A DNA stretch of 64,000 bases from Acidimicrobiales bacterium (GTDB lineage Bacteria; Actinomycetota; Acidimicrobiia; Acidimicrobiales; CADCSY01): NCBI GenBank assembly GCA_030446545.1, contig JAUJNB010000001.1, positions 280,885 through 344,884 on the forward strand. The letters run 5' to 3'. Under the pieces are notes generated by a model that saw only the letters and a program-made list of their open reading frames with translations, was not told the DNA's origin and made no database searches. Both the position numbers and the translations under genes were made by a program. Position 1 is the stretch's first letter. Each line of letters opens with the position of its first letter. Below, one piece after another: positions 1-64,000 of the stretch.

Positions 1-709
1 AGGTGGCGCCGTGGATGGCGATACCCCCACCGGTGAAGTACACCGGGTTGTACAGCTTGCCCAGCCGGGAGGTGCGCCAGCCGGGGTAGCGCCACATGAA
101 GCGGTGGGCCCCGACGGGCGTGACGGCCGTGCCGCAGCCCCCGGGGGCGCAGTAGCGCTTCTTGTTCCCGGTGGAGACGTGGCTGATGAGGCGGAGGTCG
201 CCGCCCTTGTAGAGGAAGAGGAGCTGGCGACGAAGGTCGATCTCCACCCGGTCGGCGCCGCCGTCGGGCACCAGAGCCGAAGGCTCGTCGGGGTCCGCCA
301 ACGCCGATTCCACCTCGGGGGTGACCTCGCCCGTGGGCTCCATGCCCTGGAGCTTTTGGAACGCCTGGACGGCGAATACCGTGCCCTGTCCGAACACCCC
401 GTCGGGAGCGCCCGGGTCGAAGCGCAACTCGATGAGACGGCGTTGGAGCTCGGCCACGTCGTCACCCTCGGCCCCGGCGACCAGGCCTTCGGGGGCCGGC
501 GCCTCGGTGGTGGTCGTGGTCGGCGCCTCGGTGGTGGTGGTCGTCCCGACGGTGGTCGAGGTCACCCGGGTGGAGGAGGTGGACGTGCTCGGGGGGACCA
601 CGGCCGCCTCGCTGCTCGAGCCGGTGAGGCCGTACGTCGCCCCGGCCACGGCGATGCAGACCACCACGGCAGCGATGCTCACCCAACGGGTCTTGTTCAT
701 GTGCTCCAT
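1..709 (-). CDS. L,D-transpeptidase (YkuD-like) with peptidoglycan-binding domain; C-terminal part runs off the left edge
   Basis: Not in the ORF track because no stop lies inside the window. Own translation of the minus strand from ATG at 709 (alternative ATG at 700) gives MEHMNKTRWVSIAAVVVCIAVAG (signal/TM). A Thr/Pro-rich linker follows, then DDVAELQRRLIELRFDPGAPDGVFG (PG_binding_1-like). The rest reads RVEIDLRRQLLFLYKGG..SHVSTGN..IAIHGAT (YkuD-like). Confidence 0.7.
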   Translation of the reverse strand, partial: MEHMNKTRWVSIAAVVVCIAVAGATYGLTGSSSEAAVVPPSTSTSSTRVTSTTVGTTTTTEAPTTTTTEAPAPEGLVAGAEGDDVAELQRRLIELRFDPGAPDGVFGQGTVFAVQAFQKLQGMEPTGEVTPEVESALADPDEPSALVPDGGADRVEIDLRRQLLFLYKGGDLRLISHVSTGNKKRYCAPGGCGTAVTPVGAHRFMWRYPGWRTSRLGKLYNPVYFTGGGIAIHGAT

Positions 710-936
710 CTTCTTTTCCGGTTTCCGACCCTACGACGCACGAGACGTCTGCTTCGTTCCACCGTTCTTGGGCGAGAACGCAGAAAACCTACTCGCTTCT
801 GCCAGCGACTCGGCCGCGGGGGCAGAACCGCCGTTTCCCAACGACTGGGCCCGGGTACGCCGGGGCAGCGACGGGCCGGGCGCCACGGCGGAGCGCCCGG
901 CTCGGCACCACCATCTCCAGGTGAGGGTGGCGGACG

Positions 937-1020
937 TGCCGGCGACGGGAGTCGAACCCGTACGCCCCGAGAGGCAGTCCCTTTTAAGGGGACCGTGTCT
1001 GACCGTTCCACCACGCCGGC
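937..1020 (-). tRNA. tRNA-Leu (anticodon UAA), 84 nt, long variable arm
   Basis: Reverse complement is GCCGGCGTGGTGGAACGGTCAGACACGGTCCCCTTAAAAGGGACTGCCTCTCGGGGCGTACGGGTTCGACTCCCGTCGCCGGCA. Acceptor stem is 7 bp (GCCGGCG/CGCCGGC). Anticodon stem is GTCCC/GGGAC with loop CTTAAAA. T-arm is ACGGG-TTCGACT-CCCGT. Confidence 0.9.
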
Positions 1021-1029
1021 CGGCCCACT

Positions 1030-1485
1030 TTAGATCGGGCGATCGTCCTCTTCGGGCGGGGCGGGGTCGAGGTCGAGGGCGGCGGAGTTGATGCAGTAGC
1101 GCTCGCCGGTGGGTCGGGGTCCGTCGTCGAACACATGGCCGAGGTGTGAGCCGCAACGGGCGCAACGCACCTCGGTGCGGGCCATGCCCATGCTGCGATC
1201 GACCACCTTGGTGACCCGCTCGTCGTCGACCGCCGACCAGAAGCTGGGCCACCCCGTTCCCGAGTCGAACTTCTCGTCGGACCGGAACAACTCCACACCG
1301 CAGCCGATGCAGCGATAGACCCCGGGCGCCTTGGTGTCCCAGTAGGCGCCGGTGAAGGCCCGCTCGGTACCACCCTGGCGGGCGACGGCGTACTGCTCGG
1401 GCGTGAGGCGCCGGCGCCATTCGTCGTCGCTGGCGGGGACCTGCTCGTCGATGGACCCCGAGGGTCGCTCCATGTCGTCGGCCAT
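1030..1485 (-). CDS. msrB: peptide-methionine (R)-S-oxide reductase MsrB
   Basis: Track ORF 1030..1635. The plausible start is the internal Met ([10 protein letters not shown]). Motifs seen: two CxxC pairs ([21 protein letters not shown]) and GTGWPSF. Confidence 0.9.
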
Positions 1486-1495
1486 GGTCTGGAGG

Positions 1496-2146
1496 CTAGG
1501 TGGCTGGGGTGCCGTCCACCCACTGCGCGAGCAACTGTTGCCGGCGCTGAGCCCACTCCTCGGCGGTGATGGCGTAGCGGAGGTGGTCCTCCCACACCCC
1601 GTTGATCTCGAGATACCGCTCGGCGGTGCCCTCACAGCGCAAACCCAGCTTCTCCACCACCCGCCGGCTCGGTTGGTTGCGGGGCACGATGGCCACCTGC
1701 AGGCGGTGCAGGACGAGGTCCTCGAACGCGAAGCGGGTCAACACGACCAATGCCTCGGGGACGTACCCGTGGCCAGCGCAGTCCTGATCGATCCAGTACC
1801 CCACGTAGGCACTCTGGAACGGGCCTCGCTGGATGCCGTTGAGGTTGATCTCGCCGCAGAAGCGGGGGCCGGCGAAGATCCCGAAGCCGTAGCCGGTGCC
1901 CATCTGGCGCTCCCGGTCACGGGCCCGGCACCGGGAGGCGAAGGCTGAGCGGTTTCGGATGATGTCGGGTGAGCCCGGCGGCCGCCGGGGCTCCCAGGGG
2001 GTGAGCCAGGCGTGGCTGCGGAGGCGCACGGCTTGCCAGTCAGCGAAATCCCGGGAGGTCAGGGGGCGAAGGTGCACGCGCGCCCCCCGCAGGACCGCCG
2101 GCTCCTCGTGAACCGCCGTCGACACGGTTTCCCACACTAGGCCCAC
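1496..2146 (-). CDS. GNAT family N-acetyltransferase (RimJ/RimL-like)
   Basis: 216-aa ORF. Pattern typical of RimJ/RimL-type GNATs: [59 protein letters not shown]. Confidence 0.8.
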
Positions 2147-2188
2147 CGGGAACCTCGCGTGACCTCCACGCTGCTCGGCGGCCGGGGA

Positions 2189-3124
2189 TCAGCCGGACAG
2201 CAGGCTTCGCGCCATCCCGTCGAGGATGTCAGCCTCCGAGACGAGCAGCTCGTCGACCTCGAAGAAGCGCAGAACGGCGACGAGGGCGCAACACCCACCG
2301 ACGATCACGTCGGCCCGGGCCTCCTCCAGCCCGGGGTTGTGGACCCGGTCGGCCCGGGTCTCGGTGGCGAGGGTGCGGAACACGTCCTCGGCCGCCGCCC
2401 GGCTCAGTCGGAAGTGGTGGATCCGGTCGCGGTCATAGGACGCCAGACCCAGCTCGACGGCCGCCACCGTGGTGACGGTGCCGGCCAGGCCGACCATCAG
2501 CGCCGCATCCCGGGTGGAAGGAAGTTCCCGCACCACGTCGTCCAGGTAGGCCTCGGCCACGGAGATGGCCGCGCTCAGCTCTTCGGGGGCCGGTGGGTCG
2601 CGGTGGAGGTACTGCTCGGTCAGGCGCACGCAACCCACGTCGACCGAGATCACCCCCTCGGGGCCGTCCCGGCCCCTTCCCACCGCGAACTCGGTGGATC
2701 CGCCTCCGATGTCGACCACCAGGAACGGGCCAGTCTCGTCATCGAGCTCGGCGGTGGCGCCGAGGAACGACAGCCGGGCCTCCTCGGCCCCCGACAGGAG
2801 CTCGGGCGCCGCCCCGAGGGTGTCCTCCACCCGCGAGAACAGCACGTCGCGGTTGGCGGCGTCTCGGGCGGCCGAGGTGGCCGAGACCCGGACCCGCTCG
2901 ACGCCGTGGGCGTCGAGGATCCTGCGGTACTCCCCCAGGACCTCGATCGTGCGGTCCACGGCGAGGGGATCGAGCAGGCCGGAGGCGTCGACACCCGCAC
3001 CCAACCGGGTGATGAGGGCCCGTCGGTCGAGCGCCTGCAGCCGCCCGTCACCGGCATCGCGGGCCACGAGCAGGCGGGTGGAGTTGGTCCCGCAGTCGAT
3101 GACGGCGACCGCCGGACCGCTCAC
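2189..3124 (-). CDS. Ppx/GppA family phosphatase (exopolyphosphatase-like)
   Basis: 311-aa ORF. Shows AVIDCGTNSTRLLVA and VVDIGGGSTEF (ASKHA phosphate-binding motifs). Lies in the actinobacterial DUF501-ppx context. Confidence 0.85.
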   Translation of the reverse strand: MSGPAVAVIDCGTNSTRLLVARDAGDGRLQALDRRALITRLGAGVDASGLLDPLAVDRTIEVLGEYRRILDAHGVERVRVSATSAARDAANRDVLFSRVEDTLGAAPELLSGAEEARLSFLGATAELDDETGPFLVVDIGGGSTEFAVGRGRDGPEGVISVDVGCVRLTEQYLHRDPPAPEELSAAISVAEAYLDDVVRELPSTRDAALMVGLAGTVTTVAAVELGLASYDRDRIHHFRLSRAAAEDVFRTLATETRADRVHNPGLEEARADVIVGGCCALVAVLRFFEVDELLVSEADILDGMARSLLSG

Positions 3125-3612
3125 GTCGGGCCCGGCTCGCCAGCGAGCACCGTGGCCACCCAGCGGCCGACGGGATCGTCACCCCCGGCCAGGTACCAGG
3201 CGTAGTGGGCGTGCAGGCACTTCACCCCCCGCCGGGTCCCCCCGACCCCCCCACCGGGGCGGGGACCGTCGTGGCCGGCGGGCAAGGCCGCCTCTCGTTC
3301 GGCGGCGTAGCGACGGTGGGCCTGGCGCAACAGCTCGGGATCGACCGCCTGCTCGGCGGTCCGCACACCCCCCGACGACTCCAGGCGGCTGACCGCCAGC
3401 CGCTCCTCCGACCCGACGAGCCAGAAGCGCGTGGGCATGGGGGTGCCGTCATCGAGGAACGGGGCGTTGCGGATGACGACGGGTCGGCCGTCGGCCGAAC
3501 GCACCACCACCTCGAACGAGCCCCGAGGGTGGCGACCGAGCAGACCGGTGACGGCCTCGTGGTCGGGGTCGCCGTGATCACCACCGTGGTGATCGTCACC
3601 CGTCAACGGCAA
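3121..3612 (-). CDS. DUF501 domain protein
   Basis: 163-aa ORF with a 4-nt overlap onto the downstream ppx-like gene. Shows PTRFWLVG..VGGTRRGVKCLHAHYAWYLAGG, characteristic of DUF501. Confidence 0.75.
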   Translation of the reverse strand: MPLTGDDHHGGDHGDPDHEAVTGLLGRHPRGSFEVVVRSADGRPVVIRNAPFLDDGTPMPTRFWLVGSEERLAVSRLESSGGVRTAEQAVDPELLRQAHRRYAAEREAALPAGHDGPRPGGGVGGTRRGVKCLHAHYAWYLAGGDDPVGRWVATVLAGEPGPT

Positions 3613-3616
3613 CGGG

Positions 3617-3913
3617 TCAGGTCTGGATGACCGAGTTGGTCTCGCCGTACTCGTTGACCTGGTGGCTGTGGGCCTCGGGCTCGGTGAACCAGGTCCCGCC
3701 CTCGCTCAGGTACTTGAAGGAATAGCACTGGCCGGGCTCGAGCTCGACGGTGGCGCTTCGCGTCCCGTTGGCCCGCCTCTTGAGGGGATCGGCCAAGGGG
3801 TCCCAGTGGTTGAAGTCCCCCAGCACCGAGACCGGCTCGGGCGTCTCGGTGATGGGAAGGACGAAGCTGGCCTTGACGTTGCTGTGGGCTCGGTTGGCGG
3901 TGAGCTTGATCAT
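3617..3913 (-). CDS. glycogen-binding (CBM48 / isoamylase early-set-like) domain protein
   Basis: Track ORF 3617..3985. The internal ATG at 3913 is preceded by AAGGGA. Sequence reads MIKLTAN..VSVLGDFNHWDP..MKRRANGT..YSFKYLSEGGTW. Confidence 0.7.
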   Translation of the reverse strand: MIKLTANRAHSNVKASFVLPITETPEPVSVLGDFNHWDPLADPLKRRANGTRSATVELEPGQCYSFKYLSEGGTWFTEPEAHSHQVNEYGETNSVIQT

Positions 3914-3948
3914 GGGGACATTCCCTTTCGGTCGCCGTCCGGACCACG

Positions 3949-4956
3949 CTACCCGCCGGTCGGACGGAGTCCTGACCGACCCCACACCTCCGGGTTGGCC
4001 AGGTGGCGAGGGCGCCGACCGGCGAGAACGGACTCGACGTCGTCGACGATCATGGCGCTGTGGTGGGTCACCACGTCGTCGGCCGCCCCGGCCAGATGGG
4101 GGGTCAGGGTGACGGTGTCGAGGTCGAGCAGGGGGTGGTCACGCTCCAGTGGCTCGCGCCAGAACACGTCGAGCGCGGCCCCGGCGATCCGGCGTCGACG
4201 CAGGGCCGCGACCAGGGCGGCCTCGTCGACGATCGCCGCCCGGGCGGTGTTGACCAGGACGGCGTGGGGAGCCATCTGCTCCAGGGCGGCGGCATCGATG
4301 AGCCCGGTGGTCTCGGGCGTGAGCGGGCAGTGGAGGCTGACCACGTCGCTTTCGGCCAGGAGCCGGGCCAGGGACACGGCCTGCGCCGGCGGGTCGGGGG
4401 CGTCGACGTAGGGGTCGCTCACCAGGACGCGCATGGCGAAGCCTCCGGCGGCCCGACGGGCGACCTCTCGGCCCACGGCGCCGTAACCCACCAGCCCGAG
4501 GGTGCGCCCGGCCAGCTCCGGGCCCCGGAAGTGCAGGTAGGGCAGCTCCCCATCGACGTGCCACCCCACCCGGCGGAGGTGCTCCTGGCTCCTTGCGAGA
4601 GAGCGACACTGGGCGATGACCAACCCGATCGTGAAGTCGGCCACCGAGGCGGCGTTGCGGGCGGGGGTGTGGATCACCGGGATGCCCCGGGCCGCTGCTG
4701 CGGCCAGGTCGACGTTGCTCGGAGCACCCCGGGCGGTGGCCACCAGGCGCAGGTCGGGCAGGGCGTCGAGCACGGCGCCATCCACCGCCTCGATCTCCAC
4801 GATCAGCACGGTGGCCCCCTGCCCGGCGGCGACCAGGGCCTCGGGTTCGAGGACCCGCCGGGTGACGCCCCAGCCGGCCCGCAGCACCTCGTAGCCCAGG
4901 GCTTCGAGCCGGGACTGCCCGTCGCCACTCAGCTCGGCGGTGACCAGCGCCTTCAC
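3949..4956 (-). CDS. D-isomer-specific 2-hydroxyacid dehydrogenase family protein
   Basis: 335-aa ORF. NAD-binding GLVGYGAVGREVARR and catalytic-region pattern LVNTARAAIVDE..ALDVF..EP are present. Its GTG start overlaps the upstream stop (GTGA). Confidence 0.85.
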   Translation of the reverse strand: MKALVTAELSGDGQSRLEALGYEVLRAGWGVTRRVLEPEALVAAGQGATVLIVEIEAVDGAVLDALPDLRLVATARGAPSNVDLAAAAARGIPVIHTPARNAASVADFTIGLVIAQCRSLARSQEHLRRVGWHVDGELPYLHFRGPELAGRTLGLVGYGAVGREVARRAAGGFAMRVLVSDPYVDAPDPPAQAVSLARLLAESDVVSLHCPLTPETTGLIDAAALEQMAPHAVLVNTARAAIVDEAALVAALRRRRIAGAALDVFWREPLERDHPLLDLDTVTLTPHLAGAADDVVTHHSAMIVDDVESVLAGRRPRHLANPEVWGRSGLRPTGG

Positions 4957-6413
4957 GAAGGCGACTCGGGAAGGTGGGTGCGCACGGCGTCGGAGGTGGC
5001 GAGGTAGCGCTGGTAGGGCTGCTCGTAGGGACGGGGATCACCCGCGACCAGGATCTCGGCGTCGGCCGCCCCCCCGCCTGGCGGCAGGTCGATCCCACAG
5101 GCCCGGGCCACCAGGGCGGCGCCGGCCACCGCGGCCGGCTGGGTGGTGGCCGGCACGGTCACGTCCCGGCCGACGACATCGGCCACCAGTCGGGGTAGTC
5201 CCCCGTGGCGGGCTCCTCCGCCGGTCACCACCAAGGTGGTGGCCGACCGCCCGAGGACCCGCTCGAGGTCGGCCAGGTTGGCCCGGATGGCGTAGGCGTG
5301 GGCCTCGACGAAGGCCCGGGCCAGGTCGGCCTCGCTGGTGGAGGGACCGAGGCCCAGCACCGACTGCGGGGCTCGGGCCACCCACGCCTCCTCGCTCCAC
5401 ACCGGGGCGGCGACCACGGCGGTGACCCCGTTGGCCCCCGGTCGGCTGTCGGCGGCCCGGGCCCACAGCTCGCCCACCTCGCGGCGCTGCACCCCGGCCA
5501 ACCAGCCCAACATGGTGCCGGGGTAGGCGGCGTTGGTCTCCACCGCCCAGCGCTCGGGCGCCAGGTGGGTGGACACCCACGGGTGGCGCAGCGGGTCCCT
5601 CGGGGGCACCGCCGTGGCCGCCTGCACCGGGGTGCTGGAGCCGGCCACCACGGTCACCACGCCGTCGACCATCCCCCCCGACCCCATGGCCGCCATCTGG
5701 GTGTCGCCCCCCCCGGCGACCACCGGCAGGCCCAGCGGCAGGCCCAGGTCGCCGTCGAGCAGCTGTCCCACCACCGTGCCCGCCTCCACCAGGGGAGCCA
5801 GCTTGTCGACCTCGAGGCCGAGGTGGCCGATCAGGTCGCTGGCCCAACACCGCCTCACCACGTCGGCCAGTTGACCGGCGCTGGCCAGGGAGACCTCGGT
5901 GGCCTCCTGGCCCGAGAGCCGCCACAGGGCCCAGTCGTGCACGAACAGCACCCGCCGGGCGGCCCGCCAACGCTGCGGTTCGGCCTCGGCCAGGTGGAGC
6001 AGCTTGGGCAGGGTCAGCTCCGGGGCGGGCCAGTGCCCGGTGGTGGCGTAGAGGGCCTCGGTCCCGACCTCCCGGCGCAACCGCTCGAGCTGGGAAGCGC
6101 CCCGGCGGTCGCTGTTGAGAACGGCCGGCCCGAGCTCGGCCCGGCCGTCGGTGAGCACGAAGCCCTGGCGCAGGGAGGAGGCGGTGATCCCGGCGTAGTT
6201 CCCGGGCCCCCGCCCGGCCCGGGACACCGCTTCGCGCAACGTCCGCCGGCACGCCGCCCACCAGATCCCCGGATCGATCTCGGCGACCTGGGGTCGGGGG
6301 CGCCGGGTGACCACCTTCTCGCTGGCCTCGGCCACCATCTGCCCGCCCACCTCCGCCACCCAGGCCTTGACGGCCGAGCCGCCGAGGTCGAGGCCGGCGG
6401 CCAGGGGGGTCAA
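4953..6413 (-). CDS. FGGY-family carbohydrate kinase
   Basis: This is the C-terminal 486 codons of track ORF 4953..6950. The upstream 179 codons of that ORF overlap the aldolase gene out of frame. A TTG start at 6413 overlaps the aldolase stop (TTGA). Starts (L/M)TPLAAGLDLGGSAVKAWV, later VVAGGGDTQMAAMGSG and VVTGGGARHG. Confidence 0.8.
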   Translation of the reverse strand: MTPLAAGLDLGGSAVKAWVAEVGGQMVAEASEKVVTRRPRPQVAEIDPGIWWAACRRTLREAVSRAGRGPGNYAGITASSLRQGFVLTDGRAELGPAVLNSDRRGASQLERLRREVGTEALYATTGHWPAPELTLPKLLHLAEAEPQRWRAARRVLFVHDWALWRLSGQEATEVSLASAGQLADVVRRCWASDLIGHLGLEVDKLAPLVEAGTVVGQLLDGDLGLPLGLPVVAGGGDTQMAAMGSGGMVDGVVTVVAGSSTPVQAATAVPPRDPLRHPWVSTHLAPERWAVETNAAYPGTMLGWLAGVQRREVGELWARAADSRPGANGVTAVVAAPVWSEEAWVARAPQSVLGLGPSTSEADLARAFVEAHAYAIRANLADLERVLGRSATTLVVTGGGARHGGLPRLVADVVGRDVTVPATTQPAAVAGAALVARACGIDLPPGGGAADAEILVAGDPRPYEQPYQRYLATSDAVRTHLPESPS

Positions 6414-7069
6414 GGGATCGGCGGGGACGAAGCCGACGCCGCCTCGGCCTGGCGCACCCGGGCCAGGTACTCCGGCGGGCACTCGGTGGTGGTGTCGCCC
6501 AGCGTCAGGGCCCGGTAGGTGGCCACCGCCGCCTCCTCCAGGTTGGCCGCCCGCTTGTGGGCCGCTTCGATGGTGGCACCCACCACCGAGCACCCGTGGT
6601 GGCCGAGGATCACGGCGTCGGCCTCGGCCAGGGCGGCGGCGCCGGCCGCCGCCAGCTCCTCGGTGCCCGACGGGAGGTAGGCCACGGTCGCCACCCGTCG
6701 CACGTAGTAGGCGTGGTCGATCGTGATGAGGCGGATGCGATGGCCCAGCGCGTCGAGCAGCACCGAGAGCTGGGGGTGGAGGTGGATCACGGCGTTGACG
6801 TCGGGCCGGGCCCGGTAGCTGTGGAGGTGCAGGGCCACCTCGCTGGAGGGGGTGGGGTGGCCCCCCCGGTGGGTCCCGTCGAGCGCGACGAGGCTGAAGT
6901 CTTCGGGGCTCAGCTCGTCGAGCCAGGTCCCGCTGGCGGTGACCACGCACGCGTCGCCACCGGGGAGGCGGGCCGAGAGGTTGCCGCCCGACCCCAGCAC
7001 CAGTCCCCGGTCCACCGCCTTGGCCCCGAGGTGGATCAACTGGCCAATCAGCTCGGCATGGTCCTTCAT
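6410..7069 (-). CDS. class II aldolase/adducin-domain protein
   Basis: Track ORF 6410..7840, with the real start at MKDHAEL (ATG 7069). Shows GSGGNLSAR and HLHSYRARPDVNAVIHLHP (metal-binding His pattern). Confidence 0.85.
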   Translation of the reverse strand: MKDHAELIGQLIHLGAKAVDRGLVLGSGGNLSARLPGGDACVVTASGTWLDELSPEDFSLVALDGTHRGGHPTPSSEVALHLHSYRARPDVNAVIHLHPQLSVLLDALGHRIRLITIDHAYYVRRVATVAYLPSGTEELAAAGAAALAEADAVILGHHGCSVVGATIEAAHKRAANLEEAAVATYRALTLGDTTTECPPEYLARVRQAEAASASSPPIP

Positions 7070-8112
7070 GGCACCAGGACGGCCTTCAGGCGACCGCCTC
7101 CGGGCGCCTCGCCCACGGCCGCGTGGACGTCGCCGAGGGCGTGACGGTGGGTGACGATGCGACCGGCGTCGATGATCCCGGTGCTCAGGAGCTCGATGGC
7201 CTCCGGGAATGCCCCCGGCGCCAGGTGGCCGCCCCGGATGTCGAGCTCCTTGTGCTCGGCCACCACGTTGAGGTCGATGCTCGCCGGCCGCCGGTACACC
7301 CCGTAGAGGACGAGGCGGCCACCGGGCACCAGCGCGGCCAGACCCAGACCCACCGCCTCGGGCGACCCCGAGCAGTCGAGAAAGACGTCGGGGCCGTCGC
7401 CCCCGGTCAGCTCCAGCAGCTCCTCGAGGCCGGCCCGGGCCCCGCCGTCGGGGTGAGGGACGGCGGACAGGTCGACCGCGTCGTCGGCGCCCAGGGCCAG
7501 CGCCAGCTCGGCCCGGGCGGGGGACGTCACCACCGCCACCAGCCGGCGGACCCTGCCGCTGGCAACGCCCAGGGCGGCGGCCCCGATGGAGCCGATGCCG
7601 GCGATAGCCACCACGTCGTCGGCGTCGAGGTCGGCCCGGCGCAGGGCGTGCACGGCGCAGGCCGCCGGCTCGACCAGCACTGCCGCGGCCAGGTCTAGGT
7701 CGGGCGGGAGGTGGTGGACCACGGCCTCGGGAGGAAGGGCCATCCGCTCGGCAAAGGCGCCGGGCAGCCCGCTGCCCAGGTGGCTGCCGAACCGGCACAG
7801 GTTCTCCCGACTGGCCCGGCACAGCCGGCAGCGCCGGCACGCCACCTTGACCTCGGCCGTGACCCGGTCACCCACATCCACGCCCCAGTACCGGGCACTG
7901 CCTTCGTCGATCCAGGCCACCCGGCCCAGGATCTCGTGGCCGGGGGTGAAGGGGAACGACAACTCCCACGGCCCGTCACCCCGCCAGATCATGCGGTCGG
8001 CCGCGCACACGCCGGCGGCTTCGATCTCCAGCACCGCACCGGTCTCCCGTCCGGGCTCCGGCCTGTCCTCCAGGCGGAAGTCCCCCGGCCCGTGGGCCAC
8101 GACCGCCTTCAC
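7066..8112 (-). CDS. zinc-dependent medium-chain alcohol/polyol dehydrogenase
   Basis: Track ORF 7066..8328. GTG start at 8112 (VKAVVAHGPGDF) overlaps the upstream stop (GTGA). Shows GVCAADR, GHEILG, CRRCRLC (structural Zn) and the Rossmann motif IAGIGSIG. Confidence 0.85.
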   Translation of the reverse strand: MKAVVAHGPGDFRLEDRPEPGRETGAVLEIEAAGVCAADRMIWRGDGPWELSFPFTPGHEILGRVAWIDEGSARYWGVDVGDRVTAEVKVACRRCRLCRASRENLCRFGSHLGSGLPGAFAERMALPPEAVVHHLPPDLDLAAAVLVEPAACAVHALRRADLDADDVVAIAGIGSIGAAALGVASGRVRRLVAVVTSPARAELALALGADDAVDLSAVPHPDGGARAGLEELLELTGGDGPDVFLDCSGSPEAVGLGLAALVPGGRLVLYGVYRRPASIDLNVVAEHKELDIRGGHLAPGAFPEAIELLSTGIIDAGRIVTHRHALGDVHAAVGEAPGGGRLKAVLVP

Positions 8113-8915
8113 GGCCGACCTCGGAGCAGGTGGGTCCGGCTCTCGGCGGCGGCCTGGGCACCGGTGGCCACGCCGGCGCACACCGCGCCGTAGAGGTCGA
8201 GGGTAGCCGCGCCGGCATAGCCGGCGGCGTCGAGGGCGGCGGCGAAGGGCCCGAAGTCGTGCAGGCGGCCGACCGGCAGGTCGTCGTCGGCGTTGCCCTC
8301 GGCCGCGTCGCCCAGGTGCACGTGCCACAGCCGCTCCCCCAAGCGGCCCACCACTTCGGCCGGGTCCTCCCCGGCGGCGTAGGCGTGGCCGGTGTCGAGG
8401 AGCACGCCCAGCCCGGGCACGGCGTCACAGAGCCCGACCGCGTCGGCCGCCGTCGCCACCGCGGTGCCCGGCTTGTACTCCAGCGCCACCCGCACCCCGG
8501 TGGGCGCCACCGCGTCGACCACGCGCCGGGCGCCGGCGGCCACCTCGGTGGGAGCGGTGTGGGGCTCGTCGGCGCCGGGCCAGACGCCGATCGTGTCCAG
8601 ACCGAGGTCGACCGCCACCTCGGCGGTGGCCCGGGCCTGGTCGACCACCAGCGCCGTGCTCGACCCGGCGAGGGCCCCATCGGGCCAGCGGTCGGGCGGG
8701 AGCGACAGCAGCAGCATGGCCACCGGCATCCCCGTCACCTGCGTCAGTTCCCTCACGTGGGCCAGGCGTTCGACGGCCAACTCGTCGGCCACCCGGTAGA
8801 CGCCCAGCTCCATCCCCTGGAACCCGGCGGCGGCCACCGCCGGCCACAGGGCGGCGTCGTCCAGCCCGTCGGGCCAATGGTTCCAGTCGGCGTCACACAG
8901 CTGCCAGGCGGTCAC
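8109..8915 (-). CDS. sugar phosphate isomerase/epimerase (xylose isomerase-like TIM barrel)
   Basis: 268-aa ORF. Pattern typical of AP endonuclease 2/xylose-isomerase-like barrels: GFQGMEL..VALEYKPG..LLDTGHAYAAGEDP..HVHLGD. Confidence 0.8.
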   Translation of the reverse strand: MTAWQLCDADWNHWPDGLDDAALWPAVAAAGFQGMELGVYRVADELAVERLAHVRELTQVTGMPVAMLLLSLPPDRWPDGALAGSSTALVVDQARATAEVAVDLGLDTIGVWPGADEPHTAPTEVAAGARRVVDAVAPTGVRVALEYKPGTAVATAADAVGLCDAVPGLGVLLDTGHAYAAGEDPAEVVGRLGERLWHVHLGDAAEGNADDDLPVGRLHDFGPFAAALDAAGYAGAATLDLYGAVCAGVATGAQAAAESRTHLLRGRP

Positions 8916-10027
8916 GACCGACCCCCGCCGGCCTGGCCCAGGCGGGTCAACGTGGCCCGGCGCACCGGCGGGGTCTGGGCCTGGACGAGGTGGAACAGCG
9001 CCTCGCGCACCAAGCGCTGAGCGGGTGACGTCCGCGACAGGCCTGCTCCCCCGCTGGCCACCACCAGGGCGGTGGCCGCCCGCACCCCCAGCTCCAGGGC
9101 ATGGGCCCGCAGGACCAACCGCTCGTCGAGGCCCTCAGCCGGCGGGACCTCGTCGAGGAGGCGGTAGGCGCGGGCCCGCACCCCGGAGGCCTCCGAGCGC
9201 AGTGCTCGGGCCAGGGCCAGGGCCACCGGCTCCTCCCGACGCCGGGCCGCCTCCTCCAGCCCGGTGACCACCCGGTCGATCAGGCCGAACACCGCCGGGG
9301 TGACGTTCGCCGTCTTGAGGGCGTCGGCCCGGCGCCACTGATCCAGCGCCACCAGGTCGACCACGTCGTCGGCAGGCACCGCCAGCCCGTCGAAGTCGAG
9401 GCGGACCGTGGCCGTGGCCTCCATGGCGGCCAGGGCGAGCGGCGCCGACGCCACCAGGCCGGGTCGGGGTCGGGCCGCCACCAGGGCTGACAGCGCCCGC
9501 CCGTCGTCGGTCTCGGCCCCCACCAGGAGCACCTCGGCCAGGCCCCAGCTCGTCACCCACGACGCCGTGCCCTCGAGGCGCCAGCCCCCGCCGGGCGCGG
9601 GACGGGCCCGCACGGTGGGCCCGCCGGAACGGCGCAGGTGGGCCACGGCGATCCCGCCGAGGGCATCCCGGCACAATCGGGGCAGCCAGCGCCGGCGGAG
9701 CTCGTCGTTGTCGGAGCGGGCCAGGGCCCGCACCGGCGTGGCGTGTTGGGTCCACACGAACCAGGTGGCCCCGTCGGCGCCCGACAGCACCTCGGTGACC
9801 CGGCGGGCCACCGGCGCAGGAACGTCGCTGCCGCCGGCCTCGCAGGGACCGTACAGGCCGAGGAGGCCGGCGCCGGCCAGGGCGGCGACGTGGCCGACCG
9901 GGACCCCCTCCACGTCGACCCGCTCGGCCTGAGGCGCCAGCAGCTCGGCCGCCAGGCGGACCGTGGCCCGCACGCACGGGTGCCGGTCGATCTCGGGTGC
10001 GGCGAGACAGGCGGTGGCGTCGGTCAC
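8912..10027 (-). CDS. acyl-CoA dehydrogenase-like flavoprotein
   Basis: 371-aa ORF with a 4-nt overlap onto the downstream gene. Overall ACAD-like layout (LLGLYGP..GIAVAHLRRSGGP..RLEGTASWVTSWGLAE) but with a divergent C-terminus. Confidence 0.65.
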   Translation of the reverse strand: MTDATACLAAPEIDRHPCVRATVRLAAELLAPQAERVDVEGVPVGHVAALAGAGLLGLYGPCEAGGSDVPAPVARRVTEVLSGADGATWFVWTQHATPVRALARSDNDELRRRWLPRLCRDALGGIAVAHLRRSGGPTVRARPAPGGGWRLEGTASWVTSWGLAEVLLVGAETDDGRALSALVAARPRPGLVASAPLALAAMEATATVRLDFDGLAVPADDVVDLVALDQWRRADALKTANVTPAVFGLIDRVVTGLEEAARRREEPVALALARALRSEASGVRARAYRLLDEVPPAEGLDERLVLRAHALELGVRAATALVVASGGAGLSRTSPAQRLVREALFHLVQAQTPPVRRATLTRLGQAGGGRS

Positions 10028-10172
10028 CAGAGCAGACTACCGACGCCCTCCCCCACCGAGCCGGGTCGCACTCCGCCCCGAACCGTTCCCGGCCGCTCCG
10101 AGTACCCACCAAGCTCGAGTGCGATGAGATCGACGTTGAGGTCTGGTCAAACGAAGGTTGTAGCCTGAACCG

Positions 10173-11183
10173 GTGCGACTGGCGGTCTGCGGCGGTGTCT
10201 ACTCCAACCCCTATGCCCTGCGCGCGTTCCTCGACGACGCCCGCCGCCGGGGCTGTGACCGGCTTTTCTGCCTGGGTGACCTGGGCGGGTTCGGCGCCGA
10301 GCCCGATGCGGTGTGGCCGCTCCTGGTCGACAACGGGGTTGAATGCATCGCCGGCAACTACGACGTGGCCATCGGCAGGGGCGACGACGACTGCGGCTGC
10401 GGTTACCGCGACCCTCGCGACAACGAGTTCGCCCAGCTCATCTACGACTTCACCAAAGCCCACACCAGCGCCGACTACGCCGCTTGGATGCGCACCCTCG
10501 ACATCGAGCACCGCGAGACGATGGCCGGGCTCGACGTGCACTTCGTCCACGGGTCCCCGCTGGTGCTCAACGACTTCTTCTGGGAATCGCTCGACGATGC
10601 CGAGGTCGAGCTGCGGGTCAAGGAGAGTGGGGCCGACGTGTTGTGTTGCACCCACACCGGGCTGCCCTGGATCAAGCGGGTGGGTGAGCGGCTGGTGGTC
10701 AACGTGGGGGCGCTGGGACGGCCCGCCAACGACGGCCGCCGGGAGGTCTGGTACGCGGTTCTCGACATCGACGACGGCCGGGCCGAGGCCGAGCTCGTGC
10801 CCCTCGCCTACGACTGGCAGGCCCATGCCGCCTCCATGCGGGCGGCCGGGCTGCCCGAGCCGTTCGTGGAGACGGTCGAGACCGGCTGGTGGACCACCTG
10901 CCTGGAGGTCGTCCCGCCCCGGGAGCGGTCACGGGGGCGCTACCAGCTCTACCGCAGTGCCGTGCCCAGCGGGTTCGCGGCCGACGGCGTGGGTTGGGCC
11001 GACGCCCCCGAGGTGGTCGACGACGGCCTGCCCGTGGTGCCGCTGTTCGGCTCCCCCTGTTCCCACCCCGGCTGTGGGTGTACACCAACTTCCACTGCAA
11101 CCTGCGCTGCGTCTACTGCTCGGTGGCGTCCTCGCCCACGGCCCGGCGCCGCTCGATGCCTCTCCCCCGCTTCCGGGACCTGA
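10173..11183 (+). CDS. metallophosphoesterase (YfcE/diadenosine-tetraphosphatase-like); true 3' end uncertain
   Basis: Shows MRLAVCGGVYSN..CLGDLGGFG..GNYD..FVHGSP..CCTHTG (phosphoesterase metal-ligand motifs). The recognisable domain ends near TGWWTTCLEVVPPRERSRGRY (about 10950). The ORF tail then runs into the radical SAM start region. Confidence 0.75.
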   Translation: MRLAVCGGVYSNPYALRAFLDDARRRGCDRLFCLGDLGGFGAEPDAVWPLLVDNGVECIAGNYDVAIGRGDDDCGCGYRDPRDNEFAQLIYDFTKAHTSADYAAWMRTLDIEHRETMAGLDVHFVHGSPLVLNDFFWESLDDAEVELRVKESGADVLCCTHTGLPWIKRVGERLVVNVGALGRPANDGRREVWYAVLDIDDGRAEAELVPLAYDWQAHAASMRAAGLPEPFVETVETGWWTTCLEVVPPRERSRGRYQLYRSAVPSGFAADGVGWADAPEVVDDGLPVVPLFGSPCSHPGCGCTPTSTATCAASTARWRPRPRPGAARCLSPASGT

Positions 11184-11848
11184 TCGACGAGGCGGTGGTG
11201 GAGGGCTTCACCGAGGTGTACATGACCGGCGGCGAGCCCTTCCTCGAGCCCGACATCGTCGAGATGATCCTCTACGCCAGCGACCGCCTCGACACCGTGG
11301 TGCTCACCAACGCCATGTTGTTCAAGGGTCGCCAGCTCACCGAGCTGCGCCGCCTGGCCGGGCGCGCACCGCCTCGTGCTGCAGACCTCGATCGACGGCG
11401 CCCGGGCCGAGACCCACGACCGCAACCGGGGCCCGGGCTCGTGGGCCAAGGCCATGGAGGGCCTGGCTGTCGGTTGTGAGCTGGGCCTGCCCATGCGGGT
11501 GGGCCTGACCGAGACACCCGAGAACACCCACGAGGTGCCCGAGCTGGGCGCCCTGCTGGCCACCATGGGCATCGTCGGCCGGGATTTCGCCGTGCGCCCC
11601 TGATCAAGCGGGGCTTCTCCGAGACCGGCATGGACGTCGACGAGACCAACACCGTGCCTGAGCTCTCGGTAAGCGTCGACGGTGTGCACTGGCACCCGGC
11701 CGGCGCCGACATCGAGACCAGCCCCGACATGTTGCTGGCCGCCGGCGAGGTTCCCCTGGCCGAGGCCAAGCGCCTGGCCGTGGAGCGCTTCCTCACCCTG
11801 CGCCAGGGCGACGGCACCCTGCCCCACATCTACAACTGCGCGGTCTGA
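11078..11848 (+). pseudogene. radical SAM protein, reading frame broken twice (compensating +1/-1)
   Basis: The CxxxCxxC cluster YTNFHCNLRCVYC and GGEPFLEPD lie in the frame of ORF 10889..11479. The expected continuation LQTSIDGARAETHDRNRGPGSW is in the frame of ORF 11376..11603. The C-terminus (RPLIKRGFSETG)MDVDET..LPHIYNCAV is back in the first frame (ORF 11630..11848). The start is uncertain: GTG 11078 or an upstream fusion. Confidence 0.65.
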
Positions 11849-11927
11849 CCGGCCGGGGAAAAGTGCCTTCCCGGGGGTAGTACCGTCTCGAGACGAACCC
11901 GCGGATCGCAACACAGAGGTGCAGCTG

Positions 11928-12539
11928 ATGTCGCTCTCGCAGAACCGCTGGCTCACGCTGGGGACGTCCCTGGTCGTCGTCGCCCTCCTGGGTGTCGCCT
12001 GCGACAACGGTGAGGACGGTGAGGCGTTAGGAGCGGGTTCCGACGCCGATGGAACCACCACCACGGTTCCAGAGACCGCCACGACACTTCCGGTGACGAC
12101 CACCACGGCTGCGCCGACCCCGGAGGAGGAGGTGCTCGCCGCCTACCAGGGCTATTGGGATGCCGTCGACGACGCGTTCGGGCCTCCGGAGGTGGATCCC
12201 GAGTCACCCGGGCTTCGCCGGTTCGCTACGGGAGAGGTCCTGCCGGGCATCATCGACAGTGCCGAGGAGGTCAAGGCCGAGAACGCCTACGTCCGGACGC
12301 CCGAGGACAGTACGCATGAGTCGGAGGTCGTATCCCTCGAGGAGTCCACCGCCACCGTTCGGGACTGCACCGTCGACGACGCCGTACTCGAGCGGGTGGG
12401 TACCGGGGAGATCCTCGACGACGCCGTGAGCACCCGCGAGTACATTGCCATGCTGGTCCTGGAAGACGGCCAGTGGAAGGTTGCGGTCCTCACCGAGGCC
12501 AACACCTGGGAGGGCGTGGCCGGATGCGCCATCGAATAG
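11928..12539 (+). CDS. putative lipoprotein, unknown function (paralog A1)
   Basis: Internal ATG of ORF 11682..12539. Reads MSLSQNRWLTLGTSLVVVALLGVAC (lipobox-like), then a T-rich linker TTTVPETATTLPVTTTTAAPTPEEEVLAAY. Paralog at 21608..22231. Confidence 0.7.
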   Translation: MSLSQNRWLTLGTSLVVVALLGVACDNGEDGEALGAGSDADGTTTTVPETATTLPVTTTTAAPTPEEEVLAAYQGYWDAVDDAFGPPEVDPESPGLRRFATGEVLPGIIDSAEEVKAENAYVRTPEDSTHESEVVSLEESTATVRDCTVDDAVLERVGTGEILDDAVSTREYIAMLVLEDGQWKVAVLTEANTWEGVAGCAIE

Positions 12540-13417
12540 GCGTGGTGGCCTTCGCCGTCGCCATGGCGGGTACCTTCATCGCCGTCACCCCCTCGGCAAC
12601 GGCCCTCGGTAGGGACAACAAGAAGGCGCCGGACGTCGACGCCGGCGTCGACGGTTCAGCCCCGTCCGGGACGCCGGTGATCAGAGTCAGGGATCCCGGA
12701 GGTCCCGGCCGCCCGGGCAACTCCGGCGGCTCCGGGAGCTCCGGCGGCCCGGGCATCGACAGCGGGTCGGGCTACGACTGCACCTGGTACCGCCTGGACG
12801 GGGCCGACCAGCCCGACTTCGCCCAGCCCTACGACCCCCCGCCGCCCGACGGCACCCGAGCCTGGCTGCGCTGTTCGGGGCCCGAGAGCATCGACGGGAT
12901 CCGCACCCGCCAGAGCGGAGGGACGGTGGCGGCCATCGCCGTCGAGCGCCTGCCCCTCCCCGGACCCGAGGTAGGAGCCAACCCGAGGGTCGACGCCGAC
13001 CAGTTGGTGGGCGTGCCCACCTGGTTGTGGGTCACCAACTTCGAGGCGTTGTCGGTCACCGCCGCGGTGCCGGGCACCACCGCCGACCTGGTGGCCACCC
13101 CGGTGTCGGTGAGCTTCGACATGGGCGACGGCCGGTCGCCCCTGGTGATGGGGGTGGGGCCCCAGTTTGCCTGCCAGGCGCCCGGCACCCCCTACGACGT
13201 CTCCCTGCCCTCGGCTGCCCAGCGCAGCGCCTGCACCTACACCTACGAACGCTCCTCGGCCGGTCGCCCCTCCCAGGAGTTCACGGTCACCGCCACCATG
13301 TCCTACGACCTGGACTGGGCGGCCGACACGGGCCAGTTCGGGAGGCTGCCCACCCTCACCCGCACGTCCACCTTCCCCCTCCGGGTGGCCGAGGCCCAGG
13401 CCCTGGTGACGGGCTGA
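12524..13417 (+). CDS. secreted protein, unknown function (paralog B1)
   Basis: Internal ATG of ORF 12473..13417. Signal-like MRHRIGVVAFAVAMAGTFIAVTPSATA and a Gly/Ser-rich linker precede a conserved domain DCTWYRLDG..VGVPTWLWV..RVAEAQALVTG. Paralog at 22210..23082. Confidence 0.65.
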   Translation: MRHRIGVVAFAVAMAGTFIAVTPSATALGRDNKKAPDVDAGVDGSAPSGTPVIRVRDPGGPGRPGNSGGSGSSGGPGIDSGSGYDCTWYRLDGADQPDFAQPYDPPPPDGTRAWLRCSGPESIDGIRTRQSGGTVAAIAVERLPLPGPEVGANPRVDADQLVGVPTWLWVTNFEALSVTAAVPGTTADLVATPVSVSFDMGDGRSPLVMGVGPQFACQAPGTPYDVSLPSAAQRSACTYTYERSSAGRPSQEFTVTATMSYDLDWAADTGQFGRLPTLTRTSTFPLRVAEAQALVTG

Positions 13418-13469
13418 GCACCGACGCTTCTCCGTCGGGCCGAGTTGGACGACGGAGGACACCAGGGTC

Positions 13470-13565
13470 TCAGCCGAACGTTGGCGGCCGGGGTTCCAGG
13501 CGACGCTTGACGGTGAGGTAGGCGCTGCCGCCGCTCATGCCCAAGCCTGCCTCGAGGGCCGCCCG
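13470..13565 (-). pseudogene. decayed 3' fragment of a lipoprotein paralog
   Basis: Minus-strand reading ..ALEAGLGMSGGSAYLTVKRRLEPRPPTFG* parallels the C-terminus of the adjacent lipoprotein (..ARALTDGRAYLSVNVFWDLDRPRVG*). No start codon and no upstream body. Confidence 0.4.
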
Positions 13566-13620
13566 GCTTGGACATGCCAAGGGCTGGTCCCCGAAGATGG
13601 CGAAGTGGCTCGCGGAGGAC

Positions 13621-14187
13621 TCAGCCGACCCTGGGCCGGTCGAGATCCCAGAAGACGTTGACGCTGAGGTAGGCGCGACCGTCCGTCAGTGCCCTCGCCT
13701 GGATGGCGATGTTCGGCCCGTCGGTCCCGAGGCGCTGGGATGGGGTGTGCTCGAGGGACCCGGTGTTGTCTCTCCGGACGGCGTTGCGAGCGGCCCACTC
13801 CTCCAGTCGGGTGCCGTCGAGGCCCCAGCGCTTCACTAGGTCGGCGGCCCGCTGGGCGGCCTGGGCTACCGGCTCCCGGTCGAAGTTGACCACGATCGTT
13901 TGGAGTACCTGGCCGGAGGTATCCCCTGGCGGTCGGCCGGCGACGGCATCGAAGGGGCCTTCGATGGTCACACCCTCGGGGAGCAGGATGGTGAGCTCTC
14001 CCGGTTCGGGATCAACGAAGTAGCTGTCGCTGTCGATGTCCTCGGGCCAGTCCACGTCCTCGATGCGATGGCTGGTGCGTAGGTCCCACACTGCGGGCAC
14101 GGCGTTCTCCCCGTCTCCGAAGCCGATCTGACAGCCGGCCAGCAAGGTGCCGGCGGCCAGGGCGAGTGATGCCAGTCGATGTCTCAT
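13621..14187 (-). CDS. lipoprotein, candidate immunity protein for the upstream toxin
   Basis: 188-aa ORF. MRHRLASLALAAGTLLAGC is a canonical lipobox (LAGC). Its ATG overlaps the reconstructed toxin stop (ATGA). Confidence 0.7.
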   Translation of the reverse strand: MRHRLASLALAAGTLLAGCQIGFGDGENAVPAVWDLRTSHRIEDVDWPEDIDSDSYFVDPEPGELTILLPEGVTIEGPFDAVAGRPPGDTSGQVLQTIVVNFDREPVAQAAQRAADLVKRWGLDGTRLEEWAARNAVRRDNTGSLEHTPSQRLGTDGPNIAIQARALTDGRAYLSVNVFWDLDRPRVG

Positions 14188-15915
14188 CCACCCGGCTCGT
14201 ACTGGAGGAGCCAGTTCGGAATGTTGCGGCGCTCGGCGGCCAGGTCCTCGAGGGGGTGGCGATGTAGCCGCCGGCCTGTCCGGCGTTCACCAGGCACATG
14301 TAGCGGGGGAACATGTCCCCGATGATCCACTGCCAGCGGTGGTCGCGCATCGTCACGTTGTTGATGGGCAGTTCGGCCACGGTGCCCCCGATGCGGTCGG
14401 GAGTGTCGAGATAGACCGGGTCCCCGGGCATCCAGCCGGGCAGAAGGGGCATCCGGTCGGGGGTGTCCAGCACCGGCGTACGCACCTCGTAGGGCACCTC
14501 TTCGCGGAACGAGTCACCATTGGGGATGGGGCTGTCGGCCACGAAGGACATGCCCATGGTGAGGGCCCACGCCAGCGGGCTGTGGTTGCGGATCTCGTCG
14601 TAGTCGTCGCCGATGATCGTGTACTGCTCGTGGCGCACGATGCCCAGAGTGCCCCGCCGAATGAGGGCCGGATCTCCCGAGTCGATGTCGCGCCAGGCCG
14701 AGATGTGGGCGTCCAATATCTCCCCCGCCGGTACAGCCCCTCCATGGCGGCCAGGCCGCCCTGTCGGTAGGCCACGTGCTGCCAGGCCAGGTCGTCGAAG
14801 ATGTTCTGTTGCATCTCCAAGAGCCGGGTCTCGACGAACCGCAGCTCCTCGGCCACCGTGGTGAGGTCCTGGCTCGTCAGCTCGCCGATGTCGTCGAAGG
14901 GCAGGCCCAGGCGACGAAGCGCCTCGGTCACCTCCTCGGCGTTGAGCGCGCCCGCTTGGATGGCCCGGCGCAACACGTGGAGGTCCTGGAGGCCGGCGTA
15001 GACGCTGGCCCCGGCCAGCTTGGCCATGCCCGCCCACAAGAAGCGCTCGGGGTCACTGGCGTAGAGCCGGGCGTAGTACTCCCAGCCCGCTCGGACCTGG
15101 GCATCGATGGCGGCCAGGCCGAGGGCGGGGTCCCAGGCCTCGGCGTGGATGCCGGCCTGGTGCAGGGCCTCGAACTGCCACGACTCCTTGGAGTCGAGGA
15201 TGAGGCCGGCGTCGGTGACCAGGAAGCTGAGCTCCTGGCCGCCGGGGGCCCACAGGCCTTCGACCATCCCTCCGGCGATGCGGCCCAGCCAGGCCCCGAT
15301 GCCCGAGATCCACGGGTCGGCCAGGTCGTCGCTGCGGGCCACAGCCAGATCGCCGGCGGCGGCGCGGCCGGCCCGGTCGCGCCGGTCCACGGCATCCTCC
15401 AGCAGGCGCCGGGCCTCCTCGGCCTCGGCCTCGGCGTCGGCCAGGGCCGAGGCCCAGTCGGGTCCCGACCACGGTGCCGGCTCCCGGGGGGCCCGGTCGG
15501 GGTTGGCCTCGTTCCAGCGGGTGGCGTCCTCGGCCTCGTCGCGGTCGTGGCGGGCCCGAGCGGCCAGGCCCTGGTTGGCGTCGTCGATGTGGCCGCTGGC
15601 GTGTCGGGCTCGGCGCAGGGCCGCGGCGGCATCGTCCTGGGCGTGGTCCAGCTCGCCGGCGTAGGCCACCAGCGCCGAGGCGCTGCGGTAGCAGCGGGCG
15701 GCGGCCGACTCCAGCGCCGGGGGGACCTGGTCGCGGTGCTCGGCGAAGCGCTCGGCGGCCAGGCCCAGCCACAGGGGGCCGGGGTCGATGCGCTTGACCA
15801 CTCCGGCCTGGTCACCGAGTTCGTCGCCGAGACGCTCCAGGCGCCGGGCCGAGGCCCGCACGGCATCGGGGTCGCCCGGCACCGGGTCCGATTCGGCCAG
15901 CGGCTCCCAGCCCAT
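14184..15915 (-). CDS. putative T7SS-secreted polymorphic toxin (T7SS-signal-type N-terminal domain), two apparent 1-nt frameshifts
   Basis: The N-terminus matches the pattern of the actinobacterial 'putative T7SS secretion signal' domain: MGWEPLAESDPVPGDPDAVRASARRLERLGDEL..PLWLGLAAERF. The body is in ORF 14353..15915 and continues in ORF 14012..15037 after the C-run at 14722-14726 (..GLYRRG / EILDAHISAWRD..). A second shift at the G-run 14252-14256 gives ..YIATPLEDLAAERRNIPNWLLQYEPGG* ending at 14184. The C-terminal domain of about 330 aa was not recognised. Confidence 0.65.
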
Positions 15916-15921
15916 GGGGCG

Positions 15922-16206
15922 TCAGTACCCCACGGCCACGGTCACGATGGTGGCGTCGGCGTCGGTGAAGGCCCGGGTGGCGGCCTCGGTGTAGGCGGCC
16001 AGGGTGGCCAGAGCCGACGACAGGCGCTGGCGCCGTTGGTCCCAGTCACCGGCCACGTCGGCCAGCGCGTCGGTGACCTCGGGCGAGCCGGAGACGTCGA
16101 TGGCCAGCCCGGTCACCTCCTCGAGGTCGGCGACCGCCGTGCGGGCGTGGGAGAGGGCGTGGGCCAGGTCCTCCAGCTCCTCCAGGTCGGCCAGGATGCG
16201 CGTCAC
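15922..16206 (-). CDS. small helical protein, probable secretion partner of the downstream toxin
   Basis: 94-aa ORF that is acidic and helical (MTRILADLEELEDLAHALSHARTAVADLEE..). Its stop lies 6 nt before the toxin ATG. About 180 nt of non-coding sequence lies upstream. Confidence 0.55.
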   Translation of the reverse strand: MTRILADLEELEDLAHALSHARTAVADLEEVTGLAIDVSGSPEVTDALADVAGDWDQRRQRLSSALATLAAYTEAATRAFTDADATIVTVAVGY

Positions 16207-16384
16207 GGGGGGCCGGACCGGTCGGACACGATCGGTGGCCGGCTCCTCGGGGTCATGCGGTTCCCCTTGCGTCGATGCGTGGCGTCAGTTGGCTGCGGTG
16301 GAGTGCCGGGCTCACGTTAGGACTCCTCACGAGGAGCGTCCAGGGCTCGGTGCTCGGGGTGGTCCACCCCGGGATGGTCCCACC

Positions 16385-16816
16385 TCACGTCTCACCCTGG
16401 TCCACGCCCCGCACGCTGCGGGCCGAGCCCTGGCCCGTGACCGTGACCTGGGCCAACCCCCCGATGCCGAGGATCTGGAGGGGCTGTTCGACGGTGACGG
16501 TGACGGTGACGGCGTCACCGGTGACGACCACCGTTCCGGGCCGGCCCAGCAGGGCCAGGTGGGCAGTGGCCGCAGCTTGCGCCTGGGCCGCATCGAGCTC
16601 CTGGTCACCCGAAGACCGGAGACGGTCGATGGACACGGCCTGGGCGCCGGCTCGGGCCGCCGACTCGGCTTCGTTGTCGGCCTGGCGCTTGGCCGCCAGC
16701 AGGGTGCCCCCGTCGAGGACGAGGCCCACGACGAAGATGAGGGCGACGGTGAAGATGGTGACGAAGGCCGTCACCTGCCCAGCTTCGCCACGACGCCCGG
16801 TCCAGGGGCCCCTCAC
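16385..16816 (-). CDS. TadE/TadG-like pilus assembly (pseudopilin-like) protein
   Basis: GTG at 16816 overlaps the upstream stop (GTGA). Reads VRGPWTGRRGEAGQVTAFVTIFTVALIFVVGLVLDGG, a TadE/G N-terminal hydrophobic segment. Confidence 0.7.
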   Translation of the reverse strand: MRGPWTGRRGEAGQVTAFVTIFTVALIFVVGLVLDGGTLLAAKRQADNEAESAARAGAQAVSIDRLRSSGDQELDAAQAQAAATAHLALLGRPGTVVVTGDAVTVTVTVEQPLQILGIGGLAQVTVTGQGSARSVRGVDQGET

Positions 16817-17241
16817 GAGTCGAGCCCCCGGAACTGGTCCACCACTTCCACCGCTCCGGCGGAGAGGGTCTGGCTGCCCGGAAGCGGGAGGGGGGACAGG
16901 TCGCTCAGGTCGACGTCGCAGCTGACCTCCACCGACACGGTCCCGCCCCGTCGGAAGGCGTCGATGTCGGTGGTGACGATCACCGAGGCGCAACTGAACC
17001 CCTGGTCGGCCAACGTCGCCTGGGCCGCCGCCTGGGCCGCCGGGCCGGCGGCCACGGCGCTGCGTTGGATGGAGGCGGCCCGAGCGGCGTCACGGGCGGC
17101 CCCGACCAGGTCCCCCCGGGCCCCGGCCAGGCGACCGGCCAGGGTGGCGAAGACCAGCAACAGCAACAGCAACGGGGTCACCAGCACCAGCTCGGTGGCT
17201 GCGGCCCCCCGCTCAGCGCGCACCCGGGAGATGGGGGTCAC
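16813..17241 (-). CDS. TadE-like protein
   Basis: GTG at 17241 overlaps the upstream stop (GTGA). Reads VTPISRVRAERGAAATELVLVTPLLLLLLVFATLAG, the TadE motif (ERG..xxE + hydrophobic helix). Confidence 0.75.
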   Translation of the reverse strand: MTPISRVRAERGAAATELVLVTPLLLLLLVFATLAGRLAGARGDLVGAARDAARAASIQRSAVAAGPAAQAAAQATLADQGFSCASVIVTTDIDAFRRGGTVSVEVSCDVDLSDLSPLPLPGSQTLSAGAVEVVDQFRGLDS

Positions 17242-17636
17242 GGCGCCCGGAACTCCTCCACCGGGCCCTCGGACTCGGCCGAGATCGGCAGCCGGATGCC
17301 CGGGACGACCTGGATGGCCCGGCCATTGACCTCCACCCGGGCCACCCCAGCCGGGTCGCGGGTGGCCGTGACCGTGCGCTCGAGCACCAGGGCCTGGCCC
17401 ACGGCGTCGAGGAACGCCTCGGCCCGGGCCTTTCCCGCAGGGGCGCTCGACCCCTCGACCCGTGCCGCCCGAGCCCCTTCCTGGGCGGCCGCCGACGCCA
17501 CGTGCGAGGCGTGGAACCACAGGCCGAACTGCACCACCAGGAGCACCATGAACAGCATGACCGGCGTGACCAACACCAGCTCCGCCGTGGCCGCGCCCCG
17601 CTCGCCCTTGCCCCGTCCTCCGGTCACCCTCGGCAC
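17238..17636 (-). CDS. TadE-like protein
   Basis: 132-aa ORF reading GERGAATAELVLVTPVMLFMVLLVVQFGLWFHA. Confidence 0.8.
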   Translation of the reverse strand: MPRVTGGRGKGERGAATAELVLVTPVMLFMVLLVVQFGLWFHASHVASAAAQEGARAARVEGSSAPAGKARAEAFLDAVGQALVLERTVTATRDPAGVARVEVNGRAIQVVPGIRLPISAESEGPVEEFRAP

Positions 17637-25730: not shown

Positions 25731-26237
25731 TCAGCTCATGACGGTGACCGGCACGGCGTAGAACATCACCAGGGCGAGAGCCACGTCGACGGCGTCGACC
25801 GTCTCGGCCATCTTGTTCGACCCCAAAACCCCCCCGAGGCTGGCTACCGGCGTGCGGTCCTCCCTTTCCAGCATCTCACGAGCGAAGCCGATCCTTCGAT
25901 AGAGGTAAGAACGGGGCCCAAGTCGGATCACGATCCCCCGGCGACGACGGCTGAGAAGGGCCGAGTCCGGTTGTACCGCCTCACCGCCGAGCGTTGCCAC
26001 CGACAACGCCACCGGGTCGACAAAGGACGTGTGTCGCCTGCCGTCGAGCCTTCCGAAGGGACCGAACTCGATGCTGGCGTCGGGCAGGTGGGGACCCCAA
26101 GCCCGGGTCCCCAGCCGGTGATCGGTGAAGCCCACCCAGGCTGGCCCGTACGGCCCCTCCTATCGAGTACGCACCTCCACACCCTCCGGGGAAGCCGGGC
26201 CATGCCCCGAGGGGTCACTGACGGTGAAGGTGGTCAA
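25731..26237 (-). pseudogene. multicopy ~170-aa family, copy with in-frame TAG
   Basis: TTG at 26237 gives LTTFTVSDPSGHGPASPEGVEVRTR, then TAG at 26160-26162 exactly where paralogs have the Tyr of Y-E-G-P-H/Y-G-P. It continues EGPYGPAWVGFTD..RAWGPHLP..GRLDGRRHTSFVD..LSRRRRGIVI..RSYLYR..VALALVMFYAVPV. Confidence 0.6.
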
Positions 26238-26246
26238 AGGCCGCCT

Positions 26247-26780
26247 CTACGCCTGTGCCCTGATGGCGCTGTCGGGTACGCCATAGAACATCACCAGGGC
26301 GAGGGCCACGTCGACGTCATCTGCCTCCTCAGCCACCTGATGGGGCGCTCTCACGCCTCCGAAACTGACCACCGGAGTGCGGTCGTCGCGCTCCAGCAGA
26401 GGGCTGGAGATGCCGGCGATGCGGTAGAGGTATAACCGGGGCCCAAGATCGATCTTGATACCCCGACGGCGGCGATTGAACAGGGCCCAGTTCGGTTGCA
26501 CGGCATTCCCCGACAGCTCTCCCACGCCGAGGGCTACTGGATCCACGAACGACGTATGTCGCTGGCCGTCCAGTCGCCCCGAAGGGCCGAAGTCGAAGCG
26601 GGCGTCCGGAACAAGGGGACCCCACGCCTGAGTGACCTGGTCATTGTTCGTGTAGGCCGCGAAGACGGGTCCGTGGGGCCCGTCGTAGTAGCTGTGGGCG
26701 ACGGCACCCGGTGGAGCACCAGGTGCGTCGCCGGAGGCGTCTCCGAGCCTGAAGGTGATCATGGGCGGCTTCGCTCTCAC
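26247..26780 (-). CDS. multicopy ~170-aa family protein, copy 4
   Basis: GTG at 26780 overlaps the upstream stop (GTGA). VRAKPPMITFRL..YYDGPHGPVFAA..QAWGPLVP..GRLDGQRHTSFVD..FNRRRRGIKI..RLYLYR..VDVALALVMFYGVPDSAIRAQA. Confidence 0.7.
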   Translation of the reverse strand: MRAKPPMITFRLGDASGDAPGAPPGAVAHSYYDGPHGPVFAAYTNNDQVTQAWGPLVPDARFDFGPSGRLDGQRHTSFVDPVALGVGELSGNAVQPNWALFNRRRRGIKIDLGPRLYLYRIAGISSPLLERDDRTPVVSFGGVRAPHQVAEEADDVDVALALVMFYGVPDSAIRAQA

Positions 26781-27217
26781 GTCGGCTTCGCCGCCGACGT
26801 CTCGGGAGGGAGGGCGATCTGGACCAGGTACGCGTCCCCCCCGGTGACCACGAAGCCCCCGGGCCCGAGACTGATTCTGATGCCCCGACGGCAGCAGTTG
26901 AACAGTGCCCAGCTCGGTTGCACCGCGTTCCCCGAGAGCTCTCCCACGCTGACGGCCACCGGATCCAGGAACGACGTATGTCGCCGCCCGTCCAGTCGCC
27001 CGGAAGGGCCGAAGTCGAGGCGGGCATCGGAGACATGGGGACCCCAGGCCCGAGTGACCTGGTCACCGTCGGTGTAGGCCGCGAGGACGGGCCCGTGCGG
27101 CCCTTCGTAGTGGCCACGGGTCACTACCCCCTGCGGCGAGGGAGGTGCGTCATCGGCCGCATCTCGGAGGGTGGCGGTCTTTGTCAGCACTTCGGCGTCA
27201 CGTCGGCTCACCGCCAA
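26777..27217 (-). CDS. chimeric ORF: N-terminal ~105 aa of the ~170-aa family fused to an essC-like 3' tail
   Basis: HYEGPHGPVLAA..RAWGPHVS..GRLDGRRHTSFLD..FNCCRRGIRI is followed by SLGPGGFVVTGGDAYLVQIALPPETSAAKPT*. That tail parallels the frame-corrected end of the 33846..38090 gene (PGRGFLVAG..EAALVQVALPPEVPGPPAV*). The DNA shares CTGGTCCAG(A/G)TCGCCCT..CCCGAG. Confidence 0.55.
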   Translation of the reverse strand: MAVSRRDAEVLTKTATLRDAADDAPPSPQGVVTRGHYEGPHGPVLAAYTDGDQVTRAWGPHVSDARLDFGPSGRLDGRRHTSFLDPVAVSVGELSGNAVQPSWALFNCCRRGIRISLGPGGFVVTGGDAYLVQIALPPETSAAKPT

Positions 27218-27312
27218 TGTCCTGGGAGCTCGACGGCTACCTCCAAGTGCCCGGCAGAGATCAGCTCGACGGCGTCAGGATCCATGGACACCGACGTCAT
27301 GGCCACCAGTAT
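27208..27312 (-). pseudogene. orphan 5' fragment of the effector family (start codon mutated ATG to ATA)
   Basis: The minus strand reads I-LVAMTSVSMDPDAVELISAGHLEVAVELPGHWR*, compared with MLVAMTSVFMDPDAVELLSARLSDIAVDLG in 24731..25684. Confidence 0.55.
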
Positions 27313-27483
27313 GGCGCCGCTGCACGTTTCCATACGCCTGCGCCTTGATGGCGCTGATCGGCCCCGTAGGGCTCGGCTGACCGTGACAGCGGTCCCTACC
27401 TGTATCGGTACCGATCCGCTCTTTTGTGGTGCTACGTTTCGCGTGTGCCGTCGCCGGGTGAGCTACGGGAAGAAGCCGCCGGC

Positions 27484-27804
27484 ATGGAGGGAGCGGCATC
27501 CCACAAGGAGGAGGTGGCCTACGAGCTGCGTCGCCAGGCCGCCCTGCTCCCCGAGGGCACGGATCGGGTGGACGGGACGATCACGCCCGCACTGTGGGAG
27601 GGCCGGGCGGCAGAGGCCGCCGACGATGCGCTGGCGAGCAGCGTCCGGTGGATTCGTCAGGCCGCCGAGGATCTGGAGGAGATCGCCGCCGAGCTCGAGG
27701 ACGAGGCCCACGGTCTTCGTCAGGACGCGGCCGACGCCGGCCGACAGGCCGACGACCTTCAAGCCGAGCTGGACGCCGAGGCCGACGCCGGTGCCGTCGC
27801 CTGA
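27484..27804 (+). CDS. small WXG-type / T7SS-signal-like helical protein (orphan, opposite strand)
   Basis: ATG at 27484 inside ORF 27424..27804, preceded by GGGAAGAAG. Reads MEGAASHKEEVAYELRRQAALLPEG..ITPALWEGRAAEAADDAL..EDLEEIAAELEDEA, with an acidic Ala/Asp tail. The W-x-G + AA pattern resembles the N-domain of the 14184..15915 toxin. Confidence 0.5.
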   Translation: MEGAASHKEEVAYELRRQAALLPEGTDRVDGTITPALWEGRAAEAADDALASSVRWIRQAAEDLEEIAAELEDEAHGLRQDAADAGRQADDLQAELDAEADAGAVA

Positions 27805-27899
27805 ACCCTCGGCCCGCCCCGGCCTTTCGCCAAGGGGTCCCTCCCCATGGGCACATGCCTGCGACTCCAGGGCCGACCGGTCGTCAGGGTTGCCCAGCG

Positions 27900-28406
27900 C
27901 TACCCCTCTCGAGCCTCAGGTGCCCGGCGCACCAGGTCGTGCAGGAGCCGGGCCAGCTGCGGCGGATCCTGGGTGGCCACGGCGACGTAGCCGGGCTGAC
28001 CGCGCTCCTTCACGATGACGTAGCGGTCACCCACGGCCGCTCCCCACTGACCCCCCGCCACCCGCACGTCGCTGGCGCGGTCACCGAACCAGCCGCCGAC
28101 GGTACCGGTGAAGCGCTGGCCGGCCGCCTGCTCCTCGAGCGGGGCGGGATCGAGATCGGCCAGGGCGAAGCGCTCCTTGCCGATCCGCAGGGTTTCTTCG
28201 GTGACCTCCAGCTTCCCGTAGCGCCGCTTGCTGTAGACGTAGGGACCGATCCCACCCAAGCCCACGACGGCACCGCCGAGCACGATGCTCAAGGCGTCGC
28301 CGGGGGTCCGGAGCACCGAGTCGATTGCCGTGCCGAGGGCGGTGACGGCAAGCAGGACCCACAGCGGAGTGAGAGACCCGCCCGGCTCAGTGTGCAGAAC
28401 ATTCAC
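27900..28406 (-). CDS. two-TM membrane protein with DUF3093/bacterial-PH-like soluble domain (candidate immunity)
   Basis: GTG start overlaps the upstream stop (GTGA). TM segments are LTPLWVLLAVTALGTAIDSVL and ALSIVLGGAVVGLGGIGPYVY. The soluble part reads KLEVTEETLRIGKERFALADL..YVIVKERGQPGYVAVATQDPPQLARLL. Confidence 0.6.
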   Translation of the reverse strand: MNVLHTEPGGSLTPLWVLLAVTALGTAIDSVLRTPGDALSIVLGGAVVGLGGIGPYVYSKRRYGKLEVTEETLRIGKERFALADLDPAPLEEQAAGQRFTGTVGGWFGDRASDVRVAGGQWGAAVGDRYVIVKERGQPGYVAVATQDPPQLARLLHDLVRRAPEAREG

Positions 28407-28936
28407 GCCTGTGCCGTGATGGCGCTTACCGGCACGCCTGCGAACAGCACCAGGGCGACGACCACATCCACCGGATCGGCTGACTCGGAGATCGCGTGGT
28501 CTCCGGTCACACCTCCGAGCGCGGCCACCGTCGATCGATCACCCCGCTCCAATGACGGCCGGGAGAAGCCAGTCACACGATAGAGGTAGGACCGGGCCTC
28601 CAGAGTCACCGCGATCCCCCGCCCGCGGCGGCTGAACAAGGTCCAATTCGGTCTGACCATCGCCCCGGAAGCTCCACCCACGGTGAGCGGTACCGGGTCC
28701 AGGTAGAAGGCGAGCGGCTGACCATCCGACCGACCGAAGGGGCCGGCCTCCAGCTGAGCACTCGGTACATGAGGTCCCCACGCGAACGTCGCTTCTTGGC
28801 TCTCGTTGTGACCGACGTACACCGGGCCGTGAGGGCCTTCGTAGCGACTACGAGCTGCCGTGCCCTCGGGCGAGCGGGGGGCGTCGCGGGGAGCCTCGTG
28901 CAGGCGGAAGCTGGTCATGGACGTCCGCGAGCTCAT
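28403..28936 (-). CDS. multicopy ~170-aa family protein, copy 6
   Basis: ATG at 28936 overlaps the stop of the upstream remnant (ATGA). MSSRTSMTSFRL..RYEGPHGPVYVG..FAWGPHVP..GRSDGQPLAFYLD..FSRRGRGIAV..RSYLYR..VDVVVALVLFAGVPVSAITAQA. Confidence 0.7.
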   Translation of the reverse strand: MSSRTSMTSFRLHEAPRDAPRSPEGTAARSRYEGPHGPVYVGHNESQEATFAWGPHVPSAQLEAGPFGRSDGQPLAFYLDPVPLTVGGASGAMVRPNWTLFSRRGRGIAVTLEARSYLYRVTGFSRPSLERGDRSTVAALGGVTGDHAISESADPVDVVVALVLFAGVPVSAITAQA

Positions 28937-29174
28937 CCGGGTGCCTCCACGCCGGGCAACAGGGCGCTCAGGCGTCGCCACACCTCTCCTGAGGACACCG
29001 GCTCGAGGGTCACTCCCAGGGCAGGGTCGTCGTAGGCGGCGGCGGCGAGCACGATGCTCAAGGCGTCCCCGGGCCCTGGAGCACCGAGTCGACCACCGTG
29101 CCGAGGGCGGTGACGGCAAGCAGGACCCACACCGGCGTGAGACGCGCGCCCAGCTCAGCGTGCAGAACGCTCAC
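28933..29174 (-). pseudogene. deletion chimera: 5' end of a DUF3093-like gene joined to 3' end of an EspG-like gene
   Basis: VSVLHAELGARLTPVWVLLAVTALGTVVDSVLQGPG.. is near-identical at the DNA level to the start of 27900..28406. After a 1-nt loss it runs into ..DALSIVL|AAAAYDDPALGVTLEPVSSGEVWRRLSALLPGVEAPG*. Confidence 0.6.
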
Positions 29175-29707
29175 GCCTGTGCCTTGATCGCGCTGGGAGG
29201 TACGCCGTAAAACATCACGAGGGCGACGGCCACGTCGACGGCATCCGCCGTCTCGGTGATCAGATGGCTCCCGAGGACGCCCTTGAGACTCGCCACCGGC
29301 GTGCCGTTCTGCCACTCCAACAGCTCACGTGGAGCGATCCCCGTGATCCGGTAGAGGTACGACCGGTTCTCCAAGGTGACCACAACCCCTCGGTGGCGGC
29401 GGCTGAACAGTGCCCATTCGGGCCGCACCACTTCTCCGGAGAGAGATCCCACGTGCAGCGGCACCGGTTTCATGTAGGCCGCGACCGGCTGGCCGTCCAG
29501 CCGTCCCCAATGGCCGACGTCGAGCTGGGTAGAGGGCACGTTGGGCCCCCATACCCGGGTGGCGGTCTGGTCGTCGCTGTACCCGACGTAGGCCGGCCCG
29601 TACGGCCCTTGGTACCCAGCGCGCACCTCCACGCCGTCGGGCGAGCGGGGGGTGTCGTCGGAAACACTTCCCAGGCTGAAGGCCACCATGGGTGCCTTGG
29701 GGGTCAC
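29171..29707 (-). CDS. multicopy ~170-aa family protein, copy 7
   Basis: GTG at 29707 overlaps the upstream stop (GTGA). VTPKAPMVAFSL..GYQGPYGPAYVG..RVWGPNVP..GRLDGQPVAAYMK..FSRRHRGVVV..RSYLYR..VDVAVALVMFYGVPPSAIKAQA. Confidence 0.7.
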   Translation of the reverse strand: MTPKAPMVAFSLGSVSDDTPRSPDGVEVRAGYQGPYGPAYVGYSDDQTATRVWGPNVPSTQLDVGHWGRLDGQPVAAYMKPVPLHVGSLSGEVVRPEWALFSRRHRGVVVTLENRSYLYRITGIAPRELLEWQNGTPVASLKGVLGSHLITETADAVDVAVALVMFYGVPPSAIKAQA

Positions 29708-30983
29708 CGGGACACCTGCGCCACGCCCGGCAGCAGGGCGCTCAGGCGTCGCCACACCTCTCCCGAGGACACCGGCCCGAGGGTCACACCCAGAGCGGGG
29801 TCGTCGAAGGCGGCGTCGTCGGGCACCGAAGAGATCCAGTAGCCGGCCTCGACGGCGTCGACCACGGTGAGCGAGCGGCTCCGCCGGGACCCCTCTCGCC
29901 AGAGAGAGGTGGCTCGCCACGTCAGGCGCCGGCTGCCCACCATGGTTGCTACTGCCGTGGCCCCTTGTCGATCGAGCCGGCCTTTGCCCATCAGGGATGC
30001 CACCGCCCGGGAGCCGGCACCGGCGTCGACGTTGGCCATGGTGGCGTCGAGGAGGTGACGCTCGACGGTGACGGGATGGTCGAGCGCCGGGGCGGGGCGC
30101 CGGCGGTGCAAGGCCAACTTGAACCTCAGCCTGACATGGCCGAGAGCCAGGTCCCGGTCACCGGGGTGGGGCGTGTCGAGGAGCTGTCGGGCCAGACGGT
30201 CGATCTCTCCCGCGCTCACTCGTTGGGGCCCGACTACCGCCCCGGAAACGCCGTCGCCCTCCAGCAGCCACAGCCCGTCATCGGTCCCGAAGGCCCGCAC
30301 CGTGCGCTCCGGCGAGTCCGAGCGCCAGACCGGAGCGCGCTGCAGCGTGGTGGTGGCGGCGGCGGCGGTGAGCTGCTGGAGGTCGGGCACGGCCCCGGCC
30401 GACCCATTGGGCGCGACCGGCGACCCGTCGCCGGCCCGGCCGTCGGGATCCAGGGCACCAAAGACGTAGATCGCCTCCCGGTCCAGCGAGCGGAAAACCA
30501 ATATGTGCTGGCCGGACTGGGTGTCGACGTCGTCGTGCAGGGCGATCCCGTCGCCGAGGACCAGGGTCGCCCCGGCCCACCCCGCTCGCTCCCCGGATCC
30601 GTGGCGCCAGGTGAGCTGGCCGACCGCATGTTGGAAGGCATGGACAACGGCGTCGAGCAGGGGGTCGCACTCGACCTCGTCAGGGGCGTCCTCGGGGTAG
30701 GAGATCACCTCGTGGGCGACGTCGAGTCGCTCGACGGTCCGGGTCGACAACGACCGGAGCGACGGGGTCAGCGGCCAGAGGTAAGGGGTCCAGTGGGGGT
30801 CGGGCTCCTCGGGGAGACCCGCAAGCCCGCGGCACAGGACCAGTTCCTCGTCGAGGACCTCGCCCACCACCACATCGGAGCTGGCCGCCAGGCCCCCAGC
30901 CGGCCCCACTCCACCACCCCGGAGCGGTCGGCCAGGGCGGACAGGTCGACAGGACTGGTGAGGTAGGGGCCGTCAGCGGTCAT
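29704..30983 (-). CDS. two-part protein: unknown N-terminal domain + EspG-like C-terminal half; one apparent frameshift near 30895-30915
   Basis: ATG at 30983 (MTADGPYLTSPVDLSALADRSGVVEW) lies in the frame of ORF 30768..31076. The body is in ORF 29704..30909 (..GGLAASSDVVVGEVLDEELVLCRG..). The N-half is paralogous to 32905..33782. The C-half (LALHRRRPAP..SRRLTWRATSLWREG..TVVDAVEAGYWISS..VSSGEVWRRLSALLP) is paralogous to 23926..24714. Confidence 0.5.
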
Positions 30984-31521
30984 CGCCGGCCCAGCTGGTG
31001 GCGGCGCTGGGCGTTGGCCCGGGCTGCCTCCAACGCCTCCACCATCTCCTCGGCCCGAGGGCCGGGCAGCAACCACAGCGACGGCTCACGGCCGGGTTGG
31101 CGGTCTTCGACGAGCACTCCCTTGCCCCACCCCAACGCGCCACCGTAGAGGTTCTGCCTGACCCTCAACCGACCGTTCTCCCAATGCGGGAACCAACTGG
31201 TGAGCTGGCCACATGGCCGCTCAGCGACCTGACGTCACCCAGGCGGTGGACGGGGACCACCAGGCGACCGCGCACGTGCAGCCCCTTGTCGTCCACCTCG
31301 ACCGACCCCCAGCTCTGGGGGATGAACAGCAGCCCGGAGAAGACCACCAGGGCCAGGTACGTGCCGGCGATCCACCACCAGGCGTTGGGAGCTGTGGGTC
31401 CGGATGGGGTCAACGCATCAGTGGTCAGACAACCCACGGGGATGGCGACCATGAGGACGATCCATCCCCGAAGGAGGCGAGGGCCGTTCTTGAAGTGTGG
31501 AGTGGGAGCGGAGGGTTCCAC
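30980..31521 (-). CDS. two-TM DUF3093/PH-like membrane protein (paralog of 27900..28406), one apparent frameshift near 31215
   Basis: ORF 31165..31521 reads MEPSAPTP..GWIVLMVAIPVGCL..WWWIAGTYLALVVFSGLLFI..VEVDDKGLHVRGRLVVPV. The alternative frame reads ..QLTSWFPHWENGRLRVRQNLYGGALGWGKGVLVEDRQPGREPSLWLLPGPRAEEMVEAL (ORF 30980..31168). That parallels GGWFGDRASDVRVAGGQWGAAVGDRYVIVKERGQPGY of the paralog. Its stop overlaps the next ATG (ATGA). Confidence 0.55.
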
Positions 31522-31532
31522 TGTTGGTACGG

Positions 31533-32515
31533 CTAGAAGATGCTTCCGAGGACCCTACCGGCGCCCTTGACCACCGAGGACGCTCCGTCGACCACTGCGT
31601 CGGCACCGCTGTCCATCCACTGGCCGATCTTCTCCCGGTGCTCGTAGGCGGTCGCACCCACTACGAGTACCGCTCCGGCGCCGGCGACGACCGGGTTGGG
31701 GGTCATCAACATGACGCTCCCGGCGGCCGTCAGCCCTTTGGTGATGGCCTTCTCGGTATCCCCCTTCTTGTATGCGTCGTAGGAGTCATAGGCGGAGAGT
31801 GCGGCCCCGGCCGCACCGAGCCCTCGCCCGGCAACCGTCACTACGCGACCGGCGCCGGGGACTTCAAGAAGTCCTGCACACGGCGCCCGGGACCGGTCAG
31901 CCCTCGGTTGGCCCGTAGGGCGTAGCGACTCTCGTTGGATCGGCGCAGGAGAGCTCGGCGGACAGCCTTGAGCTCCCGGTACTTCACCTTCTTGACGACT
32001 TGTATCTCCCGGCGCGCCATGGTGGCGCCGCCGGGCGTCATAGCCCGGATGCTCGCCGTCGAAGGCATGGGGCGACTGCCGAACTGGCGGGCGATGTTCC
32101 AGGTCTGCGCCCCCGCAGTGACGGCCCGGGTGCCGGAGACGCTGGTTCGCACCAGCCGCAAGATGGCTTCGGAACCGCTCGTGGCCGCGTCGGCCATGCG
32201 GATGCCGGCGGCGACCGACGACACGATCGAGCCGAAGTTACCCACGCCCTCTCGGTCGGCCTCCTCGGCGGCGGCACCCAACAGCCCCACGTTCTCGCCC
32301 AGGGTGACGATGAGGTCGGCGGCGCTGTCGATGGCCTCTCCGTGGGCCGGCAGGGGCGGGACGAACTCCGAGGAGGTGGAGCGGAAGCGGTTGAGCGCAT
32401 CCTCGACGTCTTCGCCGGTGGCCCGCAGGTCGTCGGCCAAGATCTCGAGGTCGGCCGCCATCTCGTACATGGCCTCGGGCACGAAGACGACGTCGTTGCT
32501 CACCGGGGCCCCCAA
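31533..32515 (-). CDS. putative secreted effector (paralog c), split into 31841..32515 and 31533..31841 by a frame break
   Basis: The N-part reads ..VSNDVVFVPEAMYEMAADLEILADDLR... The C-part reads VTVAGRGLGAAGAALS..MTPNPVVAGAGAVLVVGATAYEHREKIGQWMDSGADAVVDG. That aligns with RGLGVAGGAVS..VAPSPVTAAATIVTGVAWVGLEAWNHREEIAEVWNDGVDAVGD of 24731..25684. Combined length is 326 aa against 317 aa for the paralog. Confidence 0.6.
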
Positions 32516-32849
32516 CGCCCTCGAGCTCGAGGCGACGCCGCTCCTGTTCCTCCTCCAGCTGCTCCTGGCGCTCCCGGCGCCGCTCCTCGTCCTCCGCCAG
32601 CGCGTCGGCCAGGGCCTGGCGGATGGCGTCGGCGGTCTCCTCGAGGTTGCCGGCCTCGGTGCGCAGGATCTGGGCCAGGTCGTCGGCGTTGGCGTCGAAG
32701 CCCAGGCGAGACGCTCCCGACCACGCCCCCAGCTGGCCGGCGGAGGCCTGCACCAGCCGCTGGGCGGCGGCGTCGAGGTCCGACGCTGCCGTCATGCAGG
32801 CCTCGATGGCCTGACGGGCGGTGGCCTCATCGAAGTCGACGAGCTCCAT
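32500..32849 (-). CDS. small WXG-like helical protein; 3' end ambiguous
   Basis: ATG at 32849 inside ORF 32238..33059. Reads MELVDFDEATARQAIEACMTAASDLDAAAQRLVQASAGQLGAWSGASRLGFD (W-x-G), followed by a charged coiled-coil tail. As assembled the frame runs on over the next gene. A 1-nt shift in the GGGGG/CCCC run gives a TGA at 32500-32502 overlapping a GTG (GTGA). Confidence 0.5.
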
Positions 32850-32904
32850 CTCATCCCCTCTTCTTCCGACAGAGGACCACAGCCAACAGCGCGATGGTAG
32901 TGCG

Positions 32905-33782
32905 TCAACCCCGGCGCCAACGCCGCTTCCATCGAGGGGTGTCGTCGCCGAGGGACAGGAGCTGGCGGGCGGCGGCCAGGATCTCCTGGTCGCCCAGTCG
33001 CTGCAGGACGGCGCCAGGCTCGGCGCCCCGCCGGCCCTGGAACAGCCACAGCCCGTCATCGGCGCCGTAGGCGGTGACGGCCTGCTCCTTCCCGCCGCCG
33101 GCGGTGATCCCGGCGGCGGCCATCACCGTGGTGGAGCGGGCCCGGCGGGCCAACTCCGCCACCCGGGGGCGACCTCCTCGACGGTGGCCGCCACCTCGGG
33201 GGCGACGGTGGTGGTGGAGCGGCCGGTGGGGTCGAGCATGGCCGCCAGCCACGCCGCCTGGCGCTCCTGGGTGCGCAGGACCATCTCGTGCAGTCCCGAC
33301 TCGGCGGAGATGTCGTCGTGTAGGGCTAGGCCGTGGGGAACCACGAACGCTCCCCCGATCGCCGTACCCTCGTCGACCACGTCGGTGCGCCAGGTCACCA
33401 GGGCCGAGGCCTGCTGGACCGCCCACACCAAGGTGGCATGGGGTTGTTCGAACACCGGGCCGCCGTCGTCGCCGAAGCTCAACTGCCCCCGGGACAACAG
33501 CAGGCGGACACAGGCCTGCTTGGCGATGTCGGCCTCCTCGGCGGCCAGTGCGCTCAGGTGCGCCGTCCAGTGGGGGTCGCCCGTCGAGTCGGGGTCGTCG
33601 CCGCACAGGACCACCTCCTCGTCGGTGAAGGTGCCCACCACGATGTCGTGGGCGCGGGCCACCTCGGCCAGGCGTCCCTTGGCCAGGTCGGTGCTGGTCA
33701 GGGACAGGTCCAGGGGAGCGGGGCGGTGGAGGTCGGGGTTGGTCGCCACCACCGGATGGTAGTGAAGGCCCCCACCAGCCAT
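32905..33782 (-). CDS. unknown-domain protein (paralog of the N-half of 29704..30983), one apparent frameshift near 33165-33185
   Basis: ORF 33123..33821 reads ..DLSLTSTDLAKGRLAEVARAHDIVVGTFTDEEVVLCGDDPDSTGDPHW..GLALHDDISAESGLHEMVLR. It continues in the frame of ORF 32905..34185: ..AVTAYGADDGLWLFQGRRGAEPGAVLQRLGDQEILAAARQLLSLG. The start may be 33782 or 33821. Confidence 0.5.
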
Positions 33783-33845
33783 GCCGGCCAACCAGGGTCT
33801 TGCCCGCACCAGAGAGTCCACCGGCTCGGCGTGGAGAACGGCCGC

Positions 33846-36800
33846 TCAAACGGCCGGCGGCCCCGGCACCTCGGGGGCAGGGCGACCTGGACCAGGGCTG
33901 CCTCTCCCCGGCCACGAGAAAGCCCCGTCCCGGCACAAGGGCGACGGGGACTCGACGGGGCAGGCGTTGGCCCAGGAGCTCGCCGTCGGCGGACAGGTTG
34001 GGTTGGAGCAGGATGCCCGTGCGCGACTGGCGCAGGCCCTGGTCCAGTGCCCGTAGGCCGCCCGTAGATCGTCGCTGCGCCCGGCGGCCACCACGTGCAG
34101 GCCCGGCCGGCGTGACTGCAGGAGCGTCCCCAGCAGGCCGTCGACGTCGTCCACCTGGGGGGCGTCGTCGACGAAGACGAACCACCGACGACCGTCACCC
34201 GGGGCCACCCGGATGACCTGGGCCAACTGCGACAGGGTCCCGGCGGCGTCGAGCGCCTCCAGGGGATGCAGCGACGAGCGATCGTCACAGACCCCCACCA
34301 GCACGGTGGCCGGGTCGGCCCGGCGCACCAGGCTGGCCATCAGGGCCAGCGTGGAGGTCTTGCCACTGCGGGGCGGCCCGGCCACCAGCACGTGGTCACC
34401 GGCGTGCAGGGTCAGCACCGCCGGGCCGAGGTCGTCGTCGGCGATCCCGACCGTGAGCTCCACCGGCGCAGGCTCCAGCTTGGCCCCGCCCGGCAGCTCG
34501 TGGAAGGCCAAGGAAGGCGGGAGCCCCCGGATGACGGCCGGAGGCGGGCGCCGCCCGGCACCCGTTCCCCGCAGGAGGGGCGACAGGTCACCGGGATGGC
34601 CCACCTGCATCACCAGCTTGGTGGGCCCGTGGACGGCCCGGCCGGGGACGAAGGCCGGCAGTCGCTTCGGTCGCAGCCCGATGGCGGAGAAGTCGGCCGG
34701 GTCCGCCAGTCGGAAGAGGATCTTCTGGCTGACCAGGGCGGCCATGCGCGCCGGGAGCGATCCGGGACGCTCGCCGGCGACCACGAACAGGATGTCCACC
34801 TCGGGCCCGTCGGCGAACACCCGCCGGAAGGCCTCGGCCGTCTCGGTGCTTTCGATTCCCTCATGTTCGGCCACAAAGGCGCCGATGCCGTCGATGAGCA
34901 CGACGACGCGGGCCTCCCCCGCCCGGTCGCTCGGGCTCAGGGCGCGCCGACGGTCGAGCTCGCGACGCAGGTAGCGAACCAGCCGGAGCTGACCCTCGTG
35001 ATCTCCGGCGGGCACGACCGCCCCGACGTCGTCATGGGCCACCAGGGGGGCCAGGCCTCCCGCCCCGAAGTCGACGGCGTAGACGTGCCAGGGCCGGTCC
35101 TCGCACCGATGGAGCAGCGAGCGGGCCACCGCCAGCAGGGCCGTGGTCGTGCCGCCGCCCACCATCCCGAAAAGGGCCAGGTGCCCGTCGGCCGGGTTCC
35201 ACCCCACCACTGCCTGACGCTGGTGCTCCGGGTCGTCGGCCAGAGCGAAAGGCACGGTCCCGACGTCGGCCTCGAGCAAGAGGATGTCGTCCAACTCGAT
35301 TCGGTCGCTCAGCATCTCGAGCCACGGCCGCCGAGGTGGTGGCGCCTGGCCCCGTTCGAAGGCGGACACCACGGCGTCGACCAGGCGGGCCAGGTCGCTG
35401 GGCCCGTTACCGGGCTCGGGCCCGGTCGCGGGCGACGAGGGAAGGGAGCCGAAGCCAAAGGGGCTCAGGCGCAGGGCGGTCGTCCGCCGGGCCTGGCGGG
35501 TGGCGGTGGCCAAGGCCGTCTGTACCAACTCGACATCGGTCGGGCCCGACCGGACGTAGGCCCTGCCGGGGTTCGACCGGGCAATGGCGGCCGCATCCTT
35601 GCGGTCGATGATGTCGGAGGAGTCGCCGGCGTCCTGGACACGAAGGGCGATGCGCAGGTTGGTGTTGGCCTTGATGTTGCCGTTCACCGCTCCCGACGGC
35701 CGCTGGGTGGCGAGCACCAGGTGCACTCCGAGGCTGCGGCCCCGCTGCGCCACCCCGACCAGGGCGCCCAGGAACTCGGGAAGTTCGCTGGCCAGGGTGG
35801 CGAACTCGTCGACCACCACCACCAACCGGGGCAACGGACCCGAGGGCGAGCCGCTGCGCAGGTAGCTGGCCTGGTCCTGGGCGGCCGACACCCGCAGCAC
35901 GCGTTCTCGATGGGCCAGCTCGGCCTCCAGCGAGGTGAGGGCCCGCTCCCCGAGGTGTTCGTCGAGGTCGGTGACCAGCCCGACGACGTGGGGCAGACGG
36001 GCGCACTGGTCGAAGGCGCTGCCCCCCTTGTAGTCGACGAGGACGAACACCAGGTGGTCGGGGTCCACCCGGGCCGCCAGGCCGGCGACCAGAGAGCGCA
36101 GCAGCTCGCTCTTCCCCGACCCGGTGGTGCCGCCCACCAGGGCATGGGGCCCGTCGCGCACCAGGTCGATGTCGACCATCCCGCGCTCGCCCATGCCGAT
36201 GGGCGTGCGCAGGGGCGGGTCGGGCAGGCCCCGGGACCACGCCCGGGCCACGACGTCGGGGTCGACGTCGTCCATCTCGAGCAGGGGCAGCAGCCGCACC
36301 AGCTTGGGCAGGCCGCTCCCGAGCACCTCCAGCTCGGAGTCCTCGTAGCGGGCCAGGGCCCGGGCGGTGGCCCGAGCGGTGGCGTCGTCGACCCCTCCGA
36401 TCAGAAAGGCGTCGATGCGCACCCGGTCCCGGGGCCGACGGAGGTCGGCATCGCCCAGGGGCCGGAGGTCGACCACCACGGTGCACATGGCCGGCAACTG
36501 GTCCTCGCTCGGGGCCAACACCACCCCCGCCACCGGCCCGGCCGCACCGTTGAGCACCAGGCGGGCCGGGGCCCGCCGACCCTCGACGAGCGCCACGTCG
36601 TCGACCACCACCAGTCGGGTGCGGCCTCCGCTGGTGTCGGCCGGACGCGACCGCAGGCGCGAGCCCGGTCCGCCCTCGTCCCCGGAGGAGGCCAGCAGCT
36701 CGCTCAGCAGCGCCTCGCAGGCCGGGCGGTCACCCGCCAGCAACCGGGACGACCCGTCCACATGGCGGGTGTGGGGCAGCCACTTGGCCCAGTCCCAGTC

Positions 36801-38090
36801 GGAGGTATGCCCGCCGGAGGCCAAAACCACCACGGCCAGGTCGGCCGGCCCGTGATGCACCGCCGCCTGGCACACCAGGGACCGGGCCAGCGCCAGGCCG
36901 GCGGCCCGGTCCCCGACCAGTCCCACCACCCCCCCGGACGAGAGGTCGACCTCGACGGGAGCGTCGTGGAGCAGGGTGAAGCGGGCCATCACCCGGCCCA
37001 CCTCTTCGTCCATCTCGTCGCGAGGTCCCTCGACGGGCGGTGACCAGGGGACGGGGCCGGTCCCGGCGCGCAAGGCGAGGAAATCGTCGTGGACGGGACG
37101 ACGCTGCCAGAGCGTGGTACTCGGTGCGTGGGCCCGGCGCAGCGTCTCGGCGATGTCGACCAACCGTTCCTCGCCGCGCCGGACCTCGGCCGCGGCGGCG
37201 GCTCGCAGGGCCTGGTCGAAGGCCTCGAGGGCAGCTCGGAAATCCCGGCCTCTCGCCTTGTTCTCCTTGGTCGTCCGACGCCGGGACGACACGTAGTTGC
37301 CGATCATCATGATCGGGCTGAGCAGCATGAACAGGGCGAATCGGGGATCACGGTAGAAGTAGATGAGCGCTCCGCCCATCAACAGCGGGGCCACAACCGT
37401 GATCACGCTGAAAGCCCGGCTACGGCCGGAGCCCCGGGGCGGTTCCGGCGCTTTGATCGGCGGCGGTCCCTCAGCCGGCGCCGGGCGGGGCGGTCGGTTG
37501 AACGGGACGAGCCCGCCCACGGCCCGGTGCAGCGGGTCGATGGCCAGCGGCCGGTCGTCGGGGAGGCGCAGGCGCAGGCGCGCCTGGGTGGCGCCGAAAC
37601 GCACCAGGGCGCCCGGAGGCACGGGCGTGGGCCCGAGCACCGGGTGCCCGTCGATCCAGGTGCCGTTGTGTGACTCGAGATCGGTCACCACCACCGAGCC
37701 GTCGGGGACGACGTGGAGGCGGGCGTGGTGGGCCGAGAGGGTGGAGTCGGCCAGCGCCACCTCGCACGCCGGCGAGCGGCCCACCACCACCTCGCCGGGG
37801 CCGAGAGGGTGGGCCGATCCCGCCCCACGGCCGCCGACGAACATCAGGGTGGGGCCCTCGCCGGCGACTCGGGCCACGGGGGCCTTGCCGGCCACGTGCA
37901 CCATCGCCCCCTCGTGCAGGCCGATCTCGTCCAACCCGGCGTCGGCGCCGAAGTACCGCTCGGCGATGACCACCCCGGCTCCAGGGGCGGCGCCGATGGC
38001 GGCCACGAGGTCGGACACGCACGCCTGCGGGTGTTCGATGTCGAGGTCGAGCTCCTGCTCGGCCCCGTCGTGCACGACGACGATCTGCAC
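33846..38090 (-). CDS. FHA-domain FtsK/SpoIIIE-family triple ATPase (EssC/EccC-type T7SS-like coupling ATPase)
   Basis: 1414-aa ORF with a GTG start 12 nt after the tadA stop. FHA-like core: VVVGRSPACEVALADSTLSAHHARLHV..LESHNGTWIDG. Two TM helices: AFSVITVVAPLLMGGALIYFY and FALFMLLSPIMMIGNYV. Three P-loops: GGTTGSGKSELLRSLV, degenerate GMVGGGTTTALLAVA, and GPPRSGKTSTLALMA. The last ~70 codons as assembled look like off-frame junk. The expected ..LRQSRTGILLQPNLSADGELLGQRLP..PGRGFLVAG.. and ..EAALVQVALPP.. lie in the other two frames, implying about 3 single-nt indels near 34040, 33905 and 33875. Confidence 0.85.
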   Translation of the reverse strand: MQIVVVHDGAEQELDLDIEHPQACVSDLVAAIGAAPGAGVVIAERYFGADAGLDEIGLHEGAMVHVAGKAPVARVAGEGPTLMFVGGRGAGSAHPLGPGEVVVGRSPACEVALADSTLSAHHARLHVVPDGSVVVTDLESHNGTWIDGHPVLGPTPVPPGALVRFGATQARLRLRLPDDRPLAIDPLHRAVGGLVPFNRPPRPAPAEGPPPIKAPEPPRGSGRSRAFSVITVVAPLLMGGALIYFYRDPRFALFMLLSPIMMIGNYVSSRRRTTKENKARGRDFRAALEAFDQALRAAAAAEVRRGEERLVDIAETLRRAHAPSTTLWQRRPVHDDFLALRAGTGPVPWSPPVEGPRDEMDEEVGRVMARFTLLHDAPVEVDLSSGGVVGLVGDRAAGLALARSLVCQAAVHHGPADLAVVVLASGGHTSDWDWAKWLPHTRHVDGSSRLLAGDRPACEALLSELLASSGDEGGPGSRLRSRPADTSGGRTRLVVVDDVALVEGRRAPARLVLNGAAGPVAGVVLAPSEDQLPAMCTVVVDLRPLGDADLRRPRDRVRIDAFLIGGVDDATARATARALARYEDSELEVLGSGLPKLVRLLPLLEMDDVDPDVVARAWSRGLPDPPLRTPIGMGERGMVDIDLVRDGPHALVGGTTGSGKSELLRSLVAGLAARVDPDHLVFVLVDYKGGSAFDQCARLPHVVGLVTDLDEHLGERALTSLEAELAHRERVLRVSAAQDQASYLRSGSPSGPLPRLVVVVDEFATLASELPEFLGALVGVAQRGRSLGVHLVLATQRPSGAVNGNIKANTNLRIALRVQDAGDSSDIIDRKDAAAIARSNPGRAYVRSGPTDVELVQTALATATRQARRTTALRLSPFGFGSLPSSPATGPEPGNGPSDLARLVDAVVSAFERGQAPPPRRPWLEMLSDRIELDDILLLEADVGTVPFALADDPEHQRQAVVGWNPADGHLALFGMVGGGTTTALLAVARSLLHRCEDRPWHVYAVDFGAGGLAPLVAHDDVGAVVPAGDHEGQLRLVRYLRRELDRRRALSPSDRAGEARVVVLIDGIGAFVAEHEGIESTETAEAFRRVFADGPEVDILFVVAGERPGSLPARMAALVSQKILFRLADPADFSAIGLRPKRLPAFVPGRAVHGPTKLVMQVGHPGDLSPLLRGTGAGRRPPPAVIRGLPPSLAFHELPGGAKLEPAPVELTVGIADDDLGPAVLTLHAGDHVLVAGPPRSGKTSTLALMASLVRRADPATVLVGVCDDRSSLHPLEALDAAGTLSQLAQVIRVAPGDGRRWFVFVDDAPQVDDVDGLLGTLLQSRRPGLHVVAAGRSDDLRAAYGHWTRACASRARASCSNPTCPPTASSWANACPVESPSPLCRDGAFSWPGRGSPGPGRPAPEVPGPPAV

Positions 38091-38102
38091 CAGGAGCGGG
38101 GG

Positions 38103-39476
38103 TCAGCCCCGGTAGGGCGACGAGGGGCGGGCGGCGCCTGCGGTCCCGGCCTGGTCCCACCATCCCTGGGGTCGGCTCAACACCGAGGGGTCGAAGCCGG
38201 CCTCTTCCAGGTCGGCCTGGGTGCGGCTGCGCAGGGGCGCCCCGGGGACGGCCCGGCGATCCGGTCCCGGCTCGAACACCTCGTTGGAGATCACCATGGA
38301 GCCTTCGGCCCCCACCACCTCCCGGATCGAGGAGATGTAGCGACCGAACCGGCGCTCGTGGGTGTCGCGCCCGACGTAGACGACGAAGTCGAGGGCATTG
38401 GCCACGATGAGGTTGGTGGCCTCCAGCGGGAGGCGCTCGGGCGCCTGCACCGCGTACATGGCCAGCTTGCCAAAGGCGCCGGCCGAGGAGTTGGCGTGGA
38501 TGGTGCACATCGAGCCGTCGTTGCCCTGGCTCATGGCGTTGAGCATGGGCAGCACCTCGTCGCCCCGCACCTCACCGACGATGACCCGGTCGGGGTCCAT
38601 GCGCAGGCCCCACCGCACGAGCGCGGCCAGGGTGATGGCTCCCTCGCCCTCCACGTTGTGCTCGCGGGCCTCGAGGGCCACCACGTCGGGGTGGAGCTCG
38701 GGATAGCGGTCGACACCGAGCTCGAGGTTGTCCTCGATGGTGACCAGGCGCTCGTCGGGGTCGATCTCGTTGATGAGGGCCCGCAACAGGGTGGTCTTGC
38801 CGGCGTCGACCCCCCCGCAGACGATGATGTTCTTGCGGGCCCGCACGGCTGCGGCCAGGAACTCCTGCAGGGCGAGGTCGATGGTGCCCAGGCCGACCAG
38901 GTCTTCGAGGAACAGCTTGGGATAGCGGTGGCGGCGGATGGCCACGCACGGGTGCGACGTCACCGCCATCACCGCGAACAGGCGGCTCCCGTCGGGCAGC
39001 TGCACGCTCAGTCGAGGAGCGCCGACATCGAAGCGCCGCTCGGTCAGGCCCACCCGGGCCGCCGTCATCCGCAGCGTCTCGATCAGCTCCTCGTCGCTGT
39101 CGGCGATGGCCGGCCCGAGCTCCTTGGTGCCGTCGGCCCGGGTGATCCACACCTCGGCCGCGCCGTTGATGTTGATGTTCTCGATGGTCTCGTCCTCGAG
39201 CAGCCGCTGCAGGGTGCCGAGGCCGAAGAGGGCGTCGTGGACGGCCTGGGCCAGCGACATCTCCTCCTCGGCGGAGAGGGGGACACGCCCCTCCTCGAGC
39301 TCCTCGCGGGCGAAGACGGCCAGCCGCTCGTTGATGAGCTGGCGCCCGAACAGGCGCTGGTCGACCTGGCTCAGCCGGGCGCGGCTGGAGGCGGTGTCCT
39401 CACGCAGCCGGTCGGTCAACTTGTCGGCCACCTCCTGGCGGAAGCGGCGGACGAGCACCTGGTCAGCGCGGTCCAT
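38103..39476 (-). CDS. tadA: CpaF/TadA-family type II/IV secretion ATPase
   Basis: ATG at 39476 (MDRADQVLVRRFRQEV) inside ORF 38103..40130. Walker A is VCGGVDAGKTTLLRAL. Also shows RVIVGEVRGDEV and MSQGNDGSMCTIHANS. Confidence 0.9.
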   Translation of the reverse strand: MDRADQVLVRRFRQEVADKLTDRLREDTASSRARLSQVDQRLFGRQLINERLAVFAREELEEGRVPLSAEEEMSLAQAVHDALFGLGTLQRLLEDETIENININGAAEVWITRADGTKELGPAIADSDEELIETLRMTAARVGLTERRFDVGAPRLSVQLPDGSRLFAVMAVTSHPCVAIRRHRYPKLFLEDLVGLGTIDLALQEFLAAAVRARKNIIVCGGVDAGKTTLLRALINEIDPDERLVTIEDNLELGVDRYPELHPDVVALEAREHNVEGEGAITLAALVRWGLRMDPDRVIVGEVRGDEVLPMLNAMSQGNDGSMCTIHANSSAGAFGKLAMYAVQAPERLPLEATNLIVANALDFVVYVGRDTHERRFGRYISSIREVVGAEGSMVISNEVFEPGPDRRAVPGAPLRSRTQADLEEAGFDPSVLSRPQGWWDQAGTAGAARPSSPYRG

Positions 39477-40623
39477 CGGGGTTCTCCTCGTCTGGGGGAT
39501 CGGGAGGGGGGCCCGACGACGGTGGGTCCGCCTCGGACAGGTGGGGACGGGCCTGGAGGGGCCGGGCCCGCGCCGTGCGACGAGGCCGCTCGGTCGGGGG
39601 CTGGCGAGGTCGGGGAGGCTCCGAGGATCTCGCCGGTGTGGGGGCCGGCGCCACCGTGGTGGCCAGGTCGGCCAGCGATCGCCACGGCGCCACCGGCTCG
39701 GCCGGGGCGCCCGAGGGCGCCAGGGCGGGCACCGGCGGCTCGGGATCCGGCTCCAGCTGTCGCGACCAGGGCCGGGCCGGCGGTGGCGGGGGAGGCGGCG
39801 GCGATGGCGCCTGCTCACGCCCCGCCAGGGGTGGTGGGTGCCGGAGCTGCTCGGGCTCCGGGTCGGGCCAGGTGGCCACCGAGGACCGCCCGTCGGCGCT
39901 CCCGGACCCCATTCGGGCCGACAGCTGCTCGGCCAGGGTACGGGCCGTGCGCAGGAGACCCGAGGCCCGCAGCACCCGCGACCGGCCGTGGTCGCCGCCG
40001 GACAGCAGCTCGGCGGCCCGGGCGTCGTCGGCGATGGTCCCGAGGGGCTGGGCCCCGACCGCCCGGCCGGCCTCGACCACGCCGTAGGGGCGGTCGCCGA
40101 CCAGCAGCAACGCCGTCGCCACCCCGGCACCGAGGGCCTGCACCCGCGCCGCCAGGTGGTGCAGCTGGGAGACCTGTGGCCGGGCCACCAGGATCATCAG
40201 CTCCGCCGCCCGCACCATGGCCATGACCGGCGACGCCGGGTCGAGCCGCCCGCAGTCGGCCAGCACGTCGATGCCGTCGAGCCCGGCCAGCAGGTTGGCC
40301 AGCCGAGAGCTCAGGGCCGACAGGGCGGCGGTGGACTGCTCGGCCGAGGCCGGGCCGGCCAGGACCTGGACTGCGTCGGAACCGGGCAGGGGCTGCGTCT
40401 GTTGCCACAGCATCTCCGGCGTCAGCTCTCGGCGGCCCTCGGCCGCCAACCGCACCAGGCCCCGCTCGACGTCCAAGCCCAGGCGAGGAGCCAGGTCGCC
40501 GCCGGCCGGGTCGGCCTCCACCACCAGGAGGCGCCGGTCGCCGGGCCAGCGGGCGGCCAGAGCGGCCACCGCCGTGGTCACGCCCGGCGAACCCTTGGCC
40601 GAGCCCAGTGCGACCAGCGTCAC
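39463..40623 (-). CDS. ParA/MinD-like ATPase-fold protein (TadZ/CpaE- or Ssd-like) with Pro-rich tail
   Basis: GTG at 40623 overlaps the upstream stop (GTGA). VTLVALGSAKGSPGVTTAVAALAA is a deviant P-loop region. The C-terminal ~130 aa are rich in Pro, Ala and Glu. Confidence 0.65.
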   Translation of the reverse strand: MTLVALGSAKGSPGVTTAVAALAARWPGDRRLLVVEADPAGGDLAPRLGLDVERGLVRLAAEGRRELTPEMLWQQTQPLPGSDAVQVLAGPASAEQSTAALSALSSRLANLLAGLDGIDVLADCGRLDPASPVMAMVRAAELMILVARPQVSQLHHLAARVQALGAGVATALLLVGDRPYGVVEAGRAVGAQPLGTIADDARAAELLSGGDHGRSRVLRASGLLRTARTLAEQLSARMGSGSADGRSSVATWPDPEPEQLRHPPPLAGREQAPSPPPPPPPPARPWSRQLEPDPEPPVPALAPSGAPAEPVAPWRSLADLATTVAPAPTPARSSEPPRPRQPPTERPRRTARARPLQARPHLSEADPPSSGPPPDPPDEENPDGPR

Positions 40624-41339
40624 CGGTCGGGCACCAGGACCAGGCTGACCCGGCCCTCGGCCGATGCCCCGGCGATGTCGGGCGCCCCTTCCCGGGGCAC
40701 GGCGAGGGACACCACCGCGGTGGACCCGTCGACCAGCTCGTCGCTGGCGAACACCCGGGCCTCGGCCAACACCCGCCCGAGGGAGCCCGGTGCCACGCTG
40801 CCGGCCGGGCGACCCGCTCCCCCGTCGAGATCGGCGGGGGCCGACGACGAGGCGTTGAGCACCACCAGCACCTGGTCGCCGGGCTGGAGCCGGCCCGAGG
40901 GCAACTGCTCGCGCGGCACGGGCACGCCCACCACCACGTCGCCCTCGGCCAGGAGCGACGCGTCCCCCCACTGACCCTGGGTCAGCAGCGCGCCCGGTAC
41001 CAGATCGACGGCGGCCGACTGGCCGATGACCGCAGCCCGCCGGTCGGCACCGACCGGCCGCAGGCCGGGGTCGGCGGAGACCCGCACCACCGCGAGGTCG
41101 GCAGCCTCGATGAGCTGACCCTCCGGCACCGGCCGGGCCACCGCCAGCACGGGCTCGCGCCCGCCGGCGTTCACCCACAACAGAGCGAAGGCCAGAGCCG
41201 AGCCGATGGTGACGAGGATCGACACCAGGGCGAGCGACCAGCGTCGCTGACGGGTCGGGCCCGAAGGCACCCGAGGGGGTCGGTCGGGGCCACGGGGCGC
41301 CGGGGCGGCCCGACGAGTCGGTGCGCTGGTGCTCGCCAT
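40620..41339 (-). CDS. SAF-domain / CpaB-like Flp pilus assembly protein
   Basis: ATG at 41339 (MASTSAPTRR..). Has one TM segment (WSLALVSILVTIGSALAFALLWV), then PVLAVARPVPEGQLIEAADLAVVRV (SAF-like). Confidence 0.65.
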   Translation of the reverse strand: MASTSAPTRRAAPAPRGPDRPPRVPSGPTRQRRWSLALVSILVTIGSALAFALLWVNAGGREPVLAVARPVPEGQLIEAADLAVVRVSADPGLRPVGADRRAAVIGQSAAVDLVPGALLTQGQWGDASLLAEGDVVVGVPVPREQLPSGRLQPGDQVLVVLNASSSAPADLDGGAGRPAGSVAPGSLGRVLAEARVFASDELVDGSTAVVSLAVPREGAPDIAGASAEGRVSLVLVPDR

Positions 41340-41346
41340 GTCGCTC

Positions 41347-42306
41347 CTAGTCGTCTTCGGTGGAGGAGTCGGGGGAGGTGGGGCGTCCCGCCCCGTCGTC
41401 GGGGCTGCCCGTCGCCAGGAGGGACTCGCCTCGGCCCGGGTCGTCGCTCTGGGGGCCGAGGGGCACCATGACCTCCATCCGGTCTCCGTCCCCGCCGTCG
41501 GACACCACCAGGGTGCCACCGGCCGTGCCGTCGGACGGGAGTGGCCTCATCGACTCCGTGGCCGGGCCCGGCGACGAAGCCACCCCGGCCACCGTCGCCC
41601 CCTCCCCCGGGCCGAGGCCGACGGCGTCGTCGGGCAGGCGCAGCGTCCACCCCGGGTAGATCCGGTCGGGGTCGGCCATGGTGGCGCCGTCGGGCTGCTC
41701 GCGTCCCTGGTTCAGCTCCCAGATCTCCACCCACCGGAAGGGATCGCGCAAGCACGTCTCGGCGATCCCCCACAACGTGTCGCGCTGCTGCACCACGTAG
41801 GTCGGTTGGGCGTCCGCGCCTGCCAGGTCGGTGAGCTCGGCCCCGCTGGCCACCACCCCGGCCGTGGCCGCCGGCATCGGCACGGGCACGGCCTGCACGG
41901 TGCGATCGGGCCGGGTGAGCAGAAGGATGACCATCAGCGAGACAGCGGCGACCAGCCGGGCCACGAGCCGCTGGACCGGGCCGGTGAGCGGGACCCGCCC
42001 GGCCTGGCGCCCGCGCACGACGGCGACCACCTCCACCAGCAGCGACGCCACCAGTTCGACCCACACGATCCAACACACCACCGCCAGCGCCTTGGCCAGG
42101 AAGGTGTCAGGGATGTAGCTGTCGCCCAGCGCAGTGGTGACCTGCGACCAGCTGGGGATGGCCGACGGCAGGGGCCAGCCGACGAAGGTCGACAAGGCCC
42201 AGGGCACCCCGCCCACCAGGGCGGCGATGGCCACCGCCCCCAGTGCGCCGCGCGCCAGGTCGGGACCTCGGGGAATGGCCTGTGTCGCTACCGGTCCCGT
42301 CACCAT
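41347..42306 (-). CDS. membrane protein with LysM peptidoglycan-binding domain
   Basis: 319-aa ORF with several N-terminal TM segments. The LysM-like segment reads YVVQQRDTLWGIAETCLRDPFRWVEIWELN..IYPGWTLRLP. Confidence 0.7.
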   Translation of the reverse strand: MVTGPVATQAIPRGPDLARGALGAVAIAALVGGVPWALSTFVGWPLPSAIPSWSQVTTALGDSYIPDTFLAKALAVVCWIVWVELVASLLVEVVAVVRGRQAGRVPLTGPVQRLVARLVAAVSLMVILLLTRPDRTVQAVPVPMPAATAGVVASGAELTDLAGADAQPTYVVQQRDTLWGIAETCLRDPFRWVEIWELNQGREQPDGATMADPDRIYPGWTLRLPDDAVGLGPGEGATVAGVASSPGPATESMRPLPSDGTAGGTLVVSDGGDGDRMEVMVPLGPQSDDPGRGESLLATGSPDDGAGRPTSPDSSTEDD

Positions 42307-42354
42307 GGTTGGCCTCCTTCTCCGTCTACCGGCGAGGTTCCGCCGGCCTGTCGC

Positions 42355-43854
42355 TCATGCCTCGTCGGTCTGGCTCTCGGTGGGAGCCGGGAGATCAGGT
42401 GGGACGACGGCGCCGCCCCGCAACACGATCTCCTGGCATCCGCCTTTCCCATCATCGCTCACTTCGGGGGAGGCGTCGCGCTGGTTGGTCTCCACCGCCG
42501 CCGCGCTGGGCAGCGGTTCGCCGGGTCGGGCCCAGGTGAGGAAGTAGAAGACCTGGCCGGTGGCCGGACGGTAGAGGCCCGGGGTGTCGGTCCCGTCACA
42601 GTCCCAGTCGCCGAGGAGGAAGGCGTCGTCGGGCTGGCCCAGCTGGAATCGCCGGGGCTGCGACTCGGCCGGGTCGACCACCGCCTCCACCACGTCTCCC
42701 TGGCGGACGACGAAGGTGTCACAGCCGTCGCCGTCGAGGTCCCCCTGGAGCAGGGCCGAGCCCTCAGGCCGCGATGGGGGCGCAAGGGCCGTACACGCCG
42801 GCGCCCGGACCCCGCCGGAGCCGGCCTCACCCGACAGCAGTGCTCGCAGGGGGCCAGCCAGGACGGTGAGCACGGCCAGCCCGGCCAGCACGCCGCCGAG
42901 CACCAACACCCGGGATCGGCGGCGGGACGGAGCCAGCGCCGGACGGGGTGGCCGAGGACCGAAGGTGCTGGTACCCCGGGCGCCGGCATCACCCCGGCCT
43001 GCGGGCCCGAGGGTGGCCGGCAGCACCGCAGCGGTGGCACCGAGCGACGCCCGAAGGTCCCGGGCCAGGTCGGCCGCGCCGGCGTAGCGGTCGGCCGGAC
43101 GCCGGGCCATGGCCCGCTCGACCACCGAGGCCAGGGCGTGGGGGACCTGGGGATCTGCTGTGAGCGGCGGGTGGCGGCCGCGGTCGGCGGCCCGAACCAC
43201 GGCCAACGGGGTCGTCCCGGCGAACGGCGGTCGCCCGGACAGCGCCTCGTAGCAGACGACGCCGAGGGAGTAGACGTCGCTCCGGACATCGGGATGGCCG
43301 CCGTCCAGGAGCTCCGGGGCCAGGTACTCAGCCGTCCCGGCCACCGACTCCTCGGCGGTGAGGGCCTGGGCGAAACGCCGGGCCACGCCGAAGTCCGACA
43401 GCAGGGGCTCCCCGTCGGAGGTGAACAAGATGTTGGCCGGCTTGACGTCGCAGTGCAGCACCTGGCGCCGATGAGCCGAGGCCAAGGCGTCGGCGATGGG
43501 GGCGGCCAGGGCCACCACCTCACCTGCGGCCAGTCGTGGGCGCCGGGCCAGGACGTCGGCCAGCGACCCTCCCGGTGCGTACTGCATCACCACGGCCAAG
43601 CCGTCGCCTTCGTCGATCACCTCGATCACCCGGACGATGTGTGGGTGATCGAGCTGGGTCAACACGGTCGCCTCGTCCCGCAGACGCTCCACCTCGCGCC
43701 CCTCCACACCGGGGCGCAGCCGCTTGAGCGCCACCACCTGGCTGACCGGACCAATCCGCCGGGCGCGCCACACCACTCCGGTCGAGCCTGAGCCCAACTC
43801 CTCCTCGAGCTGGTAGCTCCCGAACGTCTGCCGCCGAGCAGTGCCGTCGATCAC
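42355..43854 (-). CDS. transmembrane Ser/Thr protein kinase with FG-GAP/VCBS-like extracytoplasmic repeats
   Basis: GTG at 43854 inside ORF 42355..45087. Hanks motifs: GSGSTGVVW, VALKRL, HCDVKPANIL, DFG, TAEYLAPE. One TM segment (VLVLGGVLAGLAVLTVLAG). Extracytoplasmic part: GDLDGDGCDTFV and LGDWDCDGTDTPGLYRPATGQVFYF. Confidence 0.85.
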   Translation of the reverse strand: MIDGTARRQTFGSYQLEEELGSGSTGVVWRARRIGPVSQVVALKRLRPGVEGREVERLRDEATVLTQLDHPHIVRVIEVIDEGDGLAVVMQYAPGGSLADVLARRPRLAAGEVVALAAPIADALASAHRRQVLHCDVKPANILFTSDGEPLLSDFGVARRFAQALTAEESVAGTAEYLAPELLDGGHPDVRSDVYSLGVVCYEALSGRPPFAGTTPLAVVRAADRGRHPPLTADPQVPHALASVVERAMARRPADRYAGAADLARDLRASLGATAAVLPATLGPAGRGDAGARGTSTFGPRPPRPALAPSRRRSRVLVLGGVLAGLAVLTVLAGPLRALLSGEAGSGGVRAPACTALAPPSRPEGSALLQGDLDGDGCDTFVVRQGDVVEAVVDPAESQPRRFQLGQPDDAFLLGDWDCDGTDTPGLYRPATGQVFYFLTWARPGEPLPSAAAVETNQRDASPEVSDDGKGGCQEIVLRGGAVVPPDLPAPTESQTDEA

Positions 43855-43955
43855 CAGCCGCGACGATACTGCGCCTGGCTGATCCGACCGGCCGTGCCGT
43901 CCCAGCCTCGGCCGCCACTCCCCGCCTGATCGCCCGACGGGGCCTGCGCCGGCGG

Positions 43956-45221
43956 TCAGGCGGCGGCCGGCTCCTCGGGCGGCGCGAGCAGGCTGAAGGC
44001 GTCGCTGACCTGGTCCCAGCCGATACGCAGCAGGAACTGGTTCACCCGTCCGTAGGACTTCATTCCCAGGATGAAGAAGTTGGGCTCGGGGTTGCGCAGC
44101 ACGTCGGGACCGTGGCTGACCTGATCGAGGCAGTCGCCGCCGGCGGCGCCCAACAAGGCGGCCGACAGCTCGATGGGGGCGGCGGTGGCGTAACACTCGT
44201 GGACCTGGAGCTGTCGGTAGAGGCCGTGATCCCCGACGTAGCCGGTGAGGGCCAGCACCCGGTCGACGACGACGTCCTCGTGGCTGCCGGGGTAGTCGCC
44301 GCGGTGGCTGCTGCCGGGGTGGCTGCCGGGGTGGTCGCCGGATGTCCGCAGGGTGACGCGGATGCGGCCGTCGACCCGGGCCAGCCCCTCGACGGCGACG
44401 CCGGTGCGCACCGTCACCCCGGGCTGGCCACCGGCGGCCAGCCGTTCGGCCTCGGCCGCCAGCGAGGCCCGGGCGGGCAGCGGGTCGTCGTCGACCGCAC
44501 CCCACGTCGGTTCGGCGTCGCGCACCACCCACACCACCTCGGTGGAGGGGTCGGTGGCGGCCAGGGCGGCGAGGGAGCGGGCCGCCGTCTGGGCCGAGGC
44601 CCCCGTCCCCACCAGCAGCACCCGAACGCCGCGCCAGCGGTCGGCCTCGACCTCGAAGTCGGGCAGGGTGCGCACGATCTCGGCATCGAGAGCCCGCTCG
44701 CCCGGTGCGGGGATGCCTCCGTCGCCGATGGTGTTGGCGTTGGCGTAGGTGCCCGAGCAGTCGAGCACCACCGAGGCGCTGTCCACCTCCTCGCCGTCGC
44801 CGGTCTCCACCAGCAGACGGAAGGGTCGGGCCGCCCGTGCGGGTGTGGCGATCTCCTCGTGCTTGAGCAGGCCCTGGCGACCCACGCCGACCACCCGGGC
44901 CCCCAGGCGCACGTGGGGCGCCACCTCCGGCAGGCCGGCCAGGGGCACCAGGAGGCGCTCGACCAACTCGGCCCCGGTCGGGCACTCCTGGCCGGCGGGC
45001 ACCTCGAGCCCCGCGGCCGCCAGATGCGCGGCCATGCGGGCGGAGACGTTCATGTCCCAGGGGGTGAAGAGCCGGACGTGGCCCCATGCCCTGACGTTGC
45101 CGGCCACCTCGCCGGCCGCCTCGTAGACGGTGAAGGGCCGTCCGCGGTCGACCGCCGCCAGGGCCGCCTCCAATCCCGTCGGCCCTGCCCCCAGGATGGC
45201 GATGTGGTTTTCGGTGTCCAT
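43956..45221 (-). CDS. FAD/NAD(P)-binding oxidoreductase (pyridine nucleotide-disulfide oxidoreductase-like)
   Basis: ATG at 45221 (MDTENHIAILGAGPTGLEAAL, a GxGxxG motif). A second dinucleotide motif is VLLVGTGASAQT. An internal low-complexity insert reads DHPGSHPGSSHRGDYPGSH. Confidence 0.7.
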   Translation of the reverse strand: MDTENHIAILGAGPTGLEAALAAVDRGRPFTVYEAAGEVAGNVRAWGHVRLFTPWDMNVSARMAAHLAAAGLEVPAGQECPTGAELVERLLVPLAGLPEVAPHVRLGARVVGVGRQGLLKHEEIATPARAARPFRLLVETGDGEEVDSASVVLDCSGTYANANTIGDGGIPAPGERALDAEIVRTLPDFEVEADRWRGVRVLLVGTGASAQTAARSLAALAATDPSTEVVWVVRDAEPTWGAVDDDPLPARASLAAEAERLAAGGQPGVTVRTGVAVEGLARVDGRIRVTLRTSGDHPGSHPGSSHRGDYPGSHEDVVVDRVLALTGYVGDHGLYRQLQVHECYATAAPIELSAALLGAAGGDCLDQVSHGPDVLRNPEPNFFILGMKSYGRVNQFLLRIGWDQVSDAFSLLAPPEEPAAA

Positions 45222-45391
45222 CCGAGCCTCCTCGCTAGAGGCTGGGCCAGGAGGCACAGCCGTGAGCCGAGCGGCCCGCCGGCGAAGCCGGCACGCGCGC
45301 CAGGCGCAGCCCCGGACTCGGCGGCCAACCGTCGAGCATGGGAGGACCGCGTGCACGCGGACGCTCGTATTTCAATCTGGACTAGAACGTT

Positions 45392-46159
45392 GTGCTTGGT
45401 GTTGTACCACGGTGGGCACCGGTGACGCGAGCGGAGTGGCTGCTGGCGCTCGGCCTCGACGCCGCCGACATCCCCCGGTTGGTGGTGCTGGAGGGCTCTT
45501 GGTGGCGGGCCGAACGCAACGCGTCCCGCTTGGCCCTCCTCGACGACGTGCGCGAGCTGGCCTTCCCCGAGTTCCACCTCGGTCACCATGGTGGTCTGCC
45601 GGTGCTGTACTCCTGCGCCTACGGAGCGCCCCGGGCCGTCGAGCCGGTGCACGTCTGTGGCGAGCTGGGGACCCCGCTGGTGGTCCAGATCGGGTCCTGT
45701 GGGACCCTCCAAGAGGGCATCGCCACCGGTGACATCGTCCTGCCCGAGCGAGCCACCATCGGCGAGGGTGCGTCGCAGTACTACGGTGGGCAGGGCCAGT
45801 CCCTGGCCGACCCTGCCCTGGTGGACGCGGCCGAGGCGGCCTTCGTCCGTCGGGGGTTCCGGGTGCACCGGGGATCCCAGTTCACCACCTCGGCCCTCCT
45901 GGCCCAGCCCCCGGAGCGGGTGGCCGCCTGGCACGACGCCGGGCACCTGGCCGTCGACATGGAGACGTCGGCGGTGTTCAGCGCGGCCCGGTGGTTCGGG
46001 CTGCGGGCGGTATCCCTGCTCTTCGCCTGGGACGACCTGCTCCGCCACCGGAGCTGGCTCGACCCCTTCACGCCCGACGAGACCCAGGCCCAGCGCCGGG
46101 CCAACGCCGCCCTCATGGATGTGGCCCTGGAGCTCCTGGGTACGACCGACGTCCCGTGA
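45392..46159 (+). CDS. nucleoside phosphorylase family (PNP/UDP-1) protein
   Basis: 255-aa ORF; the start could be GTG at 45422. Pattern typical of PNP_UDP_1: GELGTPLVVQIGSCGTL..GDIVLPE..AVDMETSAV. Confidence 0.65.
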   Translation: MLGVVPRWAPVTRAEWLLALGLDAADIPRLVVLEGSWWRAERNASRLALLDDVRELAFPEFHLGHHGGLPVLYSCAYGAPRAVEPVHVCGELGTPLVVQIGSCGTLQEGIATGDIVLPERATIGEGASQYYGGQGQSLADPALVDAAEAAFVRRGFRVHRGSQFTTSALLAQPPERVAAWHDAGHLAVDMETSAVFSAARWFGLRAVSLLFAWDDLLRHRSWLDPFTPDETQAQRRANAALMDVALELLGTTDVP

Positions 46160-46319
46160 TCGGGAGGCCGGAGGCCGGGGCGGTGTCGCCGATGGTGGCG
46201 TCCCGCCTCGAGGAGCCGGCCATGTCCGAGAGCTCCACGGCGGCGGGCCCGGCCGGGTCCGCCGGCACCATGGACCTCGTCACCCGCCTGATCGGCGCCA
46301 CCGCTTGCGCGTTCGGGCC

Positions 46320-47948
46320 TCAGTTCGACGCCGACGCCGCCGCCGATGCCGCCGCCGTCACCTGGCTGGCCGAGGTGGCGCCCTCGGCCGTGCGCCCGAA
46401 GACGACGAGCGTGACGTCGTCGTGGTGGTCCTCTCCGGCCCGGAAGGCATCGAGGGTCCGAAGGCAGCGCTCGGCGATCTCGTCGAGGACCGTCGTGGAG
46501 GTGGCGTCCGCCTCCCTGGCCGCCTCGACCACCTCGGCGGCCAGACGATCGAGGCCGAACTCGTCACCCCACTTGTCGCGCGTCTCCAAGACGCCGTCGG
46601 AACAGGCCACCACCACGGCCGAGGCCGAGAGCGCCACCTCGACGCTGGCCCAGCTCTGGAGGCCCAACGCCGGGCCCACGACGGGGCCGGTGAGGTCCAG
46701 CGTCTGCACCGCGTCACCGTCCACCACCACCAGCGAAGGGTGCCCGGCGTTGGCGTAGCGCAAGGTTCCCCGGTCGTCGTCGACCACGGCGATCACCCCG
46801 GTGAGGAAGCGCTCGTCAGTGTCGCCCAGGCGGGCGGCCACCCAGGCGAAAGCCTCGCCCGGATCGCAGCCGATGTCGAGAGCGGCGAGGGTCAACTCCT
46901 TGGTGCGCAGGGCGAAGATCCCGGCTTCGGCCCCGTGGCCGGCGACGTCGACCACGATCACGGCCGACCGGCCCGGGCCCAGAGAGACCACCTCGCACCA
47001 GTCACCGGCCACCACCCCGCTGGCCGGCGTCCAGCGGGTCGACACCCGGATGCCGGGGGCAGGCGCGGCGCCTTCGGGGTGAAGCCGCTCCGACAGGCTG
47101 AGCACCACCATGCCCCGCTGCAACAGCGCATCGCGCGCTCGACCGGCTTCGTCGACCTCGGCCAGGATGCGCTGGCGCATGGCCTCGACGTCGGCGCCCA
47201 ACCGGGCCAGCTCGGGGGGCCCGGGACTGGGGATCGACCGACGCAGATCGCCGGCCGCCACGGCCCGCACCGCCGCCCCCAGGACCATCAGTGGACGGCT
47301 GACCCAGCGCTTCAGCAACGAGGCGCCCAGCCCGAGCAGGAGGAGTCCCGAGAGGGCCCCGGCGATGGTCAGCGCGCTCAGCGTCAGGCGGATGCCGCGC
47401 AGTCGGGCGTCGACGGCGGCCTGCTCGGCGACGAGCCCGTCGCGCAGTCCGGCCAACTCGGTCCGGGCCTGGTCGAAGAGTCGTCGTCCGGTCCCCGACG
47501 ACACCAGCGCGGCCGCCTCGTCGAAGCGCCCGGCCCTCACCGCCCCGATCTCGTACTCGGCGCCGACCTGACGCCAGGCGCTCACCCTGGCCTCGAGCCG
47601 GTCGACCGATGGCCCGTGGGCGGGGTCGTCGCCCACCAGGCGGCGCAACTTCACCAGCGCGTCGTCGACCAGGCGCTGCCCCTCGGCGTAGGGCTGGAGG
47701 AAGGCCGGGTCGTGGGTGATGACGTAACCCCGCTCCCCCGTCTCCTGGTCGACCAGTCCCTGGGACACGTCGTTGACCGCGGCTCGGGCCGGCTCGAGCT
47801 CGGTGTCGAGCTGCCGGGCGAAGCGGGAACGCTCCTGGATGAACCACAGGTCGGCCACCAGGCTCATCAACAAGAAGCCGGTGACCAGTGCGAAGAGCAA
47901 CTCCACCCGGCGCCCGAGCGACATGCCCGAGCTCATCGCGCCCCCCAC
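46320..47948 (-). CDS. CHASE3-HAMP-PP2C (SpoIIE-type) sensor phosphatase
   Basis: 542-aa ORF. After an N-terminal TM segment comes QETGERGYVITHDPAFLQPY (CHASE3-like). A second TM segment and HAMP follow (PLMVLGAAVRAVAAGDL). PP2C motifs are GDWCEV..VVDVAGHG..NAGHP..CSDGV. Confidence 0.8.
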   Translation of the reverse strand: MGGAMSSGMSLGRRVELLFALVTGFLLMSLVADLWFIQERSRFARQLDTELEPARAAVNDVSQGLVDQETGERGYVITHDPAFLQPYAEGQRLVDDALVKLRRLVGDDPAHGPSVDRLEARVSAWRQVGAEYEIGAVRAGRFDEAAALVSSGTGRRLFDQARTELAGLRDGLVAEQAAVDARLRGIRLTLSALTIAGALSGLLLLGLGASLLKRWVSRPLMVLGAAVRAVAAGDLRRSIPSPGPPELARLGADVEAMRQRILAEVDEAGRARDALLQRGMVVLSLSERLHPEGAAPAPGIRVSTRWTPASGVVAGDWCEVVSLGPGRSAVIVVDVAGHGAEAGIFALRTKELTLAALDIGCDPGEAFAWVAARLGDTDERFLTGVIAVVDDDRGTLRYANAGHPSLVVVDGDAVQTLDLTGPVVGPALGLQSWASVEVALSASAVVVACSDGVLETRDKWGDEFGLDRLAAEVVEAAREADATSTTVLDEIAERCLRTLDAFRAGEDHHDDVTLVVFGRTAEGATSASQVTAAASAAASASN

Positions 47949-48835
47949 CGACTGGGTGCCACACCTCCGAGCTGCGCCCTGATCTCGACCACAAACCAGC
48001 GCCGGAACGCTCGTACCTGGTCCGAGGCGGCCAGGGTCAGCAGCGCCCCCTCGGCGCAGTACCGGTCGGCCTCCTCCAGCAGCTCGACCACCCGGTCGAG
48101 AACGTCCAGGGCCTCGGGGGGCAGCTCCATCGACAGGTCGACCGTGGCCTCACCGCGCTGCTCGGCTTCGTCCACCTGGGCTTCCAGCAGGGCGGTCTCC
48201 CCGGCGAAGCGATCGGCCAGTTCCTCGCTGAGCGCCACCAACCGGGCCGGCACGCCGGTGGCATCGGCGTCGTCGAGGGTCATGAGCACGAACTCGCGGA
48301 TGAGCCCCTCTCGGTGCTCCTGTGAAGCCCGGTACAAGGCCAGGGGGACCCGTTCGAGGCAGACCCTTGACGAGCACGTGGTCACGCCGGGCGGGACCTG
48401 ACGCTCCGGGGTGGGTTCGTGGCCCCCTGGGGTGGGCACGGGAAGGTCGAGCTCGAGCTCGAACCAGACCGACTTGCCCCCCTGCGCATCCGGTCCCTCG
48501 TCGAGCTGCACCCCCCACCGGTCCGAGAGCAGCTCCACCAGCTCGAGCCCGCGCCCGGTCTGTGACTCCCGGTGGTGCGCCCGGGGCGTGGGCAGGGCGG
48601 CGCTGAGGTCGCGAACCTCGACCCGCAGGAGCTCGCCTGAGACCTCCACCACCAGCTCGGCTCGTGAGCGGGCGTGCAGCACGGCGTTGGTCACGAGCTC
48701 CGACACGAGGAGCTCGGCGGTCTCGGCGTCACCCGGACGGCCCGACGCCATCAGGGCCTCGGCCACGAAGCGCCGGGCGGCTCTCACACTGCTCGGGTCC
48801 GCCTCCAGGGTGGTGCTGCGCTCCACCGCAGCCAT
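47933..48835 (-). CDS. RsbW/SpoIIAB-like HATPase_c protein with extra C-terminal domain
   Basis: 300-aa ORF. SSVRAARRFV..LVSELVTNAVLHA..GRGLELVELLSDRWG forms an anti-sigma-kinase-like ATP-binding fold. The C-terminal ~150 aa were not recognised. Confidence 0.65.
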   Translation of the reverse strand: MAAVERSTTLEADPSSVRAARRFVAEALMASGRPGDAETAELLVSELVTNAVLHARSRAELVVEVSGELLRVEVRDLSAALPTPRAHHRESQTGRGLELVELLSDRWGVQLDEGPDAQGGKSVWFELELDLPVPTPGGHEPTPERQVPPGVTTCSSRVCLERVPLALYRASQEHREGLIREFVLMTLDDADATGVPARLVALSEELADRFAGETALLEAQVDEAEQRGEATVDLSMELPPEALDVLDRVVELLEEADRYCAEGALLTLAASDQVRAFRRWFVVEIRAQLGGVAPSRWGAR

Positions 48836-48983
48836 GGTAGGCCGCCCCGCCCGCTCTGATGGCCCCGACCCTGTGCGTCACCCAGGTGGCCGGACGTCAT
48901 GGCGTGGCCTGGCGGCCCTGGCCGAGCTGGCCGGTGAGTGGTCGCTCACAGCCCGACCGGGCCGTCGTGCGCTGATGGCCGCC

Positions 48984-49058
48984 TGGCGCCCCCGGTAGGA
49001 TTCGAACCTACGCACCCGCCTCCGGAGGGCGGTGCTCTATCCCCTGAGCTACGGGGGC
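48984..49058 (-). tRNA. tRNA-Arg (anticodon CCG), 75 nt including encoded CCA
   Basis: Reverse complement is GCCCCCGTAGCTCAGGGGATAGAGCACCGCCCTCCGGAGGCGGGTGCGTAGGTTCGAATCCTACCGGGGGCGCCA. Acceptor stem is GCCCCCG/CGGGGGC. Anticodon stem is CCGCC/GGCGG with loop CTCCGGA. The T-loop is GGTTCGAATCC. Confidence 0.9.
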
Positions 49059-49117
49059 GGCCCGCTGATCCTACCCGGCCCACGGGAGCGGCGAGGGGGC
49101 GCCGGTAGCATCAAGAG

Positions 49118-49495
49118 GTGCGCGAGGCCGTCCGGGTGCTCGTGGTCGACGACGACCCTGTCATCCTCAAGCTCCTCCAGGTCAACTTCGAGATGGAGGG
49201 CTTCGCCGTCCTGACCGCGGTCGACGGCGTGGAGGGCCTGCGGGCGGCGAGGGAGGCCCGGCCCGACGTGGTCATCTCCGACGTGATGATGCCCCACATG
49301 AACGGCATCGAGCTGGTGGCCGCCCTCGGGGCCGACGCCGGCACCGAGGGGATCCCGGTGATCCTGCTCTCGGCCCGGGCCCAGGACACCGACGTGGCCG
49401 ACGGCCTGCACGCCGGGGCCGACGCCTACGTGACCAAGCCCTTCGATCCCCTCCAGCTCATCGACCAGGTCCACTTGTTGCTGGCCCGACCGTGA
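49118..49495 (+). CDS. single-domain response regulator (CheY-like receiver)
   Basis: 125-aa ORF. VLVVDDDP..DVVISDVMMPHMNG..VILLSA..YVTKPF shows the Asp pocket, the phospho-acceptor D and the conserved K. Confidence 0.85.
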   Translation: MREAVRVLVVDDDPVILKLLQVNFEMEGFAVLTAVDGVEGLRAAREARPDVVISDVMMPHMNGIELVAALGADAGTEGIPVILLSARAQDTDVADGLHAGADAYVTKPFDPLQLIDQVHLLLARP

Positions 49496-50760
49496 CCCCG
49501 CTACCACCCGAGCTGCTGCCCCTCACCGCCGAGGTGGGCCCCGATGGGCGACTGCTCGTGGGGGGCTGTGACGTCGTCGATCTGGCGTCCGAGCACGGCA
49601 CCCCCCTCTTCGTCTACGACGAGGCCCACCTCCGGGCCCGGTGCCGCGAGACCGTGGACGCCTTTGGTGACGGCGCCACCTACGCGGCCAAGGCCTTCCT
49701 GTGCAGGGCCATGGCCGCACTGGTGCACGAGGAGGGCATGGGCCTCGACGTGGCCAGCGGTGGCGAATTGCACGTGGCCCTGGCCGCCGGCGTGCCCGCC
49801 GAGAGGCTGGTGCTCCACGGCAACAACAAGTCCGAGGAGGAGCTGGCCCGGGCCCTGGCGGTGGGCGTCGGACGCATCGTGGTCGACAGCCACGACGAGC
49901 TCGACCGCATCGAGGCCCTGGTGGCTGCGGGCGCACCGGCCCCCCGGGTGCTGGTGCGGGTGACCCCGGGCGTGGAGGCCCACACCCACGTCTACGTGAT
50001 GACGGGCCAGGCCGATTCCAAGTTCGGCTTCGGTCTGGCGTCTGGAGCCGCGGCCGAGGCCGTAGCCCGGGCCCAGGCGTCGTCGGCCGTGGAGGTGGTG
50101 GGCATCCACGCCCACATCGGCAGCAACATCTTCCTGCTGGCCTCCTTCGCCCAGGCCGTGGAGGTGCTGGCCGACTTCGTCGTGCCGCTCGGCCTGCCCG
50201 AGTTGGTCCTCGGCGGGGGCCTCGGGGTGGCCTACGTCGAGGGCGAGGCCGCGCCCACGATCAGTGAGTGGGCCGCGGTGTTGTCCAAGGCCTGCGCCGA
50301 GGCCGGCATCACCGCTCGCCTGGCGGTGGAGCCGGGACGGGCCATCACCGCCGCCGCCGCCCTCACCCTCTACACCGTGGGCACCGTCAAGGACGTGGCC
50401 GGCCTCCGCACCTACGTCTCGGTCGACGGGGGCATGAGCGACAACCCCCGGCCCGTCCTCTACGGCAGCGGCTACGAGGCCTTTTTGCCTCGTGCCACCA
50501 CCGCCGAGCGGCCCCGTCAGGTCCGGGTGGTGGGCAAGCACTGCGAGTCGGGAGACGTCGTCGTCCATCAGGCCCGGCTCCCGGCCGACCTGGCGGTGGG
50601 TGACATCCTGGCCACGCCCGTCACCGGCGCCTACGGGCACTCCATGGCTTCGACCTACAACAAGGTACCCCGGCCCGCGGTGGTCTTCGTGGTCGACGGT
50701 CAGGCCCGGCTGGTGGTGCGCCGGGAGAGCTTCGACGACCTCCTGCGCCTCGACACCTGA
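49492..50760 (+). CDS. lysA: diaminopimelate decarboxylase
   Basis: 422-aa ORF. Shows TPLFVYDE, YAAKAF (PLP Lys), HIGSNI, EPGRAI and CESGD. Its GTG start overlaps the upstream stop (GTGA). Confidence 0.9.
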   Translation: MTPLPPELLPLTAEVGPDGRLLVGGCDVVDLASEHGTPLFVYDEAHLRARCRETVDAFGDGATYAAKAFLCRAMAALVHEEGMGLDVASGGELHVALAAGVPAERLVLHGNNKSEEELARALAVGVGRIVVDSHDELDRIEALVAAGAPAPRVLVRVTPGVEAHTHVYVMTGQADSKFGFGLASGAAAEAVARAQASSAVEVVGIHAHIGSNIFLLASFAQAVEVLADFVVPLGLPELVLGGGLGVAYVEGEAAPTISEWAAVLSKACAEAGITARLAVEPGRAITAAAALTLYTVGTVKDVAGLRTYVSVDGGMSDNPRPVLYGSGYEAFLPRATTAERPRQVRVVGKHCESGDVVVHQARLPADLAVGDILATPVTGAYGHSMASTYNKVPRPAVVFVVDGQARLVVRRESFDDLLRLDT

Positions 50761-50795
50761 GGGAAGGCCACCGGCCTGACCGGTAGCGTGGCCCC

Positions 50796-52088
50796 GTGCA
50801 CGCAGAGACGTCGGTGGTGCGGCTGGGCCTGTTGGGCTGCGGCAACGTGGGGGCGGCCCTGGTGGGCCTGGTCGGCGAGCAGGGCCACATCATCGAAGCC
50901 CGTACCGGCCTGCGCCTGGAGGTGGCCCGGGTGGCGGTGCGCAACGTGGCCAAGGACCGTCCCGTCGACCTCCCGGTGGGCTGCCTCACCCACGACGCCG
51001 ACGGTGTCGTCCACGACCCGGAGATCGACCTGGTGGTGGAGCTGGTGGGCGGCATCGAGCCCGCTCGCAGCCTGGTGCTCGACGCTCTCAAGTTGGGGAA
51101 GCCGGTAGTCACGGCCAACAAGGAACTGGTGGCCAACGTGGGCACCGAGCTCTTCGCCGCGGCCGAGAGCGCGGGCGTCGACCTGCTCTTCGAGGCCGCC
51201 GTGGCCGGAGCCATCCCCGTCATCCGTCCCCTGCGGGAGTCGCTGGCGGGCACCCGCATCCGCCGGGTCACCGGCATCGTCAACGGCACCACCAACTACA
51301 TCCTCACCCGCATGAGCGAGCAGGGGGCCACCTACGCCGATGCCCTGGCCGAAGCCCAGAGCCTGGGCTACGCCGAGCGCGACCCCACCGCCGACGTGGA
51401 GGGCTACGACGCCGGGGCCAAGGCCGCCATCCTCGCCACCATCGCCTTTGGAGCCTCGGTGGTGGCCGGCGACGTCTCCCACGAGGGCATCTCGGGAGTC
51501 ACCCCGGCCGACATCGCCTTCGCCCACCGCCTGGGATACGAGATCAAGCTGCTGGCCGTGGCCGAGCAGGGCGACGACGGGCGCGTGGCGGTGCGAGTGC
51601 ACCCGGCCATGGTCCCGGCCAGCCACCCGCTGGCCAGCGTGCGGGGCAGCTTCAACGCCGTGTTCATCGAGGGCGAAGCCGTTGGTGAGCTCATGCTCTA
51701 CGGCCGGGGGGCGGGCGGGCGCCCCACCGCCAGCGCCGTGTTGGGCGACGTCGTCGACGCCGCCGGCAACCTGCGCCGGGGCACGAGCGCCAGCATCGGG
51801 ACTCTGCCTCGGGCGGTCATCCGTCCCGTCGACGAAGCTCGCTCCGAGTACTACCTGCACATCGAGGTCCTCGACCGGCCCGGCGTCCTGCACGCGGTGG
51901 CAGGGGTCTTCGCCGAGCACCGGGTGTCGATCCGCTCCATGGAGCAGGAGGGCATGGGCGACGAGGCCCGGCTCATCTTCATCACCCACGAGGCGGCCGA
52001 GTCCGACTTCCAGGCCACCCTGGCCGCCCTGCGGGGCCTCGACGCCGTCGACCGGGTGACCAGCGTGCTACGGGTGGTGGCGGCGTGA
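50796..52088 (+). CDS. hom: homoserine dehydrogenase
   Basis: 430-aa ORF. Shows LGLLGCGNVG, VVTANKE, GIVNGTTNYIL and a C-terminal ACT-like region (YYLHIEVLDRPGVL). Confidence 0.9.
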   Translation: MHAETSVVRLGLLGCGNVGAALVGLVGEQGHIIEARTGLRLEVARVAVRNVAKDRPVDLPVGCLTHDADGVVHDPEIDLVVELVGGIEPARSLVLDALKLGKPVVTANKELVANVGTELFAAAESAGVDLLFEAAVAGAIPVIRPLRESLAGTRIRRVTGIVNGTTNYILTRMSEQGATYADALAEAQSLGYAERDPTADVEGYDAGAKAAILATIAFGASVVAGDVSHEGISGVTPADIAFAHRLGYEIKLLAVAEQGDDGRVAVRVHPAMVPASHPLASVRGSFNAVFIEGEAVGELMLYGRGAGGRPTASAVLGDVVDAAGNLRRGTSASIGTLPRAVIRPVDEARSEYYLHIEVLDRPGVLHAVAGVFAEHRVSIRSMEQEGMGDEARLIFITHEAAESDFQATLAALRGLDAVDRVTSVLRVVAA

Positions 52089-53479
52089 AGTACGTCAGCA
52101 CGAGGGGCGACGCCCCTGTCCTCGGCTTCGACGACGTGCTGCTCGCCGGCCTGGCCCGCGACGGCGGCCTCTACCTCCCCGAGACCTGGCCCGAGCTGTC
52201 GCCCGCCGCCCTCACCGCCTTCGCCGGTCGCCCCTACGCCGAAGTGGCCACCGCCTTGATGGCTCCCTACCTCGGAGGAGGGATCGACGAGGACCTGGTG
52301 TCGGGCATCGTGGCCGAGGCCTATGACCGCTTTCGCCACCCGGCCGTCGTCCCCCTGCGCCAGGTGGGCGACAACGAGTGGGTGCTGGAGCTGTTCCACG
52401 GGCCCACCCTGGCCTTCAAGGACGTGGCCCTCCAGGTGCTGGGACGGCTCTTCGACGCCGAGCTGACCCGGCGCAGCGAGCGCCTGACCATCCTCGGGGC
52501 CACCTCGGGCGACACCGGCCCGGCCGCCATCGAAGCCTGTCGCGACCGCCAAGCGCTCGACGTGTTCATCCTGCACCCAGCCGGACGCATCTCGGAAGTG
52601 CAGCGTCGACAGATGACCACCGTCGAGTCGGCCAACGTGCACAACCTGGCCGTCGAGGGCACCTTCGACGACTGCCAGGACCTGGTCAAGACCATGTTCG
52701 CCGACCTCTCCCTGCGCGACGAGCTCCGGCTGTCGGCCGTCAACTCCATCAACTGGGCCCGGGTGCTGCCCCAGGTGGTGTACTACGCCACCGCCGCCGT
52801 GGCCCTGGGGGCGCCCGGCCGACCCATCGCCGTGTCGGTGCCCACGGGAAACTTCGGCAACGCCTTTGCCGCCTGGATCGCCCGGCGCATGGGCGTGCCC
52901 ATCGCCCAGACGATCGTGGCCAGCAACCGCAACGACATCGCCAGCCGCTTCCTCACCACCGGGATCATGGAGGTCCAGGAGGTGCACCCCACCACCAGCC
53001 CGGCCATGGACATCCAGGTGTCGAGCAACCTGGAGCGACTGCTGTTCGAGCTCTTCGACCGCGACGCCGCCGCCGTGGCCGACCACATGGCCCGCTTCTC
53101 CCACGGGGGGCGCATGGAGATCGACCCCGAGCGCCTGGCGCCGCTGGGCGAGGTGTTCGACACCACCCGGGTCGACGACGCCACCGTGGCCCGGGCCATG
53201 GGTGAGCTCTACGCCGCATCGGGCCACATCGTCGACCCCCACACCGCGGTCGGCCTGGTGGCCGGCCGGAAATGCCGGCGCGACCCGGCGGTGCCCCTGG
53301 TGGCCCTGGCCACGGCCCATCCGGCCAAGTTCCCCGACACCGTCGAGGCCGCCACCGGCGTGCGCCCCGAGTTGCCGGCCCACCTGGCCGACCTGTTCGA
53401 TCGGCCCGAGCACTGCGCCACCCTTCCCTGTGACCTGGCCGCCGTGCGCGACTACGTCGTGGCCAACGCCCGGGCGTGA
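52085..53479 (+). CDS. thrC: threonine synthase
   Basis: 464-aa ORF. Starts MKYVSTRG. Shows FHGPTLAFKDVALQ (PLP Lys) and GATSGDTG. Has a 4-nt overlap with hom. Confidence 0.9.
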   Translation: MKYVSTRGDAPVLGFDDVLLAGLARDGGLYLPETWPELSPAALTAFAGRPYAEVATALMAPYLGGGIDEDLVSGIVAEAYDRFRHPAVVPLRQVGDNEWVLELFHGPTLAFKDVALQVLGRLFDAELTRRSERLTILGATSGDTGPAAIEACRDRQALDVFILHPAGRISEVQRRQMTTVESANVHNLAVEGTFDDCQDLVKTMFADLSLRDELRLSAVNSINWARVLPQVVYYATAAVALGAPGRPIAVSVPTGNFGNAFAAWIARRMGVPIAQTIVASNRNDIASRFLTTGIMEVQEVHPTTSPAMDIQVSSNLERLLFELFDRDAAAVADHMARFSHGGRMEIDPERLAPLGEVFDTTRVDDATVARAMGELYAASGHIVDPHTAVGLVAGRKCRRDPAVPLVALATAHPAKFPDTVEAATGVRPELPAHLADLFDRPEHCATLPCDLAAVRDYVVANARA

Positions 53480-53682
53480 TCGGCCTCACTCGTTCCGCTT
53501 CGCTCCACTCCGTTCGGCCGAGCTGACGGCGCTCCGGGCGACCGGCAGAGCCGGCCACCCTCCGCCCAGAACTCATCTGGCTCGCTTCGCTCGCCGGGCC
53601 GCCAGCCAGATGGGCCGGCTTCGCCGGCGGGCGTGGCCGGCGGCGACGCCCCTGCGCCCGGTGCACCGGTAGCGTCGCTTCT

Positions 53683-54846
53683 ATGAAGTACGTGGTGTGC
53701 GTGCCGGACGGTTGTGCCGACGAGCCGCTGGCCGAGCTGGACGGGCGGACGCCGCTCGAGGTGGCCAACATGCCGGTGCTGGCCGGTCTGGCGGCGCGTG
53801 GTGAGGTGGGGCGGGCCGCAGTCATCCCGTCCGGAATGGCGCCCGGGAGCGACGTGGGCAACATGAGCATCCTCGGCTACGACCCCTCCCTCCACCACAC
53901 CGGCCGGGCGCCCATCGAGGCCGCCGGGCGGGGCGTGGCCCTGGCGCCCGACGAAGTGGCCTACCGCTGCAACCTGGTCACCGTGGCCGACGACGCCACC
54001 ATGGTCGACTTCGCCGGTGGCCACCCGAGCACCGAGGACGCGGCCGAGATCGTCGATGCCCTGCAGCGGGAGCTGGGCGGTGACGGCGTCCGCTTCCATG
54101 CGGGTGTGCAGTACCGCCACCTCCTCGTCGCCCCGTCCGACTGGCTCGAAGCCGAGTGCGTCCCTCCCCACGACCTGTCGGGGCGCACCGCGATCTGGCC
54201 CACCGGCCCGGCGGCACCCAGGCTCCAGGCCCTGATGGACGCCTCCCGCCCCATCGTCTCCGGCTTCGGGGCCAAGGCCAACCAGGTGTGGCTCTGGGGC
54301 CAGGGTCGGGCCCCGGTCCTGCCCCCGTTCACCGAGCGCCACGGCCTGGCGGCCGGGCTCACCACCGCCGTCGACCTCATCCGGGGCCTGGGCCACCTGG
54401 CCGGCATCGACGTAGTCGAGGTGGCCGGAGCCACCGGTTGGTACGACACCGACTACGAGGCCAAGCGCGACGCCTGCCTCCACAGCCTGGCTGCCGGCAC
54501 CGACCTGTTCCTCATCCACATCGAGGCCACCGACGAGGCCGGCCACGCCGGCGACCTGGGCGAGAAGGTGACCGCCCTCGAGCACTGGGACCGGCGGGTC
54601 CTGGGCCCGCTCACCGACGGTCTCGACGCGCTCGGCCCCTGGCGCCTGCTGTTGTTGCCCGACCACGCCACCCCCGTCGCGCTCCGCACCCACACCTCCG
54701 AGCCGGTGCCGTGGTTGCTGGTCGACAGCGAGGTCGACGGCCCCGGCGGCACCTACAGCGAGGCGGGGACGGCCCGCCTCCCGGTGACCGCCGGCCACCA
54801 GTTGATGGGGCGACTCACCGGTGGGGGCGGACCTGCGACTGGTTGA
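53683..54846 (+). CDS. cofactor-independent phosphoglycerate mutase-like protein (apgM family; 'proposed homoserine kinase' type)
   Basis: 387-aa ORF. Shows MKYVVCVPDGCADEP, MAPGSDVGNMSILGYDP, YRCNLVTV and HIEATDEAGHAGD. It occupies the position where actinobacterial lysA-hom-thrC clusters normally carry thrB. Confidence 0.75.
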   Translation: MKYVVCVPDGCADEPLAELDGRTPLEVANMPVLAGLAARGEVGRAAVIPSGMAPGSDVGNMSILGYDPSLHHTGRAPIEAAGRGVALAPDEVAYRCNLVTVADDATMVDFAGGHPSTEDAAEIVDALQRELGGDGVRFHAGVQYRHLLVAPSDWLEAECVPPHDLSGRTAIWPTGPAAPRLQALMDASRPIVSGFGAKANQVWLWGQGRAPVLPPFTERHGLAAGLTTAVDLIRGLGHLAGIDVVEVAGATGWYDTDYEAKRDACLHSLAAGTDLFLIHIEATDEAGHAGDLGEKVTALEHWDRRVLGPLTDGLDALGPWRLLLLPDHATPVALRTHTSEPVPWLLVDSEVDGPGGTYSEAGTARLPVTAGHQLMGRLTGGGGPATG

Positions 54847-54890
54847 GAGCCCGACGGTCGTCCTCTGACGGCGCCGGTACGCTGGCCACC

Positions 54891-55778
54891 ATGGCGGCTC
54901 CTCCGTCCGATCCCATCCCGTCCGGCGCCGTTCCTCCCGGCGACGCCCCGCGCGTGCTGTGGGACTGCTACCGCCACCCGGGGCGGGAGAGCGGTGTCCG
55001 CTGCCGGCGCTGTGAACAGTTCATCTGCCCCGACTGCATGATCACCGCCCCCGTGGGCTTCCAGTGCCCGGCCTGCGTCAAGGCGGCGCCGGCGGTGCGG
55101 CCCTTGCGCTCGCTCGTGACCAGACCCGTGGTCACCCTCACGCTCATCGCCGCCAGCGTGGCCCTCTTCGTGCCCTCCCTGGCCGGCGGTGCGTTCCTCT
55201 CGGGGGGGGGAGGCGAGTTGGCGGATCGGCTGGCCGTCAACGGACCCGACGTGGCCGCGGGTGAATGGTGGCGCCTCATCACCTCGGGGTTCTTGCACTT
55301 CGGGCTGATCCACATCGGGTTCAACATGTTGATCCTGTTCCAGCTGGGCTCCATGCTCGAGCCCGCCCTGGGTCGGGCCCGCTTCGCCCTGCTCTACGCC
55401 GCCGCCCTGCTCGGCGGCTCCTTCGGTGCCCTCCTGCTCGACCCCGAGGCCTTCACCGCCGGGGCGTCGGGCGCCGTCTACGGGCTGATGGGCGCCGCCT
55501 TCGTCGGCATGCGCCGGCGGGGCGTCGACCCCATGCAGTCCGGCATCGGCGGGCTGTTGGTCATCAACCTGCTCCTGACCTTCGTCATCCCCGGCATCTC
55601 CATCGGCGGGCACCTCGGCGGCCTCGTCGCCGGAAGTGCGGCCGGCGCTGCCCTGTTCGCCACCGAGGGCACCGAACCCGGCCGTCGTGCGCTGGGCACG
55701 GCCGCTGCCGCCGCCGTCGCCGCCGTGGCCGTGGCCGGTGCCCTTCTGACCGCCTCCACCCCGCTCTGGCCCTTCTGA
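54891..55778 (+). CDS. rhomboid-family intramembrane serine protease with N-terminal zinc-ribbon
   Basis: ATG at 54891 inside ORF 54156..55778. CRRCEQFICPDCM..FQCPAC is a Cys4 motif. Shows WWRLITSGFLHFGLIHIGFNM, GASGAVYGLMG (catalytic Ser) and GGHLGG (His). Confidence 0.8.
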   Translation: MAAPPSDPIPSGAVPPGDAPRVLWDCYRHPGRESGVRCRRCEQFICPDCMITAPVGFQCPACVKAAPAVRPLRSLVTRPVVTLTLIAASVALFVPSLAGGAFLSGGGGELADRLAVNGPDVAAGEWWRLITSGFLHFGLIHIGFNMLILFQLGSMLEPALGRARFALLYAAALLGGSFGALLLDPEAFTAGASGAVYGLMGAAFVGMRRRGVDPMQSGIGGLLVINLLLTFVIPGISIGGHLGGLVAGSAAGAALFATEGTEPGRRALGTAAAAAVAAVAVAGALLTASTPLWPF

Positions 55779-55799
55779 CGCCGCCGAACAGCGGCGGCC

Positions 55800-56204
55800 C
55801 TACGACCGATCGGCGGGAAGATCGAGCAGGGCGAGCATCTCCGGCAACTCGAAGAAGCGGGCGACCTCCCGGGCCGAGGGCGATCCCAGGTCGGGGTCGG
55901 CCCCACCGGCCAGGAGCGCGCCCACCCCGTCGGAGGACTTCCGGAACACCGCCGCCGCCAGGGCGGTCTGGCCCCGATCGTTCACCCGGGTGGTGTCGGC
56001 TCCGTGCTCCAGGAGCATGCGGACGGTCACCGGGTGGTCGTGGTAGGCGGCCAGGATGAGCAGGGTGTCACCCTTGTCGTTGGTGAGGTTGGCCGGCACC
56101 CCGGCGGCGACCAGGGCGCTCAGCTCCTCGGCCCCGCCCGAGCGGGCCAGCTCGAAGACCCGGTGCGCCAGCGCCAGGGTTTCCTCGTCGATCGGCTCGC
56201 TCAC
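55800..56204 (-). CDS. ankyrin-repeat protein
   Basis: 134-aa ORF. GDTLLILAAYHDHPVTVRMLLEHGADTTRVNDRGQTALAAAV is a consensus-like ANK repeat. Confidence 0.75.
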   Translation of the reverse strand: MSEPIDEETLALAHRVFELARSGGAEELSALVAAGVPANLTNDKGDTLLILAAYHDHPVTVRMLLEHGADTTRVNDRGQTALAAAVFRKSSDGVGALLAGGADPDLGSPSAREVARFFELPEMLALLDLPADRS

Positions 56205-56974
56205 CTGGCGATCCTGGAGTTGCGGCCCATGGCGACCCTCGGCAAGCCGAAGCGATCCTCCCGGGCCATCAGCGCCCGCAGCTCGGGGCCGATGTCACGT
56301 TCTTCCAGCATCTCGAACCCCAACGTGCGGTAGTAGGGGGCGTTCCAGGGCACGTCCCGGAAGGCGGTGAGGGTGGTCGTGGGGAACCCCCAGGCCGAGG
56401 CCGTGGCCCGGGCGTGGTCGATGAGCTCGCGACCGACGCCACGCCCGGCCGAGGTCGGCACCACGCTCACCTGGTCGATGTGGGCGTTGCCGTCGACCAC
56501 CGCGAGGAGGAGATATCCGACCGCTCTGTGGGTCTCGTCCTCGTGGACCCAGGCCCGCCCGGCGTCGATGTAGCCGCTGAGGTCCTCGTGGGAGGGAGGG
56601 GCATCGTCGGCCACGGCAGCCATGGCGATGTCTTTGAAGCGCCGTCCCGCCTCCCGCTCGATGTCCTGCAGCCGGGCCACGTCGGCCACGGTGGCCGGGC
56701 GGATGGTCGAGGCGCCGTCCTCCGTCGAAGACGGCATGGCCTCACGGCGGAGCACCACCTTGCGTGCCTCGGGCAGGTCCCGCCAGTCGAGATCGACGAG
56801 CGCTCCCTCGAGCGCCCACAAGAGATCGAGGCTGGCCCCACCGCCGGCGTCCAGCACCCGCCGGTAGGCGGCGGCGGCTCCGATGCGGTCGAGCTGTCGG
56901 GGTGTGGCCACCCCCACCGCCTTCAACATCCGCTCCGATGCCGGCCCGAGATTTCGCAGATCCCGCAGTCGCAT
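56201..56974 (-). CDS. TfoX C-terminal-domain + GNAT acetyltransferase fusion protein
   Basis: ATG at 56974 inside ORF 56201..58072. MRLRDLRNLGPASERMLKAVGVATPRQL is TfoX_C-like. The GNAT core reads IDQVSVVPTSAGRGVGRELIDHA. Confidence 0.65.
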   Translation of the reverse strand: MRLRDLRNLGPASERMLKAVGVATPRQLDRIGAAAAYRRVLDAGGGASLDLLWALEGALVDLDWRDLPEARKVVLRREAMPSSTEDGASTIRPATVADVARLQDIEREAGRRFKDIAMAAVADDAPPSHEDLSGYIDAGRAWVHEDETHRAVGYLLLAVVDGNAHIDQVSVVPTSAGRGVGRELIDHARATASAWGFPTTTLTAFRDVPWNAPYYRTLGFEMLEERDIGPELRALMAREDRFGLPRVAMGRNSRIAR

Positions 56975-57061
56975 ACGCCATGGAAGCACACCCGCACGCC
57001 GTCTCCGGCCTCGGCCCCCACGGAGATCTGGAACTGCGGGCAGAGGCTGTGGAAGCGTGGG

Positions 57062-58090
57062 GTGGTGCCCCAGAGACAGGCCCTGTTGACCGGTGCGACC
57101 GGGTTCATCGCGTCCCACCTCCTGCCCGCCCTCCTGGCCGACGGCTGGTCGGTCCGGGCCTGCGGCCGTCGCCCCCGCCCGGACTGGTTCCCGGCCGAGG
57201 TGGACTACCGGTCGGTGGACCTGACCCGACCCGAGGAGCTCGAGGGCCTGTACGACGGCGTCACCCACCTGTTCCACCTGGCCGGGGCGTCCAGCTCCAC
57301 CTCCACCGAGGAGGAGATGCACCGGGCCAACGTGGTGGCCACCCGGAACCTGGTGGCGGGCGCGCCGGCGGAGCTGGAGCGCGTCGTGCACATGAGCTCC
57401 ACCTCGGTGTACGGCGAGGAGGTCCAGCTCCCCGTGCCGGTGCCGGAGGACGTGGTGCCCAGTCCGAGCCGGGGCTACGGCAAGGCCAAATGGGCGACCG
57501 AGCAGGAGGTGTGGGCCCGGGGCGAGAGCGGCCTGCCGGTGGTCGTCCTGCGTCCGGTCTCGGTCTTCGGCCCGGGCAACGTCAAGTTGCTGGGCAGCGC
57601 CGTGCTCGACGTGGCCCTGGAGCGCTGGGCCGGCCTCGACACGGTGGCGGTCCATGCCCGCCCGGTCGAGCAGCGGATGGTCCACGTCGACGACCTGGTG
57701 GCCGCCTCTCTGCACCTGGCCACCCATGAGGGAGCTGCGGGCCACGCCTACAACGTGGTGGCCGAGGAGTACCCGTCGAGCCACGCGGTGACCGGCATCC
57801 TGGCCGACGCCTTTGGGATGGGGATGACGTTGGCCGATGACCCCGAGTGTGGGTTGGGCTACGAGGCCCGGGCGAGTGCCCACACCCAGATGCTCGAGCA
57901 GGGGATGGCACCCCACATCCTGCTCACCCGGCAGCGCTTCCGTTTCATGGGCAAGACCAACCGCAACAACCGACTGCGCCTCGACGCGCTGCTGAGCACG
58001 GGCTTTCGCTTCACCCATGGCGACCTGGAACCAGCCATCCGCTCGACGATCGACTGGTACCGGGAGCACCACTGGGTCATCACCCGCTGA
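57062..58090 (+). CDS. NAD-dependent epimerase/dehydratase (SDR) family protein
   Basis: GTG at 57062 in the frame of ORF 56414..58090. Shows LLTGATGFIASHL (Rossmann fold) and SRGYGKAK (YxxxK). Confidence 0.8.
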   Translation: MVPQRQALLTGATGFIASHLLPALLADGWSVRACGRRPRPDWFPAEVDYRSVDLTRPEELEGLYDGVTHLFHLAGASSSTSTEEEMHRANVVATRNLVAGAPAELERVVHMSSTSVYGEEVQLPVPVPEDVVPSPSRGYGKAKWATEQEVWARGESGLPVVVLRPVSVFGPGNVKLLGSAVLDVALERWAGLDTVAVHARPVEQRMVHVDDLVAASLHLATHEGAAGHAYNVVAEEYPSSHAVTGILADAFGMGMTLADDPECGLGYEARASAHTQMLEQGMAPHILLTRQRFRFMGKTNRNNRLRLDALLSTGFRFTHGDLEPAIRSTIDWYREHHWVITR

Positions 58091-58112
58091 GCATCCTCCC
58101 GGGGACTCGGGT

Positions 58113-58406
58113 TCAGCAGTGGTACTGCACCGAGGCCCGCTCTGCCACCATGGTCCGGACGTGCTCGGCGATCAACTGTTGGTGGGCGGGGTGGGCCAGA
58201 TAAGCCCGCCACGCCTCGGCGTCGTCGAACTCGGCCACCACCACGAAGTCCCAGTTCCCCTCGGCCAGGCCGGCATCGGGCCCCACCCGGTAGGCACGAA
58301 GCGCTGGGATGGCATCGGGCAGCCGACCCAGGGCCCGCGCCAGGCCCTGCACCTGCTCCTCGCTGGTGCCGGTCGCCCAGCGGAACATGGTCACGTGACG
58401 GAACAC
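58113..58406 (-). CDS. Dabb-family stress-responsive alpha/beta-barrel protein
   Basis: 97-aa ORF reading MFRHVTMFRW..WDFVVVAEFDD..YLAHPAHQ. Confidence 0.75.
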   Translation of the reverse strand: MFRHVTMFRWATGTSEEQVQGLARALGRLPDAIPALRAYRVGPDAGLAEGNWDFVVVAEFDDAEAWRAYLAHPAHQQLIAEHVRTMVAERASVQYHC

Positions 58407-58415
58407 ACCTCGAGC

Positions 58416-60233
58416 CTAGGCAGGGTCACCACCCAGCTCCTCGGCCAGCGCCAGCCAGTGGTCCTCGGCCTGGTGGAGGCGCTCCTCGGCCTCGGCCATC
58501 GAGTGGGCGACCTGGACGAGGATGTCGTGGTCGCCGGCACCAGCGGAGAGCTCCCCCGCCAGCCGGTCTCGCTGCACCTGGGCGTCGGCCATCTCCCGCT
58601 CGGCCCGGCCCAGGAGCCGCCGTAGCGTGGTGGACGAGCGCACCCTGGTCGACGTAGGGGCCGGGCTCCGGGTGCTGGCGTGTCCCCCCGTCCCCGTTCC
58701 CGTTCCCGCCTCCGGGACTCGGGAGGCCGCCAGAGGAGCTCCGACCGACGGTGCCGTGCCGCGGTTGCCGGCTGAGGGTCGGGTGGCGGCGTACCCGGCA
58801 TAGCCCCCCGGGGCGAGGGCCCCCTGGCCTTGGCCGTCCAACACCAGGACGTCCTCCACGGTGCGCTCGAGGAAGGCCCGGTCGTGGCTGACCACCACCA
58901 CGGTGCCCGGCCAGGTGTCCAGGTGATCCTCCAGGGCGCGAAGGGTGTCCAGGTCCAGGTCATTGCTGGGCTCGTCCAGCAGCACCACGTTGGGCAGCCC
59001 GGCCAGTACCAACAAGAGCTGGAGCCGGCGCTGCTCGCCGCCCGAAAGGGTGCCGACGGGCGCCCACTGGGCGTCGGTGTCGAACCAGAACCGCTCCATG
59101 AGGCGGGCCTGCTCCCAGCTGGGTTGACCCTGGCGCCCGGCCACCGCTTCTCGCACCCGCTGGGCCGGGTCGAGATCCTTGCCGGTCTGGTCGTAGTAGC
59201 CCAGGCGGACGGTTGGCCCTGTCTCCACCCGCCCGGCGGTCGGGGCCAGACGACCGGCCAGGAGGTCGAGGAGGGTCGACTTTCCCGTTCCGTTGGGGCC
59301 CACCAGGCCCAGTCGCTCGCCGGGGCCGAGATCGAGCTCCAGGCCCTCGAAGAGCGGGGCCTGGTCGCCGTAGTGGTGGCCCACGCCGTGCAGTCGGAGC
59401 ACCTTGTCTCCCAGGCGGGGGGTGGCACCCCACTGCCCGCCGCCGGCCAGGTCCAGGTCCCCGGAGCGGTCGGGGGCCGGGCCGCGTCCCTCCACGATGG
59501 CGGTGGCGGTGGCGATGCGGGCCTTGGGCTTGCGGGTACGGGCCGGGGCGCCCCGGCGTAGCCAGGCCAGCTCGGCCCGGGCCAGGTTCCGCCGTACCGA
59601 CTCGGCCGTGGCCTCCTGCTCGGCCCGCTCGGCCGCGGCCGCCAGGTAGGCGCCGTAGCCCCCGTCGTGGAGGTAGCTCCGCCCCCGGTCGAGCTCGAGG
59701 ATGCGGGTGCTCACCCGGTCGAGCACGTGACGGTCGTGGGTGACCACCACCAGCCCGCCCCGGAACCGGGCCAGGCGGTCCTCCAACCAGGCGATGGCGT
59801 CGATGTCGAGGTGGTTGGTGGGTTCATCGAGGATGAGGAGGTCGACCTCGTCGACCAGCACCCGGGCCAGCGCCACCCGCTTGGCCTGGCCGCCCGAGAG
59901 GGTGGCCACGTCGGCGTCTACCAGGCCGCCCATCCCCAGCCGCTCCAGGATCACCGCCGCCTCCCAGTGCATCCCCACGGCCGACCGCACGTCGCCGGGC
60001 GGCAGCGCCGGGCGCTGGGCGAGGAACCCCACCCGCACGTTGCGGCCCCGGCGCACCGTTCCCTCTTCCGGCCCTTCGATGCCGCCCAGGGCCCGCAGCA
60101 GGGTCGACTTGCCGGTGCCGTTGCGGCCTACCACGCCCAACCGATCTCCGGTGGCCACGGTGAGGGACAGGTCCTCGAACAACGCACGGTCGGGACGGCG
60201 CGCCGCCACCCGCTCGAGGTCCACCAGGATCAC
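58416..60233 (-). CDS. ABC-F family ATPase (two ABC domains, no TM domain)
   Basis: 605-aa ORF. Two Walker A motifs (GRNGTGKST, GPNGTGKST), two LSGG signatures (LSGGQAKR, LSGGEQRR) and a C-terminal coiled coil. Confidence 0.9.
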   Translation of the reverse strand: MILVDLERVAARRPDRALFEDLSLTVATGDRLGVVGRNGTGKSTLLRALGGIEGPEEGTVRRGRNVRVGFLAQRPALPPGDVRSAVGMHWEAAVILERLGMGGLVDADVATLSGGQAKRVALARVLVDEVDLLILDEPTNHLDIDAIAWLEDRLARFRGGLVVVTHDRHVLDRVSTRILELDRGRSYLHDGGYGAYLAAAAERAEQEATAESVRRNLARAELAWLRRGAPARTRKPKARIATATAIVEGRGPAPDRSGDLDLAGGGQWGATPRLGDKVLRLHGVGHHYGDQAPLFEGLELDLGPGERLGLVGPNGTGKSTLLDLLAGRLAPTAGRVETGPTVRLGYYDQTGKDLDPAQRVREAVAGRQGQPSWEQARLMERFWFDTDAQWAPVGTLSGGEQRRLQLLLVLAGLPNVVLLDEPSNDLDLDTLRALEDHLDTWPGTVVVVSHDRAFLERTVEDVLVLDGQGQGALAPGGYAGYAATRPSAGNRGTAPSVGAPLAASRVPEAGTGTGTGGHASTRSPAPTSTRVRSSTTLRRLLGRAEREMADAQVQRDRLAGELSAGAGDHDILVQVAHSMAEAEERLHQAEDHWLALAEELGGDPA

Positions 60234-60427
60234 CCAGGCAGGCTACGGCCGCGCCGGTGCTCCTGATGGAGGAGGCGGAACGGGGCGCCTCGCCCAGAAG
60301 AATGGGAAGATCGGATCGTGCTCCGCGGGCAGCTGGCTGTGAAATGCACTTGACCGGCCGAACGCGTGTGGCGTAGTGAACGGGCCCCGAACCACGAGCT
60401 GGCGAACGACGAGGTGAAGACGACCAC

Positions 60428-62224
60428 GTGAACGGCATCTTCAGGATCATTCGCTACACCTGGGAGTTGAAGCGCTACTACCTGGCCACGGGGTTCTTCG
60501 TCATCGTGGTGGCCCTGCTCAACCAGGCCAACCCGTTCCTTCTCAAGTTCCTGGTCGACGCCGTGGTGCAGCGCGGCTCCGGCCAGCAGGTGGAGACGAG
60601 CTACTTCGGGCTCCTCCTGGGTCTGCTGTTCGCGGCCGGCGTCTCCATCTCGCTGATCACCAACGTCCAGGGTTACATCGGGGACCAGCTCGGGGCCAAG
60701 CTCCAGACCCTGTTGAGCCGGCGCTACTACGACCACCTCCTCGAGCTGCCCCTGGAGTTCTACGACAACGCCGTCACCGGAGGCATCACCAGCAAGCTGG
60801 AGCGCAGCATCGCCGGCATCTCCCAGCTCGTCCAGGCCATGGCCAACAACTTCATCGGCTTTTTCCTGACCAGCGCCTTCACCCTGGTCATCCTGGCTCG
60901 CTACTCCCCCTTCGTCGCCCTGCTCCTGGCGGTGCTCTTCCCCTTGTACATCTGGTTGACCACCCGCACCAGCCGCGCCTGGCAAAAGAAGCAGGAGGGG
61001 ATCAACAAGGACACCGACTACGCCAACGGACGCTTCGTCGAGGCGATCGGCAACATCCGGGTCGTGAAGTCATTCGTCCAGGAGCGGGCCGAGAGCAGGA
61101 TCTTCGCCCGTACCCGTCGCCTCATCGAGGACCAGACCAAGCTGCAGTCCAAGCAGTGGCACCGTGACGACGTCTGGCGGGGGTTGAGCCTGAACATCAT
61201 CTTCTTCGGGATCTACGCCACCATCATCTGGCAGGCCCTCAACGGGACGTTCGGTCCCTTGCAGGAGTCGATCGGCACCGTCGTGTTGATGCTCCAGCTC
61301 TCACTCCAGGCCCAGTTCCCCCTGTTCGCCTCCTCCTTCATCGTCGACCAGATCCAACAGGCGACGGCCGACAGCAAGGACTTCTTCGCGGTGATGGACC
61401 TGGCCCCGACGATCACCGACGTCGAGGGGGCAGCCGAGCTCGAGGTGACGGCGGGGAGGGTGGAGTACCGCGACGTCTCCTTCCACTACCAGGGAGGCCA
61501 GCCCGTCCTGAGCGGCGTCAGCTTCACCGTCGAGCCCGGAAGCAAGCTGGCGCTCGTGGGCGAGAGCGGCGAGGGCAAGACCACGCTGGCCAACCTCCTG
61601 CTCCGCTTCTACGAGCTGACCGAAGGCTCGATCCTCATCGACGGCAGCGACGTTCGATCCGTGAGCCAAGCGTCACTGCGGCGCAACATCGGCGTGGTCT
61701 TCCAGGAGCCGGCACTGTTCTCCGGCTCGGTGGCGGAGAACATCACCTACGGCCAGTCCAGCTTCGACCACGAGCACGTGGTCGCCGCGGCCCGAGCCGC
61801 CAACGCCCACGACTTCGTCGAGCGGCTCCCCCAGGGATACGACACCCAGATCGGCGAGCGAGGGGTCAAGCTCTCGGGGGGCCAGAAGCAACGCATCGCC
61901 ATCGCCCGGGCCCTCATGAAGAACCCGCCCATCCTCGTCCTCGACGAAGCCACCAGTTCGCTCGACAGCAAGGCCGAACGCGAGGTGCAGGACGCGCTCG
62001 AGCGCCTCATGCAGGGCCGGACCACGCTCATCATCGCCCACCGGCTGTCGACCATCCAGAACGTCGACAAGATCGTGGGTATAAGCCGAGGTGGCGTGGC
62101 CGAGATCGGCTCGCCGGCCGAGCTCGCCGCCGGCGACGGCATCTACGCCGAGCTCCTCCGCCTGCAAGCGCCGACCAAGGCCAACAAGGCCAAGCTCAAG
62201 GAATACGACATCGCCCGGGTCTGA
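60428..62224 (+). CDS. ABC exporter, fused permease/ATPase (MsbA/ABCB-like)
   Basis: 598-aa ORF with an N-terminal six-TM region. Shows GESGEGKTT, LSGGQKQRIAIARA and LVLDEATS. Confidence 0.9.
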   Translation: MNGIFRIIRYTWELKRYYLATGFFVIVVALLNQANPFLLKFLVDAVVQRGSGQQVETSYFGLLLGLLFAAGVSISLITNVQGYIGDQLGAKLQTLLSRRYYDHLLELPLEFYDNAVTGGITSKLERSIAGISQLVQAMANNFIGFFLTSAFTLVILARYSPFVALLLAVLFPLYIWLTTRTSRAWQKKQEGINKDTDYANGRFVEAIGNIRVVKSFVQERAESRIFARTRRLIEDQTKLQSKQWHRDDVWRGLSLNIIFFGIYATIIWQALNGTFGPLQESIGTVVLMLQLSLQAQFPLFASSFIVDQIQQATADSKDFFAVMDLAPTITDVEGAAELEVTAGRVEYRDVSFHYQGGQPVLSGVSFTVEPGSKLALVGESGEGKTTLANLLLRFYELTEGSILIDGSDVRSVSQASLRRNIGVVFQEPALFSGSVAENITYGQSSFDHEHVVAAARAANAHDFVERLPQGYDTQIGERGVKLSGGQKQRIAIARALMKNPPILVLDEATSSLDSKAEREVQDALERLMQGRTTLIIAHRLSTIQNVDKIVGISRGGVAEIGSPAELAAGDGIYAELLRLQAPTKANKAKLKEYDIARV

Positions 62225-62302
62225 GGCTCGGTCCCCGAATATGGCTCTCGGCGAAGGCCGGCAGGCTTCCCCGATCCACCCCTCGACGAATAGATTCGAG
62301 CC

Positions 62303-63022
62303 ATGAAGGTAGCTATCCGCCACGACCCCTCCTTCGCCGTCGCCCGGATCGCCCTACGCCCGGGCGAGCAGTTCCGAGCCGAGTCAGGAGCCATGATGGC
62401 CACGTCGCATGGCGTCTCGGTGGAGTCCGGCACCCGGGGCGGGGTGCTGAAGGGCCTGAAGCGATCGGTGCTCGGCGGGGAGAGCTTGTTCATCACCACC
62501 TTCACCGCTCCCGACCAAGGTGGTTGGGTCGACGTCGCTCACCACCTGAGCGGCGACATCGTGGTGAAAGACGTCACCGCTGAAGCACCGGTGTCGATCA
62601 CGAGGGGCTGCTGGTTGGCCTCGGCGACGGGCGTCGAGTTGGACACGAAGTGGGGCGGGTTCAAGAACCTGGTCGGTGGTGAGGGCGGCTTCTTGGTCCG
62701 GGCCAGCGGCCTGGGCACCGTCCTCCTCGCCTGTTACGGAGCCCTGGACACGATCACCCTCGGCCCCGGTGAGTCAGTCACGGTGGACACCGGCCACGTG
62801 GTGGCCTTCGACTCCGCCGTGCAGAGCCAGATCCGCAAGGTCACCGGGGGTGTCGTCCAGACGTTGAAGTCCGGCGAAGGGTTCGTCTTCGACTTCACCG
62901 GCCCGGGCTGGATCATGACCCAGGCCAGGAACCCCGCTGCCCTCGAGGCCTGGATCCGCCAACTCCTGCCCGGCCAGACCGGTGGCGCACCCGGTGCGCT
63001 GGGGGGGTTGCTCGGACGTTGA
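62303..63022 (+). CDS. AIM24 / TIGR00266-family protein
   Basis: 239-aa ORF reading ..AESGAMMATSHGV..GGESLFITTFTA..GEGGFLVRASG.GTVLLACYGA..GEGFVFDFTGPG. Confidence 0.75.
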   Translation: MKVAIRHDPSFAVARIALRPGEQFRAESGAMMATSHGVSVESGTRGGVLKGLKRSVLGGESLFITTFTAPDQGGWVDVAHHLSGDIVVKDVTAEAPVSITRGCWLASATGVELDTKWGGFKNLVGGEGGFLVRASGLGTVLLACYGALDTITLGPGESVTVDTGHVVAFDSAVQSQIRKVTGGVVQTLKSGEGFVFDFTGPGWIMTQARNPAALEAWIRQLLPGQTGGAPGALGGLLGR

Positions 63023-63091
63023 GGTGGTCCGGATCGGTCCTGCCGGTGAGCGCCTCGGAGTAGCGTGCAAGCACCGAAAGAGGGAGGTCCC

Positions 63092-63280
63092 ATGTCCTCG
63101 ACAGAGCCGTACCGGTCCGACGAGGTGTCCGCCGCCATCAGCGCCGCCCTGGACGAGTTGATCGGCCCCGAGCCCGACGAGCTGGTGGAGGAGCAAGCGC
63201 AACTTCCCCCGCGACCGCCCCTCGACTCCGGCGTGGAAGAGGAGCTGTTCCGGCTCAACCCCACGCGTTACGGAGCCTGA
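63092..63280 (+). CDS. small acidic hypothetical protein
   Basis: ATG at 63092 is preceded by AAGAGGGAGG. 62 aa. No recognisable domain. Confidence 0.4.
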   Translation: MSSTEPYRSDEVSAAISAALDELIGPEPDELVEEQAQLPPRPPLDSGVEEELFRLNPTRYGA

Positions 63281-63320
63281 CCGACAGCCTCCTGCGACCA
63301 GACCGGTCGAGGCTGCGGCT

Positions 63321-63794
63321 CTACCGGATGGGAGGGCTCGCTCCTCCGACGGCGTGATCGAAGATCGCTCCGGTTGCTTCGGCTTGCACCAGCTTGTCGA
63401 TGATGTCCACGGCCCAGTCCTCGGCCGACCAGCTGCTGGGCTGGTACAAACCGAGCGCGGTGTTGAGCACGACGTCCCCGGTGTAGACCGTGACGAACAC
63501 CGCCGCCACGGCTCGTTGACCCCGGAGCCCGGCGTGGGCGGCCAAGCCGTAGGCCGCGCCCCACAGGGTGCCGAGGGCGAAGTGGGTCGCGTAGTTCACT
63601 CGCCGCCGAGCTCGGTCACTGGCGGGGTTGATGGGGAGCACCTTCTGAGCGAAGTTCGCGGGGGCGTAGCTCTCGCTGCGCCCGGTGAGCGGCATCTCGA
63701 CGAACTTCTGGAACGCAGTCATCACCGCGGTACCGCCCAGCCCGGCAACGATGCCTCTTCCTATGGTCGCGGGCAACGGTCGGACTGCGGACAT
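63321..63794 (-). CDS. hypothetical membrane protein
   Basis: 157-aa ORF with three to four hydrophobic segments (GIVAGLGGTAVMTAF, HFALGTLWGAAYGLAA, AVAAVFVTVYTGDVVL). No confident family assignment. Confidence 0.5.
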   Translation of the reverse strand: MSAVRPLPATIGRGIVAGLGGTAVMTAFQKFVEMPLTGRSESYAPANFAQKVLPINPASDRARRRVNYATHFALGTLWGAAYGLAAHAGLRGQRAVAAVFVTVYTGDVVLNTALGLYQPSSWSAEDWAVDIIDKLVQAEATGAIFDHAVGGASPPIR

Positions 63795-63903
63795 GGTCCT
63801 CGCCTACCCGCCCCCGCCCGGACGCACGCTCGCACGCCTTGGTGCTGGAGCGACCGTGACGAGGCCCCGGGCTAGATCCGCTCGACCCGGGGTAGACCCA
63901 GGC

Positions 63904-64000
63904 ATGCTCGGATGGTCCGCCGACATCGAGGCGGCAACAGTCGACAACGACACCTTTCGGACGGTGCTGTTCACCGGCCAGTCGCTGCAGCTGACCGTCA
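63904..64000 (+). CDS. cupin-like protein, N-terminal fragment at the right edge
   Basis: Own translation gives MLGWSADIEAATVDNDTFRTVLFTGQSLQLTV.. The N..FR.VLFTG...QL pattern is typical of small cupins. It runs off the window edge. Confidence 0.45.
   Translation, partial: MLGWSADIEAATVDNDTFRTVLFTGQSLQLTV

Follow-up and report, generated by a model that had tools for sequence, protein, structure and literature searches.

A receptor-type Ser/Thr kinase kept beside an FHA-bearing EssC-like ATPase in Acidimicrobiia suggests phosphothreonine control of a type VII secretion system

We analyzed a 64,000-nucleotide stretch of DNA from an Acidimicrobiales bacterium (the window), in which a receptor-type Hanks kinase gene is followed on the same strand by type VII secretion (T7SS) genes interleaved with Tad/Flp-type genes (Table 1). 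The gaps from the kinase through the FHA-bearing ATPase are 48, ∼76, 38, −14, and 12 nt, as in a tight operon, and the codon-position GC of the kinase ORF fits a real gene (GC3 0.86). The kinase had been described as the first co-directional gene, which does not strictly hold; on that strand, 101 nt separate it from an upstream oxidoreductase gene (43956–45257, minus strand) that falls outside the conserved module. A promoter and terminator scan of 33000–46500 gave no signal above the shuffled expectation.

Table 1. Genes and features of the locus in the window.
Feature	Position	Strand	Basis
Receptor-type Hanks Ser/Thr kinase, 499 aa	42355..43854	-	Pfam Pkinase, non-RD type
Kinase catalytic domain, aa 14–256	43087..43815	-	Pfam Pkinase
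Single transmembrane helix of kinase, aa 313–341	42832..42918	-	Kyte-Doolittle scan
Kinase cytoplasmic juxtamembrane motif T295-S-T-F-G-P-R-P(-PRP), candidate autophosphorylation/FHA-docking site	42949..42972	-	orthologue alignment
Extracytoplasmic Cys-rich all-beta domain of kinase, aa 353–499, about three FG-GAP-like DxDxDG repeats	42358..42798	-	alignment, AF2
Membrane protein, three hydrophobic segments, outward LysM domain	41347..42306	-	Pfam LysM, E = 3.2e-5
SAF/RcpC (CpaB-like) protein	40620..41270	-	Pfam RcpC, SAF; TIGR03177 below cut-off
ParA/CpaE-position protein, Pro-rich tail	39463..40581	-	position conserved in orthologues
TadA/CpaF-type secretion ATPase, 14-nt overlap with preceding gene	38103..39476	-	Pfam T2SSE, E = 1.3e-35; TIGR03819, E = 5e-70
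EssC/EccC-like FtsK/SpoIIIE ATPase: ubiquitin-like domain, FHA, TM region, ATPase domains	33846..38090	-	Pfam FtsK_SpoIIIE, FHA
Beta-grasp (ubiquitin-like) N-terminal domain of ATPase, aa 1–68	37887..38090	-	AF2 topology
FHA domain of ATPase, aa 101–166, R105/S119/H122/N142/T144	37593..37790	-	Pfam FHA
ATPase juxtamembrane PFNRPPRP motif	37446..37505	-	orthologue comparison
Two apparent frameshifts, last ∼60 codons of ATPase gene	33900..34040	-	tblastn versus orthologues
T7SS cargo/chaperone/immunity-like island: EspG-like fragments, seven ∼170-aa paralogues	20400..33810	-	internal paralogy
EspG-family protein	23926–24714	-	Pfam ESX-1_EspG, E = 5e-6
TadB/TadC-like platform genes, Flp-sized ORF, TadE, TadE, TadG-like pseudopilins	16385..20388	-	T2SSF; TadE, Tad
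Small helical WXG-like ORF, then T7SS_signal-domain (LXG-like) protein	14353..16206	-	Pfam T7SS_signal, E = 2.4e-13

The Tad/Flp-type parts recognized in the window are TadA, TadB/C, CpaB (RcpC/SAF), and the TadE/TadG pseudopilins; the 72-aa Flp-sized ORF matched no family model, and the ParA-position protein had no Pfam or NCBIfam match. The TadA/CpaF-type ATPase is 73 to 91% identical in relatives, and TadB and TadC are also conserved in the related locus L002. Among the locus proteins scanned, there was no member of the EssB, EccB, EccD, EccE, or MycP families, leaving the kinase as the only kinase-fold membrane partner found. A gene for a 93-aa WXG100-like protein (E = 9.5e-5, below cut-off) follows the FHA-bearing ATPase in 17 distinct related loci; the window has no homologue of it and carries a different WXG-like ORF at 15922–16206. 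The module has no conserved PP2C phosphatase. We considered a CHASE3-HAMP-SpoIIE phosphatase (46320–47948) as the cognate enzyme and rejected it, as it has no homologues in related loci and adjoins an RsbW-like gene; it probably belongs to a separate partner-switching module.

The reading of 42355–43854 as a Hanks-type kinase with one transmembrane helix was well founded. The protein scores 162.5 bits with Pkinase (PF00069; cut-off 31.7, E = 1.7e-47), its nearest solved structures are StkP, PknE, PknB, and PknA, and a full catalytic set (K44, E61, H134/D136, N141, DFG154–156, and A179-P-E) is invariant in 20 aligned orthologues. An RRRSR stretch lies N-terminal of the hydrophobic segment, the only such segment in the protein. 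The kinase is of the non-RD type, with no Arg before the catalytic Asp: the window protein reads HCD and most orthologues HGD. Of 110 orthologues, 101 have G at the middle position, 4 have C, 3 have V, and one each has R or L. Such a catalytic loop does not exclude activity, and the membrane kinase is apparently active, as judged from its sequence.

Outside the membrane, the kinase carries a domain that had been predicted to hold FG-GAP/VCBS-like repeats. The motifs on which that prediction was based, GDLDGDGCDTFV and GDWDCDGTDTPGLYRP, are both present, and the alignment shows four invariant Cys together with the DxDxDG motifs. An AF2 model of aa 353–499 was all-beta with a pLDDT of 92.7, and its best PDB matches were the FG-GAP propellers ITFG2, TcB/YenB, and PVL lectin, all of them weak (E from 3.8e-3 to 0.4, TMq ∼0.5). 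The prediction is thus borne out in part: the repeat motifs are there and the fold may be propeller-like, but a Pfam search of aa 359–499 at E ≤ 1 returned no FG-GAP, VCBS, or other family. A profile of the ectodomain matched ∼12,000 cluster representatives, many of which hold 4 to 22 copies of the unit fGxPGDxPxxGDWDGDGxDTxGLYRP; these multi-repeat relatives mostly have no Pfam match either. The LysM membrane protein expected after the kinase is there, with its LysM match and three hydrophobic segments, and its gene comes directly after that of the kinase in all loci compared.

The EssC/EccC-like ATPase matched FtsK_SpoIIIE in two stretches and has a TM segment at aa 225–247 and a C-terminal P-loop region at aa 1234–1344. 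It scored 484 bits against TIGR03928 (EssC; cut-off 778) and 361 bits against TIGR03924 (EccCa; cut-off 509), and because it falls below both NCBIfam equivalog cut-offs, we regard it as a member of a related yet distinct EssC/EccC clade. An FHA domain on this secretion ATPase, part of the original prediction, was readily recovered with PF00498 (54.7 bits, cut-off 20.7, E = 1.3e-14) and with FhaB_Rv0019c (E = 1.2e-19). Of 27 distinct orthologues, 26 retain R105, S119, H122, N142, and T144; the remaining one is a frameshifted read. In sequence and fold, the domain is nearest to the phosphothreonine-binding FHA domains of FhaA, GarA, OdhI, and MDC1 (in fold also to CT664), and it is farther from the EssC pseudo-FHAs than from these phosphothreonine-binding domains. 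On its conserved residues, it looks like a functional, canonical phosphothreonine reader. Ahead of it, AF2 modeled a beta-beta-alpha-beta-beta-beta topology (pLDDT ∼78–90); Pfam had no match in aa 1–68, so the ubiquitin-like call comes from topology alone. A protein homology search with the ATPase N terminus returned 14 fragments and no full-length orthologue, and a genome scan with two narrow peptide patterns found no N-terminal FHA-FtsK architecture outside Acidimicrobiia. The matches of that scan past locus L029 were discarded as FHA-FtsK candidates, being generic FHA proteins of FhaA/FhaB-type operons. At the 3′ end of the gene, tblastn with orthologue C termini placed frame changes at ∼34035 and ∼33905, and given these two apparent frameshifts, the window ATPase may be defective.

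Between its catalytic domain and membrane helix, the kinase carries the motif Thr-x-x-[FYW]-G-P-R-[PS], present in 118 of 120 orthologues, and the ATPase has a similar juxtamembrane motif whose Thr is found in 25 of 27 orthologues (AGTIPFNRPPRP). The window ATPase has Leu at this position, as does that of the closest relative, so only kinase T295 could serve in these two. When we searched 2.96 M six-frame residues with the pattern T..[FYW].{1,2}RPPR, 48 of 52 occurrences fell in the kinase or FtsK and 4 elsewhere, a statistic that is post hoc. GarA is recognized at a pT-x-x-F site (ETTSVF), with the same +3 residue as the kinase motif. The Pro/Thr/Ser-rich tail of the ParA-like protein, which had been put forward as another potential phospho-acceptor, was dropped as the leading one; these tails are variable, poorly conserved Pro-rich linkers with no conserved Thr motif, and T295 of the kinase appears to be a far better acceptor candidate. 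The phosphorylated T295 motif of the kinase (GxTxxFGPRPPRP) and AGTIPFNRPPRP of the ATPase together make a concrete docking-site prediction that can be tested with peptides.

If the kinase acts on the ATPase, the two genes should stay together in other genomes, and they do. In 6/6 informative kinase-centered loci, an orthologue that shares the ectodomain is found no more than 10 kb from FHA-FtsK, and in 13/15 informative ATPase-centered loci the kinase follows FHA-FtsK. The linkage persists across two gene orders: FtsK-WXG-kinase in most genomes, and kinase…TadA-FtsK in the window and in locus L087. Every locus keeps the order kinase-LysM-SAF-ParA-like-TadA, a linkage at least as tight as that to FHA-FtsK, which switches sides and is sometimes set apart by inserts of 3 to 4 kb. 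Loci L022 and L026 hold orphan FHA-FtsK paralogues in housekeeping contexts with no kinase. In L004, as in L084, an inverted three-gene cassette comes after the WXG100 gene and runs to the contig end, which makes L004 uninformative on linkage. The constant interleaving involves the Tad-like ATPase/pseudopilin module, and the original prediction gave this Tad linkage no weight.

Control of a T7SS ATPase by a kinase acting through an FHA domain has already been proposed by Garrett, Higginson & Palmer (2024) for T7SSc, T7SSd, and T7SSe, which encode a membrane kinase and in which TsdC and TseC keep the phosphothreonine consensus (PMC11217815); the conceptual gain here is for that reason incremental. 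The main text of that paper makes no mention of Acidimicrobiia. Its T7SSd comprises the WXG100 protein TsdA, the FHA-EssC protein TsdC, and the membrane Ser/Thr kinase TsdD, and our locus resembles it in the EssC-type ATPase with an N-terminal FHA domain bearing the phosphothreonine consensus, in the single-pass kinase, in its actinomycetotal host, and, in relatives of the window locus, in the WXG100 gene. The differences, which we drew from the published description of TsdC and TsdD, are that the outer domain of the kinase is modeled here as all-beta and FG-GAP-like, whereas the C-terminal region of TsdD is described as helical; that a ubiquitin-like domain, called from topology only, is fused to the ATPase here, whereas T7SSd is reported to have no ubiquitin-like component; and that a LysM protein always accompanies the system here, as does a complete Tad-like module. 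T7SSd also encodes TsdI, a protein of ∼1650 aa with a signal peptide, Ig-like domains, and a C-terminal TM segment, and TsdH, a small single-TM protein (PMC11217815). We identified neither a TsdI-like giant Ig protein nor TsdH in the window; TsdH has no model to search by, the largest window ORF besides the ATPase is 605 aa, and proteins of >1300 aa lie near the related loci L001 and L003.

In topology and position, the kinase corresponds to EssB of T7SSb and to TscD/TsdD of T7SSc/d. In T7SSb, too, a single-pass kinase-fold protein (EssB/YukC) partners the FHA-bearing N terminus of EssC (PMC9600267, PMC4925161), but EssB is catalytically dead and the two EssC FHA domains have no phosphothreonine pocket, whereas in our locus the kinase and the single FHA domain of the ATPase both look functional. 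In Mycobacterium tuberculosis, PknF phosphorylates Thr residues of Rv1747, an FHA-bearing transporter encoded in the same operon, and regulates it positively (PMC3138270). [quoted passage not shown] The type VI secretion pair PpkA/Fha1, offered in the original prediction as the precedent, serves as a functional analogy, and the T7SSc/d/e membrane kinases are the closer parallel (PMC11217815). In the Pseudomonas aeruginosa PpkA/Fha1/PppA pathway, secretion is activated post-translationally when an FHA domain reads phosphothreonine made by a membrane-bound Hanks kinase that has a sensor domain on the outside, and a PpkA-TssL-Fha phosphorylation pathway in Agrobacterium tumefaciens is among the work cited in PMC11217815. 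In those systems, however, Fha is a separate scaffold and not fused to the motor ATPase, there is a PP2C partner of which none is conserved here, and the machine is an unrelated contractile apparatus of diderms; we found no T6SS families among the window proteins scanned. In the Esr system of Actinomycetales, too, a type VII system is coupled to a beta-propeller sensor at the surface, to a Ser/Thr kinase, and to an FHA output, but Esr has vWA/MoxR components, its FHA output is a protein of its own, EsrG, and one of its arms is transcriptional (PMC13622651); the locus proteins that we scanned included no vWA/MoxR component and no separate FHA output. What sets the Acidimicrobiia locus apart from T7SSc/d/e is its single canonical FHA domain behind a ubiquitin-like domain, its kinase ectodomain, its LysM partner, and its constant Tad-like interleaving.

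The retention of the kinase beside the FHA-bearing T7SS ATPase in many Acidimicrobiia genomes makes a phospho-switch plausible. We consider it moderately probable that this protein is the membrane kinase of an Acidimicrobiia-specific T7SS variant and gates the ATPase through FHA-read phosphothreonine. The small disulfide-bonded FG-GAP-like ectodomain, probably with the LysM membrane protein, would sense an envelope or cell-contact cue, and the non-RD kinase domain would then phosphorylate threonine, the best candidate being its own T295 (TxxF-G-P-RPPRP) and the second, in most genomes, AGT-IPF-N-RPPRP of the EssC-like ATPase. Binding of the phosphothreonine by the N-terminal FHA domain could recruit, oligomerize, or activate the ATPase and would in this way gate export of WXG100/LXG-type substrates.

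The kinase might instead mainly control the Tad-like machine (CpaB/SAF, ParA/CpaE-like, TadA, TadB/C, and pseudopilins), with the FHA-FtsK association secondary, the T7SS genes simply sitting beside or inside the Tad cluster. In favor of this are the invariant kinase-to-TadA block, about which FHA-FtsK moves, and T7SSg and T7SSh of Bacillota, which also adjoin Tad genes with no functional link known (PMC11217815). We think it unlikely: membrane kinases recur as a component of T7SSs (PMC11217815), the one FHA domain that we located in the module sits on the FtsK ATPase, and the TxxF-RPPRP motif ties the kinase to that ATPase and not to TadA. Nor, to our knowledge, do other actinobacterial Tad-like clusters, the TIGR03815–03819 "helicase/secretion neighbourhood" loci, carry such a kinase.

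We give still less credence to an EssB/YukC-like structural scaffold that binds the ATPase N terminus without phosphorylation, its catalysis irrelevant to secretion. The layout does match EssB, with a kinase fold at the N terminus, a single TM helix, and an outer domain, and the EssC FHA domains of T7SSb need no phosphothreonine to bind the EssB pseudokinase (PMC11217815, PMC9600267), but pseudokinases and pseudo-FHAs lose the very residues that are kept here, namely the K, E, HxD, N, and DFG of the kinase (across 20 orthologues) and the phosphothreonine pocket of the FHA domain. It is about equally improbable that the kinase senses envelope stress or threats and controls transcription of the cluster, with no direct action on the ATPase. 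Kinase-dependent transcriptional induction of T7SSs is documented, in Enterococcus faecalis through the kinase IreK (PMC7790226) and in Esr (PMC13622651), and the ectodomain and LysM neighbor would suit an envelope sensor; against this, the module conserves neither a transcription factor nor an FHA-output protein, and the FHA domain is part of the ATPase polypeptide.

Should the FHA-read switch hold, T7SS subtypes would extend to Acidimicrobiia, an abundant and mostly uncultured lineage of soil and water, and would include one with an apparently active kinase in the EssB position and a canonical phosphothreonine reader on the motor ATPase. The functional meaning of T7SS/Tad co-location was left open by Garrett et al. 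(2024) (PMC11217815). As the two sets of genes are interleaved here and stay together through rearrangement, the genomic case for coupling is stronger than that from adjacency. One could go further and regard FHA-EssC, WXG100, the kinase, and the Tad-like genes as a single envelope-spanning machine, in which a T7SS motor would be coupled to a pseudopilus and assembly gated by the kinase, the TxxF-x-RPPRP motif shared by kinase and motor being read by the FHA domain of the motor; we find this quite doubtful. In a machine of that kind, a real kinase would occupy the position held by the EssB pseudokinase in T7SSb.

We established the domain content, residue conservation and synteny of the kinase and the FHA-FtsK ATPase within a gene block defined by a codon-position GC gene call and family searches. 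The window has a G+C content of ~72%, and its proteins have their closest relatives in MAGs named as Acidimicrobiales or Acidimicrobiia. The membrane Ser/Thr kinase is real (Pkinase match, E=1.7e-47), with StkP, PknE, PknB and PknA as its nearest solved relatives. K44, E61, H134xD136, N141, DFG and APE are invariant among 20 orthologues, and the protein looks catalytically active, as a non-RD kinase (HCD in the window, HGD in 101/110 orthologues). Its predicted single TM helix was recovered as one hydrophobic helix (aa 313-341) preceded by an RRRSR stretch, and family search confirmed the neighboring LysM membrane protein. The kinase, originally described as first in the co-directional block, comes first only among the conserved module genes: 101 nt upstream, on the same strand, is an oxidoreductase gene. 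The intergenic gaps from the kinase through the FtsK gene (48, ~76, 38, -14, and 12 nt) suggest an operon.

Genes of the block, with window positions
Feature	Position	Strand
Oxidoreductase	43956-45257	-
Ser/Thr kinase	42355-43854	-
LysM membrane protein	41347-42306	-
SAF/RcpC (CpaB-like)	40620-41270	-
ParA-position protein, Pro-rich tail	39463-40581	-
TadA/CpaF ATPase (TIGR03819-like)	38103-39476	-
FHA-bearing EssC/EccC-like FtsK ATPase	33846-38090	-
Island: EspG-family protein and repeated small paralogues	~20.4-33.8 kb	-
TadB/TadC	18634-20388	-
Flp-sized ORF and TadE/TadE/TadG-like pseudopilins	16385-17884	-
WXG-like ORF and T7SS_signal (LXG-like) protein	14353-16206	-

Family search also bore out the FHA domain on the secretion ATPase. 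R105, S119, H122, N142, and T144 are kept in 26/27 distinct orthologues, the exception being a frameshifted read; the nearest domains by sequence are those of FhaB/FipA, OdhI, GarA, FhaA, MDC1, and Rv1747, and an AF2 model superposes on pThr-binding FHAs with TM of 0.8-0.9 (target-normalised). In keeping these pThr-pocket residues, the domain differs from the FHAs of T7SSb EssC, which lack the pocket (PMC11217815). The first ~68 residues of the ATPase (37887-38090, -) are predicted to form a beta-grasp (ubiquitin-like) domain fused before the FHA, an assignment that no HMM backs. T7SSs usually encode a separate YukD/EsaB-like protein. At the 3' end of the ATPase gene (33900-34040, -), comparison with orthologues ran through three successive frames over the last ~60 codons, switching after ...GHWTR (~34035) and after ...GRGFLVAG (~33905); these two indels reflect either assembly errors or gene decay, and artefacts of a similar kind occur in L006 and L027, related loci from long-read MAGs.

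About 18 residues ahead of the TM helix, 118/120 kinase orthologues carry Thr-x-x-[FYW]-G-P-R-[PS], which in the window reads T295-S-T-F-G-P-R-P-P-R-P (42949-42972, -). In ATPase orthologues the corresponding juxtamembrane stretch (37446-37505, - in the window) is A-G-T-I-P-F-N-R-P-P-R-P, with Thr in 25/27, and a juxtamembrane TxxF-x(1,2)-RPPR motif is common to both families. As a post hoc statistic, T..[FYW].{1,2}RPPR occurs 52 times in the six-frame translation of all retrieved DNA (2.96 million residues), 48 of these hits being in the kinase or the ATPase. GarA, an actinobacterial FHA protein, uses a pT-x-x-F site (ETTSVF). The kinase juxtamembrane Thr is a candidate phosphosite and docking motif, which makes for a concrete prediction. 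In the ATPases of the window and of its closest relative, L087, the motif Thr is Leu, so that only kinase T295 could be the docking site there. The tail of the ParA-like protein, also proposed as a phospho-acceptor, turned out to be a variable Pro-rich linker. No phosphatase is conserved among the related loci. A CHASE3-HAMP-SpoIIE gene (46320-47948) was considered as the cognate phosphatase and rejected, having no counterpart in related loci and adjoining an RsbW-like gene. This (PP2C) phosphatase and the adjacent RsbW-like HATPase protein (46320-48766, -) lie 2.4 kb upstream of the kinase, and neither is conserved in related loci; they probably form a partner-switching module of their own.

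The original prediction called for a check of kinase/FHA-FtsK co-occurrence in other genomes, and we found the two linked in nearly every informative locus. In a kinase-centred sample (orthologues with full-length coverage, 47-78% identity, on long contigs), FHA-FtsK lies <10 kb upstream of the kinase on the same strand in L001, L002, L003, L084, and L086, where the usual order is FHA-FtsK, a 93-aa WXG100-like gene, kinase, LysM protein, SAF, ParA-like, TadA. L087 (kinase 74% identical) has the order of the window, kinase-LysM-SAF-ParA-like-TadA-FHA-FtsK; the linkage outlasts this change in gene order. L085 and L088 are interrupted by contig ends. A genome scan gave 26 Acidimicrobiia loci with the ATPase N-terminus, in 13 of which (three being the same contigs as L001-L003) a kinase with the same ectodomain follows the ATPase. 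L022 (515-4876) and L026 (~3780-7834) are orphan FHA-FtsK paralogues in housekeeping context (ABC transporter, TetR, and redoxin genes), with kinase, WXG100, and Tad genes all absent from their surroundings; L022 shares one MAG with the kinase-linked L023. The rest of the 26 stop too early to be informative. The WXG100-like gene between FHA-FtsK and kinase occurs at L001 9561-9842 and in 16 other distinct related loci; most type-A relatives share it at 77-91% identity, six more divergent loci at 41-53%, and no homologue was detectable in the window. In L004, the WXG100 gene is followed by an inverted three-gene cassette to the contig end, as in L084. Genes right after TadA in L085 (6413-8741) and L086 (15825-18026) include an SseB-family protein, a T7SS_signal-EndoU toxin, and an RHS-repeat protein, joining T7SS-type cargo to Tad-like genes in other genomes too.

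In the outer 147 residues of the kinase, both originally reported motifs are joined by a third, degenerate copy, and four cysteines are invariant. No Pfam model, FG-GAP and VCBS included, matched this region at E<=1. With 36 orthologues as input, AF2 gave a confident all-beta model (pLDDT 92.7), whose best PDB matches, though weak (E>=3.8e-3, TMq ~0.5), were FG-GAP-type propellers (ITFG2, TcB/YenB, UmbA4, PVL lectin). On motif and fold class, though not on family membership, the repeats are therefore fairly called FG-GAP-like. A profile search gave ~12,000 cluster representatives; in many of them an fGxPGDxPxxGDWDGDGxDTxGLYRP unit is repeated 4-22 times in tandem, and most tested multi-copy members have no Pfam model. 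The repeat unit fGnPGDxPxxGDWDGDGxDTxGLYRPxxGxfY (42358-42798, -; also in proteins P0141, P0163, and P0175) defines a very large family in which a protein can hold as many as 22 copies.

Control of the ATPase by the kinase through the FHA domain is the best-supported reading; it has strong comparative support, and the same idea has been published for sister systems. In the biochemical steps, all of which we infer, the kinase would be the membrane kinase component of a T7SS variant, sensing the envelope via its mini-propeller ectodomain and LysM partner and autophosphorylating at the juxtamembrane Thr. In most genomes it would also phosphorylate the matching Thr of the ATPase, whose FHA would bind the phosphothreonine, leading to motor recruitment or oligomerisation. 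For the window itself, the indels in the ATPase gene, the missing WXG100 gene, the lack of a conserved phosphatase, and the variable ParA-like tail call for caution. A rival reading, that the kinase acts mainly for the Tad-like module, draws on a linkage to that module even more rigid than that to FHA-FtsK. Signaling to transcription, as in the IreK or Esr pathway (PMC7790226, PMC13622651), is another rival, while an EssB-like scaffold working without phosphorylation is unlikely because the catalytic and pThr-binding residues are intact.

Kinase-to-FHA control has precedents. Garrett, Higginson & Palmer 2024, who defined T7SSc-j, explicitly suggested that a kinase may tie phosphorylation to TsdC-FHA interactions and noted Tad genes of unknown significance adjoining T7SSg/h; Acidimicrobiia are absent from their main text (PMC11217815). 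The window system has its core logic in common with T7SSd but differs in its ectodomain, modeled as all-beta and FG-GAP-like where that of TsdD is described as helical, and in its single FHA after a predicted beta-grasp domain, T7SSd being reported without a ubiquitin-like part (PMC11217815). It also differs in its LysM partner and in a complete Tad-like module interleaved with T7SS genes, and no TsdI-like giant protein was found in the window. The closest experimentally proven analogue is PknF/Rv1747, in which the kinase controls an FHA-bearing export ATPase of the same operon (PMC3138270); the originally proposed analogy to T6SS PpkA/Fha1 holds as a functional likeness but is looser. The main additions here are the concrete phosphosite/docking-motif prediction and an unusually strong genomic case for T7SS-Tad coupling.

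Between the FtsK and TadB/C genes, seven ~170-aa paralogues (45-58% identity to 29171-29689) form a repeated array with several EspG-like fragments (20491-30909, -), apparently a set of T7SS cargo, chaperone, and immunity cassettes. Two plus-strand gene pairs (12093-13417, + and 21773-23082, +) sit within the otherwise minus-strand cluster; because their sizes match (148/163 aa and 152/163 aa) and both 163-aa members have the same weak DUF6484 match, they look like a duplicated two-gene cassette.
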